Shown here piece by piece: positions 1 to 64,000 of a DNA stretch of 64,000 bases (positions within the stretch are counted from its first letter, which is position 1; the number at the start of each line of letters is the position of its first letter). The DNA lies in the NCBI GenBank assembly GCA_977018835.1, contig OZ361259.1, positions 3,596,001 to 3,660,000 on the forward strand. Direction: 5' to 3'. The notes under the pieces were generated by a model. That model ran no database searches and was not told where the DNA came from. It worked only from the letters and a program-made list of their open reading frames with translations. Made by a program: the position numbers and the translations under genes. Source of the stretch: Minutocellus sp. GHC0000111. Lineage: Eukaryota.

Positions 1-1195
1 ATCAACCGCCTTGCCCCAGAGGGAGTGACAATCTATGCCAAGGCGGAGTTTTTCAATCCCCTCTCGTCCGTCAAGGATCGTTTGGCACTCAGTATCATCG
101 AAACTGCTGAGAAAGAAGGCAAACTCAAGCCAGGCGACACCGTCATCGAGGCCACGTCGGGCAACACAGGTGAGTGAAGACTTTGCGAATCGATTCTGTT
201 ATTGTCACAAAAATTTCTTTGTAAGCTGTAGTTGACTGATGTGATGAAAGGGCGACCTATACAACTGGTTGGACAGCACATCCTCAATACCCCTGCTTAC
301 CATTTGACATCTCACAACTCATGTCCCTTCATTTATTTACACAACTTTTTGCCCATAAGGTATCGCTGTTGCCATGATGTGTGCCCAGCGTGGCTATGAT
401 TGTGTGATCACAATGGCCGAGCCCTTTTCGGTGGAACGTCGCAAGTTGATGCGCATGCTTGGGGCCAAGGTCATTGTAACGCCCAAGGCAGGCAAGGGTA
501 CCGGGATGGTCGAGAAAGCCGCCGAACTGGCTGAAAAGCACGGTTGGTTCCTCTGCCACCAATTCGAAACGGAAGCCAACTGGAAATTCCACGAAGCGAC
601 AACGGGCCCCGAGATCATCAACGACATCAAGGCCGCTGGAAGCAAGCTGGACTATTGGGTTACAGGATATGGCACTGGTGGAACGTACCACGGTGCTGGC
701 AAGTATATCAAGGCCAAAAGTCCTGATACGAAGATTGTCCTTGCTGAACCCGGCGCTGCCGCCCTCATTGACTCTGGGGTCAAGACCGAGCGCAACGCCG
801 ATGGATCTCCCGCGGGGACACATCCGGCATTCTCGGCTCATCCCATTCAGGGTTGGACTCCAGATTTTATTCCTCTCGTCTTGGAGAAGGGGATGGAACT
901 CGACCTCATGGACGACTATGTTTCCATCCCGGACGGAGCAGCCGTAGAAACTTCCCAGGCCCTTGCAAAGAAGGAGGGTATTCTGACTGGCATCTCGGGG
1001 GGAGGCACTATGTGGGCAGCCATTGAAACTGCCAAGAAGGCCCCGAAAGGCAGCGTCATTGTTGCCATGTTGCCTGATACGGGCGAGCGCTACCTTTCGA
1101 CTCCTCTCTTTGCCAGCATCGATGCTGACATGAATGAAGCTGAGTTGGAGATTGCTCGGTCCACTCCCAGCTGGATCCTCGAGCCTGCCGCCTAA
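1..1195 (+). CDS. cysK: Cysteine synthase (O-acetylserine thiol-lyase), 5'-partial; exons 1-169 and 360-1195
   Basis: Frame 1 from base 1 reads [37 protein letters not shown] (PLP-lysine motif SVKDR). GT-AG intron 170-359 joins in frame to ..[21 protein letters not shown]. Confidence 0.95.
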
Positions 1196-1355
1196 GAGGT
1201 GTTGGGCGGAATATCCATGTCACTGCTTGAGGAGAGTCGTCGTCTTAGACTACAAGCTCTATCTAATTTTATCAAAGTAAATCAGACTCGGGCAAAAATT
1301 GCAACAACAGTCTGATCAAGCTAATACTTGTGTAGCCAAACCATGCCGGTAATGC

Positions 1356-4300
1356 GTGGTACCGGATGTGGCGCATTTTCATTACAACATACAGGAAATT
1401 ATCGTCTTTCCGTCACCCGAAACTATCGAATCTGTGGTATTTGCCGCCCGAGCCGTCTATCAGGCCCAATTGCTCACGGTCGACGAGTGTCGTCACATTA
1501 TTGACATGGCTCATGCGGCAGCGGAACGCAATGTGGAGTTCGCTTCGAAAGAAGCGGCAAAACAGGAGTTTCTTCGTGGTGCGGGTATAATATCGAGAGT
1601 AGATGATGAGGCCGATGACTTTATTCAGCAGCACCAGCGCAATAACAACGAAGGGCATGTCGTAGAGGGAAGGACATTGCTCGACGAGCCAAAAGGCTGG
1701 ACAAAGGATAGACACACGAGCTATCCAACGACAGATCTCAATCTGGTCACCGATCCTTTTACAACTAATGACCGAGACTTTCTCAAGAAGATACTGGATG
1801 CGAGGTTGGCACCACTGTTGGAACGAGTTTATGGAATAGCTCCAGGGGCCATTAGGGCTAATGACATGTTTGTCGTCCGACACGACTTCGAGAATGGCCA
1901 AAAATCATTGAGAGGCCACACGGATTCATCACATGTTTCATTTAATATCCTTCTGAACGATGAATTCAGCGGCGGTGGTACTAGGTGAGATCTGTTGTTA
2001 AAAAGGATTGATTTTCGGCAAGTTTGCGGACACTTGCAGCCAGCTTCTGATCGTTTCTCTAGATGTTAAGAGGGCGCTGTCCATAATTTTCCCCGTTTTT
2101 AATCCCCCTTATTCTTATTTCTTATGACGAGCGAAGCATGACAAAAACTCGACCCCACCATGAGAATCGCCGCTCTGCCCCCTCTTCATTACGATGAAGC
2201 GCAGCGCTGATAATAGTGCCGGCCCGGCCCACAACGCAGATACGCGGTTGCGGAAACTCAAGACAGATAACTCCGGTCGCCCGATTTTGCCTGTTGACAA
2301 GAAGAAAGAGAAGGCGGAGGACAAAGCGAAAGACGCCGTTACCGAGATACTGGAGGGCCTCGCCGTCACGTTGGAGAACGACCCGAACGGACAAGGACGA
2401 GAATTATGGAACAATCCCGGCGTCGGCGATGCACTTCAACATCTTGTCGTGCAGAAATTCATGAAGCGACTTGCGCACATGGCCTCATCTTCCGCTGCCT
2501 CCATCAGCTCCAAGTTCATTCCAGCCTGACTTCTAGAGTGCTTTCTGCCGGGGCACACAACTTCTGACCTCTGGCCGATCCAAGTGCAAAAAGAAAAAGG
2601 TTGGTTGCATCTGTCGCATCGCCATTCAAATGCAACGCCGAATCCACGCCGAACTGGCTCGGCCGAGAGATGCAGATTGCCGCACGATCGGTGGAGACTC
2701 TGCACGAAATCACACAGCTGCTTCATCTCAACCACAATTCTTTTGCCGTTGAGCTGCACGCCGGTGATGTTGGGACGATCGGCAGCGTTGGAGGTGGGAG
2801 TAGATGACCGACCGCCCGAAGAATTCTTGTCGGAACAATGTTTCAGCATCGCGTTGAGATGGGGCCCATGCTTTTCATCGTCCTGGAAGCAATTTTCAGG
2901 TGTGGTCGGCAGTGATCACGCGCCATTGCGTTGAGAGCGTGGGCTGGCGTCATCGGCTGTTCTGGAGAAGCGGCAGAAGGGCTTTGCAACGTCAAGGCCT
3001 GACATTTTCTCTGGACGTCGTCGTTGGATGTTGACCTCGTGTCGTGTTGGGACGTGTTGAAGAGATGATCGAACAACAGAGATCTCTAAGCTCGGCGACA
3101 CGCCACCGCGCATCAAGACACGGACAAGCTCATCAACAGTGTAGTAAGTACATCTGACGTCGTCTGGGAATGAGAGCAAGAGTGAGAGGATTGCCTCCTT
3201 GGCGTTAGCACGTGATGTTTCCATGGTTGTTTTTTTGTTTTGTGTCGGCTCTGGCGCAAGATGCGCTTTTCGATGAGAGCCTTGCAAAAAGAACCCCAAA
3301 TGAGGGAGACGTGCAAAAATACCCCAAACAAATATCCCCTTACCTCCCAACAGCAAAACTTCAAGATATCTTCCCACCAGCACCACCAATGCTGGTCATG
3401 CGTCGGCCGAGACTAACTTCGGTCGATCCGACGATGATGTGTGCGTCGACTGTTGCACCTCTGAGGGAGAGTTGATTCATCGAAGTTCCTCTGAACCAAG
3501 TGTTCCTGGAGGGATTTCCGACTTAATGCTGAAAGGAACGTCGATGACTCTTCGCCACTGTGGAGAGCGGCGGCCTTCGATGAGGAGCCCATTGTCACGT
3601 TGGAGTGCTAACTTTGGCGATGGTGCGAAGAAAAAACGGCACAAAACACGCATTTTGGGGGCTTCCTAAAAGTTATGGACAGCGCCCTCTTAAGAAAGAA
3701 CGCTGATTTCTTCATTGTGCTGTCATGGCCGAATTTCTCTTTTTCAACAAAATCCTTCTCTTCCAGATTCCACAATCGTGTCGCAGGAACACATCAGGAC
3801 GCAACGCCAAATCCAGGAGAAGTCATCATCAACAATGCCTTGGTTTTTCAGTGAGTTTTTCTTTGCTCTGCATTTTTATCTATCTCTTATTTTGTGCTTT
3901 TCAATGCTAATGATGAATGAACCCAAACCCTCACTCTTTCAACGATAAAAACAACCAAACCACAAATAATAATGAACAGTGAGGGGCTACCCGTCTCGAG
4001 TGGAACGAGATATATTCTGGTCGGATTCATGAGCGTCGACCGTGTCGATCCGATATCACAGGAAGGCACTGGGCTGGGCATCTTCGCCAGTTATTTCAGC
4101 CTGCCTTGGCTTCAAGTACAACTCAAGGACGCCATTTACAATTCCTACGAGCGGATGAATGACGGCGGTGAGCCAAAGTGGACCGACAATAAATACGTTC
4201 GCAATTTGTTCCGGGATGTCGTCTCGGCTGCCCAGCTTTTTGGGGACTTGTGGGCGCCTTATACACTGACAAAGTTGGTGGATGATGCGAATTCGAGTCG

Positions 4301-4469
4301 ATTCATCGAAGCTTTGGATGATGCCGAGGATAGAAAGAGAGAAAAAGGAGTGAACACTCGACGCGCCAATTGGTTTACTGGCCAAAATCTTCACGTTGAT
4401 CTAGATGGAACCATCACAAAAGAATGGCAAACGAGAAAGAAAGCAGGAGACAAATTTAAGGAGCTGTAA
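1356..4469 (+). CDS. 2-oxoglutarate/Fe(II)-dependent dioxygenase (prolyl/lysyl-hydroxylase-like); exons ~1356-1984, 3767-3850, 3980-4469; start uncertain
   Basis: HxD motif (LRGHTDSSHVSFNILLNDEFSGGGT). Splicing GT1985..AG3766 and GT3851..AG3979 gives GGGTRF..LVFHEGLPVSSGTRYILVGF, supplying the distal His and the 2OG-binding Arg in frame. Confidence 0.85.
2194..2529 (+). pseudogene. 5' remnant of the element's second, convergent gene (possibly KolX-like)
   Basis: ATG-initiated ORF 125 bp inside the left TIR, opposite to the transposase remnant. Identity inferred only from known Kolobok two-gene architecture. Confidence 0.35.
2436..3389 (-). pseudogene. N-terminal remnant of a Kolobok/'Mutator-like' transposase
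   Basis: ORFs 2916-3389 and 2436-2849 are in the same frame, separated by one TGA. Contains ..HRSCG..RRGFGVAFEWRCDRC..GMNLELM..SRFMNFC, resembling the Zn-ribbon region preceding the DDE core of this group. DDE core absent. Confidence 0.55.
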
Positions 4470-4770
4470 TTTAGATACAATAATGCCCCAACTTCTCTAC
4501 CACGAGAAGTGAAGCGATAATTCCAGTCGACGCTTGGTCCATCCATTATGTCAGATTATTTTAATATGTATTGGTAAATATTGTCTCTCGCAGTCTTTCA
4601 GCGAGGTCTAAGTCTTGATTGACGATGTATCGGCCAATGATCCACCGTCCAGACGAAGAAGAACAAAAATGAAAGGCACCACGAACTGGCCCACAACCAG
4701 GCATTTGCATAAGTAAATGAAGGCATAGCTCAACCCGAGCCTCTGCTTTCCATGTTCCGTAATAAAAAAT

Positions 4771-6268
4771 TTAGAGGGACGGACCAGCATATTCCGGAAT
4801 TACAAAGGGAAGAATGCTCTTGGTCATGGGGGCCATAACATCACCGTCGTAGTGAGGAATGACGCCCTTGAGGGCAGGGACGGCTCCCTCCATCTTGGCC
4901 TCGGAGATGAAGCCAAAGATGCCCAGCTGTGCCAATCGTCCGTTGTTGATCTCGGCCCGGAGGCGCTTCTCCTTCTGCTCTTCGGACATATTCTTGTTGC
5001 GGCCAAAGGGGTCGTAAAGATTGAGAGCGCCGCCGGGGATGAACTTGGCATCAAAGGCGGGGAATTCACCGATCTTACCGCCCTTCATGTAGTGCTTGTC
5101 GCAAGCAACCTCGCGCCACTTTGGTTTATTGCGAAATTCAAATCATTATAATAGGAAACAAAGGAACGAAAATAGGTGAGGATATGCTGAAATACAACAC
5201 CAGTAATTTCAAAGTTCAGCCTCATTCACGACGTCTTCAATTGTGCATGACACATAATGCATCGACTCACGAACTCGAGGAAACCAACGAACCAGAAGAT
5301 CTGGAGCTTGGCAATGTCGGGGATGGCATCCCAAGCCTCGGGAGGGGAGAGGCCGGTGGGGAAGGCATCGCCCTCGAGGGCCATGGGCCAGGGCCAGGTG
5401 ATGCCGTTGGCGTGGACGATGTATCCAACGAAGGCAAACATGGCGATGCGGCCGTGCTTGACCTCGGCCTCGCGGAGGAAGCCGATGGTGGCCTCGTTGC
5501 CAGAGCCCCAGAAGTCGGCATCGGCAAGGCCAAGGGGATCGTAGAAGCCGATGGCAGGGTTGAGGTCCTTGGCGAGAGACTGGAGGTCAGCCTATTTATT
5601 TATAGATATAGAGACACAGAGAAAAGGACGATGGCAAATGTGAGAGAATGTATCATCGAATGTAACAAAGGAGAATGAAAGATGTATCACGAGGGTCACG
5701 AAGGGAATATCGAGGAAAATTTTCCGATGAAAAAAGTGATGCCGAGAATGGAAGCCTTTTGCTCCAAACAAATAAGTAATCGAAGCACCCATCCACTGGA
5801 GCTGATAACATCGAACGCTTGCATGGAATGCAAATTGCAATCAAATGGCGGTTCTTGTTCATTTCCCGTCATGAGCCCACATTCCCCCGGAATGAACCAC
5901 TTCTTCGTCCCAGCTGCAGCTCAAAGTAGCCAGGAAGAACAGTTATCGCCTCATCTTTCGCGCAGGGAAAAAGTAGCACATGATATGCCAAAAACCGCTG
6001 TGGCCCTAGGCCATGCATGGTCAATCTTTCTCAACAAATCTTCAGGAATGACTGCGCAATCAAGTTTCCAGCGGCAGCAGATCCCTCTCAATCATCATTG
6101 CTTGGCTCGTTCAAAATCCTACTCGAAAAGTTTGCTTCAAGTTCCGCAGTAGGACAACGATCGCACCTTGGTCTCGTGGAGCTGAGTGGTGGCCGATCGG
6201 CCGGACTGGGCCGCGGGAGCAAAGGCGGCAGCCGAGGTGGCAAGGAGGGCGGCAATGGCAAGCTTCAT
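4771..6268 (-). CDS. Fucoxanthin-chlorophyll a/c light-harvesting protein (possibly Lhcq-type); exons 6268-6167, 5591-5271, 5118-4771
   Basis: MKLAIAALLATSAAAFAP presequence; FYDPLGL, REAEVKHGRIAM and AEINNGRLAQLG LHC motifs; both GT-AG introns restore the frame. Confidence 0.93.
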
Positions 6269-7134
6269 CTTTTACGTGTACAGCGCAGTATTTATTATGA
6301 CAGAGGGGGAGGAGTAATCGATACAATCGGGACGGCGTCAAGCAAAGGTCGCGTGGCTTTGTTGAATATGTTTTTGTTGACAAATGTGAATATGAAAAAT
6401 AACGACCAAAATTAATTATCTATTTACCAGCAACTTGAAGCGGATGGATCGGCAGACCACAACAACGGGACCAGACAGGGATGATGCAAGTCAAGTGCGA
6501 AGTGCTCGAAGAAACCGGACCACTATTCATTCTCCTGAAGGTGAGCACGGAGAGGGATGGGTTGGATTTCATGGATGAGCAATTGAATGTATTGCATTCG
6601 ACGGCAACCGTGCAGGGATATATCTGGGAAAGTATCTTTGCACGGCAAGGAGCCACGGTTCTCGCTGGTCGGCAGAAGTACATCCTTCCAGTTGACCGAC
6701 GGACGATCTTCAACGTTCGTCGTCATCCAAGGGGTGGTGTGAGGGCAAGCCATTGCTGAGTGGAAATACCAAACACAGCTAAAGTGCTAAGAGACTTGGG
6801 GTGGACGGTTCGACGTGCATAGTGTTGCATGTGTGTGGCCTGCAAAGTGTCCAATCATCTGTCGGAATGAGGAATGTCGTGGCAAACCTTTTCGAGATTT
6901 GGCGAAGCCACCCTGAGAAGTTCAACGTGTTGGCAGGCGGGCGGAACAAGGACAAGGCTGGAATGGAAACATATATGCTCTGGCGCAGGATGGATACTCG
7001 CTTGCACGCGGTCCGATTCTTTACGACCATATTCCTAAGGTGTCATATCTTTTTTCACACTTCTCACATACCACATCTTGTGCTTCTTTTTTCACCCAAA
7101 ACACTTCCAGTCAAAAACACTTTTTATTTCCACC

Positions 7135-7722
7135 ATGTTCAAGCTCGCTGCCTTTGCCTCCCTCCTCGCCGGCGCTTCCGCCTTCGCCCCCGCCCAGTCC
7201 CGCCGTGCCGCCACTTCTCTCGCCGTCAACGAGCTTGAGATCGGTGCCACCGCCCCCCTCGGCGTCTACGACCCCCTCGGCTGGCTCGACACCGAGCCCG
7301 AGGCCTTCGAGCGCCGTCGTGCCGTCGAGCGCAAGCACGGCCGCGTCGCCATGGCCGCCGTCCTCGGCTCCATCGTCCACCACAACGACATCGAGTTCGA
7401 CGGATACCTCAGCCCCTCCCAGAACCTCAAGTTCTCCGACATCCCCAACGGCGTCGACGGCATCCGCGCCGTCCCCACCGCCGGCCTCCTCCAGATCCTC
7501 TTCTTCTTCGCCCTCGTCGAGCTCGCCTGGATGCCCGCCTCCAAGTACGACGGTGACTACGGCGTCGGATGGTTCGGCGATGCCATCGAGGACCCCGAGG
7601 AGAAGGCCCGCAAGCTCAACGCCGAGATCAACAACGGCCGTGCCGCCATGATGGGCATCCTCGGCATCATGGTCCACGACGTCATGGACGGCAAGCCCTT
7701 CATCTTCATCGACATGAACTAA
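7135..7722 (+). CDS. Fucoxanthin-chlorophyll a/c light-harvesting protein (Lhcf-like), intronless
   Basis: MFKLAAFASLLAGASAFAP presequence; YDPLG, ERKHGRVAM and EINNGRAAMMG motifs; strongly C-ending codons typical of a highly expressed gene. Confidence 0.95.
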   Translation: MFKLAAFASLLAGASAFAPAQSRRAATSLAVNELEIGATAPLGVYDPLGWLDTEPEAFERRRAVERKHGRVAMAAVLGSIVHHNDIEFDGYLSPSQNLKFSDIPNGVDGIRAVPTAGLLQILFFFALVELAWMPASKYDGDYGVGWFGDAIEDPEEKARKLNAEINNGRAAMMGILGIMVHDVMDGKPFIFIDMN

Positions 7723-8346
7723 GTTGTTGTTTGATACTGCGTAGTGCATGTTCGTATAGGATTCCATTATTTACGATACTGCATCGTACATGATATGGAG
7801 TAAAACTCATCGTTTTGGGTAATGGAGGCGTCCGATCCGAAATTGATTATCTTTTCCACGCACTAATTTCTTTGGGAAGTCTTTTGTTCGTTTCCATCAA
7901 TTCTTCGCTCGCTGAAGAAGCAAGCGAAGGATCTGGATGTGTGGGAGCATTGGACTTGCATTATATTGTATGTCAGCGACTCGTTGCTCATCTCATAGGT
8001 TTGCATATAGCGTCAAGGCATTGGCTAGAATGGAGAGAATTGAATGGAAATCGGAAGAATTGCCGGCAGAGAGAATTCTACATGTACATGTACGGTAATT
8101 CTTTTCTGTTATTTTAAATTTCATCTCTCTTTCAATACTGGCACACTTCTTAGCTACTTATTAGTAACGGTAATCAATTACAATCTTAAAATAGGTGAAG
8201 CAGCAGAGTCATCATCAGTTGCAAACGAGCCGAATGGTACCGTTACCGTTACCACCACCAACCAACCAAACCTCAGCGGCGGCGTCATGCCGTGTGCGTT
8301 GTCATCAATCAAAAGTTCCGGAAGGCGTACGTACGTATGTACGTAC

Positions 8347-8407
8347 GTACGTACATAGAGCAACAAGGAAGAGAAGACCCGGAAGTGTCTGTCCATCATC
8401 CACAGAT
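8347..8407 (+). repeat. 61-bp direct repeat, copy 1 (copy 2 at 12723-12783); possible LTR fragment
   Basis: GTACGTACATAGAGCAACAAGGAAGAGAAGACCCGGAAGTGTCTGTCCATCATCCACAGAT is identical at both sites; copy 2 lies just upstream of a Copia gag. Confidence 0.85.
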
Positions 8408-8945
8408 CAGCCTCGAAGACTCGAAGTCGAAGAACAGCAAAGATACCTCTAGGTACGCCAGAGAACGTGTTTGTGTAGCTGGCGAGAGGTAAGTCTGGAG
8501 CCTGAACTGAGTTAGGGCTGCGCTGATCTCTGCCGAGAGGAAGCAAGAGAGAGTGATGGGCGGTGCGTTTATGCATTCCTTGTCCCTATCCTGTTCTCTT
8601 CCGCGATTTTTGCAACTCTGAAAAGAGCCATCTGGGAAAGAACGATGATGCGATATTGTTTATTGAATTATGACTTGCTGCATCTGGGCTTGGTCTTCGG
8701 CACCGCCATCTGCATCTTCAGCATCCTCGTCATCTTCAAGTGCGGCTGAGAGACATGGCATCTCAGCCGCACATGTGCGATGCCATAACATGGCACTCTG
8801 TTGCCACTTTTTCGGGCACAGGCGTTAACACCAATTGCATCTAACACTGCAACACGTTTGTCTCGCTTGTTTCCCCGTCATTCCGCATTTCTATTCCTTC
8901 ATCACACAGCCAAAATAATATATCAACACCGCAACGTTACGAAGC

Positions 8946-9166
8946 ATGAAGAGCCACGCGTTTCTATTTTGCCTTGGCGCAATCATCGCCTCTGTTGATG
9001 CATTCGCAAGGCCTGTACGAGTATTTCATTGATCGGAAGCCGTAGCGTTGGCAGCGTAAGAAGCACCTCGTCGGTTGTTCATTCGCCAAGCACATCAACA
9101 ACAACGCAGTTGAATGCTGGGGCCAAGGGAGGCATCGAATTGGCGGGATTGCTGTACGACTCTACT
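8946..9166 (+). pseudogene. Truncated, frameshifted paralogue of exon 1 of the gene at 15124
   Basis: Shares ..DAFARP..SLIGSRS..HSP..TTQLNA..KGGIELAGLLYDST with 15124-15395; small insertion after 'gcaaggcct'; similarity ends abruptly at ~9166. Confidence 0.75.
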
Positions 9167-9167
9167 A

Positions 9168-12100
9168 GGTGAGACTCTTCTGTTTAGAATGGGATGATGC
9201 TCCTGGTTTCAGATGGTTTATTCAGAATGCTTTGCTTTCCCTCACAATAGGAGGGTCAGTAGGGTATCGCATAAAAGAGTGTCTAAAGTTAGCAGATCAT
9301 CGCGAGCCAGGATTTCGGCGATGCACACACTTGATATACCCACGGAAAATCACGAGGCTACCTCTCAGTCAGTTTTATGGACGCATTGCGTGATCTCATC
9401 AATTCTTGTGCTTCTTTTCTGGGCGCTTCTCTCAAAATCTGGCGATCCACATCGTGCCCTAACAATCGATTTTCTCTCTTTCTTATCTCTTGCTCTGAGT
9501 ACAGTCTATCCAATATTGCGAGCAAAAACTCAGCAGGATCGCATTGGCGGCCGAGAATGAAATTGCCATTTCCTAGGAGAGGTAATATGTCGGCCAAAGG
9601 CTGGCAGTCAGCGGGACCAGTAGGTGCTTGTAGGTATCGGGAGATCGTCGAGGACAGCGCGTTGGTGATAGGCTGGTCGCTGCGCTGGTCCTTTCCAGCC
9701 TTCAATACGTAAGCAGCCAGTTCGGGTGCTGCTGCGACGGCGCTGAGCACTGCATTCATGAAGCATACTTGCTGAAGATTGCCCTGAAAATTTACAAGGC
9801 CCTGAGGAATCCGACTGAGGTACTCGTAGATGATAGAGATATCGTTGTTCTCTGCATGGGCTTGGCGCTTGGGTGAAGAAACAAGCTCGCTTGCATCAGA
9901 TTCACCTGCAATACCTCCGCTGTCCTCGCTTAGCTTCCGCTTTGGACCTTCCGGCACCGGTGATACAGCAGCCGGCCGTTGTGTTGACATGGATGGATGG
10001 CTTGATACCAGGTCGAGCTGAGACGGTGCAATTGACTCGGACATTGCGGCTGCCGACGGATCACCAGCATCCATCTCACCAACCTTCGTCGCTGGACCAT
10101 TAGCATCTGGAGTAACAGCGGCCGGTCTTGGTGCTGAATGCTCATCTGGTTGAGAGTCAAGGGCCGGTACCCGTCGGGGAGTAAACGAATCAGATGAAGG
10201 GGCCGTGGTTGATTCGGCCCATGTGGCAATTGAAGTACAGATGGGAGACATCGGAATACACGTGCCCCCAAGGATCGGGGGCGACAGTGCAGCCAATGGG
10301 GCAGCCAATGGGGTAGGGGATATTGAAAATGGAAGGGCGGAAGATAGTGGGCTTCGATTCACATCTTCATCGTCGTCCTCCTCATCAGATTCATCGGCAA
10401 AATCTTGGAACCGGCGGCGCCGCCGTCCTATAATCTTGCCAGTAATGACGGCCGCTACTCCCAGAGCTACGGTCCCGGCGGCTCCGACAAGATTGGCAAA
10501 TGGAAAGAGCGACCCCGAGGAGGAGCGATGCTCGATACTGCATCGGCCAATACTTGCACCACCTGGCATATCCCGGAGTTCAATACTAATGGTTCTCGAA
10601 GAGCCGTCAGCAGAAGCAGGCACGGCTGCACCATGAACCGCTGATTCGCCCGCGCTGAACGACTTGCTGGTACCGATATCTGGATTGGTGTCACCAGTAC
10701 TGGCAGGGGCAGGATCATCTGCATTGCGATCCGACACCTCGGTGGTACTGATGCTGGAACCGCCGTTACCGGTAGGAGTAGACCCATCTGGATTACATGT
10801 GCATACGTGATCCGATGATTCAACATTCGTTCTGTTTCCACCAGCACTGGCAGAGGTAGGCTCATCTGTACCATCATCAGAAGATTGGCCGTCACCGATG
10901 CTCGTTGTGATGTCCCCTCTTCCGGTATCTTGCCCACTCGTTGTGGCATCGTCATTACCGATAGGAGCAGGGCCATCTGCACCATGATCCGGCGACTTGG
11001 CATTACTCGATGACATGAAATCACGAAGAGGAAGCCTCGATGCCTCCCACTCAAAATATTTGTCAGCACTGAGGCAGGCAGGGGTGGGTCTGGACTTGCA
11101 ATCTGCAAGGTCAAAATATTGCAGACGATGCTTGACTTGGCGATATTCGACCTGGTTGTAGTGGTGGGATAAATGCAAGCAGGATTGGCATTCATAGGGA
11201 TGAGATTATTGTAGATGTAAAGAATCGATAGACACAAGTGCTCGATCAACGTCATAATAAAATACATGCAACTGTGGACTCACCGGACCTGACTGAATAT
11301 TATCACCAGAAGATTCAACCACCGCGGTAGCACTTGGCGTTGGGACATTTACCGGAGCAAATTGCGCATCGGTCCCGGATGCACTTCTGCTCATCTTCCG
11401 TCGGCCGACACCCCGGTTCCTGTCCTCCGTGGCCTCAACGAAGATGGAACTAATAGCCGCCGCAAAAGGATTGTTGAAAGGCGGAGGTGTCCAACCGGCA
11501 TCTTCTACCGTATTGACGATGTGGTCTCTGCATTCACAACATAGCTCACTCCTTTCCAGGGCCGAGCCAGAGCAGCCACAACCTGAGTCAATCTGCCTCC
11601 TCCTAAGCGACTTGAGGATGTGGTGGGTGCCGGAAATTGCCTTGACACGCTTGACCAACCGGCGGGAGTAGTTCTTGGCCATTTCCTCCGCAATGCGCGG
11701 CAGTCTGCGGCCCTTTCGATGCATGAAGAATGCAATTGCCTCGGCGCCCGGGGGTAGCTCCGTACCATTCCGTATGGCGGAGAGAAACTTCTCCTCCTTG
11801 ATGAATTGTTCCATCTCCATCTTGCACAAAAGGTTCTCGACCTCCGCCTCCGCCGAAATGGAACCATTCGTCTTGCACGCGCGCTTATGATCGCTCATGG
11901 TTGGTTTGCGCTGCAGGTGTTGGAAGAGAGAGACGTATTAGTTGATGGCACAAATGGGTGAGATATTTAGCTCTGGCGACCGTCCACCACCAATAAAAGG
12001 CACAAGATATGCATGACATACGATTGTATCTTCTCCTCACCTTCTCGAGCAACTCGCGCAGCCCCTGGCTTGACGAGAGACTGGCGGACTTCAGCAGAGA

Positions 12101-12328
12101 GACCGACACGCCCGACGCGGCGGTATGCGCCGTGTCGGTATTATTATTGGGATGCACGTCCCATTTCGGACCGTTACTTCCGAGAGGTCGACGAAGTTTT
12201 GCATGTACATTCGCATTGGTATTTGCGCTTGCGCCGCCGGAGTATTTGGTGGTACCGCCGCCACCGGTCCGTCGATGGAGGCCGACGCCGACGCCCGTGC
12301 CGGATGGACCGGGGTCGGGATTGCTCAT
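9168..12328 (-). pseudogene. Multi-exon gene ending in a truncated ubiquitin-specific protease (peptidase C19-like) domain
   Basis: Cys-box GLVNFQGNLQQVCFMNAVL and GRQCDPAEFLLAILDRL in ORF 9358-11178. In-frame intron 12040-11911 joins the two upstream ORFs; a second donor lies at 11283. No His-box seen; stops and frameshifts near 9360. Confidence 0.6.
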
Positions 12329-12722
12329 TTCTCAATGGATTTGCCAGATATCAAAGGGATAGCTCCAGCAATTTGAAATAACCTTAGGCGGGCCCGCCAG
12401 CGTGCTGGCGCGCCCCGAAGGGAGCGAGCCTGCCAAGCTCTCGGCCAGGCAGGAACAGCTGGCGCATTCCTCCGCATCCGATGTCTCGGAGAGTGCCACC
12501 AAAGGCAGGCTATGACGGACGACGGAAAGACACGCTAGGCGGGAGAATAACCACTTCACAACAACTAGTGATTTGTAATTTCAAGATTGGAAAATTTGTG
12601 TAATTTTCTCTGTAACTTCACCGTAATTTTCTGTAATTTACGTAATTTGGTGAAACTTTGGTCACTCTCTGGCTAAAAAAATCTCACACAGGGGATCGGG
12701 TTACTTCGTAGTACGTGTACAT

Positions 12723-12783
12723 GTACGTACATAGAGCAACAAGGAAGAGAAGACCCGGAAGTGTCTGTCCATCATCCACAGAT
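12723..12783 (+). repeat. 61-bp direct repeat, copy 2
   Basis: Identical to 8347-8407. Confidence 0.85.
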
Positions 12784-13068
12784 GATACATCTTTTCCACC
12801 CGTGCTCGCCCCATTTCGGTTCGCGCCTCTCACCGGTTTGTCTTGGGTTCTCACTCGTCACGCAAGAAAAACCGACACATCTTCAATCGGCCAAAACGAC
12901 CGTTTCTTTCGACAATATTGGAACGACGATCCAATCCCTTCCCCGAAAGTCCTGACCAGATCGACCCATCCAATCGATCACACTTCTCTGGATCGAACCT
13001 TCTGTCGATCACACGTCTCGCAGCAACACCGCCGTGTGCTGCCTGTCTTCGCTGACTGAAACACCAGC

Positions 13069-14285
13069 GTGAATCCCGACGCAGTTTTTGGCCAACCTCT
13101 CGGCGCAGCGCCGATTCTCCCCACCAAGTTAATCACACGTATGAATGACCCAGGACAACCTCCCCAACACGAGCGTGTTGCCAAAGCGCTCAAGGAACTT
13201 CAACAAGCGGCGGCCAGCATTCCAGCAGGGGGGACAATGATGACCATAACCTCGGCCATTTGGGCCTCGTCGTCAGCGATGCCGAACACACCACCAAAAG
13301 TAACGGCCGACCACATGTGCCTCCGGCAAATCCTGGCCCCAGCCCCACCATTCCCGCCGTGGCCAATCTAGACCAACGCGATCGTGCAATCCGGGGATGT
13401 TACATCGAAAAGGGCCACTACAACTTGTACGAGCAAGTCAACACGGCGCTCAAGAATCTCCTCCTCGACTCGATCGACGCCGTCTACATCAATCATCTCG
13501 AAGATGACATGCTCGGTTTCCAGCCAGTCACCATCCGCCAAATCATCGACAGCATTACCGATCGCTACTTGAAATTCAACGAGACTCAGAAGGAGGAATT
13601 AGAGAAGCAGCTCGAGAAGCAGTGCGACGGGGGACCCATCGACACCCACATCGCCATATTCAACAAAGTCTTCAAGGCGTTTGAAACGGCCGGCGAACCC
13701 TTCACCAACAAGCAAAAGGTCTCCAAGTTCTACCGCTCCGTGCGCAGGTTCTCATTGGCAAAGAAGGCATGCGAGGACTGGGACGACAGACCGGAGGCCG
13801 AACGCACGTGGGCCAACATGCAGTCGGACTTCCGCGATTGGTATGATAAGAAGATGGCCAATACCACCACCGAAGCGGCAGGATATCATGGCGCGAATTT
13901 GGCCTCATCGGCCTCGGACGATCCATTTCTTTCTCGAGCCGATCTCCTTTTGGCTGATACCACCGAAGCCCTCAAGACCAACCAAGCCATGATGGCGAAC
14001 CTCGCCAAAAAGAGCAACGAGAAGGATGATACCATTGCCAAACTTCGCCAAGAAATAGCTTCACTCAAGGCCGAGAACCGCGTTCTGCGTGAGGGACGCA
14101 ACCATACTGGTGGCAGTGGAGGCTACCGCGGCGGTGGCCAACAGAACGGCGCCGGCCACTTCCCAGGCCAAGGTCCTAACCTCAACCGCCAGGAGAAGCG
14201 GGAACTGCAGTCGATCCTCCCCAGAGGCCATTATTGCCACACGTGCGGCTATTCGTCCAACCACCCCAGCTTTGAATGGCTTTAG
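13069..14285 (+). mobile_element. gag: Ty1/Copia (CoDi-like) LTR-retrotransposon gag remnant; pol absent
   Basis: AASIPAGG..HLGLVVS (frameshift at G-run ~13228), ALKNLLLDSIDAVYINHLED..LGF, coiled coil and C-terminal YCHTCG..H knuckle, as I recall for diatom Copia gag. Truncated just before the MITE. Confidence 0.7.
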
Positions 14286-14330
14286 GACCTCTTAGCAAGA
14301 ACAACAGCGGCCCCAAAGCAAAGATACGTA

Positions 14331-15090
14331 TATGTTAGTCCCAAAATGCGCACTGTCCCAGTTCGCGAACTGGGATCCCAGTTTGCGAACTAGGATTTAT
14401 TTATCCCAGTTTGGAAACTGGGATCACAGGCACAATCTCAGTTTGCAAACTGGGATCAATCGAGAAATAATGAATATTTAGCATGGATGATGTCGCCTTT
14501 GCTTCTCCTCACTTCATTTTTTCATAGTGAAGCAACACAGCCCAAACCTGGTCCAGACGTCCAGACGACATTAGTGCCGGAGCTGATGCTCAATAAATTG
14601 GCATTAGCTGATACAAAATACATATAGTGAATAAATAATAATATCTAGCTAGCTGCTTCTGGCAAATATAAGTCATGAACTGTACATGCATCTGTGCTAT
14701 GCCGGCATCATGTTGCTACTGTACCAGTACATGTAGCTTGCAAATTCAAGATATGATGCACAGTGCAACTTGCATTGTAGATAGATCTACCAGTACATAA
14801 TCATTGTGCATGAGCCAACACCGGCAGTAACAGTTACCATTCTGACACTTGCCGAGAATGCCAGTTTCCAAACTGGTATTCATTTTTGTTCCAGTTCGCG
14901 AACTCGTCTGGTTCCCAAATTCGGATTGGCGTGTTTATCTCAGTTTCCATTCTGGTAGTATCAGTGCGCAAACTCAGATCCTAGTTTGGGAACTGGGGCC
15001 CAGTGCGCAAACTGGGATAAATGAATCTCAGTTCGCAAACTGGGATCCCAGTTCGCGAACTGGGACAGTGCGCATTTTGGGACTAACATA
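14331..15090. mobile_element. 760-bp non-autonomous MITE with long TIRs and probable TA TSD
   Basis: TATGTTAGTCCCAAAATGCGCACTGTCCCAGTTCGCGAACTGGGATCCCAGTTTGCGAACT at the left end and its reverse complement at the right end (~60 bp perfect, ~90 bp imperfect). Internal CCCAGTT..AACTGGG subrepeats. TA at 14329-14330 and 15091-15092. Confidence 0.85.
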
Positions 15091-15123
15091 TACATGTAAT
15101 AGTCAAACAAACTACTAGTAAAC

Positions 15124-16477
15124 ATGACGAACCGCCCTTGCCACCTATTCCACCGGCCACAGTTTGTGATAGCATCCTTCTTTCTTGTAATCATCGCCTT
15201 GACAGATGCTTTCGCAAGGCCTATTTCGCTGATCGGAAGCCGCAGCTTCGGCTGCGTGAGTAGCCCTCCCGTTGGGGGCTACTCATGCCTTCCTCACATC
15301 CATTCGCCAACAACACAGTTAAACGCCAAGGGAGGCATCGAACTGGCGGGACTTCTGTACGACTCCACGTCTACTGCATTCGATTGTTGGGAGTGGTACG
15401 ATTCTCCATAATGCAAACACATCTGACTGACTCAAATTGTCCTTGATTTCTTTTTCACTATGATTTCAGGACGGCCAATTTGGGAGCACCAGCCGCGTTG
15501 GTTGCAGGAGCTGTGTTGGTGACGCTTTCGGAAACTAGAGAAACAATGCAGCCAAGAAGAAGTGATAAGCGATGGGTTCGCCTGGCCAAGCAGTGGTTTC
15601 GTTTCCAGGGTTAGGGTTACCCCCTAACCCTAACCCTAAGTGCAGAAGAGTGTCTGAAGCTAACAAATCTTGGCGATCCGGATGTCGCTGATAACTGCGA
15701 TACATAGGAATTCCTATACAAATGTGATTTTGTGATGCACCGCCAGATGAGTTAATAAATTATTGTCCGACCCACACTTTTTGTTTCATTTATTGTTTGA
15801 TGCATTGTTTATTGTGTCATCTAATCAAACCTTTCACGTAGATGTCCAGTTTCGCCCTTGAAGTTGTTTCAATCTTCGTGTCTACTGTTACTGGTACGGT
15901 ACTGCTGTCACATGGCGAGCAAGTTGCCAAGAAGGCGATAGGTTATGTGGCACCACTGGAACTGCTCCATCATCACCATGAGTTTGAGTATTTGACGATC
16001 CAAATTGGATTTTTGCAAGGCCTCTTCAACTGGCTTGTCGCCGTTGCGCTTGAACAGATCATCCCGAAAGAAAACGAAACAAAGAGTGCCCAGCGGATGA
16101 ACAAATGCATGGCCGCATGTATCGTGACGCTATGCATATGGATCCAAGGCTTCTACAACCATCAGTGAGTAGATATGCGGAGGCAGGCTGGGCGAGAAAC
16201 TTCAAAAAAAGCTTTTTTCTATGCATCAGATGGCTTACATGTACTTACTCATTGTTCTCTCTCTCCCATCAAACCAATCCCTTCATTTTTCACCAGTCTC
16301 GGCTTCTATTCAGATTACGCCCACGTTTTGAAAAGATATTCCATTCTTTTCATGAAGAGATATGTCCTCTGTTGGCCAATCCGGCCTCTGGCCCTGTTGT
16401 ACATCCCATCAACGATAGCTTCGCTGGTCTTGGCATGGAGGGCGTTCAACACCAAACCAGAAGAAGATGACGATTAG
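15124..16477 (+). pseudogene. Putative plastid-targeted multi-pass membrane protein, disrupted at 15607; exons 15124-15395, 15470-~15606, 15842-16164, 16297-16477
   Basis: Signal peptide + DAFARP; introns 1 and 3 splice in frame; exon 2 runs into telomere repeats and TAG, and I find no phase-0 GT donor for the acceptor at 15841; several hydrophobic segments. Confidence 0.6.
15607..15639. repeat. Head-to-head interstitial telomeric repeats (TTAGGG / CCCTAA)
   Basis: AGGGTTAGGGTTA-CCCCC-TAACCCTAACCCTAA: 13-bp perfect inverted repeat with a 5-nt loop. Confidence 0.85.
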
Positions 16478-16870
16478 AGGAGAGATATCACACGCCCGCA
16501 TCACAGTCACTTCGTGTGCACTGTATAGCTGTGTGCCATTTTTCGGCATCGACATGCTGGCTTAAGGCCCAGTTCTATACTTGCATTGCACAGGCGGAAT
16601 GCTCGCCCTTGTTCTATCTACCGGTACGTTGTATACTTTGATAAATCGGACATCGGGGCACCTTAGTACAGCCCGGACTATAGCTGTAAGTAAGTCGAAG
16701 ACATGTCAAAGATATTTTAATCTTGCTACTAAAGTAGCCGCCGAGACCGCCTGTGTATTGGAATAACTCCTACTACGTAGCTAGCGGCATTGCTAATTAG
16801 GAATTGTAATATGTATTGCAATATAATTGCCAGAGTAGAAAATTTATCTTCAGCAGGTAGACTGCAAGGC

Positions 16871-19800
16871 TTAATCATTTTCTGCATGGCTATATTCCAG
16901 CCGATGCATAGCACCAATGAGCTTGTTGATTCCGAGGCCAATGCCTCCAAATAATGCCGTCACCAACGCTGTTCCAATTGCACCAAGCCTTGCTGGCCTC
17001 AACACACCCACCAACGCAGCCGCAAAGTACGAAATCAATCTAACTTTGCGCAAATTCTTGAGGGCAACCATGCAGTTTTTGCAGTTCTTTGTGTGCGAGT
17101 TGTAGATATCAAACACGACCTCATTATCAACCGATGGCATCGAGGGGTTATTTTGATATGGGATTCGTCCGCCAGCTTTGTTGCGAATCCAATTCCGGAA
17201 GTTGATGACGCCTTTATCGGCCGTCATTGGCAGTACGGCCTTGGTGTAGTGATACGGCTCATCATTGTCATCAAATTGGAGCGTACTATACTCCTTCTTC
17301 TCGTGCATCATGCGTTCCTGAGCATGCAAAAAGAGTGCATCTTGATTGAGAAAGAGCCCAGCGACGACATGATTCAGCCACTTGGGCATCGGCAGGAGGA
17401 ACGCCTTGAGCAGAGCGGGCACCTGTCCATCCTCACCCTTGATGACAACCTGTCGGCCAATATGGTTACAAAAGCCAGGCCTGGAAGGGGAAGAGTACAG
17501 CTCCAGAATCGACACGGCGCCTTCACCGGCGGGTGATTCAATCTTGACCAAGGATGGAGCGACAAACTCTGTCGTAGAGGTCGGTGGTACTGCAGCTCCT
17601 TCCTCGGGATTTTGCTTCACACTAATCTTGAACCCATCTTTTGTTACTTGACGAACCGTATCAATGAAAAGTGGGTTGGTATCACCGTATCGATTGCCTA
17701 CGACATTGTGGTGGCTCGATGGGACATGCATGTGGCCGAGTAGAGTGTGCCGACCTCTTCTTCTTTTCACAGTGTTCGTCGGTTGCTTGGTTTTTGCGAG
17801 CCTGCGCTTGTGGGTAATAAAATCGAGGGGGGAGCACAAGCGGCCCGCCCGCCCCAGCATCATCAGCAACGCGACGAGGAGCGCAAGCAATCCGAAGCGA
17901 CGTTTGCAATACAGGACCATCCTCAAGCTGAGATGGTGGCCTTGAACGGCGAGGCGGGACTGCCAAGAAGCAGGTTTGCGTGACTTTTCAAACAACCGCG
18001 CCCCTCTCTAGCTAGCTAACTGACCAGTCTTTCAACTGAGAGTCGGCGGACGAGCAGCAGTCCCATCTTGGTCCGTTGTTGTGTTCCACGCCCGACTCGA
18101 CTCTTATTATGGACGAGCCGATGGTATTTGGGCTGGTGGAAAGGGCACGGTGCTGCGTACGATTTTTTTGATACCATTGCTGGCGTTCTGCCCAAGTGCT
18201 CATTCGCGGCGGTCTTGGAGGAGCTGCTGGTTTTCGGTACGGGTGAACCTTGCGTCCCATTGTTGCATGGCCAGTCGATGGAGCGAGGGCCTCGGGCCGG
18301 CATGCTGCCCAATCCCCCCTCCCTCTGTTCTAGACTAGTGCATGTATTGATTGGGATTGTATGGTCGGCCGATAGTGGTATTGGCGTCGGGCAACTTGGC
18401 GTCGTCGGTCTTCGGTCGGCAATGTCCGTTGGAAATATTCCGGCGGAAATTTCTCCGACCGAAAATTTCGGCCGCGCATGCGACAGTCATGTCTCATCCC
18501 CTCACTGTCTTCTTCGACGGCCCAACCCGTATCGGACCTACCACCGCTACTACCTCCCTAGTGTGATATGAAGCTATCAAACCTTGCCGCTGCCGAGCGT
18601 CAGGCCAGTCCTGATGCCAAGCGTCGTCGGGCCCTGGCCGCGGACCGCCGCTCCCGCCTCGACGATCGCGCCCGCCTCGGCCTCGGTGATACCGCCGCTT
18701 CGAGCAAGGGCAGGATGAAGAGGACCATCTGCCTCCTTGCCTGCGTCGCTCTGCTTGCTCCCGTCGATGGGAGCATCCGTTCCGCTCCGCTCCTTCGTCG
18801 TCGAGTTCCTGCTGTTCTGCACGATACCAACGCCGCCCTTGTCGGCATTGCCGACGGGAGCAACTCATCTGCTTCGACCGACAAGGACGATTGGTATGCT
18901 AGATACCGCGACCACCATGTTGCCTCTACGACCACTCGTGGCCATCTCCGCGGTCGCAATCTCGTTTCGGAGGACGACATCATCAACGCATATGCCAAAT
19001 CGTATGCCTCGGAGATTGCTGCGGTTATCACTACCGCTGCCGGTGATGCCGGTGATAACGAGAGCTCTTCCTTCGGTCTCGCTCACATCATCGGTGGCTT
19101 CATCTTGTGGGCTGGGCTTGCAGTTTTCTTTGCTGCCGCTCTTCAGATGATGGCCACCATCTCTGCTGATGTCGACGGCCTCGAATCTCATGAACACGAT
19201 GAGGATGATGATGAGGAGGACGATGAGGACTACGATGATGAAAATGCCGAGTCGGTGGATGAGGATGCGGCTGCCCCGTCAAGGGGCACTACTAGTAATC
19301 CTGACCTCGTCAGACAGGGGTGAGTACACCCAAAAGCAACATGTATGCCATATATATCAATTGCTATGCACATGCTCAACACTCAAACATATTTTTGTGC
19401 TGCCTTTACTTCTGATTACAATTTGATTTCTCAGCTTGAAGGCTTTGTGTGAGCTTGTGTCTCCCGAGAAAGCCGACCAGCTGTACAAGACTGCTCTGCA
19501 CAACATCGAGGAGGAGAGAAAGCTGAATTCTCAAGCTGATGTTGACACCGATGCTGATACTGACGCCAACGCCGATGCCAACGCAACTGCTTCTGCTTTG
19601 ACGAACTACGATCAGCTATGCCTTCAACAAGGAAGAGACTACTTTTCAAAATACTGCAGACACCAGGAGCAAAGGGGTGTGCCAGTCATCGTCCTGCGCA
19701 ATGATTTCATCGCCATCGTCAATGAGATTGAATGCGTGACCTGTGGTTGCGAAAGCCTCGGCGGTATCGACCGGTGGTTTACCTGGCTTCCGTACATTAT

Positions 19801-22800
19801 TGGTAAACTGGTGCCAATGTGTAAGTTTTGTAACCATGGAAAGGGAAACGATCGTCCCGAGGATTTCATTCAGCTGTGCCGCGATATCGAATCAGTTTGG
19901 AAATCACCTGAGCAGAGGCAAAGGCTCGAGAAATGGCAGAAGGAGATGGTCGAAAATCCGAACGAAACTCCCACCGCTATCAGCCCTGATGACTATTTTG
20001 GCTTCCCTGATACGGTAACGGAGGAAAATTGGTAGCAACACGTCCTGACTTCATACGGTGCCGATGTCCTCAAGGCTCTTGAGGAGAAGATCACCTCGCA
20101 CAGAAGTAACAACAAGAAGCGTCAACGCGAACGCCGTGGCAGTGAAGAACGCATCAAGATACACGATGACATGACCGACTTCGAGTTTGCTCGTCGGGCT
20201 GTCGGTCGCTGCTCTGGGTGTAACAAGGTAGCAGATCCCGCCAATTGCATTTTCCTCGGCTGGGACAGCATGCACAATGATATTGGGTACACGAAGCGCA
20301 ACGCATTTGGGATGTGCTTCAGGTGCAACAACTTCAAGTTGGGCTATTTCTTCTCGACATTTGTTGTGAAAGCTATGCAAATTTCGAAATGTACCGAAAG
20401 AGTGCCCATTGCTGAGCTTCGGCAGATTGCCCCTGTCGATGAATTTGCGCTCACCGACTTTGAGAGCGAATCTTTTGTTGATGTTGCAATCACGGCCATC
20501 AAGCGAACTGGGAAGAGCTTCAACAACATTGGATCGTATCCAAGGCACATTGGCAGCATCGACAAGGCCATTGCGGAAGCCGTCGTCCGTCGGAAGGAGG
20601 AAGCCTCGCGGGCTGCAGCGTACTACCCCGACCCGAATGGCGTGGTCTGGAAGAAACGAAGATATCTGTCCTCTTGGGGGGTGATTGATGGAATTTGGCT
20701 TGAAGACGAGGATGACACCCTCTTGGAGGTTGTAGCAACTGCTCTCAACGAAGATCGCGTGTCGCTCAGCATTCAGGAAGACGGTTCTCTGGATTTCGAT
20801 CAGGAGGACATTGAAGTTATCAGACTCGATCTTGCATCAAAGGGCATCAGAAGAATGCCCAAGTCTATTGAATCAAGACTTGGAGGTCAGGTCGGCAATA
20901 TCATCAACACATCTATTGTGCTTGACGATGGCGGTTGTGACGAGGCGAAGCCGAGCGCTGCAAAGGCAGCAGATGATAACGGCACAGGCCACGACTCTCC
21001 AACCGAGCTGAAGGTCAAGTTCAAGAAGAAGCCCCGATACGTCGCCGAGCGAACAGATCAAGAATATCTTCTCAGCGTGTGGTCCCTTTCAAACCCCGAT
21101 CCATATCATCACAACGATGTGCTTGCTGCGGTCAAGAAGAAAGCCGAGTCGCTTGGAGTTGCATTTAACACAGGCAAGTCGTCTTTTCAAAACTTCCGGC
21201 GCACGTACATGTCTCGTCTCTACGACGATGGAAAACTCACACTCTACGAGAGTCTTCGGAACAGAGCATCGTTTGCTCGATGCACAGCCTGCAACAAGGT
21301 CATGCCCCGAGCCCTAAAGAAAGGACAGCTCCCGGGCGAAAGAACATATTGCACGTGCGGAGTGTATGGGCGCTTTGAGCATCTCCCCCAGGCTCCATCC
21401 GCCGCCGAGTGTCCCAATCTGGATTTTTCTTCAGCAAGCAAAGAAAAGGCCAATGCGAGAAGCAAAAAACATATGGAGACCAGCAAGAAGAAGAAGAAGA
21501 AGAAGGGTAGCAAGAAGAGTGGAAACTAATAATAAATAATACGAATACGTTTAGCGTTTGCACAATGCCACACACATGTATCATGATTACCATTGGTAGA
21601 TAACCTTTGATGTCTGTTTTAGTGGATCTCGTCTACTACGGTGGTACATGTACCTGTACTAGAGTACCGGTGCATGTGTTCAATTTCTCAGCCCCCAATG
21701 CCCCCAACCCCCAACCATGGAAAAACGGTCCGTCCGTCGACCGTCGTCCGGCACTGCCGTCACCTTTTTTCATTCTCCGCTGCCGTTCCCCCGAGTCGAG
21801 TACCACCTTAAGGTACCGCTCCACACCAGGCAGCGGAGGATATTATCCACGGTGCAATGTCGTCCCCGACGAGTTTCGACTTCTTGCCGCGCCGGCTGGA
21901 GTCGATCGGCATATCTCCCCCGAAGAAGCGCACAAAGATCGCAAACCCGGCGCTGACTGCCAATCCCAAACAGCGTCCATCTCTCCATCTTCACAACCTT
22001 CAGCCCGAACTCCTGGGTATGATTCTCACTCTCCTTGCCCCCGACATTGCCAATCCGGTCCACGAGGATTGTGGCCTTGTCGATCTCTCTCGGGTATCCA
22101 AAATGTATCGCTCCATGGCTCTTGGTGGCCATGGGTGGAAAGCCATTTGCGTTGCGAGATGGACTGATAAGGTCGGGTTCAAGGACCGGCTCGCCAAGGC
22201 CGAAAAGGAGGCTGCCGAGGAGGTCGATACAAACGAAGGCATTCTTGGTAGTTATTGGTACAGGAAATTTGGTATTGAGGAGCGGAACGCATCGAGGAAT
22301 CGCATTACGCGATCGGAACTGAACGATAAAATTTTCAGTATTCGTCTCTGGTTCTTTGCCAAATCATACCCCCCATCGGTCAAAAGAGAGAAGGGAGTCG
22401 CACCCTCTGGTCTTCATGGCGCATCCATATCTGATAATATGCGATTCCTTCCCGGCGGTCGGCAAGTATCCGGCCTACCCGAACGATTCAGTACCATGTA
22501 TTATGAGATGAATGATGAGGGAACTGTCGTCAACTTCGGTACGCCTCTGAAGAACGGTACGAACCATCTTTTGCTGTCCCTCCAAGTCCATCGTAGATCA
22601 GATTGGGGATGGGAACTTCGCTCCAATCTGTATTGTATCAGATCTATATCTGGCGCTACGAATGTGGAAGAAGTTTGGAAGGAATATACATCTTGTCTTG
22701 TGGTGGAAAAAAGGAAGGATGGCACAAAAGTCAATCGAAGGAAGGTGGAGTACAATTACAGGCAGATTCCAAATGTCGATAATCTCAAAGAATATCTCGT

Positions 22801-25036
22801 TTGGTAATACAATGCTCTGCGGATAATAGCGCATAGATGTTGCCTCGTCTTTAAGTAGTACATATCGGTATCATTGGTACATGTACACACTCATGAGCAG
22901 GGGATTTGAATCGACAATTTTAGCTAGAATTTTAGCACTCCTAGCTGGCAGACTCTCTCCCGCCATTTATTTGAATTCCTCTTGGAAGCGGAGAGCAATC
23001 ATTTCCCTTTCAATAGGGAGCAGGAGTTCGTAAACCAAGACGAACCTACAAGAAACAAGTGTTGCAATGGTGCTTGATTCCTCAAAGGAGATGACAAGTG
23101 GCCAGTTGGCTCATGCCACGAAGAAGGCAAACGAGAGAGCGGCAGCGGCAGCGGCCCACGGCAACAGTCGTGGCATCACTTCGTACTTTGCCCCTCCCCC
23201 AGCCAATGACAGTCTCCCGCCCCCGCCAGTCGAGGTTGCGGCAGCAGCAGTGGACGAGGCCGCAACCGTCGTGAATGGGGGTATGGAGAATGCCGAGATT
23301 CCGGCCGAGGCGGTCCTGGCCGAGGCGGCCCCGGCCAATGTTAATTCCGAGGAGATGGGGACCGACGCACCTGCAGCCGAACTCGGCGCCGTGGGCATCA
23401 AGGAGTACGATCACTACCAGCCACAAGTCCCTTTTCCCTCACTCCTTGCAGTTCGATGGTATTGAGCTTCCAAAGAGATTCATCTGTACGCTTTGTGGGG
23501 ACAAGGATATCCTCAAAGGGCGACTTGAGGGTGCAAATGATTCCATCTCCCTTCTCAATACCAACCGCGAGGCAGGTGGAGGGAAATCTGTCTTTGATCA
23601 GTTCTCCGCCGACTTTTGGACTGGCATGCCGCTTTATGAGGCTTGTTTGGTAGGGCTGATCCAAAGCGATGATGTTAGAAGCACTTTGGGCGAAACCAAC
23701 AAGTCTCCCAGGAACTTCCGGGCTTCTAATGATGGCCACTTCCATGGTGTCGACTACTCTCGTGCTGCTTTGGGCACCGCCGTGAAAATGAATAAGAATG
23801 TGAATAAGCAGATGAAAATGCGTAGCCTGGCCCAATACATTGGGGTGAGCTTGTCGGAGTAATTACAGCATCTCTTGCATAACATAAAACGTTCAAAATT
23901 CGTCGTGTCCTATGAAATATACTTATACTATGATAATGTGCACCATCAACCACATTCTCAAGGAACGAGTCATGCGAGTAGGGAAGCTCTCGGAAGTTCC
24001 ATGTGCCGCAAAACAACCGATCTTCATCAATCGAATCGTCCAGCTCGTGGGGTAGTTTCATCATCGGTACCTCGCTCAATGCGCTTTCCAACCGAGCATC
24101 GTCACCGCTCTCGGGCCACACCCACAGAACTCCATTTACTACCTTGGCCGGAAAGCTGTTGCATTTGGACTTGGGATTGGACTGGATTCTCATAAACTCA
24201 TCCTCCGATTGAGCTTGAGGGACGGAGCAGAGATCGGCATCGCCCGTCCACCGCCAGGCGTGATATGAGCAGAGCAGAGTGCCATCGTCCTCAACTCTTC
24301 CTTCCGATAGAGGGACCTTGCGATGGGGACAGGAATCGGCAAATACCCGCCACGTACCGTCGGCACGCTTGGCACCACGTGGACGGTCCTTCTTGGATCC
24401 AAATTCCTCCGATCGGCCCTCCACCTTGCCATCATTCCAAACGACAAGGTCCATGTTCAAGAGCTTAAAGTTCTGGGGCTTCTCCCGATCGAGAAACTCG
24501 ACAGGAATGATTGGATACCATGCCTGCAAGGTGGGATATATACGAATAAGAAAGACGAAGGTTTTGCGGTGAATTGCCTTGATTCTATTGGTCTTACCCT
24601 CAAGATGACAATTTGATAAACGTTTACGTAGACTCTATTTATACATGTATATTACAAATCAGCAAGGAATGCCGTGGGATATGCAGGTAAAGTACGTGCT
24701 CCCAACTCTACACGTAAAACCCCAAAATCTAAAACGCACCTTGAACCAGTTGAATTCGTCAGAATCAAAAGACGGAGACTCATTGACATTGACAGCACTG
24801 TCAATCGCAGGGTTGTCTACTGATACCGATGCTGCCTCACCAACATCCGTGTTTGCTGTGGGCGTTGCAATATTATGAAGGAGTGTTGGAGAGGGCAGTC
24901 GATGATGGTCAGGTCTTTGGCAGAAAAGCTGAGAGTTCGCCGCCGGCGAGTGGGGCGAGAATGCCAACGCGTAGGATGACGCAAATATGAGGCTGGAGGC
25001 CGCTGAAATGGCGACCATATTGGCAATGATCCTCAT
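16871..25036 (-). CDS. Plastid Rieske mononuclear-iron oxygenase (pheophorbide a oxygenase/Tic55/PTC52 family), split by a 6.2-kb insertion; segments 25036-24740, 24523-23936, 17725-16871
   Basis: Presequence ..ALAFSP; NWFK|AWYP across intron 24739-24524; Rieske CPH..CSYHAW; iron motif ENVVDGAH continues as VPSSHH after the insertion; C-terminal SHTKNCKNC and TM helices. Both halves are stop-free. Confidence 0.85.
18568..21529 (+). CDS. ~950-codon protein with two hydrophobic segments and two tandem HNH-like (His-Me finger) modules; intron 19320-19434; one in-frame TAG at 20033-20035
   Basis: The GG|C splice joins ORFs 18568 and 19436. ORF 20171 is in the same frame with no other stop in between. 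Modules: CVTCG..GIDR..PY..KLVPMCKFCNHGK..EDFIQLC and CSGC..GWDSMHNDIGYTKRNAFGMCFRCNNFK..FV. Lys-rich C-terminal tail. Confidence 0.7.
21857..22807 (+). CDS. F-box-like protein
   Basis: LHNLQPELLGMILTLL..LVDLSRVSKMYRSMA..WKAICVARW; intact 316-aa ORF. Confidence 0.65.
   Translation: MSSPTSFDFLPRRLESIGISPPKKRTKIANPALTANPKQRPSLHLHNLQPELLGMILTLLAPDIANPVHEDCGLVDLSRVSKMYRSMALGGHGWKAICVARWTDKVGFKDRLAKAEKEAAEEVDTNEGILGSYWYRKFGIEERNASRNRITRSELNDKIFSIRLWFFAKSYPPSVKREKGVAPSGLHGASISDNMRFLPGGRQVSGLPERFSTMYYEMNDEGTVVNFGTPLKNGTNHLLLSLQVHRRSDWGWELRSNLYCIRSISGATNVEEVWKEYTSCLVVEKRKDGTKVNRRKVEYNYRQIPNVDNLKEYLVW
23067..23862 (+). CDS. Hypothetical protein with a degenerate HNH-like C-terminus (probable short intron ~23391-23451, or a frameshift)
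   Basis: Ala/Pro-rich N-terminus; acceptor 'tccttgcag' at 23451; C-terminus FWTGMPL..RASND..DY..KNVNKQMKMRSL resembles the 'C..tG.pm..SiDR..gY..N..K' pattern. Confidence 0.45.
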
Positions 25037-25352
25037 GGTTCTCGAAATAATGACAAGAATGAGTCAGAGAGCGCAGAGGAAAAGAAGAACGGGATCAGAT
25101 TGGCATCCGGGACTACGACGTACCTGTACGTGTACCGGTCTTTCAGCTGAGGGAGGAACAAAGTACCGGTACCGGTAGGAGGAGACATAGATCTACCGGT
25201 ACATTTTGACTAGCTAGTGCCACCGGTAGTTCTATAACACATATATAGATCTAGACTACTGACCAGCAGACTCCATAGCGCATCATCCTCCTCCTCTTCT
25301 TCCATCCAACAAAAATCCTGCATGTCGGAATGAACATCAATCTCAGCTCCTT

Positions 25353-27614
25353 TCATTCTTCCTCTTCCACCATTCGCTGCAAAAGAGCTGGTTCATCGAA
25401 TGGGTCAACAAGGAAAAAGTCATCTGGATTCAAATCGAAACCTAGGGAAATTAGAAAGTTGAGTGAAGAACGGACCCAGATTGCTTTCATCCTGGTCGAA
25501 CCGCCGTCGTTGCGCCATGTCTCCCTTGAAAAGTAGTAAGCGCTGGCTGAATCCATGAGCTTTGCGCTTGGAGCTGAAGCTAACGTCAATTCAAACCCAG
25601 AGGCGACAACAGCTCGAAGGGACTCTTTGGCCGGACCAGACAAGTATCGCACAACAAAATTACCATGACAATCAGCAGTACGTCCTCTCCCCGTCATTCT
25701 CTGGACAAAGTTTTGATCTCTAGGGACTTCGCTGGTCTTATGAATGGTGATGGCGTGGACATAGCCCCCCAAGGTGAGTAGTAAGCCATCAATGGCAGCC
25801 TCAGATCGAAAATGTTCCGTCGAACCCGGTCGATCCCTCAATGCAGAGATTCGAACAGCATCAGGGATGCAGGTGCTCCTATGCTCTGCGAGCCTAACAA
25901 CAACATTGAACGGAAAGGAGGAGCAGATTCTGCTGCATGCACGGCAACCTCCTCCTCCTGCGCAATAGACTTTCCCTAAGCCATAGTAACCATCATTGTC
26001 ACCACTGCATGCAAGGACTCCTTTCAAGTCTAGGTTTGATGGCAATGCCCCAGACTCGAAGGCGCCACAAAACTGCTCAACCAGCCCTCGAATCGCAGCC
26101 TGATCTCCTGTCCACGAGTAATATTCATAGAAAGTGTAATCATGGCGGCTTTCGCCATCCCATCGCCCAAGAAAAGCTGCTGAAAGCTTGGGGAAAGTCA
26201 CCAAAAATGGCACAATTTGAGAAACAGTTTCGTTCGAAGGGGTGTAATTGTTTCCGTCATCATCCTCAAAGAAGCAGAAGCAGTTGACCTCCTTCACACT
26301 GCGAAATCTGTGAATCAACAAACTGGTCGTCCGGCTAAGGGAAAGCTCCGACGGGTGCATTATGGTTAGAACCCGCACGTGCCCGATTGCGTCCTCGAAC
26401 ATGCTCGTGCTGGACCGGACTGCCGCCTGAATGTCGTGATACGTGACAAAGTCAAATACCGATCCCATTGCGTCCGCCGGGAGGACTGGAAGTGGTGCCG
26501 TGCAATCATCATAGGCAAGGCCGGGAACTCCTTGCAGGTTTAGGCGATATGGCAACGCGCCAGATCGAATAGAACCCCGAAAATTCTCAGTGAGCACTTG
26601 GAAGGAGTCCTCGTGGTGGTATGGGGTCACACACCGTACGGCATCGTACTCGAAGCGACCCCCGGGACTCGTACCACCAACGAAGGCCGACGAGAGATTG
26701 GGAAAGGTAATGAGGAATGGGACGATTCGAGTAGCGGCCTCGATTGATAGAATCTGGTCACCATCGGCGTCTATGCGGACCAAGCAGAGGCAGTTCACGT
26801 GCTTGACATTTGCGAATCTTCTGGTAACAGACTTGGTCATCGGGCCAGTGAACAGTTGACATTCCCGCGTAATGTTTATGGTCTTGATATGCTTGGCGGC
26901 ATCGACAGCGACGTACTTGCCAGTGCAAAGGATGTGACGTACATCCCCATACTCCATAAAGTCGAGAACGGATGCCAGCGTGGCAGCTGGAAGCTTGGCC
27001 TTGACGTTATTATTCACCTTGACGGTGGTATCAGCCGAGCTCGTGCCGCCGGTAAGGCTTCTGGTATTACTTGTAGTCGTGGGCTTATCATTGCCGGAGA
27101 CCTCATCACCGATCGAGCTGCTACTGCTGCTATTACTGTAATTAGTAGATGCGGGCACCGGCTTGGGCCGGAGAAATCCCTGGCAAAACCTCCCAAACGC
27201 GGCTGGGTCGGAACTCGTGCGAAGGTTCTGGAACCATGCCGTGCCGAGTAGTTCTGAACAGTCCAAGCCCATGCCAAAAAGGAGCGTACCGGCTGCATCG
27301 GGATGATTATTGAGAAAATTGCAGAACCACTGTTGGTTGATGATATCGTCGAAACCAACTCCTGACGTTGCGAGAGACTGGCCAGTACGGAAGGGTTCCT
27401 TGATGGCATGCTTATTCTCACCAAATTTTTCGAGCCCATCGAAGGATACCTTGGAATCGGTGGGGTTTTGATCAGCAGACGTCGCGGTAGCGGCTGATTT
27501 TTCGACACCATCTGTCAGGAGAGGTACATCTTGATGACCCTCGCCATTCGTGTTGGTACCAGGGACGGCACCTGCGCCGGCAACGGCACCGGTATCGCAG
27601 GTATCGGTCGTCAT
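25353..27614 (-). CDS. 753-aa lineage-specific protein with two tandem F-box-like/LRR-like modules
   Basis: LPAATLASVLDFMEYGDVR..RRFANVKHVNCLC..IVPFLITFPNLSSAFVGG is repeated as LPADAMGSVFDFVTYHDIQ..HRFRSVKEVNCFC..IVPFLVTFPKLSAAFLG. Confidence 0.75.
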   Translation of the reverse strand: MTTDTCDTGAVAGAGAVPGTNTNGEGHQDVPLLTDGVEKSAATATSADQNPTDSKVSFDGLEKFGENKHAIKEPFRTGQSLATSGVGFDDIINQQWFCNFLNNHPDAAGTLLFGMGLDCSELLGTAWFQNLRTSSDPAAFGRFCQGFLRPKPVPASTNYSNSSSSSSIGDEVSGNDKPTTTSNTRSLTGGTSSADTTVKVNNNVKAKLPAATLASVLDFMEYGDVRHILCTGKYVAVDAAKHIKTINITRECQLFTGPMTKSVTRRFANVKHVNCLCLVRIDADGDQILSIEAATRIVPFLITFPNLSSAFVGGTSPGGRFEYDAVRCVTPYHHEDSFQVLTENFRGSIRSGALPYRLNLQGVPGLAYDDCTAPLPVLPADAMGSVFDFVTYHDIQAAVRSSTSMFEDAIGHVRVLTIMHPSELSLSRTTSLLIHRFRSVKEVNCFCFFEDDDGNNYTPSNETVSQIVPFLVTFPKLSAAFLGRWDGESRHDYTFYEYYSWTGDQAAIRGLVEQFCGAFESGALPSNLDLKGVLACSGDNDGYYGLGKVYCAGGGGCRACSRICSSFPFNVVVRLAEHRSTCIPDAVRISALRDRPGSTEHFRSEAAIDGLLLTLGGYVHAITIHKTSEVPRDQNFVQRMTGRGRTADCHGNFVVRYLSGPAKESLRAVVASGFELTLASAPSAKLMDSASAYYFSRETWRNDGGSTRMKAIWVRSSLNFLISLGFDLNPDDFFLVDPFDEPALLQRMVEEEE

Positions 27615-27892
27615 GGTCTCGTGCTGGAATTTGAACGCCTGGGCGCGAGCAGAGGGTAAATTTTAGAATTTAGGGGCATCTTTTGGGACCTCCCTAAAGG
27701 CCGGACACAACCTCTCGCCGAAGGAGGTTTGTTCATGTTATGTTGCTTGGTCGACAAGGGTCAAACCAACAAGAGGACCTCGGCAAATTGCTTCTCATCT
27801 CTCCTTTTCAGTTTGCGTTGGTTATTCGACGGATATCAGTATCTTTTGAGAGCGCGCTGATTGACCAGAGAAATATTAATTTTCGGGACACG

Positions 27893-28129
27893 ATTGTGAC
27901 TTGTGAAGTGACGGAATCCGACCGATCGATCGTCTCAGGTCAAAAGGAAGTGTTGAGATATCATCTGTGCTTCAAGAGGGAAGCCATTCACTTGTTTCGC
28001 AAGGTACCTTCCTGGATAATAATTGCTATTTTTGAATTGTGACTTGTGACGTGACGGAATCCGACCGGTCTCGCAAATTTGAGAGAAGCGTTGCGGCTTG
28101 AGACAATTGTGCTTCGAGGGGGAAGCCAT
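27893..28129. repeat. Degenerate ~143-bp tandem duplication in the divergent intergenic region
   Basis: ATTGTGACTTGTGA(A/C)GTGACGGAATCCGACCG at 27893 and 28036; TGTGCTTC..GGGAAGCCATT also repeated. Confidence 0.7.
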
Positions 28130-28146
28130 TACCCATCGACTGAACC

Positions 28147-29967
28147 ATGCCATCTACCATGAATCGCAGGCATGCCCGAGATGACGACGAGGCCGATAAT
28201 GCCAATGGCGGCGGCGGCGAAGTGACAGGTCGGCCCGCCAAGAAGATGAGATTTGTAACACCGACCAAGAATCCAAGTCCAAGTCCGTCATCTCTGGCTC
28301 TTCAAGGCATCTCCCCAAGTGGTAATAGTGTTGTTTCCCCGCCCTCGGCCATACATGTCGACCAGCTACTTGAACAAACGACCGAACAGGGCATAAAGGA
28401 CTTGCTCCGGTGGAGTATCTTGACCGGTCGTGTCGATCTGCAGCGTCTAGCTGCTGCCCCCAAGAAGCCCATTCGCATTGATAATGTCACGGTTCGTAGC
28501 GATGGCTGGAACGGACTGGATTCCAACGTACTGGCCAAGGTATTTTCTCTCCTAAACGTCAAGGAGAAGGTTGTGTGCGTCAGCCGCATCTGCAAGGCAT
28601 GGAACAAATTGAAGGTTCGATCGGAGTTGTTTCGCAATCTGACGGACGAATCGGCTCCCAACGTGGATCACATGAGCAGCCTGATCGGTTGGTTGCCCCT
28701 CTCGTCTCGCTCGGCGGTTACGGGACTTCGCATCGTCACGTCAGAATCCGACAAAATCAGCCCCGTGAGCCTCTTGGCGAGGCTCCATGCAGCCAAGACA
28801 AGGGTGAATCCAACATTGAGAGCATCAATGGTCGTCGGCGATGGGGGACAGCAGCCCAAGAAGAAGGATATTGGTCTCGTGGATTTGGAGACGATTGTTC
28901 TTTGCGGCCCAGGTATCGATGGACTGTCGGTGCACTTTCCGCTGGGATATGGCACCGGGTCGAATCTAAAGTGTCTCGTTCTCAATGGACTCTCTCGAGT
29001 CAAGTCGAGGTACATGCGGATCGATTCATCAAGGGCAAAGAATAGCCCGTTGTACTACCTGACGCAGCTGCTCGCCAAATGTCCTGGCCTAGAAATTCTC
29101 AGGATGCCACCATCGCCTCTGGGCCTGATTCATTCCCTCAGTGCGATTGGTGCCCCCGATATCCTGGCGACGTCGCTGAAAACATTGGATCTGACGATGG
29201 GCATGAGCGATTGTGATGGAGTGAGTGAGGTAAGTGTGGCCCTGCGGATAGGCGAGGGAAACCAACGGATGCCAAGGTTGGCGCGGCCGATGTGCAATAT
29301 CGCAGTATGCTGTCTCTAACTTACTTTTGCGTCTCGATTTGTATCTTTTTGATTCGATCTAATAGAATGCTGGAACAGTCAAATGGTCTGATGTACGTCA
29401 GCTTGGGAAATATTGTCCCAATTGGAGGTCCTCAAGCTTCGCGGCATTGTTGTGGGAGACGAAATATCGGCACAGTACCCCGAAGACGATTCGAAAGAAG
29501 TGACAATCCTCCCTCGCCTCCGCGTATGCATGATTGAACGACAAGAAGGCATGGCATACACTCTGGGCCTTGCGCAATGCATAATTGTCCGACTCTTGCG
29601 TGGAATGCCATCAGTCGAGGAACTTAGCATTGGATCTGGAGCATCGAGTAATGACGAAGCGAAACCTCATGTCCAGAACGCATTCCAAACTCCTATGCCT
29701 TCCCTGCGAAAATTGCGCCTCGAAGGGTTTAGTTTATCGAATGCATCGTTGAGTGGTATTGCTGCTAGCCAAATCGAATCAATCATCTTGAAAAATTGTT
29801 GCAATCATGCACGCTCCGCACTTGAAGTATTTCATACTTCTTCCAATATTGCCAATGCGTCTATTATTGACGATGGAGATGCGGTTTGTCTCGTTGTCAA
29901 GCAAGGCGGGATAGATTTAAGAACTATCATTATCATACATAAATGCGGATTTCATCATTTTAATTAA
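28147..29967 (+). CDS. F-box/LRR protein; intron ~29230-29365; 1-nt frameshift near 29420
   Basis: F-box WNGLDSNVLAKVFSLLNVKEKVVCVSRICKAWNKL; LRR-like CPGLEIL, SLKTLDL, LGKYCP(N)LEVLKL, PSLRKLRLEG. Confidence 0.7.
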
Positions 29968-30238
29968 CAATTGATTGGTACCCTTGATTCTACGTAGCCC
30001 AAGATCTTCTAGAGTAGAGTTGGCGAGAAATGTAGATAGCTAGCTATGTACCGTCGGGGACGCAAACCTGACTATTACTCCATAGATCCGAAGCTTCTCA
30101 TACATACTTACGTAGTACCGGTTATTCTAGAGATGTAATCTCTAAAATATCCATATGGGAAGAACCTATCCTAAATAAATGAACTATATCAATTGTATAC
30201 ACCTACATATGCTTGCATGATTGGCATGCCGATTTCCT

Positions 30239-32217
30239 TTACACATATTGTCCCGCCGTCTCGACAGCATCACGGGCAAGCTGCCGCGCCGCGTCAAGAT
30301 TGGAAAGAAATTCATCGGAACTATTGATTTCATTCTCCACAAGATACATATTGACGGCCTTGTATGCAATGGATGCTTCCTCGGCGCTGTCAAAGGTGCC
30401 AATGATTCTTTCGGTGCCTCTGCGAGAAATCTTTGCCACGTACTCCCCTGTCTTGGAACCGAATCTGACTCCCCTTGGTAGATCCTTCGATGTCGATGCG
30501 GCCTTAGCAGAAGCAGGGACCTTCTTCTCGGCTGCACAAAGACATTCTGGCTTGTCCCAGGTAGTTTCGTTTGTGGCAGTATTGTAGTAGTATGGGCGGC
30601 CTGATGCTTCGTCGGTGGCCTCCTTCCAGTGGTCGTCTTCTACGGCCGTTCCTTCTTCTTCGGTGCTCTTCTCAACCTCGCGTTCCTCTATTTCTGATGG
30701 AGCTGCGCTCCTTTTCATCATCTGAGGCAGTTCCGACTTGGACTCAAACTCTTCCATCATGTCAACCTTGGAACGCTTCGATCGGCGCTGGCTTCGACGC
30801 TTGCCATCGGTGTCATCATCACTCGACTCCGCCGAATCAGAGGCACCAGCAGGATGGGCGAAGCCCGTTTCATGTCTCCTTTTATGGCGTCCGTCCGCAT
30901 TGGCGCCGGAAGCAGCGGCAGCGCACCTGCAGCGGTGGCACCGGTCGAGATCGATTGGGGCAATGTGTTCCCACCAAGGATTGGCTCACCACCAACGGCG
31001 GCGACGGCAGCGGCGGGGCGCTCGGTACTGATATCGTCATCCTGCTCCTCTACATGATGGGCGAAAGAAGCGTCGTTAGCAGCAGCAGTAGCGGCGGCGG
31101 CGGCGTCAGCAGCAGAGGCACCAGCAAGCTCAGCTCGTAGTTGAGCCATTAATCGAGCTTGCATTGTCTCCAATTTGGCCTCCAATTCGGTCTCCAATTT
31201 GGCCTCAAATTCTTCACGAGTGAAACTAATTTGACCTCCTCCGCCAGGCACCTGGTCGTCCTGTTGGGGGCCGGAATCAGTATCATCCTCGCCAGTCTTC
31301 TTCTTCTTTCCACCCCGTCCATTACGACCTCGCCGGGTGCGCTGCTGCTGGTCCTCCTCCTCCTCACTATCGTCACTACCATCCGCCTCATCATCCTTCT
31401 TCTCCTCCTCTTGTAGTCGCCTTCCTCGACGTCTCTTCTGGGCCGGAGCATCTCCGACTCCGACCGCGGCCGACGCACCACCGGCATCATCGTCGGCATC
31501 ATCGTCGTCTCCGCCTGATGCGATGAAATGATCTTCCTCCTCGTCTTCATCCTCCTCGTCCTCCTCGTGCTCTTCAAGCCCCCTGTGCCGAGGTCCGGCC
31601 TGCCGGGCTTCAGCAAGTTGGAGCCGCCGCTGGCACCGAGCCGTGTCGGCCTTCTGGGATTGGAGCTGGTCCTCAAGCTCCCTATTGCGCTCCTCAAGCT
31701 CACGTATGCGCTCATTCTTGGCCTCCAGCTCGGCCCGCAAATTTTGCACTTGCTGGTTGAGCCGATTGTTGTTTGGGGCATGCATGGCAGGTTGCTGGGG
31801 ACGCGTTTCCCGGGTGTTCTGTACCTGCTGCTGCTCCTGCTGCTGCTGCTCCTGCTGATGGAGCTGCACGACCACCGGATCGTGATCGGAGCGTTCCATG
31901 AACTGGTCGGGATGATCCCTGACCCATTTTCGGATGTTGTTGTAATGCGTGAGCGCCACATTCTTTGACCAATCAATGGCGCTGGAATTTCCTCCTGTAA
32001 CATCTCGGCAGTCATCGCCGATGTACTTGTAGACGGTGAGGTACAACAAGTCAGGGCCATCGTCCTGCTCTTCGATGTGCTCCGCAGTGTAAGAGCGATA
32101 GCTCTCCCGTGGATCTCTCTGACTACCAATAGGAAGGCAATCGACAACGTCGTTTCTGGCGACTACAAAGTTGGCCATTGCATGGTGAACACCATCTCTA
32201 ACTATGAGTTCTGCCAT
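30239..32217 (-). CDS. Coiled-coil/low-complexity protein with C-terminal WW and AP2 domains (1-nt frameshift ~30922)
   Basis: WW: WKEATDEASGRPYYYNTATNETTWDKP. AP2: LPRGVRFGSKTGEYVAKISRRGTERIIGTFDSAEEASIAY. The downstream frame is open back to ~30920. Confidence 0.7.
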
Positions 32218-32548
32218 TTTCCAGCACCGTGAACTGCGGCATAAAGTTCCGTACTAGAGGAATTCCTACGAAGTAAGTATCACGAGCCACGAGCGCATGA
32301 CCACATCAGCACATCAGTGCAAGGCCTTGATCAGTGACATCGAGCGTATCTTCCCTGCGCGTCGACGGTCAGACGGAACGCGCCGGCCGGCCCCAAGGGG
32401 CTGGCCTTGCTCGCGGAGTTGTAAAATTCAAATTTCGTCCCGCCAGTCTTGCAGAGCAGCAGCCATCCACTGGACCATGTGGATAGTACTTCATCATTCG
32501 CCATTCCACAGTCCAAGGGAAGCGTAGACAAAAGCAGCTTCCTCTCAC

Positions 32549-34024
32549 ATGGCAATCATCGTATCTTCTTGTCATCTTGTCGCCCATACGCAACCATACG
32601 CAACGCTCTGTACCATATCGCATAAAATGAAGAACCACAATTCGCGAAAGGTTCCAAAGAAGGAAACGCCAAGCATAAGAAGGCGAGCAAGAAAGAGAAG
32701 AATCAATGGCAAGCAAAAAATCGGACTCATCGCCGAACGTATTAATGGGCCTGGTTTGGGCGGGCCGATGGCTGAACACTCATACCACCACGTCTCCAGC
32801 TTCAGCTTCTCTGCTACAGGTAGCCGTGTGTCGTCAGCATTTTCACACGAGGAAAACAACCAACGCCAGCGACATCTGCCGTCCAATACAGGGGCCGTTC
32901 GAGCCGAGTGGCGTGCCTGGCCGCAACAACTACTGATGCCTCTTCGGATCGTCCACAATCTATGCTCAGACGACGATAGTGTCATTAATGATGACGACCG
33001 CGGCAATCAATTTCTCGGATGGATTCCAGCCCTTCGTGCCGCCATCGACTCCTACGTCACCGCCATACCAGCACTAACCACCACCATTGAGACCGATGCC
33101 TGCCAGCCGATAGCGAACGCAAATCTAACGCACGTGGTCAATGCCTTGCACGTCGTGTACGGAACGTGCGGGGCAGATTGCTGCGGCAAGACGGACGTGG
33201 AGTACAAATACCGTCTCGACGCTCAGGGAAACGTCGTGATTATCAGGTACAGCGGTCTCATTCGTTTGGATCCCGCCTGTTTCGCCGCCAGCGCCAGTGA
33301 TGGCACGAACAACGACGATTCTCCACAAAAGAACAAAAATACCGTCGATCGAGCCAAACAGTATCTCATCTGCCATGAGTTGGGCCATGCACTAACTTTG
33401 GGTCATAACAACCATAACCCTGACAGTTGCATGGGCGATTATGATCCAGCCGTTGGGAATTATCTGCCAGGAACGGATGATTTGAACTTGATTAATGACG
33501 AGATATATCCCTTCTCAGCCACGACTATCGACGAATCGAAGAAGTTGAAAGGCGGGGAAGAATCATCGCCGCTGCGAACAAACCAAGAGGCCGATAAAAA
33601 ATCGGACATAATCCTGATCGAGCCCAACATTCAGCCCAGAGATTCAAGTGTAGCACAGCCCCTGAATTTCGAGGAGAGCCGTGGTGATGGCGTCGAGTTA
33701 GATGGATTGAATCGGGCTCGTCCGTTGTATGATTCCGCTCACAAAACGGATTACTCCTGCATTTCTGTAGGAGAGGAGGAGGAGGGTGAAATAGGTAGAA
33801 TATCAGGCGCCGGCATAGCCATTGTGTGTCTATCATTGGTGACATTGCTTGCCTTGTTGGTGATTGCATTTGTGCTGTTTTGGCAAAGAAGTAATAGCAT
33901 GGCGGCGGATTTGTGCGAAAGAGGAGACGGTCGATCCAAGAAGACTTTGGAAACGGCGACGCCGGCAAACGTATCTTTTGAGGCAATGCGGAAAGACGAC
34001 GATGCGTTCAATGACAATGCATGA
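32549..34024 (+). CDS. Membrane-anchored metzincin-type metalloprotease (start uncertain)
   Basis: CHELGHALTLGH zinc motif followed by a Met-turn (DSCM); C-terminal TM helix IAIVCLSLVTLLALLVIAFVLFW. Confidence 0.7.
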   Translation: MAIIVSSCHLVAHTQPYATLCTISHKMKNHNSRKVPKKETPSIRRRARKRRINGKQKIGLIAERINGPGLGGPMAEHSYHHVSSFSFSATGSRVSSAFSHEENNQRQRHLPSNTGAVRAEWRAWPQQLLMPLRIVHNLCSDDDSVINDDDRGNQFLGWIPALRAAIDSYVTAIPALTTTIETDACQPIANANLTHVVNALHVVYGTCGADCCGKTDVEYKYRLDAQGNVVIIRYSGLIRLDPACFAASASDGTNNDDSPQKNKNTVDRAKQYLICHELGHALTLGHNNHNPDSCMGDYDPAVGNYLPGTDDLNLINDEIYPFSATTIDESKKLKGGEESSPLRTNQEADKKSDIILIEPNIQPRDSSVAQPLNFEESRGDGVELDGLNRARPLYDSAHKTDYSCISVGEEEEGEIGRISGAGIAIVCLSLVTLLALLVIAFVLFWQRSNSMAADLCERGDGRSKKTLETATPANVSFEAMRKDDDAFNDNA

Positions 34025-34557
34025 TGATGGCCAAATTGATATAATAATTGTCAATAGGAGGGTATGGCATAAGAGTGTCCAAAGTTTGCAGTCCTGGATA
34101 TCGACGAGATCACATTTGTATTGTGCGTGGAATAATCAGATGACCCATGCATCCCTGCTTTTAGTTGTTCAGTTAGGTCTTTGGATAATAGAGCTTCGTT
34201 TGGGTGGCATGAATTCATCTGCGCATTTCGTTTTCAAGATAAGATTACCATGCTGTTGGTTTCTATCAATAACTGACTTTGAGGTCTATAAGAGCTTCTC
34301 CAGTACTAGCTAGCAGATGATAAAAAATGTACTCGGTTCTCCTCTGATGACAATTTTGAATATTATGCTACTGGTAACTAATACACATGTATCGAACAAA
34401 CCATTGCCCGAAGAATCCGAAGATTGCCTTCCCACATACAGTCATATGCACCAACTTTTTGTATGATGGCATGATTTGGCACGCAGTAGTGTCTGTTTGA
34501 AGTGCCCCGACTCATCTCGCGACCGAGTGATGAAAGCCGACCCAACGAAGCACGTGC

Positions 34558-35706
34558 TTAGAAGAAAGACAGGACACTGGCAAAGGCGTTGGACTTGGCG
34601 ATGATACCGGGAATGTCCTCGTTCATAAGAAGGCGCCCGTTCAGAACCTCCAGCGCCAAGACGCCCCGCGCCACGTCCTCTTCATCGTCTGACTCAGTCA
34701 TTTCTATTGCTATCTCCTGGGGCGTGATGCGATCGGCATCGGCACCAGCTTCGCGGTCGATATCAGCGCCGGCTTTCACAAGCATGGCAATCGTTGCAAG
34801 GCAACGGCTGAAACGATTCTGGGAGTCATCAGGGCCCAGGTTCCACAATTCGTACAACGCGGAGTGAAGTGTAGTTTCCTCTTCGTTGCTAAGCACGTTG
34901 ACATCGCACACTTCATGATGGAGGACAAAGTCGAAAAGCTGAAGCTCAAAGGAACGCATGGGCGTGGACTTCGAAAAAAAGTTGCTGTTCATAAATGCCT
35001 TCAAAAATGCTTCCCAGTCGTTGGAATCAAGGCAGTCCGTGACAACCCCGGCGATACTCCTATTGGCTCCAGCGGCACCCTCTCCATATGGGAGGAACTT
35101 GGAGATGCCGGCGAGGACCTCCAGGGGCATCTCGAGTTTTTGTTTGCCCTGACGAAGGACGGCCTTGCTGCCGTTGGTGATCGTAGCAGTGCCAATCTTG
35201 GAGATGGCGGCAGGGGGCGCCTCGGCGTCATCTTCGTCATCTTCAGCCTCGGCGTCAGGCTCGATCTTGGTCTTGCCGGCAGCAGCAGTCGCATTACCGG
35301 TGAGCGTCATGGCCGCCAGAGCCGAAGCAGTAGTAACAGCCACAGTTGTAGCAGCCGGCTGCTGATCACCGCGGGCCAGCGTCATCCGGCCGACGTCGAG
35401 ATCGGTACCCGCATCCAACCCCCTGTCTTCTTCGGCAGCTTCCGAGCCGGTGCCGCCAGAGCCGAACGAACAGCCATCATCATCACCGGCTGAGGCATCA
35501 TAGTCAAAGCGAGTACGAGAACGAGAATCACCATTGTTGCCGTTGCCGTTGCCCTCGGCGGCCTCCTCCTCTTGCCGCAGCAGCTGGTCCTGCCGATCGT
35601 CCGAGGCCAGCGGCGCATCAGTCATGATGGTCCCAACCTTCGCGGTGCCTTGACGGCGCGTACTGTTGCCAGTACCGGTAGTATTGCAGCTCATCTTGAG
35701 CTTCAA
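34558..35706 (-). CDS. Ankyrin-repeat protein, possibly with an F-box-like segment
   Basis: CDVNVLSNEEETTLHSAL; MLVKAGADID..ITPQEIA; upstream MPLEVLAGISKFLPY. Confidence 0.6.
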   Translation of the reverse strand: MKLKMSCNTTGTGNSTRRQGTAKVGTIMTDAPLASDDRQDQLLRQEEEAAEGNGNGNNGDSRSRTRFDYDASAGDDDGCSFGSGGTGSEAAEEDRGLDAGTDLDVGRMTLARGDQQPAATTVAVTTASALAAMTLTGNATAAAGKTKIEPDAEAEDDEDDAEAPPAAISKIGTATITNGSKAVLRQGKQKLEMPLEVLAGISKFLPYGEGAAGANRSIAGVVTDCLDSNDWEAFLKAFMNSNFFSKSTPMRSFELQLFDFVLHHEVCDVNVLSNEEETTLHSALYELWNLGPDDSQNRFSRCLATIAMLVKAGADIDREAGADADRITPQEIAIEMTESDDEEDVARGVLALEVLNGRLLMNEDIPGIIAKSNAFASVLSFF

Positions 35707-36035
35707 GGAGTGATGGCTCGGTTGTCAATCTCGCCATTGCTTTTCGGCGGCAAATTAGTGCCACGTCATCAAGTGTAAAAAAAGAAACCAAAACCCCTCT
35801 CCCACCCTTTTGAGGTCCGTGGGGTCGACGTCCAATGGCTGGAGCCTCAGTTCGACGACCAAAGACTTCCTACATGTAAATTAGTAGAAAGACGATAGGG
35901 ACGATACATGAACTCTGTACATTCAATATTTTCCTAAATAAAAGATTACCGGCCGTATGACCCTTTCCGGCATTGCAGCAGAGGCCGTCATCGCCCCGAG
36001 GAAGTGATGGTGCCGGCATCAGTTCTCTACCGATA

Positions 36036-36411
36036 AAAAACACAACAATCAACCAAACAAACATTTTCATGCATGTCTTGGGCGTGCATCTCTGCATTTC
36101 TGGGTGGATTGGGCGACTGTGACTCTCACGGTGTGTCACTTCTCATCCGCGGCCCTTTTTTCGCGAACTCGAACACAGGTTGATTGTTTTGAATTATGCT
36201 TTCTCACACAACAACAGTCCAATCAAGCTGAAACTTTCGCAAACGTAGCGCAATGGTGTCGGCCAGCCTCGGGAATGCCCATGTCTTACCTTGCAAATGT
36301 GTAGCGGCCAAGAGCGGGGGGGTCACCATGATGAGCTTCATTCGGGAGAAAAAATGGATGGGGCGTCGGTCTTTCCGTCGTCCGTCGAGGGCCGGACAAC
36401 GCGAGCGAAGT
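36036..36411 (+). repeat. ~370-bp dispersed repeat; second copy at ~42177-42535 inside the Chapaev-like element
   Basis: Colinear high similarity from CACAACAATCAACC to ACAACGCGAGCGAAGT. Confidence 0.9.
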
Positions 36412-37083
36412 GTGCGCGAAATGGCGGGACCACAAAATGTCCGGTTTCGGTCCACGGAAAGTCGGAACACGGAAAGTCGGAACAAGCCCGAGTCGATTGA
36501 GCCAGAGTGGAAGGAGGAGGCCGATGTCAACGTCCCTTGGTTGTCTGGCCACTTTAGCCGTGAGGCAAGACAGGAGAAGCGCCACTGCCACTCAGCGCTA
36601 ATTGGAGCAAGGCAGGATGTTTTTTCATTCTTTCTTTCACACTGCGTTGACGACGCAGCTTTCATTTTTTGATGAGAGTCGAGTCGAGAGGACGCTGTGT
36701 GAAAAAAAGCAGCGACGCTGATCGTTCGTGACTTTCGTAAATTCCGTCTTGATGTTCGTTCTTACTGATGCAAATGGAGCTACCTATCCAATTGGATTTG
36801 GTTCTAACTTTTCATTATGACAGACAGATTTAAGCTGTGCTTAGCGGGACGACACCACCACCACCACCACCACGCATCTCTTTAATGCAAAATTCCCCCC
36901 GAAATGTAAAACCCCCTTAAGGCTAAATAGGGGGAAGCTTTGGGTGTCCCCTTTATTTATTGATGAAGTACCTCTATTCTCAGAACTCGTGGTAAAGAGT
37001 TTCACGCGGGAAAATTTCAAATGCCATGCACATGTCAAAACAACTAAATGTTTCAAAATGTGTCCAAAATTCAAAAAAAAAAG

Positions 37084-37275
37084 TGACTCGTTGGACTGTT
37101 TCGAAATCACATTAGGCTTTACATCATCTTGACAACACAGAAAGTATTGAATTTAGTCAAACGAGTCAACTTGACTAATTGGACTGATTTCGAAATCACA
37201 ATAGGCTTTGCATCATTATGACAACACAGAAATTATTAAATTTAGTCAAACGAGTCATCTGACTCGTTTGACTGA
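37084..37275. repeat. 88-bp tandem repeat (about 2.2 copies) with palindromic junctions
   Basis: Units start at 37084, 37172 and 37260; junction AGTCAAACGAGTCA-TC-TGACTCGTTTGACT. Confidence 0.85.
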
Positions 37276-37726
37276 GCAAAATTTTTGTGGGCTTGAGTTG
37301 GTCAGCAAGGTCGGAAGCGGACACTTTGTTTCGGAGCAAGAGACGTTTGCGGAGGAAACAACGTTGGCAAGGGATGTGAGCTGCTCTTCAATTCCTGCTC
37401 TGGGTGCTTGTCTCTCCGCTGCTTTCGTCTTGCGTCAGAGCTACTGTTCAACAAATGGGCGGACTGACGACATTGTTACCGACCGGTGGCCCTGTCATCA
37501 CTCTGTGAGCCGAATCAAAATAGTGTTGTAGTGGCTACGTGTCAATGCAACAAACGTGGCTCATGTTGTCCAGTGGTAATCACGATCCGCGGTGATGAAG
37601 ATAGTGAAGATGCAGATTAAAAATGCAATAGTCACGATCGATCGAATCTTTACGATATTGCATTATTGTTATGGGCATAGCAATCCAAATAATTTCATAG
37701 AAGCATTCACATTATAATGTCTAAAA

Positions 37727-38154
37727 ATCAATTTATTCCGGCGGCAAAAACAGAATCGCCGAGTGAACGGGACGAGAAGGTTCCGGCGGCGCTGTATCTT
37801 TCGTTGCATTACACGCGTCTGAACAGATATTTGAATCGACTTCTGCCTTCTTCTTATGATGCGTTTCCATCAATTTATTCCGGCGGCAAAAACAGAATCG
37901 CCGAGTGAACGGGACGAGAAGGTTCCGGCGGCGCTGTATCTTTCGTTGCATTACACGCGTCTGAACAGATATTTGAATCGACTTCTGCCTTCTTCTTATG
38001 ATGCGTTTCCATCAATTTATTCCGGCGGCAAAAACAGAATCGCCGAGTGAACGGGACGAGAAGGTTCCGGCGGCGCTGTATCTTTCGTTGCATTACACGC
38101 GTCTGAACAGATATTTGAATCGACTTCTGCCTTCTTCTTATGATGCGTTTCCAT
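37727..38154. repeat. Three apparently identical 142-bp tandem copies of the 3' end (last ~45 codons + stop) of the NAGPA-family gene
   Basis: ATCAATTTATTCCGGCGG.. at 37727, 37869 and 38011. Confidence 0.95.
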
Positions 38155-40113
38155 ATTATCCGTAACATGTTCCACCGCTTCGACTTCGGTATCGCCAGTA
38201 TTATTCTTATTTGCAGCCGCCTTGATCTCGGTGGTACTCAAGCATACGACCATATGCCCATGGGTCTTGTGGCAGATGACCATTCTCTTGCTACTGCCAC
38301 CATCCAAATTCATAGCCTTGACGCAACCCAGCGCCTCCAATAGGTTGGCGGTACCTCGGAGGGTCAATCCCAACGCCTGATCTAAGTTCCGTCCGTCGAT
38401 GGCAACCATCACCACCTCCCCGTTCTTGGTAATGCCGGCGCCCATTCGAGGCAGGAGATTGCGATCAAAGGTCTCGTCTTGTGAGAATGTGACGGGAGGG
38501 GCGCTGCCTCGAAAGTCCTCGGCAGCGAGCTCAAGTGCATCGTCGGCATCGTGATCGAACGCCAATAATATTGGGCCGCCAGCCATTGCAGCGGCCATCC
38601 GAGCGTGATTTACTGATATCGTAGACTCGGTGTCTTCATCGCTGTTGCTATTGCTGGCGTCGTTAGAATCGGTAGTACCGGTAGTAGCATGGTAGGTGAC
38701 CAAATCTTCGGCAATAATTTTGCCGGTGGTAGACAAATCCTCAATGACATGTGCATACCACTTTTTGCTTGCCACGACAAATCCAGCGAGCGGTATGTTG
38801 ATGCAATTGTTGGTATTGGCAATCGGACGACCTCCATGATTCTGGCACACTACCACCTCGACAACTTTGTTCCCGACGATAGATATAGCGACCTCCCCTC
38901 CCTCTAGCGATACCGTTTTGGCATCAGCACGGGTAGCGTACCGAACATCATCCTCGCCAACCCTTAGTTCCAGAATCGGTGCGGTCGCTTCGGAGATACT
39001 ATCCGCGGCAGCATTGGTACCGTCCGAGGTCTCCAATCTGGCACTACCTGCATATATCCGAATGACCATTCCCTCCATTCCAACTCTATGGATGCTAATC
39101 TCTCCGCTACTTTCATCTAGCATAAGAGCTGCTCTTCGATAAACGGGCGGATTGATTATTTTCCCATCTGTTACCAGCAGCCCCACGGGATCCGTCCTCT
39201 TACTTGGCAAGTCAATGTCGGGTTCGGAGTAGAGGAAGAATCCACCGCTGATGGCAGCCAGAGCACCGCTTTGCTTCGCCAGCTGAACCAGGTCGGTACA
39301 ACCTATCGTGCCGGTAGCGGCATTGGGAACGGTACGGGCATCGACGCATCTCATTCGAGCACATCCCGACGATATGCGCAACACGTTGATGTGCACGGGA
39401 CCAAAGTCGGAGGTCTGGCCAGCAATCGTTGCATGACGGAAGCCTGGCACAAATTCCTCGTATTGGAGCGCAGATTGATCGTCGTTGCTCGATGGTTCAT
39501 TCGCATCATTACTAGGCCCACCCGCCCTCGCCTTGACCAGCTCAATGAGTGTCGGATATCCGCTCCGTTCCTCGGCATTCTTTCCGAGGACAAGGGATTG
39601 GCTCCAGATAAAGTCAACGAGGGCACGAATGCGGAGTGCTTTTGGCCCTCGGTCGTCGGATGCAGATAAAATCTGCACGGCCCGACGGTGCAACGTCAGA
39701 CGCAGGAGGGTGTTGACATCGACTGATGCTGCTGATATCTCATCGTTTTGACTCGTCGCCGTTTGGTTGGCATTTTCGCCCAATAACAACTTGGTGACGG
39801 AGACGAACCTCCGCGCAAACATTTGTGCCTGGTCGTCGTCGATCTCCTCCACCAGCACCTTTCGTATCTCGGCAGATATGCTGTCGGCATCCGCCCCACC
39901 GTCGTCGGGATCGAGCGAGGCCGGCCCAGGTGCATCGTCGGCACCGAATGAATTGAGGACGGATATCAAGTCTTCGGCCGACGCATCGCTCATTTTGCAC
40001 GAGTCACCGGCATTTGCAGTGCTGGCTGCACTCGACCGACGCCACTCTGAGACGACTGCTGTGGCCAGAGTGAGCCACGTGGCGGTGGTGACTGTGGAGG
40101 TGTTGGTCGTCAT
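38017..40113 (-). CDS. Phosphodiester glycosidase (NAGPA-family) domain protein
   Basis: AISGGFF, AMAGGPILL, PRMGAGITKNGEVVMVAIDGRN..GLTL..AMNLDGGSS. Confidence 0.85.
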   Translation of the reverse strand: MTTNTSTVTTATWLTLATAVVSEWRRSSAASTANAGDSCKMSDASAEDLISVLNSFGADDAPGPASLDPDDGGADADSISAEIRKVLVEEIDDDQAQMFARRFVSVTKLLLGENANQTATSQNDEISAASVDVNTLLRLTLHRRAVQILSASDDRGPKALRIRALVDFIWSQSLVLGKNAEERSGYPTLIELVKARAGGPSNDANEPSSNDDQSALQYEEFVPGFRHATIAGQTSDFGPVHINVLRISSGCARMRCVDARTVPNAATGTIGCTDLVQLAKQSGALAAISGGFFLYSEPDIDLPSKRTDPVGLLVTDGKIINPPVYRRAALMLDESSGEISIHRVGMEGMVIRIYAGSARLETSDGTNAAADSISEATAPILELRVGEDDVRYATRADAKTVSLEGGEVAISIVGNKVVEVVVCQNHGGRPIANTNNCINIPLAGFVVASKKWYAHVIEDLSTTGKIIAEDLVTYHATTGTTDSNDASNSNSDEDTESTISVNHARMAAAMAGGPILLAFDHDADDALELAAEDFRGSAPPVTFSQDETFDRNLLPRMGAGITKNGEVVMVAIDGRNLDQALGLTLRGTANLLEALGCVKAMNLDGGSSKRMVICHKTHGHMVVCLSTTEIKAAANKNNTGDTEVEAVEHVTDNMETHHKKKAEVDSNICSDACNATKDTAPPEPSRPVHSAILFLPPE

Positions 40114-40425
40114 GCTGTCGTTCTTCGCCTCTAGAGAAGTAGTAGTCGCGCTGTATGCTGGCGATCGAAGTTAATGATTGCTGGTCCAGCAGGCGTCCAG
40201 TTGAACGCAGCGCCGCAAGGGACTGCTGCCGGTGAATGTGAATGAAGGCCGTGAAGCGAAGTGACGCACGACGATGTGGCATGGCATGCCCGCCGCTATC
40301 TTATCTCGCCATCTGGTGGTTTTTGAGAGCACAAAAAGACATGTGTTTTTGTCTTTTCGAGGAAAAGGCACGGCAAAAATGAGCAAAAGGCCTGAGGGGC
40401 GGCCGAGTAAAAAAGAGAAGCGGCC

Positions 40426-43400
40426 CACAGCACCATCTGCCAGCCGGATGACTCGCATACTTTTGGTCGCACTTTCGGTGGCCGGCCGGCGCGCGAAGCA
40501 ACCGACCGGCGCGCCCAACGCGAGCCACCATGGCGGCAAAAATTCAAATTGCCGCCGCTACGTGCAGAACGAAGGCGATATCTCGCGCTGGTGTGGGAGA
40601 ATTACGGCACGAGACCAACCAGGTACTCCCGACATCCTGGTGATATTCCCATTGGTCTCGATCCATAATTCTCCATGAGCAAAAAAATAACGGCCGCAAT
40701 CCCGCGGTCAACACCGCAGACAGAATTGCGGTGCAGGACGCCCTGGCTGAACTACTCGTCCGTCTTCGCAGAAAGGAACTTCATTACTACAATTTCATCG
40801 GCAACAACAACGACTCCTTGATGAATGTGTTAGGATGCAGTCCCATCATGTACGGCGCCGTCATGTACACTGCGGGCATCTTGGGTTTGAAGAAGAAGAA
40901 ACACGAAGACTGCGACAGTGTTTTTTGTGAGGACAGACAACCAGAATGGATGGGATGAAATGGTATCAAGACACTGCCTTGCCGACGACGTTCAGCGAAC
41001 CCCATACAAAAAGAGCATATTTGTTCGCCTCGGTTCTATCAATCCTCGTGCAGCCGACGCTCTCCATGATGATGGATGGATGGCTTTCGACATGGTCACG
41101 GTCGAGCAACAATTTCGCCTCGAAATGCCGCCGCCGCGGCTCAATTTGACGAAGGCATGTAATGCATTCCTCAAGTCGGTCGCACCACATATATTGGTGG
41201 GATGTGCGGCGATGGACTACGAAATCAACAGGCAGATGTTGCTCGAGGCCCAGAAGTTCCCTGGTGGGTGTAATGGCCAGGACGATGGGTGGGACAATGA
41301 CGACGACGATGTTGGGACGGTGGGCACCCTGACCACGACGGAGACCGGCGAGATCAGTGAGGACGATGACGACGAAGACGAGGACTATGTGCCCTGTTAT
41401 AAGGACCAAGCTGATGTTGCAAGAGAGGACGCTACACATGAAGCATGCATGCAGCAGCACTTTGAGAAGAGTCGTCAGAAGCACGGTGATGGCGAGCCAG
41501 AGATGGGAGCTGTCGATGATGCCGAGGATGACGATGCCCCTCACTTCCATTTCCTGAAAAAGGCCGGCATTGAGGCGGCCGACTCAGGTAAAATAAGGGC
41601 AGTGCTGGCAGAATGCTGGAGAGCTTTATCTGTTAACATTTCTGATGGCAACAACAACAAGAAGAAACCAAGGACAACAGAGTTCATCCACCACAACACC
41701 TCCACCAAAGGAACTCTCCTAGAGCACAATCGCGAGGAAGATGGCATGACGGATGACGACATCAAAGAGCTCTGCAAAGCTTGCTCTAATTTGCTCCACA
41801 CTCTTGACGCAACATGTTCCAGGTTTCTGAAATGGTGAGTTGGTCCAGCCAGCTTTAGGTGAGCCGCTCGACCCAAAAACTGGACATTCGTCTTTCCGTC
41901 GTCCGTGTTTCCAACGAGGCGAAGTACGGGAAAAGTCGCAATTTCCTGCCGGACCAACTTTTCCCCCTGAAATATGGCAAAATGACTTGATCGAGCCGGC
42001 CTGCCTCGCTTACGTCCCCACTCTAGACACATTCAAGGTTGGGGACATCGAAGGTCCGGCTCGAAAATTCCGCACACATGCTGAGCTATCGAGGGGGAAA
42101 AATCACGCACAAAAATCGATGACGACGCACGAAAATTTGCTCTCATTGGCGGCCGATTCGGGGGCGGATACGAACAAAAACCACAACAATCAACCATACA
42201 AACATTTTCATACATATCTTGGGCGTGTGTCTCTGCATTTCTGGGTGGATTGGGCGGCTGTGGCTCTCACGGTATCACTTCTCATCCGCGGCCCTTTTTC
42301 GCGTACTCGAACACAGGTTGATTGTTTTGATTTATATTTTCTCATACAATAGCATGCCAATCAAGCTGAAACTTTCGCATGCGTAGCGCAATGGTATCGG
42401 CCAGCCTCGGGAATGCCCATATCTTACCTTGCAAATGTGTAGCGGCCAGGAGCGGGGGTCACCATGATGAGCTTCGTTCGGGAGAAAAAATGGACGGACG
42501 TCGGTCTTTCCGTCGTCCGACAACGCGAGCGAAGTTAGCAAAATCTCCAATGTCCTGAAGTGCCTCTCACCTGAAATGGGACCAACTCTGGTACATGAAA
42601 TGGGATGATGAGGCAAAGAAGGCTGTGAGAGAGCTTGAAGCATTGATTGCAAGTGCCCTCAAGCAAGCACGGGCAATCGGTATTAGCATAACGCCCAAGT
42701 GGCACTTACTCGAAGATCACATCTTGGACCAACACATTTGGCTAGTGAAGAATGGATGGGGCGGCGGCATCCATTGGCTCGACGAATCATTTGTAGAGCG
42801 AGCCCACCAAGAGGGCGTTAAGGAAGACCGTCGGACTCAGGGCGTCAAGGGATATGAGGCCCAACAGACGGCGCAGTTAAAGGCTGAGGAGAGGGCATCC
42901 AATCCAAAGGTCGAGGAGAGGCGGGAGCGAAACTCTCGGGTGGCAAGAACAAGGAAAAGGACAAGGACCGAAGAAGCTGTTAAAGCAGAAACTGATGACA
43001 AGCGCCAACAAATGATCATGATGGCCACCGATGGAGATGAGGATGTAGAGATGGGAGCAGGGCATGTATAAAATTAGAAAATGAAATTACACTACTACTA
43101 CACAATAACAAATGAATTGCATAAAAAATCCAACTTTTACAAACAGCATCGCGATTGAGCAAAAAAGTAAATGGTACACCCAAACAAACACATCACGTCC
43201 TTCTTAACTCACCCATTTATCTCCCAGACCAAAAAGTCCCTTTGTCGGGTTGATTGTTGCATAAACTTATCCCAATACTATCTGTCTCTCCTCGGGCGCA
43301 AAATTATTGTCGGATTTCCGGGAGGTCGAGTGGGGATGCGATCGGTCGGGATCAGCGAGAGTCGGTCATACGGGGGGTGCGGCGCAATCCCGGCAGTTTA

Positions 43401-43799
43401 TCATCAACAACAACGTGGGAAAGTACCAGAGGGTCTGGGGCATCACAACGGGAGCACGACGAGCACAAAGACGAGCAATGGTGCCACCCCAGAGAAACGA
43501 ACGAACGGCCGACAGATGGGGAGGAAAAGTAGGCCGATGGTTCGTGGCGTTGATACGCAGCGGAGGCCAATCTGAGGATACAGTAAGCTTCAACTATATC
43601 CAAACATGATAATGAATGCGTATTTGGTACGAAAATATAGTTATACGCCGGCGCAACGCCGACGGACCACCATGGTGTTGGACGGTCAAAGAATGGGTGA
43701 CGAACGAGATTGGGTTTTGGTGGGTTTCTTCGTGACGTGTTCGTCTTCTGCCGAAAAACGCTTCATCCGACCGGCGAAACAAGACGAGATGGGGCTGTG
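40426..43799 (+). mobile_element. Chapaev-like (CMC) DNA transposon, internally deleted
   Basis: Termini CACAGCACCATCT and AGATGGGGCTGTG (12/13 inverted match); 4-bp TSD GGCC at 40422-40425 and 43800-43803; transposase C-terminus inside. Confidence 0.8.
40675..43071 (+). pseudogene. Chapaev/RAG1-like transposase remnants (frameshifted N-terminal part 40675-~41834; C-terminal part ~42537-43071)
   Basis: GISITPKWHLLEDHILDQ..GGIHWLDESFVERAHQ matches the TPKxHxxxxH..ExxExxH pattern; donor gtgagt at ~41835; central DD region not seen. Confidence 0.7.
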
Positions 43800-43913
43800 G
43801 GCCGCCCGTCAATCTTCCGATGAATCTAGAGGAACTTTGACTGGTGACGCGACGAATCGCTTGAATGGCGGCGGAGTGGCCATAGCATACTACTACGTAG
43901 AACTCTTTATGCT

Positions 43914-44957
43914 ATGAATCTCGAACACGCTCGAAAGACCGGCCGAGTGCTTGGCATCGGCGGTCAGAGCCGACGGCTGCACAAAGTGGCGCCAGATGCG
44001 CAGAAGCAGCAGAATCGGCATCGACAAGTCGATGCCAAGCACTCTAAGCCTACATTGTGGAAATCCACGGGAAACGAGACCATTGGTGAATCGAATCTTT
44101 CTCATTTTGCCAGAACCGATTCATGTGAGGGAACCGATTTATCGAAGGCAGGGAAAGCATCCTGTCCACAACATCACAATCTAGTGCCCGAACGCATGCC
44201 GCCTGCTTCGTTAATGAAGATTGCCACCTTGGAAGAATCCCTGCACAAATACAGTGGCAACAAGCGTGGCTTATTCTCAACCATGGCATCGAAACATCCA
44301 AGACGTACATGTAGGTCAAGTATCGATGATGACGATGGTGATGATGATGATGCTTCATCTTCCTGTGCCGATACATGTAAATCCATTCGTTCGTCCAACC
44401 GATCGTGTGGCCTTGACAATTTAGTACAAGCCGCCGGCCAGAGCATGAATGTTGTATCCACTCCCTCCCATTCACCAAATCAACACCACCATAGCGGATG
44501 GCGCCATCAGCCTCCTTTTCACATCAGACCAACTCGATCTAGATCGCTTTCGCTGGAGGAAGTAAATCGAATTTGTCCTGAAGATTGGAGCCTTCAAAGG
44601 AGAAGGACGAAACAGCATGCACAGCATGCCAAAGAAAAATCTATCCAAGACGGGAAAACGGCGTGGCTACCACCACGATATGTAGATAAAGATATTCAAT
44701 TTGGCACCGTTCAGTTCCGATACTACAACGAGCCAGTTCCCTCCAAGCAATGCACAATATCTGCTATAAACTGGATCGCCGTCTATGACGAAGATTCGCC
44801 AGTGCCGCTAGAGCAATATGAAATGTCTCGTCCTCCGCGGCGTCAATTATACCAGGGCAGGCAGGAGTCCTTTGCGTACAATTTGTATAGAGAGCTATGC
44901 GACGCCCGGAATAACACCTACATTCTTTCAAAAATCACATCGCCTCAATCAAACTGA
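43914..44957 (+). CDS. Hypothetical low-complexity protein (diatom-type V/IxFxxVxxRxY family)
   Basis: 347-aa ORF; IQFGTVQFRYY..LEQYEMSRPPRR. Confidence 0.55.
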   Translation: MNLEHARKTGRVLGIGGQSRRLHKVAPDAQKQQNRHRQVDAKHSKPTLWKSTGNETIGESNLSHFARTDSCEGTDLSKAGKASCPQHHNLVPERMPPASLMKIATLEESLHKYSGNKRGLFSTMASKHPRRTCRSSIDDDDGDDDDASSSCADTCKSIRSSNRSCGLDNLVQAAGQSMNVVSTPSHSPNQHHHSGWRHQPPFHIRPTRSRSLSLEEVNRICPEDWSLQRRRTKQHAQHAKEKSIQDGKTAWLPPRYVDKDIQFGTVQFRYYNEPVPSKQCTISAINWIAVYDEDSPVPLEQYEMSRPPRRQLYQGRQESFAYNLYRELCDARNNTYILSKITSPQSN

Positions 44958-45853
44958 TTATCAATTATCAAGACAATCGTTGGAGCAAGCGATACCAAGC
45001 GATAAAACTAGAACTGCCACAGGTCATGCTTCGGGTCGCTCCATGTAATAGTAACGTGTATCATACCGTGTAAACTCATTTTATTGATTAGTTATGCATT
45101 CAATTTCCATAGAAAGTCACCGAGTAACTGACGGCAACGACATTCGGTCTTTTATGTAAGTCGTAACAGAAAGATAAGCGCCGATTTGATTTTTATCAGT
45201 ATAATCTTTGGATAGAATCGAGCATAATGCAAACCACCCACAATGATTTGGAAAAATCACGAATGATTCGATACCTTCGTGACATCATGACAGTCACGTC
45301 AAACTTTCACTTCTTCCTGATTTGATGAGATAGTTTCGCAAGAGCCACCGAAAGGCCGAATGATATACAGACGCTGGCTGCAGGCCAAAGTTCGTGGTTT
45401 TGAGGCATTCATGCCCCAAAATCCAGTACAAACAAAAACGACGGACTGCACAAAATAAATGATCGAAGTGGCGTCGTGCCCGAGCGCACAGATACGAAAT
45501 TCCTACCAATCAATGCAACATGCGGCATCATTCCGACGGACAACCAAAATCATTATTCATCGTCGCCGACGGGAAGAAATATGCAAGATGTTTGGGTAGC
45601 AGAGAGCTAAAAGCTCTTGGAACGAACAGCGACAGCCATTCACTTCTCTCCGTTGTCGCTATCGACAAATTCCTGAAGAGCAAGGTAGTCTCCGCCACTT
45701 ATCAGCACGTGTGAGTTTGGTCTAGCATGGCCTAGCTCGCTAGAACCAAAGGTCCATAGATGCTCTTCTATCCCACAGGCATTATCCGATCGGCCACCGA
45801 GATCTGTGCGTGACGTCTCAGATCTTCCCCTGAGCACATACTATACAGATATC

Positions 45854-46813
45854 CTACCGCTTGAAAGGACCGTACTGATAGTATTTCGGGTAGCTATCAA
45901 GTCGCACGTGCAACCAGGCAACGCCCATGCCCGACGTTGAAAACCAAGTCCTTCCACCCGTGGTTCTTCGTTCTTGGACGGTCCTCAAGTATTCCGACGC
46001 AGACAATTGCCACATATCGACGATCTGACCTTCATCGGCACCACGGACGAATGCGGCAAGATGAGAATACACCTTGGGTTGTCTCGTACGATCATCACTC
46101 ATCCTCCTTGGAGCGATCAATCGAGCATCTCCGCCCAAGTTGTCGAATGCACAGCACGCTTGCTTTTCCTCGCATTTGCCAAGATGCTCCGCAAAGGCAT
46201 ACTGGTCAGGATTGGATTCGGCAAATCGCGCCAACGACGGGGCATTGACCAACGCAAATTCAAAGGGCATTGTGGAGATTGTAGAGGTATCCACTCCTGG
46301 CATCTCGAAGAAGACCCCGTCGAAGGCCGAGTCCGATATGAGGGTTGATATATCGTTTGCCATCTGTGTGGATTCCGACGTGTCTTGCGATAGTATCGTC
46401 ATGCCCTCCTCCATGCTGACTGATGTGCCATGTGACGTCGATTCTGCTTCCCGTGCGTCTCTTCTTTCCATCACGAATCTCAATACCTCTGCATCGGACT
46501 GGCCGGAATCGACTCTCCCATAACGAAAGCTTTCGTTGGTCGAACTCATTTTGGTAGTACCGCTGCCGGTTTGCTTGGTAATGTCGTCGGTTGGGTCCGA
46601 GTAGAACAGCGCGCCGTGACCAAGATACAGCAAAGATACCAGAAGGAATGCCAGTCCCAGAATGGCGTATCCGTATATCTCCTTGGCGGCGTCGCCATTG
46701 AACGAGGCGTGCGGTGCGGTTGAAGTGCGATTGGTTTTGGTTTTGTTGTTGTACATGTACCGAGAAGCAGATGCGGACGATGATCGGGCGTTGGTGGCGG
46801 CGACGGTGGTCAT
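45854..46813 (-). CDS. Conserved hypothetical protein (DUF6940-like) with an N-terminal TM helix
   Basis: FFEMP..PFEFALV..FAEH..FDNLGGDARLIAP..YSHLAAFVR..WFSTSGMGVAWLHVRLDSYPKYY; family name is from recall. Confidence 0.7.
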   Translation of the reverse strand: MTTVAATNARSSSASASRYMYNNKTKTNRTSTAPHASFNGDAAKEIYGYAILGLAFLLVSLLYLGHGALFYSDPTDDITKQTGSGTTKMSSTNESFRYGRVDSGQSDAEVLRFVMERRDAREAESTSHGTSVSMEEGMTILSQDTSESTQMANDISTLISDSAFDGVFFEMPGVDTSTISTMPFEFALVNAPSLARFAESNPDQYAFAEHLGKCEEKQACCAFDNLGGDARLIAPRRMSDDRTRQPKVYSHLAAFVRGADEGQIVDMWQLSASEYLRTVQERRTTGGRTWFSTSGMGVAWLHVRLDSYPKYYQYGPFKR

Positions 46814-47013
46814 CAATAATACATGTATATGTGTTTTTATTTTGGAGCCCAAGGGTGAGATCACTGCAATCGTATGTAGCCAATAATGAAACAGCTACCC
46901 CAGCAATCGTAAAGCCAATGATAAAACAGCTACCCCAGCATCCGGCCAGCAGTGCTTTCGCCCGATGGGACCAGCGAAGCGCTCTTCGACGGGGCCGGGA
47001 GTTTTTGCTTGCC

Positions 47014-47862
47014 ATGATGAGCAGAGATGGTTGGGGGACATTGGTATTTTCCAGCAGCGCAGCGCAGCATAGCAGGGCAGCAGATGCCGATACCGTCGAA
47101 AGATTTGAGCACAACACTCTGTGCCGGTCAAGGCCAACAGGCAAGTCAGAAGCCAAGGCCGATCAGTTCCGCCATATATTGTTGGTCATGGCGTCCGCTC
47201 AGCCCCTATCGGCATTTGCTCTGGTCGAGTCGGCCCTGCTGACCCTCTCGGGGGACGGCGGCATCTTCAACAGATGCCTGGAGTATTTGGGTGACACGCC
47301 GACCGTCATCATGGGTTTGCTTGATGGTGAGGCAGACGACGGGGAAGAAGATGGCTCTACCGGTGCCGCCGGTTCCATCTGGTCGCATGACGTGTCGTTC
47401 ATGGACGCCTTCACCCTCGCATCTCTGGACATGACGTGCCGCGATGCCTACTTTGCCGACAGTTTCAAGACGGCCGATCGGTGGGTGGAGTGGGACCAGA
47501 TGCAGTTCGAGTTTGCCACTAACTCACCGACCGTCTTTTGCCAATATAACTATGTGGACAGGAATTGGTACTCGAGGCTGTATGTGATGCCCCGTCACAC
47601 GGGGCCTGACTTAGTCCCGATTGCATTCGAGAGGGACGGCAAATCGCGTTACAGGATTCTGAATTGTGCCTCCGACCATCTTTCTCTGATGTATCTGTGT
47701 GACATTAGAATGTTCAACCGAGGCCCCGGGGCTCGTGTTATACCCGAGCACAGGCGCGCAGATTTCTGCCACTGTCCTATTGGCGCTGCCATGGGCGCCA
47801 AATGCGGATGGAGAAAAATCCCGGTGCGTTGCAGGCAGGGCGTTGTCGGGTGCTACCTGTAG
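47014..47862 (+). CDS. Hypothetical protein
   Basis: Long ORF with coding-like composition, divergent from the preceding gene; no recognised motif. Confidence 0.45.
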   Translation: MMSRDGWGTLVFSSSAAQHSRAADADTVERFEHNTLCRSRPTGKSEAKADQFRHILLVMASAQPLSAFALVESALLTLSGDGGIFNRCLEYLGDTPTVIMGLLDGEADDGEEDGSTGAAGSIWSHDVSFMDAFTLASLDMTCRDAYFADSFKTADRWVEWDQMQFEFATNSPTVFCQYNYVDRNWYSRLYVMPRHTGPDLVPIAFERDGKSRYRILNCASDHLSLMYLCDIRMFNRGPGARVIPEHRRADFCHCPIGAAMGAKCGWRKIPVRCRQGVVGCYL

Positions 47863-48156
47863 AATAGAACTACGAGTAAGCCTGACGACTGCCTGGCGAC
47901 TGCCTGCCTGCCCGCCTGCCAATGATCAGAAGGTAGCAGTATTAATAAACGAATTGATATTGAAATTGCCCTAGCTAGAGTTGCTTCTATCTACCTGTTG
48001 ACTAAAACTATCATGACTGATGACGACCGGATCCGTGCCGTGTCGACGGATGCGACCGAGGGAGTACCATATCCATCGGTCGGTTCATCGGTCGGTCGGT
48101 CGGCCCGGCGCTGTTCACCGATATTATATAAACTCTCCTCTTCTACGTAGCTAGAT

Positions 48157-49345
48157 CTACGTCTCCATCTTGGTGGGTGCCTCGTCGTCATCTCCACCTC
48201 CATCACCATCACCTCCATTGCCATTCCCACCCTCCAACTCCAACCTATCCAAGTAGGGCTGCAGCTCGGCCCCCTCCATGAGCCGAAAGGCCTGGTCCTG
48301 CCCCACGATGCCCACGGAGGCATTGTCGGCGGTCAGCCCCTCGGCGTTGCCCTTGGCCTTGGCCTCCTTGTCGTCGGTGGAGACGCAGCCGGCCAGGGCG
48401 CGGAGGGCGTGCATGATGAGGTCATCTACCGAGGCATCGGCGACGGAGTCTCCGTAGTGCTTTTCCAGGTAGGTCCGGCCGGATTGGGACCGGGCACCGA
48501 TGGCCGAGGCGTAGTACTCGTAGACGTTGCCGGAGGGGCAGGTCTGATAGAGGTGGGGTCCGGTCTTGTCGTAGCTGGCGACGAGGAGGCCGACGCCGTA
48601 CGGTCTGCGGACGTAGGTTTGGGTGGTGCGCTGGTGGCGGTCGGCCAGGTCGGTCATGAGCCGGCCGGTGGGCATGTCGGTCCCGTAGACGTACTTGTGG
48701 TTGAGGCATTCCGAGCGCATCCACTTGGCCAAAGTGCGGGCGTCGGCGGTGAGGCCGGCGATGCCGACGCCGACGTGGGCGTCGATCTCCAATATCTTCT
48801 TCTGGTGGGCCGACAGCTCGGAGACCGACCGCTTGAGGGCGCCGATGACGGCGTGGGTCGAGGAGCGGATGCCGACGCACGCCGATCCCTCTGTTGTAGT
48901 TAATGAGAGGTGAGGTGGAGGGTTGTTGGAGGTGGTGGGGGTGCAGATAATGCAGATATTAGACAAAAAGGCCGCCATGGAAGGCCGTGGAAGCGCAAGG
49001 AGAGCAAAGGAGAGGCGGAGGAGGGTGAGAGAGAAGCGACGGCAGGCAGGCAGGCAGGCACCGACGATTACTTGTGCAGTTAGACGAACAAACGAAGCAA
49101 TACCACCCAATCATATTGCGCTATCAGCCGACGGCCGAAGATGCATCGGCACAACCGCCGCATCCTCCGATCCCGACCCCGACCCCGGCACCGACCAAAA
49201 AATGAGAGGCTGCCACAGCAATGAAAATCAAAAACGAAACGAAACGAAACTCACGCTTGACGGACTCCATGGCGTACTCCACCTGGAGGAGGCGGCCCTC
49301 GGGGGACCACACCGTCACGTCCGTGTCGTACTGGTTGCGGAACAT
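48157..49345 (-). CDS. PSMA1: 20S proteasome subunit alpha type-1 (alpha6); exons 49345-49255 and 48890-48157
   Basis: [67 protein letters not shown]; in-frame GT-AG intron. Confidence 0.97.
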
Positions 49346-49746
49346 GCTATGCTGGCCTAGATGCTAGCTGCTACGTAGCTGGGGTGAATAATAGCGGCCC
49401 CAAAACCTTGCCCGGTCGGCCGCACAGGCCTGAATCGCAAAAAGGCAAGCGGTGAGGGCTAATCACAAATATCTGCATCATTTCGAAAGCTCGTGACCTG
49501 GCGACCTTCTTTCCCGAAGATGCCCGTCGACGTGTCGAACAAATCCTCCGACATTAGCCAAATCCTCCGGCACCAGCCCAGGCTGGCGATGCTGGCATCA
49601 GCATTTACATGTACCTAGGTATTGGACAGCGGCAAAAGTTAAGAGCGAGGCATTCATTTAATTTGCAATCCAGACGACGAGTGAGTCATTGTGTCGTATC
49701 TCTACTTGCACCTCTGGACAACCAAGTACGGTCTTGACTTTCCAAA

Positions 49747-51899
49747 ATGAGCCCCTCACCAGTTGCCAACAAAACACGGCCACAAGCACGACGACGACAC
49801 CAAGATTCTTCACAGTCACATTCGTCACAGTCGGCACAAGTACTACTAGTATCTAGTAGGCCTACTAGTACCAAATCTTCCGAGTGCAGGAACTTTCATA
49901 ATACGCGACGATCAACAAAGCAAAAACCAAACAGCTCTTCCTTCTCAATGTTGCTTGGGGTCGTCGCTATCTTGTCGTCATGTGTACATGTACATGTCAC
50001 ATATGCCTTCCAGCGCCAATCGCATTTGCTGAGTGGCATAAATGCATGTACCCCCCTTCCCGACGGTTCATCACAAAAACATGATATTTATGGAAATAAT
50101 CAACAACAGCACCACCGACGCCACCAACATGCACGTGCACGTGCACGTGCATCGCCAACACTCCTCAACGCAGTGAGCAAGCGCCAGGTATCTGTCCTCG
50201 ACGGGGCGGAACTGTATTCCGTCGAGAGCTTCCTCGCGGCAGAGGAGAATGGATCCAACAATGACAAGCCACCACCCCGCAGCGGCTTGGCTCGATTGGG
50301 ATTCCTCACCGTGGTTGCCGGAACTGTGGGGGATGAGGGCGATGCACCATATTCTGGAAAGCGCGTCGTTGGGGTGGAAATTCCGGCTGGTGCGAGCAGT
50401 GAAGACAGCAAATCGTCAGGAATTTCGCTCGGCGGTGGCGTCAACCTCCACAAGGACTCCGTGGCAACCATTCCCGATGCCATATCCGATGCAGATGCAA
50501 TTGCCACCATGATGGCGTCGTTATCGGCAGTGCACTGCGCGTTGCCCATTTCGGAAAATATCGGCGGAAGTTCCGATGCCACCATCATCAGCGGCAAGGC
50601 AGTCGTTGTCGGAGGAGGGGAATACGCCACCTTTGCGGCCGATGCACTTGCCACTCTTGGCGCCGATGTGTTTCAGATCAGTACTGGCAAGCCAAATCCG
50701 AAAAATCGAAATGGTGAGTTGCGTACAATCGCGTGGGCGCTGGAGATTATTGGCATTCATAATAATTTGCTTCGTTTCAATCTATTCATGCACTCATTTA
50801 TCTCACCAACATCAATTCTGTAATCATCCCAAACCAAATCCAACGTATAACAGTCAAGGTACTGCCTCCCTGCATAGGGCCAGACGATACTGGATTCTCG
50901 GAGTACATTGATACCTTTGATTGCCTCGTCGATACACTGGCCGAGGAACCACCGTCGGTCATCACCGAGCTCAGCCGGCAGCACAACTGTGAGCGGTATG
51001 TTTCTACGTATAGCAAGTCACAGCAGATCATCCGAGACAAGGGCATATTGTTTGGTCGGGATGCGGCCAAGCAGTATGTGGTGGACGCCGCAACGAATTC
51101 CCTCTTGAGTGGAAGTACAAGTAGCGCCAATGTCAATTTGGTGCCGCCCAAGGGATTTGGGACGCAAACGGTACAGAAATTACTGGATGCTGGAGTTGTG
51201 TATTGGCCTCGTGATCAGAAGATGACAAACAAGGACGTGTTTGTACGAGAGTGGAGTCTGAAAGATTTTTGGGAATTCACCTCATGGCCACGTGATGCCG
51301 ATGGGGAGGGCAATACCAGATACGGACTACCCGTTCTGGACACGGAGGATTTCGATCTGGTATATGCCATGTCGTTGGCGGAAGATGAGGCCAATGCAAT
51401 GGCGGAAGAAGGGAGTGGTAGCGGGGATGAGGAATCCATGCCATCACTTCGCCGTGTCGCACCTAGCCAACTATCGCGTGGAGCCGCCGACAATCCGTAT
51501 GTAATGGATGTCAATGGCGTGGAGGGTCTCAATCGCCAGATTGTCGGTCCGCGAAAACACGCCGTTGTCTTTTGCAGTGCGTCGTGGTGCCGCACTTGCC
51601 GATCGCTCAAGCCCAAGTATACCAAGATCGCAAGAGAAGCCGGTGATGACAACGGTGACAACGGGAAAGAAGAGATTACGTTTGCAGAAGCTGATACCAC
51701 AGGCACCCAAGGCAAGATTCTTTCAAGATATCTTGATGTTGAGGCGGTGCCTGCTTTTGTTCTCTTCAAATCTGGAAAAATCTACGGCGAGCCGTTATCG
51801 ATATCTCGGCTACCATCCAAGAAACTCAATCTGGCGGTCGAGCTTCTCCTTTCAGGTCAAGAGTACGATGCCGAAGCAATTGATGCGCTGGAGCGATAA
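49747..51899 (+). CDS. Probably plastid-targeted protein with a C-terminal thioredoxin-like domain (WCRTC); intron 50714-50853
   Basis: The splice joins ORF 49747 to the frame of ORF 51048; VVFCSASWCRTCRSLKPKY..VEAVPAFVLFK; signal-like segment ending TYAF. Confidence 0.8.
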
Positions 51900-51988
51900 C
51901 TTAAACAAGACTGCATATGATTTATTTTCTAACAGGTAGTTCATGACCGATCTGATACAAGCCCATGTAGAAAATTGTCATTTTGATG

Positions 51989-52341
51989 TCCAGATATGGT
52001 TATCCAGATAAGGTTATCCAGATAAGGTTATCCAGATAAGGTTATCCAGATAAGGTTATCCAGATAAGGTTATTCAGATAAGGTTATCCAGATAAGGTTA
52101 TCCGGATAAGGAGGTTATCCAGATAACTGTTGTCCAGATAAGGTTATCGATAACAGTTGTCCAGATACGGTTATCCAGATATGGTTATCCAGATAAGGTT
52201 ATCCAGACAAGGGTATCCAGATATGGTTATCCAGATAAGGTTATCCAGATAAGGTTATCCAGATATGGTTATGAGATTATCCAGATATGGTTATCCAGAC
52301 CAGATACATGTAAGGTTATCCAGATAAAGCTATCCAGATAA
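51989..52341. repeat. 14-bp minisatellite (GGTTATCCAGATAA)n, roughly 24 units
   Basis: Visible tandem array with variants (GATATGG, TCCGGA). Confidence 0.95.
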
Positions 52342-52488
52342 AGTTGTGTAGCTAACTGCAGAGCACGAACTCAAATGGAGCTGCTTGATGGTCTCAGAAT
52401 AGAGCCATTTGAAGAGCTCACAATATGCACGGAAAATCATGAAAACATATCAAGGACTTCGTGCAAAATTATAGATATCATCCGGACC

Positions 52489-53795
52489 TTAGAACCAACC
52501 GCTGTTCAAATCACCGGAGTTTCCCGTCTCCTTCAATTTATCGTTCACACTTGGCTTGGCGGCCTCCTTCTCTTCCTTCTTGTCGGCTGCCTCCTTCTTG
52601 TCGCCGTCACCATCACCGCCCATGTCCGGCATCTCATCGGCGCCGGCATCCTCCTCGGCCTTCTTCAATTCCTTCTCGCCGGACTCCAACTTTTGCTTGA
52701 CCATCTCCTCCATCTCCTTGCGCTTTTCGGGATCCTCCATGGAATCCTTGGTCTTCTTCATGGCCCCCTGAAAGTCGTTCGACTGCATAATTTGCTTCAT
52801 GTAGGCCTGGAAGTTGGGGTCCTGCATCATCTTTTGCGCCTCCCGCATCATTTCGGGATCCTGCATATCCCTCATGAGCTGGGCGAGTCTGTTGAACGAT
52901 GATGTGGGTGAGTGAAAAGGAGAATAAAGGAAGATTAGTTTTTTTGTGTCGTTGAGAAAATGAAGTAGCGAGTCTGGGCGTACCCTAACAGTATGGAAAA
53001 TTCAAAAGCGACAAAGGTCCCGAGAGTTTCCGAAATAAGTCCGGGGATGAAGTTGCTTGGGATGGCCACTATGCGATGCGGAGCATTAATCAAAAACAAT
53101 CAAGGCCAAAACCGAAAGATACCATCACCTGCGAGCTCCCGGCACGTTATTCGGTGCACAACGACGCAACCCTCGATTTCACCATCCGGTGACGATATTT
53201 TTATCTTCACCGGCTCAACTCGGCACAGAAAATTTGCTGTCGCTTCTTCCACACAATCACAAAAAAATATCAATCTCCGACGACGCCCAGCCATGTCATA
53301 CAGAGCTGCTACCCGATTACCCGATCGCCGACGAAAGAAAATAATCACCCAAAATCCAAACACAACACAACACGACACCTCCCGCGAGTAGAGTACAATG
53401 TGTGCTTGTCGACCAGAGTCAGAGTCGAGTCAAGTGGACGCGGATTATTATTTGTCCTGCCAGCCATGCCACAACCATTTCCTACCGGCCCATCCATTGT
53501 ATCCCGATGAATTGGACTGACATTGTGCCATCGCATGGATGCATGTGTGGGTATCATTGGAAAATAAATTCTATGAAGCATGCACCGCAACGGCCGAGCA
53601 CAATACATGTACAATCCTTCGCCTTTGAAACCTGATGACTGCCGGAGTCAGCCATGCCAGACCATGAACTGTCCCCCCGAATGATGCAATGCTAATACAT
53701 GTACGACGACACGACAAGAACATTCAAAAATTCAGCAATCAAATTTGGCAGGTTAGCCATTTAGGAACTCACTGTGCGTTGTTCATACCGGCCAT
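52489..53795 (-). CDS. Small STI1/DP-repeat protein; exons 53795-53773 and 52888-52489
   Basis: MAGMNNAQ|LAQLMRDMQDPEMMREAQKMMQDPNFQ; the 884-bp GT-AG intron restores the frame. Confidence 0.65.
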
Positions 53796-54280
53796 GGTTG
53801 CTTTAATCGTCTTCTTCCTGCTGGGACTTGTCGGTTTCGCCTTCTAGCCTTGCTTGTATTGTCGATCTCTTCGTCGCGTCTCTTCCCATGCTGCTTCCAT
53901 GCATGTCCACGGACGTCATTCCTCCGGGTGTTTCCGTTTCCGCGGAGCTTCAACTTCCGGGTTTTTCTTTTTTGATCCTCGCCAGCATTCGGAAATCCAG
54001 GAAAGGCCCCGCCGACCTCTCATTTCTCGAGCGAGAGGCGAGACGAGAGGACTCGACTCCTCGACTCTGAGCCGAGCAGTGGCCGTCCAGTCAGGAGCGA
54101 GGCAGACGCAAGGGTGTAGTTGCGGCAGTACATAGTAGAGCTCCTGCTGCCTACCGGTATCTTGTGTTCTTGTGCGTTGACGCTTCTACCTGTTGTATTT
54201 GCATCCGCCTGACTACCAACCCTCCAATATTGAAATAGAAATTTCTAAATTGGAACTTATAACTGGTTGTCACCATCGCC

Positions 54281-57200
54281 ATGTCCAACAACACCAAAGG
54301 CAAAATCAAGGTATTGTTGCTGGGTTCCGTCAACGGCCGGTTCGCCGCCCTGCAGTCCAAGCTCACCACGCTCCAAAATGGCAAGGCCGGTCCGTTCGAC
54401 GTGGCCTTTTGCGCCGGTCCGTTCTTTGCTTCCGGTGGCAGCGGTGGCGGTGGTGATAATAGTAATGCCGCGACGCTGAAGAGGGAGGCCTCGGCCCTGC
54501 TCCGCCTTCCCTCTCCATCGGCAGCCGGGGCAATCGAGGCAATCGACGAAGCGATCGACCTGCCCCTCCCGGTGATCTTCGTCGACGTCGGCCGGCTGCC
54601 CGACGGGATGAGCCTCCCCCCTTTGCCTCCGCTGGATGATTGGAATGCTGGTGGCAATAACAGCAACAGTAGCGACAATCAGAAGAAGAAGAAGAAGAAG
54701 GACGAGGCCGAGATTGACATTGAGGATGATGACGACGACGACGGCGGCGACAACGATGGTGGTGCTACTAATGCAAGTGCTGCTGCTGCTGCCGCGAATG
54801 CTCCGCCGGGGATGCAGTGTCTGGCCCCGAATCTGTACCGGCTCATCGGAACTCCTGCTGTGACTGCAGGCGCAGCCGCCGGCGAGCAGAGGGAGGCCGT
54901 GGCCGACATCGTGCAGGTGCCCGTACCGCCGTCGTCGTATTCGTATGTGCCGCCGCTTGCAAAGAAAGATGAGAAGAAGGGTGAGAGCGATGACGGTGAT
55001 AATGCAGGAGATAATGCAGAAGATGATGACACGAACAACAACAGCAGCAGCAACAACATCGACCTGCACAAGTCCCTCACCGTGGCCTTTCTCCCGCCCA
55101 ACGTCAGATTGCCAATGGCGGCAAATGCAGCAATTCCAGCTGCACCAACGAATGATGCAGTGATGACGGCATCCCTCACGGCCAAGACGTCCCATCCGTC
55201 GTATCTCGGATGCGACTTGCTGCTGAGCAGCGACTGGGGGCAGGGCATCTGCGGTGCCGGCAATGCCGGTGGTGCGGGTGGCAATGGTGCTGCAGGCGGT
55301 GCGGGTGGAGGAGCCCTCGGCCCATCCGACATCAACAAGATATCCGCCACCCTCGCCGAGGTGCTTGTGAGCAACGCCAACAATGCCAACGCCAACGCTG
55401 CCATCACCACCACCGCAACTCTATCCGACGTCGGTTCGTACGACGTGGCCGAACTTGCCACCTCCTGCCGACCCCGCTATCACGTCGCACCGACCCTCCA
55501 CGCCCTCGGTCTGCACCATGCCGTCACCTCTCTCCCCTACGCCAACTTGCCCACAATGTCCAGTTCCAAGATGGAGCGCAAGTTCCATCCGTCGAGATTC
55601 ATTGCCCTGGGCCAAGTGGTCGATAAGGCCGCCATAAAGCAAATGGGCAAGGCCGAGGCCAAGGCACGGAAGTTCGTCCATGCCCTGGGGTTGCAACCGT
55701 TGTTGGTGTGCGATCAGAGCGAACTGATGGAAGACGGTGCTGGTGGTGGGAGTGGTGGGGCAGTGCCCTGTCCGTATACCGATGCCAGCTACGGGATGGA
55801 TAATAATGCTGGTGGTGGTGGTATTGGTGGTGCCGTTGGTGCCGGAACCAACAACATTGGGCTGTCCCAGGCCCAAACGCGTCGGATCATTTCGGAACAA
55901 AAGCCGGGATATGGAGGACGCGGTGGTGGTTCCGGACCCGGCGTGAGTGCGGGTGCCGACGGGGGTGCCACGGCCTTTCGATGGGCGGGCCGAGGACTTG
56001 GCCCAGGAGGAGGAGGACCAAACAGCGGAGGGGGAGGACTGCATCAGCAACAGCGTCAGGATCCACGGACCGACCCGGCCCAGATGGCGGCCGCCTCCGA
56101 CCCGACCAACGTCAGCCTGTTCCTCCACGGTCTGCACCGCGATACCACCGGCGGTCGGATGGTCAATGCCAACACCATTATGGAATCGTTGGCGTCATTC
56201 GGTTGCATCAATGTGCGGTATCCCAAGGTGAAGCGGCCCGGCATGGACCGGTTCAAAAACTTTTGCTTTGCCGAATTTGCCACCCACGACGATGCGGCGC
56301 GATGTCTGGACGTGCTGGGGTGGCAGGTCAGAGTCCGTGGCATCCAGCTCGATGCCAAGTGGAGCAGCGGCGGTGCTGGTGCCGGCGTTGGTGGAGGTGC
56401 TGGTGGTGCTGCCGGCGTTGGCGGTGCTGGTCCGGTGATGAAGTTTGGCATGCCCGGCGTACCTCCGCCACCCTCTGGTCCGCCGCCTCCACTTCCGCCA
56501 ACTTCACAAAATCAGCGCAAGAGGCAGAGATTGACCAAGGAGGAAGCATCGGATTCGTCCACTCTGTTTGTCAAGCTACCTCCGACGGTACCACCGCCAT
56601 CGAATGCCGACGCATTGGACGCCATTGCCAAGTGGATACAGACCGTGCCGGAGGATCAGCTGAATGGGGACGGTACCGGCGGAGATCGAATCACAGCCGA
56701 GACCGAACCAGCGTTAAAGGTGACCTGCCGCCACGTCCGTCCGCAGCGCAACACCAGTGGCGGTGATAATGGCGGTGTTGTAGGCGGCGTCGGCGGTGGC
56801 CAAGACAATGCAACCGGTGCCGTTGCTTCCTTTGGATTCCTCGAGTTTGCCTCTCACGCCGCCGCGGCCATGGGCCTTGCCGCCGTCACGGGGTCCGAGG
56901 ACGGCGGGGTAGTACTCGATGATGAACTTTCCAAGGCCGGTGATAGTATTAAATCGGCTTCGTTGGATCTCCGAGGGACATCCATCTATTGGGGAACCCC
57001 GAGCAAGGCACCAAAGGATGGCGGCGGCGACGGAGACAATGGCCGGCCAACAAAGCGCCATCGGTTCGAGATTGATCCGAGAAAGGACTGTTGGTTCTGT
57101 CTCTCCAGTCCTAGCTGCGAGAATCATCTCATCGTCGACATTGGATCCAGTGTGTATCTGTGCATGCCGAAGGGCGCCTGCAACCCTCACCATGCCCTCA

Positions 57201-57918
57201 TCGTGCCAATATCGCACGATGCGAATCAGGATAGCAGCAAGAACATTGGCATCTATGCCGATGCCGGTCTTACGGCCGAGGCCGAACAGCTCAAGACACT
57301 GCTGAAGAAATTTGCCAAGGACGTGCTACAGAAAGATTTGCTAATTTACGAGCGGGCAATTCCAACCAAGGGAGGATATCAGTGAGTATCGATACAGTCG
57401 AACCAGCATGGACTTTATCTTTATTTGTTTTGACTGTCTACGACGTGTTTTGCATTGAGTCGGTTTCTCATTCGCATCTTGAGACATCATTTCTCACGTC
57501 TTGATATTTTTTTCTATTTCATTCAAACGCTTGCTTTTACATGCAGCCCCCACATTAACGCAATTCCGATTGATCCGAATATGTCCTCCAAGGTCCATGC
57601 CAGGATGATGACATGGCGACATTTGATTTGAGAGAAGTACAGAATCCGGACATTTCGATTCGTGCCGTACTGGGTGATGAAGAAGAGTGGGACGGCGGAT
57701 ACTTCTACGCGGAGGTGGGTGGCAAACGTCTGCTCTACAAGATTCGACAGGGCGATAGCAGTTGTCCAAAGGTCCCGATGCAATTCGGAAGAGAAGTTCT
57801 CGCATCGGTGGTTGGCAACAATGATCTAGCGCATTGGAAGGCTTGTGAGGTTAGCAAGGAAGAGGAAGAAAAGCTTGCAACGAAATTTCGAGAGGATTTG
57901 GATTCTTATCGAAAGTGA
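54281..57918 (+). CDS. CWF19L1: CWF19-like protein 1 (Drn1); intron 57382-57546; 1-nt frameshift ~57610
   Basis: N-terminal KAGPFDVAFCAGPFF, CDLLLSSDW, CRPRYH and RFIALG pseudo-metallophosphoesterase motifs; C-terminal CwfJ DCWFCLSSP..HLIV..PKG..HALIVPISH..QFGREVLA..WK. Confidence 0.88.
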
Positions 57919-59556
57919 TAATTGAAGTCAAGTCCCTCATTACTCCTGTAGAAATACAAACTTTCATATACTCAATATAGATATCAGTTGTTTTTAATGA
58001 TTTTTTGTCCACTTTGGTCGCAATCAGTGAGCACAGATGCATCTGGGATAACCGCCAACTGGCGGTCACCCAATTTTTTACCACAATGGCAACAAATCGT
58101 CGATGCACCAGAACCACCGCCTCAAGCTACTCAACCAAGACAGCAAAGGCTTGCATTGATCTATACGATCGCATTCGTCTTGGTCGTAGCTCCGTTGGTA
58201 CCCCTGACGTCGAGCATCACGGCGCTTGCCAACTCGCAAATGAATCATCGTCACGTCGTCGGTGGACCCCGCAACGCATCGGCAGTAGCCGGTGTCACCG
58301 TTCTGTCGCTCCCACCATCAATCCGCACCTCGGCATACCTCGCACATAGAAACCTCCAGCAGGCGCAGCCGAGAAGGGACGGGCCGGACATGTCCTGGGT
58401 GGCATCGGCGACGCATGATTCACCGCCCAAAAAATTGGAGTCGTTCGCATGGTCGATCATCACCGGAAAAGCTGGTCCGCCAAACTGAACAGGACGGGCA
58501 ACTCTGACAACCACCACCGTCGAAGCACTTGCTATGGATCCACGACGCGTAGCAGATCAAGGCTAAATGGTCCGGGCCGTCCATCACCAGCACCGCGCCG
58601 CAGAGAAGGCTACACGTCGAGTGTCGGCGGTGCCGACAGAGGGCTCGCCGCGGTACCTTCAGTGACTTTTCGAGCGCTCCATGACATCGCCGTTGCCTCC
58701 ACCCTCGCGTCGTACATCCCGGAAACTTAGGAAAGACTTGCCCAGGTCCGTCATCCCAAAGGGTGGCGCTTCGTCCACGTAGACCGACGAAGACACATGT
58801 CGGGCCAAAGGGTCGTACGGATCGGCCGGCAACGCCACCAAGGTTGCCCAGGGCGCTGCACAACGACGACGCGCCCTGGAGGACGTTCCAAGCAATGCAA
58901 TCACTCCCTGACATCCATAGCCATTGGCCGGGACCTGGAGAAGGCTTCTTCAGTACCGCAGGGGGGCGAAAAGGAATCGCTATTGACGGATGCGGCGGTT
59001 CGTCGGCGCGCCGACATCGACCTCCTGGCGATGCCAGGAAGGTCTCCGGCGTCATCTGTCACGCTGGCCGTCGATGCAAACGTAGGCATACCTCGCCAAT
59101 GGCAATGCCATTGAAACGGAAGCGCCTTGGGGACGACTGGGCAGACGATACTCCCCTGGATCTCCCTGACACCAACCCCGGGGGAAAAAATTCAGTCGTC
59201 CTCGCCACGACCCTCCCGACCGGATTGGCCACCCTGCACCGACCAAGAAAAGCCACAAAGACTTGAATAATCACCAATGAGGTTCGACGACGAATTGGCC
59301 GAAGCTTCCGTGGGAGCAGCAAGTCGGACCAGGCCGACAGCGCCCACAACGATGCCGCCAGTAAACTAGCTAAGGGTGCCGACACAGCGCCAGAGCGAGG
59401 GTAGCGCGGGACCACTGGCCCTGCTGAAAGACATATTCCCTCTGATCTTTCATCCGTACTGCACAACGATCTCGTCAGAATCAGTGCAGAGGCCTATAGA
59501 GCACTTGCAAGTGCATCAGCACTGCCAAGACGTGTCAGTGCCCCCAAAACCATCCA

Positions 59557-60903
59557 GCCAGCTGGCGGTCACCCAAAATTTACACACAAATTTTTACCGT
59601 TTTCGACCCAGATCTTGTCGATTCCCAGGATCGATCCTCCTCCCGAGCGCATATATCGTCTCTCCAATTCCTAAGGCAACTGCTCTATGCTTGGGGGCGA
59701 GCCGCCGTATCAGTATATCAAAAGGTGGTAGCCAGAAGGACCAAAACTGAGTTCACCGCCAGCTGGCGGTCAACCAAATTTTCACCGTTTTCGACCCGGA
59801 TCTTGTCGATTGACAAGCTCGATCCTCCTCCAAAGCCCATATATCATCTCTCCAATGCCCAAGGCGACGGCTCTAAGCTTGGGGGCGAGCCACCGTATCA
59901 GCATGTCAAAAGGCGGTCGCAAGAAGGACCAAAACTGAGTTCACCGCCAGCTGGCGGTCAACCAATTTTTCACTGTTTTCGACCCAGATCTTGTCGATTG
60001 ACAAGCTCGATCCTCCTCCAAAGCGCATATATCATCTCTCCAATGTCCAAGGCGACGGCTCTAAGCTTGGGGGCGAGCCACCGTATCTGTATATCAAAAG
60101 GTGGTAGCCAGAAGGACCAAAACTGAGTTCACAGTCAGCTGGCGGTCAACCAAATTTTCACCGCTTTCGACCCAGATCTTGTCGATCGACAAGCTCGATC
60201 CTCCTCCAAAGCCCATATATCATCTCTCCAATGCCCAAGGCGACGGCTCTAAGCTTGGGGGCGAGCCGCCGTATCTGTATATCAAAAGGTGGTAGCCAGA
60301 AGGACCAAAACTGAGTTCACCGCCAGCTGGCGGTCAACCAAATTTTCACCGTTTTCGACCCAGATCTTGTCGATTGACAAGCTCGATCCTCCTCCAAAGC
60401 CCATATATCATCTCTCCAATGTCCAAGGCGACGGCTCTAAGCTTGGGGGCGAGCCGCCGTATCAGTATATCAAAAGGCGGTCGCCAGAAGGACCAAAACT
60501 GAGTTCACCGCCAGCTGGCGGTCAACCAAATTTTCACCGAATGGCCTCAGATCTTGTCGATTGACAAGCTCGATCCTCCTCCAAAGCGCATATATCATCT
60601 CTCCAATGCCCAAGGCGACGGCTCTAAGCTTGGGGGCGAGCCACCGTATCAACATATCAAAAGGCGGTCGCCAGAAGGACCAAAACTGAGTTCACCGCCA
60701 GCTGGCGGTCAACCAATTTTTCACCGTTTTCGACCCAGATCTTGTCGATTGACAAGCTCGATCCTCCTCCAAAGCCCATATATCATCTCTCCAATGCCCA
60801 AGGCGACGGCTCTAAGCTTGGGGGCGAGCCACCGTATCAGTATATCATTCGGCGAGTTTCGACCCAGATCTTGTCGATTGACCAGCTCGATCCTCCTCCA
60901 AAA
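59557..60903. repeat. 188-bp satellite, about 7 copies
   Basis: GAAGGACCAAAACTGAG at 59735, 59923, 60111, 60299, 60487 and 60674; most units contain the palindrome ACCGCCAGCTGGCGGT. Confidence 0.95.
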
Positions 60904-61269
60904 AGGTTTGGAGTTTCTTCTAACAAAGGTTGTCACGTTTTTGGAGTGGATCGATATCTGCAATGTTTGTGATCAGTTTTGCAATGAATTGAATGATTTG
61001 GTATTTTTTTTTGTATTTTGACAGGTGCACAATGGAGCTTGTTAGTTGGATTACAATAGAGAAAGAAAAGGGATTCAAATAATTTGAGTTGAGCTTTTAC
61101 CTTGTTGTACTTGAATTTTTTTCTTCTGTCGCGTATTGCAATTTCTTTTCTGTATCTCATTGCTTTCACAATGCTAGAATTTTCATGCCATTGGAGATGA
61201 TTGGCCGGAGTTATTCCTCTTTTATGAATCATTCAAATTCACATCTTTTCCCCCTTTCCGACTAATGTC

Positions 61270-61653
61270 TCATGAACTTGTCTGGACTTTAACTTTCAGG
61301 ACCAAGTTATCATCACCGGGCTTGATACCAAACAATGGAATACTGTCGTATGTAACTGTGCTTTTTGAGATATCGAGTGCCAAGTGCAATTCCGGCCCAA
61401 GCATTTCGTCCCACCTCTTTCCCGCGTGCGTCACGCTCATGTCGGGCGAAAAGGTAATGGTCGCGCATGAATCGCCCGTGGCAATTGTGCAAGTCCCCTC
61501 GGCACAAAGTGCGGCCGGCGGACCGCAGCCCAAACGTTGGTCATGAAGATACAGCCGGCAAGCGGCGGTCTGATCAGATGCAGCAGTAGCGCCATCGGCC
61601 AGCTCGATCCGTACAGTGACGTCCGTCGTCAGCTCATTGTTATTGTCAGCCAT
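61270..61653 (-). CDS. Small hypothetical protein (start uncertain)
   Basis: MADNNNELTTDVTVRIELADG.. within an open 215-codon frame; no recognised motif. Confidence 0.45.
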   Translation of the reverse strand: MADNNNELTTDVTVRIELADGATAASDQTAACRLYLHDQRLGCGPPAALCAEGTCTIATGDSCATITFSPDMSVTHAGKRWDEMLGPELHLALDISKSTVTYDSIPLFGIKPGDDNLVLKVKVQTSS

Positions 61654-61999
61654 GGTGTTGCGCTCGAATTTCGTACTTATGCCTGCAGCGGATGGGAAGC
61701 TTTGACTCGAAAAGTACGCTGCTGCTGATTCACAATAATTGACGAGCGCGATGTATTGCAATAATAACAACAACAAGCAAGTGTGCATCCAGTGATACTT
61801 CGACTTATTTGCTGTTGTACCAGTATGATGGTCTGGTGGCGAATGGCTTCTTGCTGCCGCCGCCGCCGCCGCGCCGCGCTGGAAGTGGCGAAGTTTACGG
61901 AGCCCCAAAGCAAGCACGTCGCCGATCAGCCGGCGAGGAGGCAGGTCGTCAGGGCGATGATTGAATATGCATCGCTCAATAGCTCAATAAACCATTACC

Positions 62000-63080
62000 C
62001 TACTTCTCCTTTTTTATTCTACCTGCCCGCTCTTGATCCCAATCCTTCAGCATATATGCTGGCCAGTATTCACCGTCGCATTCACCACCGTGAATAGAAT
62101 TACCCGTGTCTTCCTCCCAACTCAAATCAAGATCATCCTTCTTCAAGGCCGGGCAAGGTAGTGTATCTTTAGTTGTCCCGAGAGAGGTATATCCCTCGTC
62201 GTACAATTTGCAATACTTAAGATCGAACCTTTGTAAAAAAGCCCATACATGACTGTAATTCCAATCTGGCGTCAGAATGGGATTGACGCGCATGAACGGC
62301 GGCATAAAGGAGGACGACGGGGCGAACGCGCCTTGGTTTCCGGCATTGGGATCGCCCGCCCTCGTACCAAGGACAAATGCAATCGGGAAGGGCCTACGCG
62401 TATCAATACCTGTGCTAACGGCTCCAATGGTCTTGTCCACCCCAACAAAGTTGGTCTCCACTATAGATCGCAGTCCGTCCGGATATTTGATTCCCTCAAT
62501 GCTGAGATCGTATTCCAACACCGTTTCGTGGAGCAAATCCAACACCTCTGGGAATTCATCCTCGTGCTCGAAGTATATGGTCTTGGGCTGACAGGCGCTG
62601 CCCACCAATGTCGGATTGTCTCGGATGTAATTGGCATACGCGGCTCTCATCAGATGCAATATGACGCAGGCATCCTTTCCTCCGTTGTAACTGCCGACGA
62701 CGGACTCAGGACCGTACAACCGGTATGCCTGATGGAGAATGTCCAGGGCCGACAATATCAGTTGCGGGAGGTTTTCATCACTGTCGCCATGAGCGCTGCA
62801 GTAATCAATAAGCCGATCGTAAAGTTCGAGAGCGGATTGGTATGCCTCAGGAGACCAAGTGGATGCTTCGAGCGCTGCTGCGGCATCTTGTGGGTTACCT
62901 CCATCTCTAGTAGCAGCAGTCTGATCAAAAGGCGAGATGATGGCGGCACCGTCGGGACGAGTAGGATTTGTTGTCGTCTCGACAATGGATTTTGTGCATA
63001 TGCGCCAGTTTCGCCGAGGCGGTAATGACGATGTCCCCGATTCATTTACAGAAGTTTGACTAATATCTGACAATCCCAGC

Positions 63081-63112
<32 letters not shown>

Positions 63113-63298
63113 GGATGTTGCCGCAAGTGATGATCGTTTGTTCTTGAGCGGATGGCGGAGATGCCGAATGCGCGTCATGTGATTGTCTGAATCCAACCGC
63201 GAGAAAGCATGCGCCATAGTTAGTTGACCGCCAATGGCGGCAAGCACGCCGATTGTCAGAAGCAGGCGATTGACACTTCTACTTGTCCTGGGTCTCAT
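62000..63298 (-). CDS. FAD1: FAD synthetase (FMN adenylyltransferase, PAPS-reductase fold) with an N-terminal targeting extension
   Basis: SYNGGKDACV, GTRAGDP, FMRVNPIL..W.YSHVWAFL, YCKLYDEGYTSLG, ERAGR. Confidence 0.9.
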
Positions 63299-63452
63299 CG
63301 TGTGAACAGGCGTGGTCAGTACTGGTATTGAGCCATTGTATTGGGATGTCAGTGTATCTGATCGATGGAAAATATACCGACCCGAGGTCATTCTCCTTGG
63401 TCTCCCGCCCATGGTCGATCCGAAATAGCTTCAGCAGCAAATTACTCTGTAG

Positions 63453-64000
63453 TCAGGCGCAGCACGTGACGAAAGGTGTCGGTGAGGAAAAATTTCCAGC
63501 ACGACACGTCGGCTCGTCGTATTTTTGTGCTGCTTGTGGCGCTGGAAAGGAAAGGATACGAAACGATACAACCGGCCAATAGTACAAAATACAAATGACG
63601 TAATTGATTATGCACGCTTGCCGACCACAGCCCTGGTTGGGAAGATACAGCGGACCACCTGGCGTTTGACCACGCACTTGCGTGATTTGAAGGAATCTGT
63701 TTGACTGAACGGGAAGCGAAGGCAGTGATGAGTGCCCGTCATAGTAGCGGCTACCTACATCTGTATGAGTGCCATCGGCACGACTATCCCAAGACGCACT
63801 TTCCCGGTACCGAGGGGGGTGCACCGGTGGCGGTGGCGGCGGCGGCTCCGGCGGCCCCAACAGAAAGCATGGACCTCTTGTCGTTTGATGCGCCTGCCCC
63901 GGCACCAGCGGCGGCATCGGCAGCTGCTGCTCCGACTTGCGATGGAATGATGGATGCGGCGGCGACTGGAGCGCTTGTCCCCACGCAGCAGCCCCAACCA
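63453..64000 (-). CDS. Possible 3' part of a Pro-rich gene running off the window
   Basis: GC-rich open frame with poly-Pro; no motif recognised. Confidence 0.25.
   Translation of the reverse strand, partial: VGAAAWGQALQSPPHPSFHRKSEQQLPMPPLVPGQAHQTTRGPCFLLGPPEPPPPPPPVHPPRYRESASWDSRADGTHTDVGSRYYDGHSSLPSLPVQSNRFLQITQVRGQTPGGPLYLPNQGCGRQACIINYVICILYYWPVVSFRILSFPAPQAAQKYDEPTCRAGNFSSPTPFVTCCA

Follow-up and report, generated by a model that had tools for sequence, protein, structure and literature searches.

Within the 64-kb window, that is, the whole stretch of DNA we analysed, 6.2 kb of diatom-type DNA carrying three genes splits an iron-binding codon of a PAO-family Rieske oxygenase gene (Table 1). 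In Pfam, the Rieske family (PF00355) matches the 5′ half of the host at E 4.9e-17, and the PaO family (PF08417) matches the 3′ half at E 1.1e-10. Aligned to the solved Rieske oxygenase 6wnc, the interrupted codon falls on the first His of its mononuclear-iron motif, and we take it to be an iron-ligand position of the Rieske oxygenase motif. This codon, ATG on the forward strand, stands at both edges of the insert. Deleting 6,210 bp in silico, we obtained one reading frame of 480 codons with a sole, terminal stop. The earlier note called this frame perfect, which holds for its continuity but not for a Pro near the junction, where we find Gly.

Two syntenic orthologous loci of a related diatom (L001 and L002) contain the unbroken gene and no part of the insert. 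The restored frame and these empty sites bear out the claim that DNA was inserted into the His codon of the oxygenase. The host is 84-88% identical to the orthologs of the related diatom (against L001, 88% amino acid identity in the 5′ half and 84% in the 3′ half), and its intron after exon 1 lies at the same position in L001 and in the spliced relative P0015. The data support an insertion that is recent and confined to this lineage, in a gene formerly under purifying selection. The interrupted allele is a predicted knockout; a second allele or dispensability of the gene would likely cover the loss. The chance of striking one of the 7 metal-ligand codons among 578 is 1.2%. With PAO, PAO-like, PTC52 and TIC55 proteins the host shares the Rieske and PaO domains and the mononuclear-iron motif; the activities of PAO-like proteins are unknown (PMC9306834).

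Table 1. Features of the interrupted oxygenase gene and of the inserted DNA (positions in the window).
Feature	Position	Strand	Basis
Host PAO-family Rieske oxygenase exon 1, targeting peptide region	24740..25036	-	ORF list; intron position in L001/P0015
Host exon 2, 5′ half: Rieske domain to His codon	23936..24523	-	PF00355
Gly codon in place of Pro through two neighbouring base changes, at 5-7 nt from the junction	23942..23944	-	Ortholog alignment
His codon, first copy, 3 bp	23936..23938	-	
Inserted DNA, 6,207 bp between both His codons	17729..23935		Absent from L001/L002
Gene 3: orphan, about 244 aa, probable 61-nt intron (23391-23451)	23067..23862	+	Frames, coding scores; P0017 singleton
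Gene 2: 316-aa orphan	21857..22807	+	P0022 singleton
Gene 1 exon 2: EndoVII/HNH-like, with two zinc modules followed by domains of no assigned family	19435..21529	+	phrog_1035
Gene 1 intron, 115 nt, GT-AG, in frame	19320..19434	+	Splicing inferred
Gene 1 exon 1: a signal-like segment, a transmembrane-like segment and an acidic tail	18568..19319	+	P0018 singleton
Left end, non-coding or weakly coding; palindrome cluster about 18420-18490	17729..18567		Coding scores ≤0, all frames
10-bp perfect palindrome on insert/host boundary	17724..17733		Simulation of random insertions
His codon, second copy, 3 bp	17726..17728	-	
Host exon 2, 3′ half: PaO domain to stop	16871..17725	-	PF08417

The insert is host-like in composition (tetranucleotide distance 0.011, compared with 0.010-0.017 for 9 other tiles). 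The palindrome cluster in its left end has a fold z of -2.2. Splice-like signals near 17770 and 17970-18030 had raised a truncated fourth gene at this end, which we do not claim, given the coding scores of at most 0. Hydropathy along gene 1 exon 1 peaks near residues 52 and 168-200, and the exon looks like a piece of an ordinary diatom membrane protein. Exon 2 matches the endonuclease VII family phrog_1035 (PHROGs, E 1.4e-7) and has a premature stop at 20033-20035, where the homolog P0001 has Lys and reads through. Three genes had been counted before, two of them HNH-like; this count is wrong, as the HNH pair is one decayed gene and the third gene lies nearer the right end, its stop 73 nt short of it. 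Residues about 415-485 of gene 1 exon 2 appear Myb-like by eye only.

Searching the family libraries Pfam, PHROGs and NCBIfam and a cluster look-up, we found no family for gene 2. It appears F-box-like, by eye only. Gene 3 exon 2 has no close homolog among proteins of 107-342 aa or in Atlas, and neither gene 2 nor gene 3 has relatives in the viral contigs. Two predicted folds, one of them of gene 2, were uninformative (mean pLDDT 36.8 and 32.8), with no Foldseek match at E 0.001 or better. The three called insert proteins (P0018, P0022 and P0017) each form a cluster of one, all on a single contig, whereas the clusters of flanking genes count 3, 16 and 32 members.

We compared the HNH gene with 153 relatives. 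Its module 1 lacks the first Asn and its module 2 the Arg, each of which is kept in 179/182 relative modules in a residue census. P0001, the nearest HNH homolog, retains all three conserved residues in module 2. It is 67% identical, the one close homolog among 5.8 billion proteins, at a distance equal to the one that separates an ordinary gene nearby from its ortholog in the species with the empty site. No relatives of the gene were found in viral, JGI metagenome or prokaryote contigs. With the tandem Asp-Arg...Asn...Asn proteins of the phrog_1035 type, from phages and giant viruses, it shares the Cys4 zinc frame and the two-module motif order; it differs from them in the residue losses, the premature stop, a long C-terminal half without assigned domain and the membrane-like first exon. 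Endonuclease-driven movement of this copy, one of the two routes proposed before, is not borne out, given the stop and, in each module, the loss of one near-invariant residue. In the reading favoured below, the HNH gene would travel as a passenger. A second record, P0040, is identical to the HNH gene of the window at 94/95 residues and is then frameshifted. It could be a donor, another assembly or a second copy of the element.

The junctions resemble the outcome of untidy repair rather than of precise recombination. The 3-bp duplication of the His codon is weak evidence on its own and near chance, since an ambiguity of at least 3 bp arose in 5.3% of 200,000 simulated random blunt insertions (p 0.053, post hoc like every junction statistic given here). 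The terminal 5 nt of the insert copy the target and produce a perfect 10-bp palindrome centred on the insert/host boundary; a half-length of at least 5 occurred in 0.8% of 100,000 random insertions (p about 0.01). At the other junction, the Pro two codons before the boundary is present in 11/11 of the listed orthologs spanning the motif and in 2/2 cyanobacterial homologs, while the window has Gly; the surrounding run is otherwise identical across all of these. The Pro-to-Gly change makes the empty site an imperfect palindrome (8/12 pairs, top 0.2% of positions). Cruciform cutting was dropped, as the hairpin stability of the empty site is ordinary (rank 9-19% among about 460 windows). Precise site-specific recombination and precise excisability, both suggested earlier, are not supported by junctions that bear templated bases and a double substitution around a core of only 3 bp.

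The reading we favour, tentatively, is a one-off capture of lineage-specific DNA by error-prone end-joining rather than by a transposase of its own or of a partner. A staggered or hairpin-ended double-strand break at the His codon would have been followed by repair synthesis copying flanking bases, in a polymerase-theta-like alternative end-joining, and a free or moved chromosomal fragment would have been taken up at the break. Both marks of break repair, the short duplication and the flank-templated bases, are present at the junctions. In Drosophila, templated insertions of 5-8 nt are described as a signature of pol-theta end-joining (PMC2895639), and a review (PMC3443670) describes repair-gained introns of Daphnia flanked by short direct repeats. 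Transposon excision sites in rice carry fillers of 1-123 bp, with both target copies kept in 8/94 (PMC4423477). The insert shares with Daphnia introns, pol-theta insertions and excision fillers a short direct repeat, flank-copied bases and no element-type ends. It differs from them in size (6.2 kb, compared with at most 123 bp in the rice survey), in having whole genes aboard and in not being spliceable.

Several observations count for capture: the empty syntenic orthologs; the boundary palindrome, the Pro-to-Gly change and the near-chance overlap; the lack of a mobility enzyme, of terminal structure and, in the window and the viral contigs, of a second copy of the ends; the singleton proteins with host-like composition; and the ordinary-neighbour distance of P0001. 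Other observations count against it. The host has lost no base and gained a 3-bp duplication, the two ends are non-coding and the genes are whole and co-oriented, all of which suits a discrete element. The size is far beyond the rice filler range, a donor locus did not turn up, and the near-identical record P0040 also counts against capture. If capture is right, this would be a natural case of whole intron-bearing genes relocated by end-joining in a diatom and a route for orphan-gene turnover.

The 3-bp duplication without target loss, the non-coding ends and the whole co-oriented genes favour, as a possible but less likely alternative, a diatom cargo transposon of an undescribed kind that lacks TIRs, present here as a non-autonomous, decayed copy moved in trans with a 3-bp target duplication. 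Consistent with this idea, a nuclease-family gene is aboard, the chimeric gene 1 exon 1 suggests gene capture, and P0040 is near-identical with a different lesion. About 72% of intron-forming elements were unclassifiable in one survey (PMC12130899). We find no TIR, LTR or long terminal repeat at the insert ends, no Rfam match, and no DDE, tyrosine recombinase, RT or Rep family in the insert (Pfam, PHROGs and NCBIfam), so the earlier description of DNA without known-transposon ends or enzymes was confirmed by terminal-repeat, Rfam and protein-family searches; a mobility enzyme was found in 0/34 HNH-gene relatives scanned. Against the transposon reading, shared ends are missing from the window and the viral contigs, the insert proteins are singletons, and the HNH gene has one close homolog among 5.8 billion proteins. 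Templated bases and a double substitution are also atypical of clean transposon insertions, which in rice are 'generally precise' (PMC4423477).

The His codon is also interrupted in a sister lineage, a coincidence that random capture alone leaves unexplained. At this very codon, two proteins of the sister lineage, P0007 (on 6 contigs) and P0016 (on 1), end in Asp-Pro-Ala-Gln-stop, with a chance of 0.23% for the same site. Of the six tetranucleotides that yield this ending, three are GT donors. From these sequences, the closest relatives (95% amino acid identity between P0007 and the 5′ half of the host exon) are most likely broken by a spliceosomal intron. The codon may have been prone to breaks owing to the sister interruption, likely an intron, that stood or arose there, for instance when an intron-forming transposon was excised. 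For Daphnia, the review reports that related lineages have the same site interrupted in parallel (PMC3443670). Under repair capture, one codon interrupted twice in sister lineages would bear on the origin of new introns.

This coincidence is one argument for an HNH-driven homing element at a conserved codon, a cellular counterpart of mirusvirus shintrons that would be spliceable in the sister and swollen, unspliceable and decaying here. We consider it improbable. An EndoVII/HNH-like gene is aboard, P0001 keeps the three conserved residues of module 2, and the HNH-encoding spliceosomal introns of mirusviruses show target-gene specificity (PMC12768974). With shintrons the insert shares an HNH-type gene inside a conserved-gene interruption and, possibly, one site holding different sequences in relatives; that paper reports no shintron equivalents in eukaryotic genomes. 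Unlike shintrons, the insert has a cellular host, a broken nuclease and extra cargo, namely two unrelated genes and a membrane-type first exon. None of the 4 junction registers has GT or AG, and within 30-90 nt each of the 14 splice options that stay in frame adds residues; 38% of random inserts offer an option that keeps the motif. One candidate rescue splice, which starts at the GT created by the Pro-to-Gly change, keeps the iron-motif spacing; it was dismissed as not significant, given a GAG acceptor in a purine run and the occurrence of such options, for that donor, in 5.6% of random inserts. The distance of P0001 fits the species whose site is empty, and nothing links P0001 to the sister interruption. 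The earlier homing idea gains one unexpected point from the sister lineage, the interruption of this same codon. A diatom nuclear homing element that is an intron in the sister lineage and a gene-killing cargo cassette here is quite improbable. If true, a protein-coding gene of the nucleus would hold a selfish nuclease element of a sort for which mirusviruses are the sole reported case to date; no cellular shintron would have come before it, or else it would act as a natural gene drive within an ordinary nuclear gene.

Very improbable, too, is descent from a known class (CryptonS, Helitron, CACTA/Harbinger or Penelope-like) with loss of the diagnostic ends; as the insertion is recent, its ends should not have decayed. 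Penelope-like, LTR and LINE elements are marked by RT, long direct repeats or poly(A) and a hammerhead ribozyme, none of which was found in the insert. Helitrons begin with 5′ TC and end with CTRR 3′. In the A-T registers, the insert ends read TG..AA or TT..CA, with no 3′ subterminal hairpin (end folds z +0.5 to +1.1) and no Rep-helicase family (Pfam). Helitrons insert between A-T or T-T without duplication. Replitrons carry an HUH Rep and short direct terminal repeats and are reported as not detected in diatoms; no Rep family match was found here (Pfam and PHROGs). CACTA and Harbinger elements leave 3-bp duplications (PMC4423477); this one feature is present, near chance (p 0.053), and their TIRs and DDE transposase were not found in the insert. 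TIRs are missing from Helitrons and CryptonS alike, and a diatom is among the hosts of CryptonS (PMC3212892). With CryptonS the insert shares a stramenopile host, no TIRs and a short direct repeat at both ends, but the repeat is 3 bp instead of 5-6 bp, mostly TATGG, the junctions are imprecise and the tyrosine recombinase is absent (Pfam, PHROGs and NCBIfam). A 5-bp Crypton-type core was rejected, as the alternative register leaves 4 extra bases.

An assembly artefact is hardly credible, since it needs two independent misjoins in one codon that conserve all host bases and the flanking synteny, and the window lies within a 1.57-Mb contig.

The window carries light-harvesting and spliceosomal-type genes, which mark it as nuclear DNA, presumably of a diatom. 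In it, a minus-strand PAO-family Rieske oxygenase gene breaks after a His codon (23938-23936) and restarts after a second His codon (17728-17726). As the earlier note had claimed, taking out 6,210 bp restored the gene, giving a single 480-codon frame with a stop at its terminus only. The halves match the Rieske (PF00355) and PaO (PF08417) domains. In an alignment of a full-length relative with a solved Rieske oxygenase, the split codon falls on the His that opens the iron motif; the His residues of this motif bind iron. The insert merits attention because the same codon is broken in a sister lineage too.

Scanning JGI metagenome contigs with the oxygenase 3′ half, we obtained 67 candidates and, from these, two orthologous loci of a related diatom (L001 and L002). 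The gene is unbroken at both, the insert sequence is absent from both, and L001 is syntenic with the window on both flanks of the oxygenase. The window halves share 88% and 84% protein identity with L001. The codon differences (201 synonymous, 68 non-synonymous) indicate that selection acted on the gene until recent times. We conclude that the insertion is real and recent.

The sister-lineage orthologs P0007 (six contigs) and P0016 (one contig) are nearest to the window among the oxygenase-cluster members listed, with 95.4% identity versus 88.2% for L001, which 16 changes separate. Both terminate in Asp-Pro-Ala-Gln-stop at the split His codon. Only six tetranucleotides yield that ending after the first two bases of the codon, and as three of the six are GT splice donors, the ending probably reflects a phase-2 intron; an insertion of another kind is possible. 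The break is at one of four registers of the window junction. Since such a coincidence has a chance of about 0.23%, either the codon suffered a single event in the common ancestor, with later remodelling, or it attracts insertions, as a hot spot or as a target.

The insert contains three genes with host-like composition (Table). The earlier note had counted two HNH genes; both turned out to be exon 2 of gene 1, split by a stop (20033-20035) where P0001, its sole close homolog, has Lys. The spliceosomal intron that the earlier note had seen in at least one insert gene agrees with the in-frame GT-AG intron of gene 1. Its first module matched phrog_1035 (endonuclease VII; E 1.4e-7), and exon 1 exhibited membrane-like and signal-like segments. 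Profile searching of 1.84 billion representatives returned 153 matches at E ≤0.001, the best 150 being mostly distant HNH-like proteins. In 182 pattern-matched modules from 147 of these, the Arg after Asp (179/182), the first Asn (179/182) and the last Asn (181/182) are conserved. In the window, module 1 has Lys for the first Asn and module 2 has Ser for the Arg, while P0001 module 2 retains all three. The premature stop and the residue losses in both modules suggest that the window gene probably encodes a nonfunctional nuclease.

Features of the insert and of the surrounding window
Feature	Position	Strand	Description
Gene 1	18568-21529	+	in-frame GT-AG intron, 115 nt
Gene 2	21857-22807	+	orphan
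Gene 3	23067-23862	+	orphan; probable 61-nt intron
Palindrome cluster	18420-18490		AT-centred; fold z -2.2; directly upstream of gene 1; one further copy of the motif in window
Rearranged block	8326-15368		
Repeat pair	8326-8407, 12707-12783		93%; brackets UCH-peptidase gene
Partial copy	8981-9165		70% copy of gene start 15189-15368
UCH-peptidase gene (PF00443)	9358-11205		5′ junction with 11206-11937 carries a stop
ORF	13149-14285		gag-like appearance
MITE-like element	14328-15093		95-bp terminal inverted repeats (94%); 20-bp palindromic repeats inside
P0023 gene	25353-27617	-	753-aa orphan; singleton cluster; two F-box-like repeats
WW-domain gene	30239-30985	-	WW domain (E 3e-12) fused with weak AP2 match
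Direct repeats	36035-36411, 42176-42535		377 bp, 89%; ~6 kb between, with two genes and the next array
Tandem array	37727-38154		perfect 3 x 142 bp
Tandem array	51989-52345		14 bp, 26 copies
Tandem array	59587-60847		188 bp, 6.7 copies, 93%

The junctions bear on the mechanism, with the caveat that their statistics are post hoc. The 3-bp overlap at the insert ends is expected in 5.3% of random blunt insertions. At 17728/17729, the last 5 nt of the insert mirror the first 5 host nt; 0.8% of random insertions would produce such a perfect 10-bp palindrome centred on the boundary. Close to the opposite junction, the window encodes Gly instead of the Pro present in 11/11 listed motif-spanning orthologs (15 of 32 cluster members listed) and 2/2 cyanobacterial homologs; the two substituted bases, which may date from the insertion or be older, mirror sequence beyond the site. 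The palindrome and the mirrored substitutions are each typical of repair synthesis (PMC2895639). Mirrored bases at both junctions are atypical of a recombinase, against the site-specific recombination proposed earlier.

We tentatively favor, at somewhat below even chances, a repair scar. A double-strand break in the His codon, plausibly linked to the intron position, would have been closed by error-prone end-joining that captured the 6.2-kb insert. Excision of an intron-forming transposon would leave duplicated target bases and hairpin-derived palindromes. Rice transposon-excision fillers, however, reached at most 123 bp (PMC4423477), unlike this insert.

A non-autonomous cargo element is a less probable source, consistent with the cleanly retained target, the whole insert genes and P0040, a relative matching window 20681-20965 at 94/95 residues before a frameshift and thus a further, nearly identical record of the HNH gene. 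TIRs and LTRs were looked for and, as previously stated, not found in the insert, nor was a terminal hairpin or RNA family. Neither end recurs within the 64-kb window (≤4 mismatches in 20) or in an exact search of viral contigs. The called insert proteins (P0018, gene 1 exon 1; P0022, gene 2; P0017, gene 3) form singleton clusters on one 1.57-Mb contig, and flanking genes have 3, 16 and 32 members; the singletons are weak evidence because gene calling is patchy, the second HNH ORF being missing among called proteins. P0001 is 67% identical to gene 1, as is the F-box neighbour to its empty-site-species ortholog, a distance that would fit ordinary descent at another locus. Among 34 HNH-gene relatives, chosen mostly by length, no transposase, recombinase or RT family was detected. 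The distant relative P0045 (656 aa) has the inter-module segment in common and degenerate modules. No description of such a diatom cassette was found in the mostly open-access literature searched. The insert is a candidate rather than an established mobile element, and its gene count had been mis-annotated.

Homing, modelled on the spliceosomal homing introns (shintrons) of mirusviruses (PMC12768974), would fit the site common to both lineages and the HNH gene aboard. It is unlikely, however, because the nuclease is not intact and splicing fits poorly: the cassette has no GT-AG ends, all 14 in-frame splice options add residues, and a motif-keeping option arises by chance in 38% of cases. An assembly error behind the split is highly improbable, as it needs two misjoins inside one codon.

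The P0023 gene lies between the oxygenase and the F-box neighbour and is missing from syntenic L001; judged by this comparison, in which its junctions did not align, it would be a second lineage-specific gene insertion adjoining the oxygenase. The rearranged block at 8326-15368 is possibly another cargo element.

Follow-up and report, generated by a model that had tools for sequence, protein, structure and literature searches.

A probably decaying tandem PacI-type nuclease gene on a 6.2-kb insert that splits a Rieske oxygenase gene in Minutocellus sp. GHC0000111

The insert and the oxygenase gene

The window, the whole 64,000-nt stretch of DNA that was analysed, comes from an alga, likely a diatom, and contains a gene of the PaO family of Rieske oxygenases that is split by a 6,207-bp insert (17729-23935). 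The oxygenase is encoded on the minus strand. Its N-terminal (Rieske) half lies at 23936-24490 (Pfam Rieske, E 4.7e-15) with more exons upstream, and its C-terminal half, from the first iron-ligand His, lies at 16871-17728 (Pfam PaO, E 9e-11). A single Nostoc protein covers the two halves end to end: the N-half aligns with its residues 51-200, and the C-half follows from residue 201. The insert is flanked by two copies of a 3-nt sequence (17726-17728 and 23936-23938) that reads ATG on the plus strand and is the His codon CAT on the minus strand; a 3-nt match at the junctions would arise by chance in roughly 5% of cases (an estimate). Removing the insert and one ATG copy gives the stop-free frame ENVVDGAH-VPSSHH, and the insertion point is exactly an iron-ligand His codon. 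A sequence-only reading of this DNA had described a nuclease gene at 18568-21529 and left out its context. What is new here is that this gene sits within the insert, and that the insert splits the oxygenase gene at an iron-ligand codon with a 3-nt target duplication.

In X1 the insert contig is read at depth 84.8 and a collapsed flank at 169.7; the X3 values are 81.4 and 172.6. No second copy of the insert at 80% likeness was found in X1, X2 or X4. The insert is likely hemizygous, on one chromosome copy. A highly divergent allele, or a paralogous region, could also account for the half depth.

No terminal inverted or direct repeats were found at the ends of the insert. For a TIR DNA transposon (CACTA, Harbinger, MULE) it has neither the TIR nor any transposase match. 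Helitrons have a 5' TC, a 3' hairpin plus CTRR and an A-T target; the ends here are TG..AA or TT..CA, with no hairpin, though an A-T site reading is possible. Nor does the insert read as a shintron, since exact excisions end in CA..TG, AT..GC, TT..CA or TA..AT and never in GT-AG, and of 31 in-frame GT/GC-AG alternatives the 14 listed all alter the iron motif. Within the insert there was no Rfam match, nor any sign of genes for a polymerase, an integrase or a capsid protein.

Besides the nuclease gene, the insert carries on its plus strand a passenger gene with a weak F-box-like start (21857-22807; Pfam F-box-like, E 0.13, below the cut-off) and a passenger ORF in two frames (23067-23862, with a frameshift or intron near 23450) that has no match in Pfam, NCBIfam or Atlas. 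An imperfect DNA hairpin (18403-18478, plus strand; z -3.62, 0 of 200 shuffles) lies upstream of the nuclease gene. At the left end of the insert, on the minus strand, 17729-17920 encodes an ATG-led, signal-peptide-like leader of 64 codons in frame with the C-terminal half of the oxygenase. Its best 12-mer hydropathy, 3.18, is matched in 0 of 2,000 dinucleotide shuffles, a threshold set after the value had been seen.

The nuclease gene, its modules and its relatives

The nuclease gene had been described as one frame of about 950 codons, and this holds: exon 1 (18568-19319, 250 codons) and exon 2 (19435-21529), both on the plus strand, give 948-949 codons whose only stops are an internal TAG at codon 451 (20033-20035) and the terminator. 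One stop or fewer occurred in 0 of 1,000 base shuffles of exon 2. The two exons are predicted to be joined by splicing of a 115-nt GT-AG intron (19320-19434), whose donor reads GTGAGT and whose acceptor reads TCTCAG; it has a branch-like CTGAT motif, stops in all three frames and a GC content of 36%, against 55% and 50% in the flanks. The first in-frame ATG of exon 2 falls within module 1, so an upstream exon is required for this module. A codon-usage score also preferred the frame of exon 1, and has little weight, with four of nine training stretches out of frame. The architecture proposed earlier is also present in full, with two hydrophobic segments, an acidic run, two modules, a CxxC..CxC motif and a Lys tail. 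No second copy of the gene was found in the window by blastn or tblastn.

Exon 1 encodes a signal-like segment after Met50 (18715), a membrane-like helix (19087-19143) and an acidic run (19168-19266), with 19-residue Kyte-Doolittle peaks of 1.66 at residue 52 and 2.34 at residue 174. No homologue of exon 1 was found among 7991 scored candidates, and it is likely a captured host exon. Only 2 of 144 relatives reach a hydropathy of 1.6, against 2.34 in exon 1. The earlier idea of a membrane-anchored nuclease is borne out for the hydrophobic segments of this locus and fails for the family, whose other members have no anchor; the predicted anchor is a local feature.

Module 1 (19625-19918) and module 2 (20096-20401), both on the plus strand, had been taken for HNH modules. 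The beta-beta-alpha-metal fold and the link to a phage and giant-virus family, often in tandem, stand, but by their motifs the modules are PacI-type, in His-Me group 20 (D-R..Y..N), with a Tyr in place of the catalytic His of classic HNH enzymes. They read D-R and D-S/R where classic HNH or endonuclease VII has D-H. Both have the metal ligands Asp and Asn and four Zn cysteines (in module 1, Asp 19769, Arg 19772, Tyr 19793 and Asn 19832). The Tyr lies eight residues past the Asp in both, as in the PacI chain, and is invariant in 27 of 27 rows; we take it to be the catalytic Tyr of PacI. The Arg after the Asp is present in module 1, and its codon in module 2 (20267) reads Ser in the window and in X5, and Arg in X1, X2, X4, P0149 and P0001. 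This position is Arg in 224 of 225 modules, counted, like the other conservation figures, in sets chosen with the help of this protein. The Arg-to-Ser change would be a second, polymorphic defect; it may be an error, as it is seen only in the window and in one contig (X5) of depth 5.8 with four single-base indels. The metal ligands are described in PMC4081073.

The family assignment comes from profiles and fold. A profile built from 17 viral modules matches PacI (E 3.7e-7), and there is a match to phrog_1035 (E 1.3e-7). A predicted model of module 1 (pLDDT 81) has PacI as its top PDB match (probability 0.99, E 0.067), as the proposed fold would require; the model rests on a viral alignment, which makes this match partly circular, and a single-sequence model is poor (pLDDT 35.6). 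The pLDDT-81 model also matches proteins of crAssphage, Pandoravirus, Medusavirus and Clandestinovirus. The fold model covers module 1, and module 2 is assigned by profile. In direct searches, Pfam, HNH included, and NCBIfam did not match the modules, a PDB sequence search gave one chance match, and phage tblastn gave a weak match to module 1 (best E 0.02) and none to module 2. The protein is predicted to be a two-module DNA-cutting enzyme of giant-virus type.

Downstream of the modules, 20402-21529 (plus strand) encodes a middle domain, then the CxxC..CxC motif (21281-21358), the Lys-rich tail and a TAA; the middle domain is common to relatives of about 650 aa (hhalign probability 95, E 3e-8). 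The C-terminal region was also scored for a third, degenerate module, which was rejected at below zero bits. The whole-length relatives of about 650 aa start near where exon 2 starts and have no membrane segment, and searches of open-access papers found no description of this subfamily. Tandem module pairs occur in 84 of the 144 relatives found by phmmer and in 37 of 79 ORFs from metagenomes, and appear from these counts as the normal giant-virus-like form of this module family. In a FastTree tree, module 1 of this gene falls in a group with P0005, P0061 and P0010 (support 0.92). A loop in which D, G and N are lost might suggest that module 1 is decayed, but the same changes are common to these three relatives, which rules this out. 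Among the structure neighbours of P0005 in the Atlas, most are Nucleocytoviricota clusters. A pattern scan of metagenome, viral and prokaryote collections found no loci of the whole-length relatives, a weak negative.

Known systems and the mobility of the insert

PacI (PDB 3ldy), which both the profile and the fold comparison rank first in the PDB, has the same CxxC ... D-R-x6-Y ... CxxC-N spacing as both modules and no catalytic His, and is placed in group 20 in the part of PMC5714182 on that group. It is a bacterial homodimer of 142-aa single-module chains, whereas here one chain has two modules, with extra domains in the middle and at the C-terminus, and the gene is nuclear and has a predicted intron. 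The same module is found in single-module phage proteins (annotated HNH or endonuclease VII, phrog_1035) and in giant-virus proteins with tandem modules as here. Compared with the latter, the modules here are spaced more widely (165, 139 and 137 aa, where the median is 106) and have a TEENW linker; the loop of module 1 is altered, and the C-terminal domains are shared.

Among nested nuclease genes, mobE in nrdA of phage Aeh1 also lies in an enzyme gene, with no intron or intein and with insert-derived tails on both halves, as outlined in PMC3045599. That is a phage case with activity shown, while the locus here is in a eukaryotic nucleus, spans 6.2 kb with cargo genes, and has a probably broken nuclease known from sequence. 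Mirusvirus shintrons, as presented in PMC12768974, likewise nest an HNH-fold nuclease gene in a conserved eukaryote-type gene, but here no GT-AG pair removes the insert exactly. The HNH insert of Polinton pPolB2 is a PacI-like domain in a eukaryotic mobile element, in the account of bioRxiv 10.1101/2023.08.22.554363; there it is one domain within a polymerase, and none was seen in the insert here.

The locus probably holds a gene for a tandem PacI-type nuclease of viral origin that is now decaying. It is carried on a 6.2-kb insert, probably mobile or ectopic and with captured host exons, that splits a host Rieske oxygenase gene, likely on one haplotype. An unlikely, though not negligible, alternative is that the nuclease was the mobilising enzyme of a repeat-less nuclear element, a free-standing homing-type gene that cut the empty oxygenase allele as a natural gene drive until the TAG disarmed it, which would explain why the locus stays hemizygous. 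This would fit the strike on an iron-ligand His codon, the half depth over the insert, the want of any other transposase match in it, and the position of a crAssphage family member between two DNA-polymerase fragments. Against it, homing copies are not known to create target duplications themselves, the cargo of the insert is host-like, and there is one locus only, with no second insertion or conserved end found. The precedents for homing are mobE splitting nrdA (PMC3045599) and the mirusvirus shintrons (PMC12768974), as far as these sources describe them. A further point against it is that, in the relevant part of PMC12724721, the one PacI-like phage enzyme in a phage-exclusion assay is missing from the two reported as active. 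In its strongest form, at similarly low probability, the idea would make this a new class of algal nuclear mobile element, with no terminal repeats or DDE enzyme, spread by a single-chain tandem PacI-type tyrosine nuclease, targeting the most conserved codons of host enzymes and carrying host exons, in which a homing gene drive has just been frozen on one haplotype by a nonsense mutation.

The in-frame TAG and the history of the locus

The in-frame TAG (20033-20035, plus strand) lies between the two modules and, judging from the relatives, is most likely a nonsense lesion, likely a recent one. It is present, with no other letter, in all four runs compared (contigs from two studies; three runs may be the source of this DNA), so it is not an assembly error of the window. 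Three of four related lineages have a sense codon at this position, Lys in P0001, Glu in the P0005 cluster and Arg in P0061. The following CAA is a conserved Gln codon, and P0001 is colinear across the site at 68-70% identity with a Gln after it. The frame beyond the TAG is open for 497 codons, which counts against a lesion. An intron skipping the TAG (52 in-frame candidates) was ruled out by the colinearity of P0001. Recoding of TAG was also ruled out, as it terminates the proteasome-alpha and FAD-synthetase-like ORFs of the window (names assigned from translations, in a survey of 21 rows that leaves out two read in a wrong frame). In the fourth lineage (P0010, P0155) the called ORF ends just after the same TEEN motif, and the TAG context itself is not visible there; such an end fits a natural one-module form.

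The sequence-only reading had offered both a lesion and read-through, and had itself taken sense codons in paralogues to leave only a lesion; with such codons found in relatives, read-through is unlikely. It remains rather improbable that a functional membrane-anchored nuclease uses programmed read-through for one-module and two-module products. The good splice signals, the two hydrophobic segments, the open downstream frame, the TAG in all runs compared, the D, R, Y and N retained by module 1 and the ends of the P0010 and P0155 ORFs near the same site agree with it. Programmed read-through would lead one to expect a stop conserved in relatives, yet three of the four lineages have sense codons before the conserved Gln, and the anchor is in no relative. 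CARYYA is a read-through motif, and TAG-CAA-CAC fits just four of its six positions, with no RNA structure downstream of the TAG (z -0.22).

It is very improbable that the insert ends rescue the oxygenase as a gene in pieces, giving the N-half a C-terminal tail (69 codons) and the C-half its new targeting leader (64 codons) so that the halves are made and reassemble. The leader was scored against a threshold set after the fact, lacks the Phe-led plastid motif apparently present on the N-half and may be a captured 5' end in frame by a one-in-three chance; the bridging Asp remains on the other half, and an intact allele likely exists. The in-frame ATG and hydrophobic leader (0 of 2,000 shuffles), the H-x4-H left on the C-half by the duplicated His codon and the phage precedent in PMC3045599 speak for it.

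Behind the reading of a decaying nuclease on such an insert stand several established features: the open frame, the family assignment, an oxygenase gene split exactly and with a 3-nt duplication, and relatives that have sense codons at the TAG position and no membrane segment. The ancestor would have been an intact, soluble, single-chain pseudo-dimer of about 650 aa. In each module four Cys would hold Zn, and Asp and Asn one divalent metal, with the Tyr acting as general base or nucleophile as in PacI. The two modules may each cut one strand of a long, asymmetric DNA site, and the C-terminal Zn and Lys-rich part may aid the binding of DNA and import into the nucleus. In the lineage studied here, the ORF presumably lost its own start and became spliced to a captured host-type exon with a signal-like segment and membrane helix. 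A staggered break would have let the insert enter the oxygenase gene. Later a nonsense change may have broken the ORF between its modules, and the module 2 Arg may have been lost as well in one allele. The present product would be a one-module protein of 450 aa, probably at a low level or none, and the oxygenase likely persists on the other haplotype.

Group 20 is described as mainly viral, with 78 viral, 4 bacterial and 6 eukaryotic members counted in the part of PMC5714182 on this group. At this locus a group 20 nuclease appears to have adapted to the nucleus of a eukaryote: its gene has a predicted intron and begins with an exon of host type. The locus also points to a subfamily of about 650 aa. 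As the insert lies cleanly at an iron-ligand codon, there is a defined candidate for the target site, and what tandem giant-virus PacI-like proteins cut therefore becomes testable. If the family does not mobilise such inserts, the gene would be an ordinary decaying passenger; if it does, diatom genes would be disrupted and captured by a new route.

The nuclease gene and its modules

The window is eukaryotic and densely packed with genes, and its introns are short. It has a light-harvesting protein gene (Pfam E 9e-32) with an ASAFAP-type leader, which together we take to indicate a diatom or related alga. The sequence-only reading joined separate ORFs into one frame of ~950 codons through an intron and one TAG, and translation of the joined exons, 18568-19319 and 19435-21529, bears this out, giving 948 residues with a single internal stop, the TAG at 20033-20035. 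The predicted 115-nt intron carries canonical splice signals, is poorer in GC and is closed by stops in every frame, and the first ATG of exon 2 lies only in the middle of module 1; the two exons are probably spliced. The TAG is present in contigs from all four sequencing runs compared, of which X1 and X2 are the same sample, three are possibly the source of the window DNA, and two studies are represented overall. The locus, with its joined frame and one TAG, is real.

The nuclease modules have no Pfam match. Module 1 (19625..19918) matches the phage protein family phrog_1035 (E 1.3e-7). Another profile was built from 24 viral modules, starting with a phage protein that module 1 had first brought up; of its 1303 targets, the three best are the relative P0001 (E 1e-6), the module-1 ORF (2e-6) and the module-2 ORF (1.2e-4). 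A profile of 17 viral modules built without the window sequence matches the restriction endonuclease PacI (PDB 3ldy; E 3.7e-7). In line with the proposed nuclease fold, PacI is also the first-ranked PDB match of the module-1 structure model (pLDDT 81; probability 0.99, E 0.067), which resembles crAssphage and giant-virus proteins as well. Asp, Tyr, Asn and four Cys are retained at PacI spacing in both modules (module 2, 20096..20401). PacI belongs to His-Me finger group 20, described in PMC5714182 as mostly viral, with Tyr in place of the catalytic His; PMC3384342 concurs on the Tyr, and PMC4081073 gives Asp and Asn as the metal ligands. The original assignment to virus- or phage-type HNH modules holds for their viral and phage kin, often tandem, but not for the classic His, which Tyr replaces in this PacI-type group.

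Two modules in tandem are a common arrangement. They occur in 84 of the 144 relatives found by phmmer (P0005-P0148) and in 37 of the 79 ORFs from 80 metagenome loci; these counts are partly circular because both sets were picked using this protein. Loci L099-L101:2966-5233 encode tandem PacI-type modules fused to an extended C-terminal domain, and Pfam DruA is assigned to an Atlas cluster laid out in much the same way.

Relatives, the internal stop and the membrane anchor

Searching 1.84 billion representative sequences returned 147 hits. P0001 is 68-70% identical to it from shortly past module 1 through the end. The relatives P0005 (a cluster of six), P0061 and P0010/P0155, all on contigs <6 kb, have in common a TEENW linker and an altered module-1 loop in the alignment, and P0005 and P0061 share a middle domain (hhalign probability 95). 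Their first modules cluster with window module 1 (support 0.92) in a tree of 64 modules, which come from the family itself and from the first 32 of the 144 relatives.

The TAG had been explained as either a nonsense lesion or a read-through site. A lesion is favored by the sense codons aligned to it (Lys in P0001, Glu in the P0005 cluster, Arg in P0061), and the following CAA is a conserved Gln codon. Against it, the called ORFs of P0010 and P0155 stop right after TEEN, with differing tails, and the frame past the TAG stays open for 497 codons. Read-through is unlikely, given the same sense codons, no RNA structure detected downstream, and the use of TAG as an ordinary stop elsewhere in the window. 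Codon 20267 is Ser in the window and X5, and Arg in X1, X2, X4 and the relative P0149; Arg occupies this position in 224 of 225 modules. The Ser fits decay after the stop, though the X5 contig is shallow and error-prone.

Exon 1 has a signal-like stretch following Met50 and a membrane-like helix, a layout broadly like that of diatom secretory-pathway proteins as outlined in PMC5525289. The proposed fusion to a membrane anchor stands to this extent, but the anchor is probably not conserved in relatives. Scoring 7991 candidates of 137-438 aa turned up no exon 1 homologue, and a 19-residue hydropathy of 1.6 or more is seen in only 2 of the 144 relatives. P0005, P0061 and P0010 have their start Met approximately where exon 2 starts, so the anchor is best read as a host exon probably captured in this lineage; a conserved anchor is unlikely. 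A gene at 9358-11937 (-) with a ubiquitin-hydrolase (UCH) domain (Pfam E 9e-6) has a hydrophobic helix and acidic run ahead of that domain, laid out like exon 1. A partial duplicate precedes the gene, with 8326-8407 and 8981-9165 corresponding to 12707-12783 and 15189-15368.

The insert and its surroundings

The minus-strand ORFs flanking the 6,207-bp insert are, by Pfam, the PaO and Rieske halves of a single gene, and one Nostoc protein covers both (Rieske half, residues 51-200; PaO half, 201 onward). Excising 17729-23935 with one copy of the duplicated ATG restores a stop-free DGAH-VPSSHH. The insert-spanning contig has a depth of 84.8 in X1 and 81.4 in X3, compared with 169.7 and 172.6 for the collapsed flank and 89.6/110 and 92.1/94.8 for the flanking allele pair. 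A search of X1, X2 and X4 at 80% likeness found no other copy covering the gene; this absence and the half depth therefore point to a hemizygous insert. In the 16000-17700 flank the haplotypes differ by ~7-10% (e.g. 23 other letters and 10 gaps in 304), which is very high heterozygosity and possibly that of a hybrid.

Searches of the insert found no terminal repeats, no hairpins at its ends, no RNA families and no GT-AG pair giving its exact ends. It also contains a weak F-box-like gene (Pfam) and a broken ORF with no match in sequence searches. Upstream of the former, 21770-21849 is matched by other contigs in X1, X3 and X5 that leave long unaligned ends, and is therefore a dispersed repeat or paralogous promoter. 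At the left end is an ATG-led hydrophobic leader of 64 codons, in frame with the PaO C-half, whose hydropathy is equalled by 0 of 2000 shuffles (threshold post hoc) and, across the whole window, by 11 of 975 comparable Met starts. Together, the leader and exon 1 resemble two host 5' ends in head-to-head orientation that were captured as a pair.

Elsewhere in the window, a MITE-like element at 14328-15093, bounded by terminal inverted repeats of 95 nt (94%) and containing palindromic CCCAGTT..AACTGGG repeats, adjoins an ORF (13149-14285) that we read as gag-like. Probable transposase fragments lie at 2436-3395 (-), with a weak Mutator-like match (E 0.024), and at 42559-43071 (+), with a TPKWHLLEDH motif that resembles Transib/RAG-type enzymes. 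Tandem arrays occupy 59587-60902 (period ~188), 37727-38154 (~142) and 51987-52345 (a shorter unit).

Proposed origin and significance

The intact ancestor may have been a pseudo-dimer in a single chain, using PacI chemistry to cleave the two strands of DNA. The nuclease ORF would then have acquired a host first exon, and insertion would have occurred through a staggered break, possibly one made by the nuclease. Truncation between the two modules would be the last step. The PacI-type gene of crAssphage cr53_1 (L001:361-981) is flanked on both sides by DNA-polymerase fragments, and PMC3045599 describes a phage precedent for enzyme-splitting nuclease insertion. Mirusvirus shintrons are likewise described as nuclease insertions splitting enzymes (PMC12768974), and PacI-like domains are reported in Polintons (bioRxiv 10.1101/2023.08.22.554363) and Skunavirus phages (PMC12724721).

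The nuclease locus is a variant within a known nuclease group. Two points are worth following up: that the insert interrupts an iron-ligand codon, and that the whole-length relatives form a subfamily of which no description was found in the open-access literature searched.
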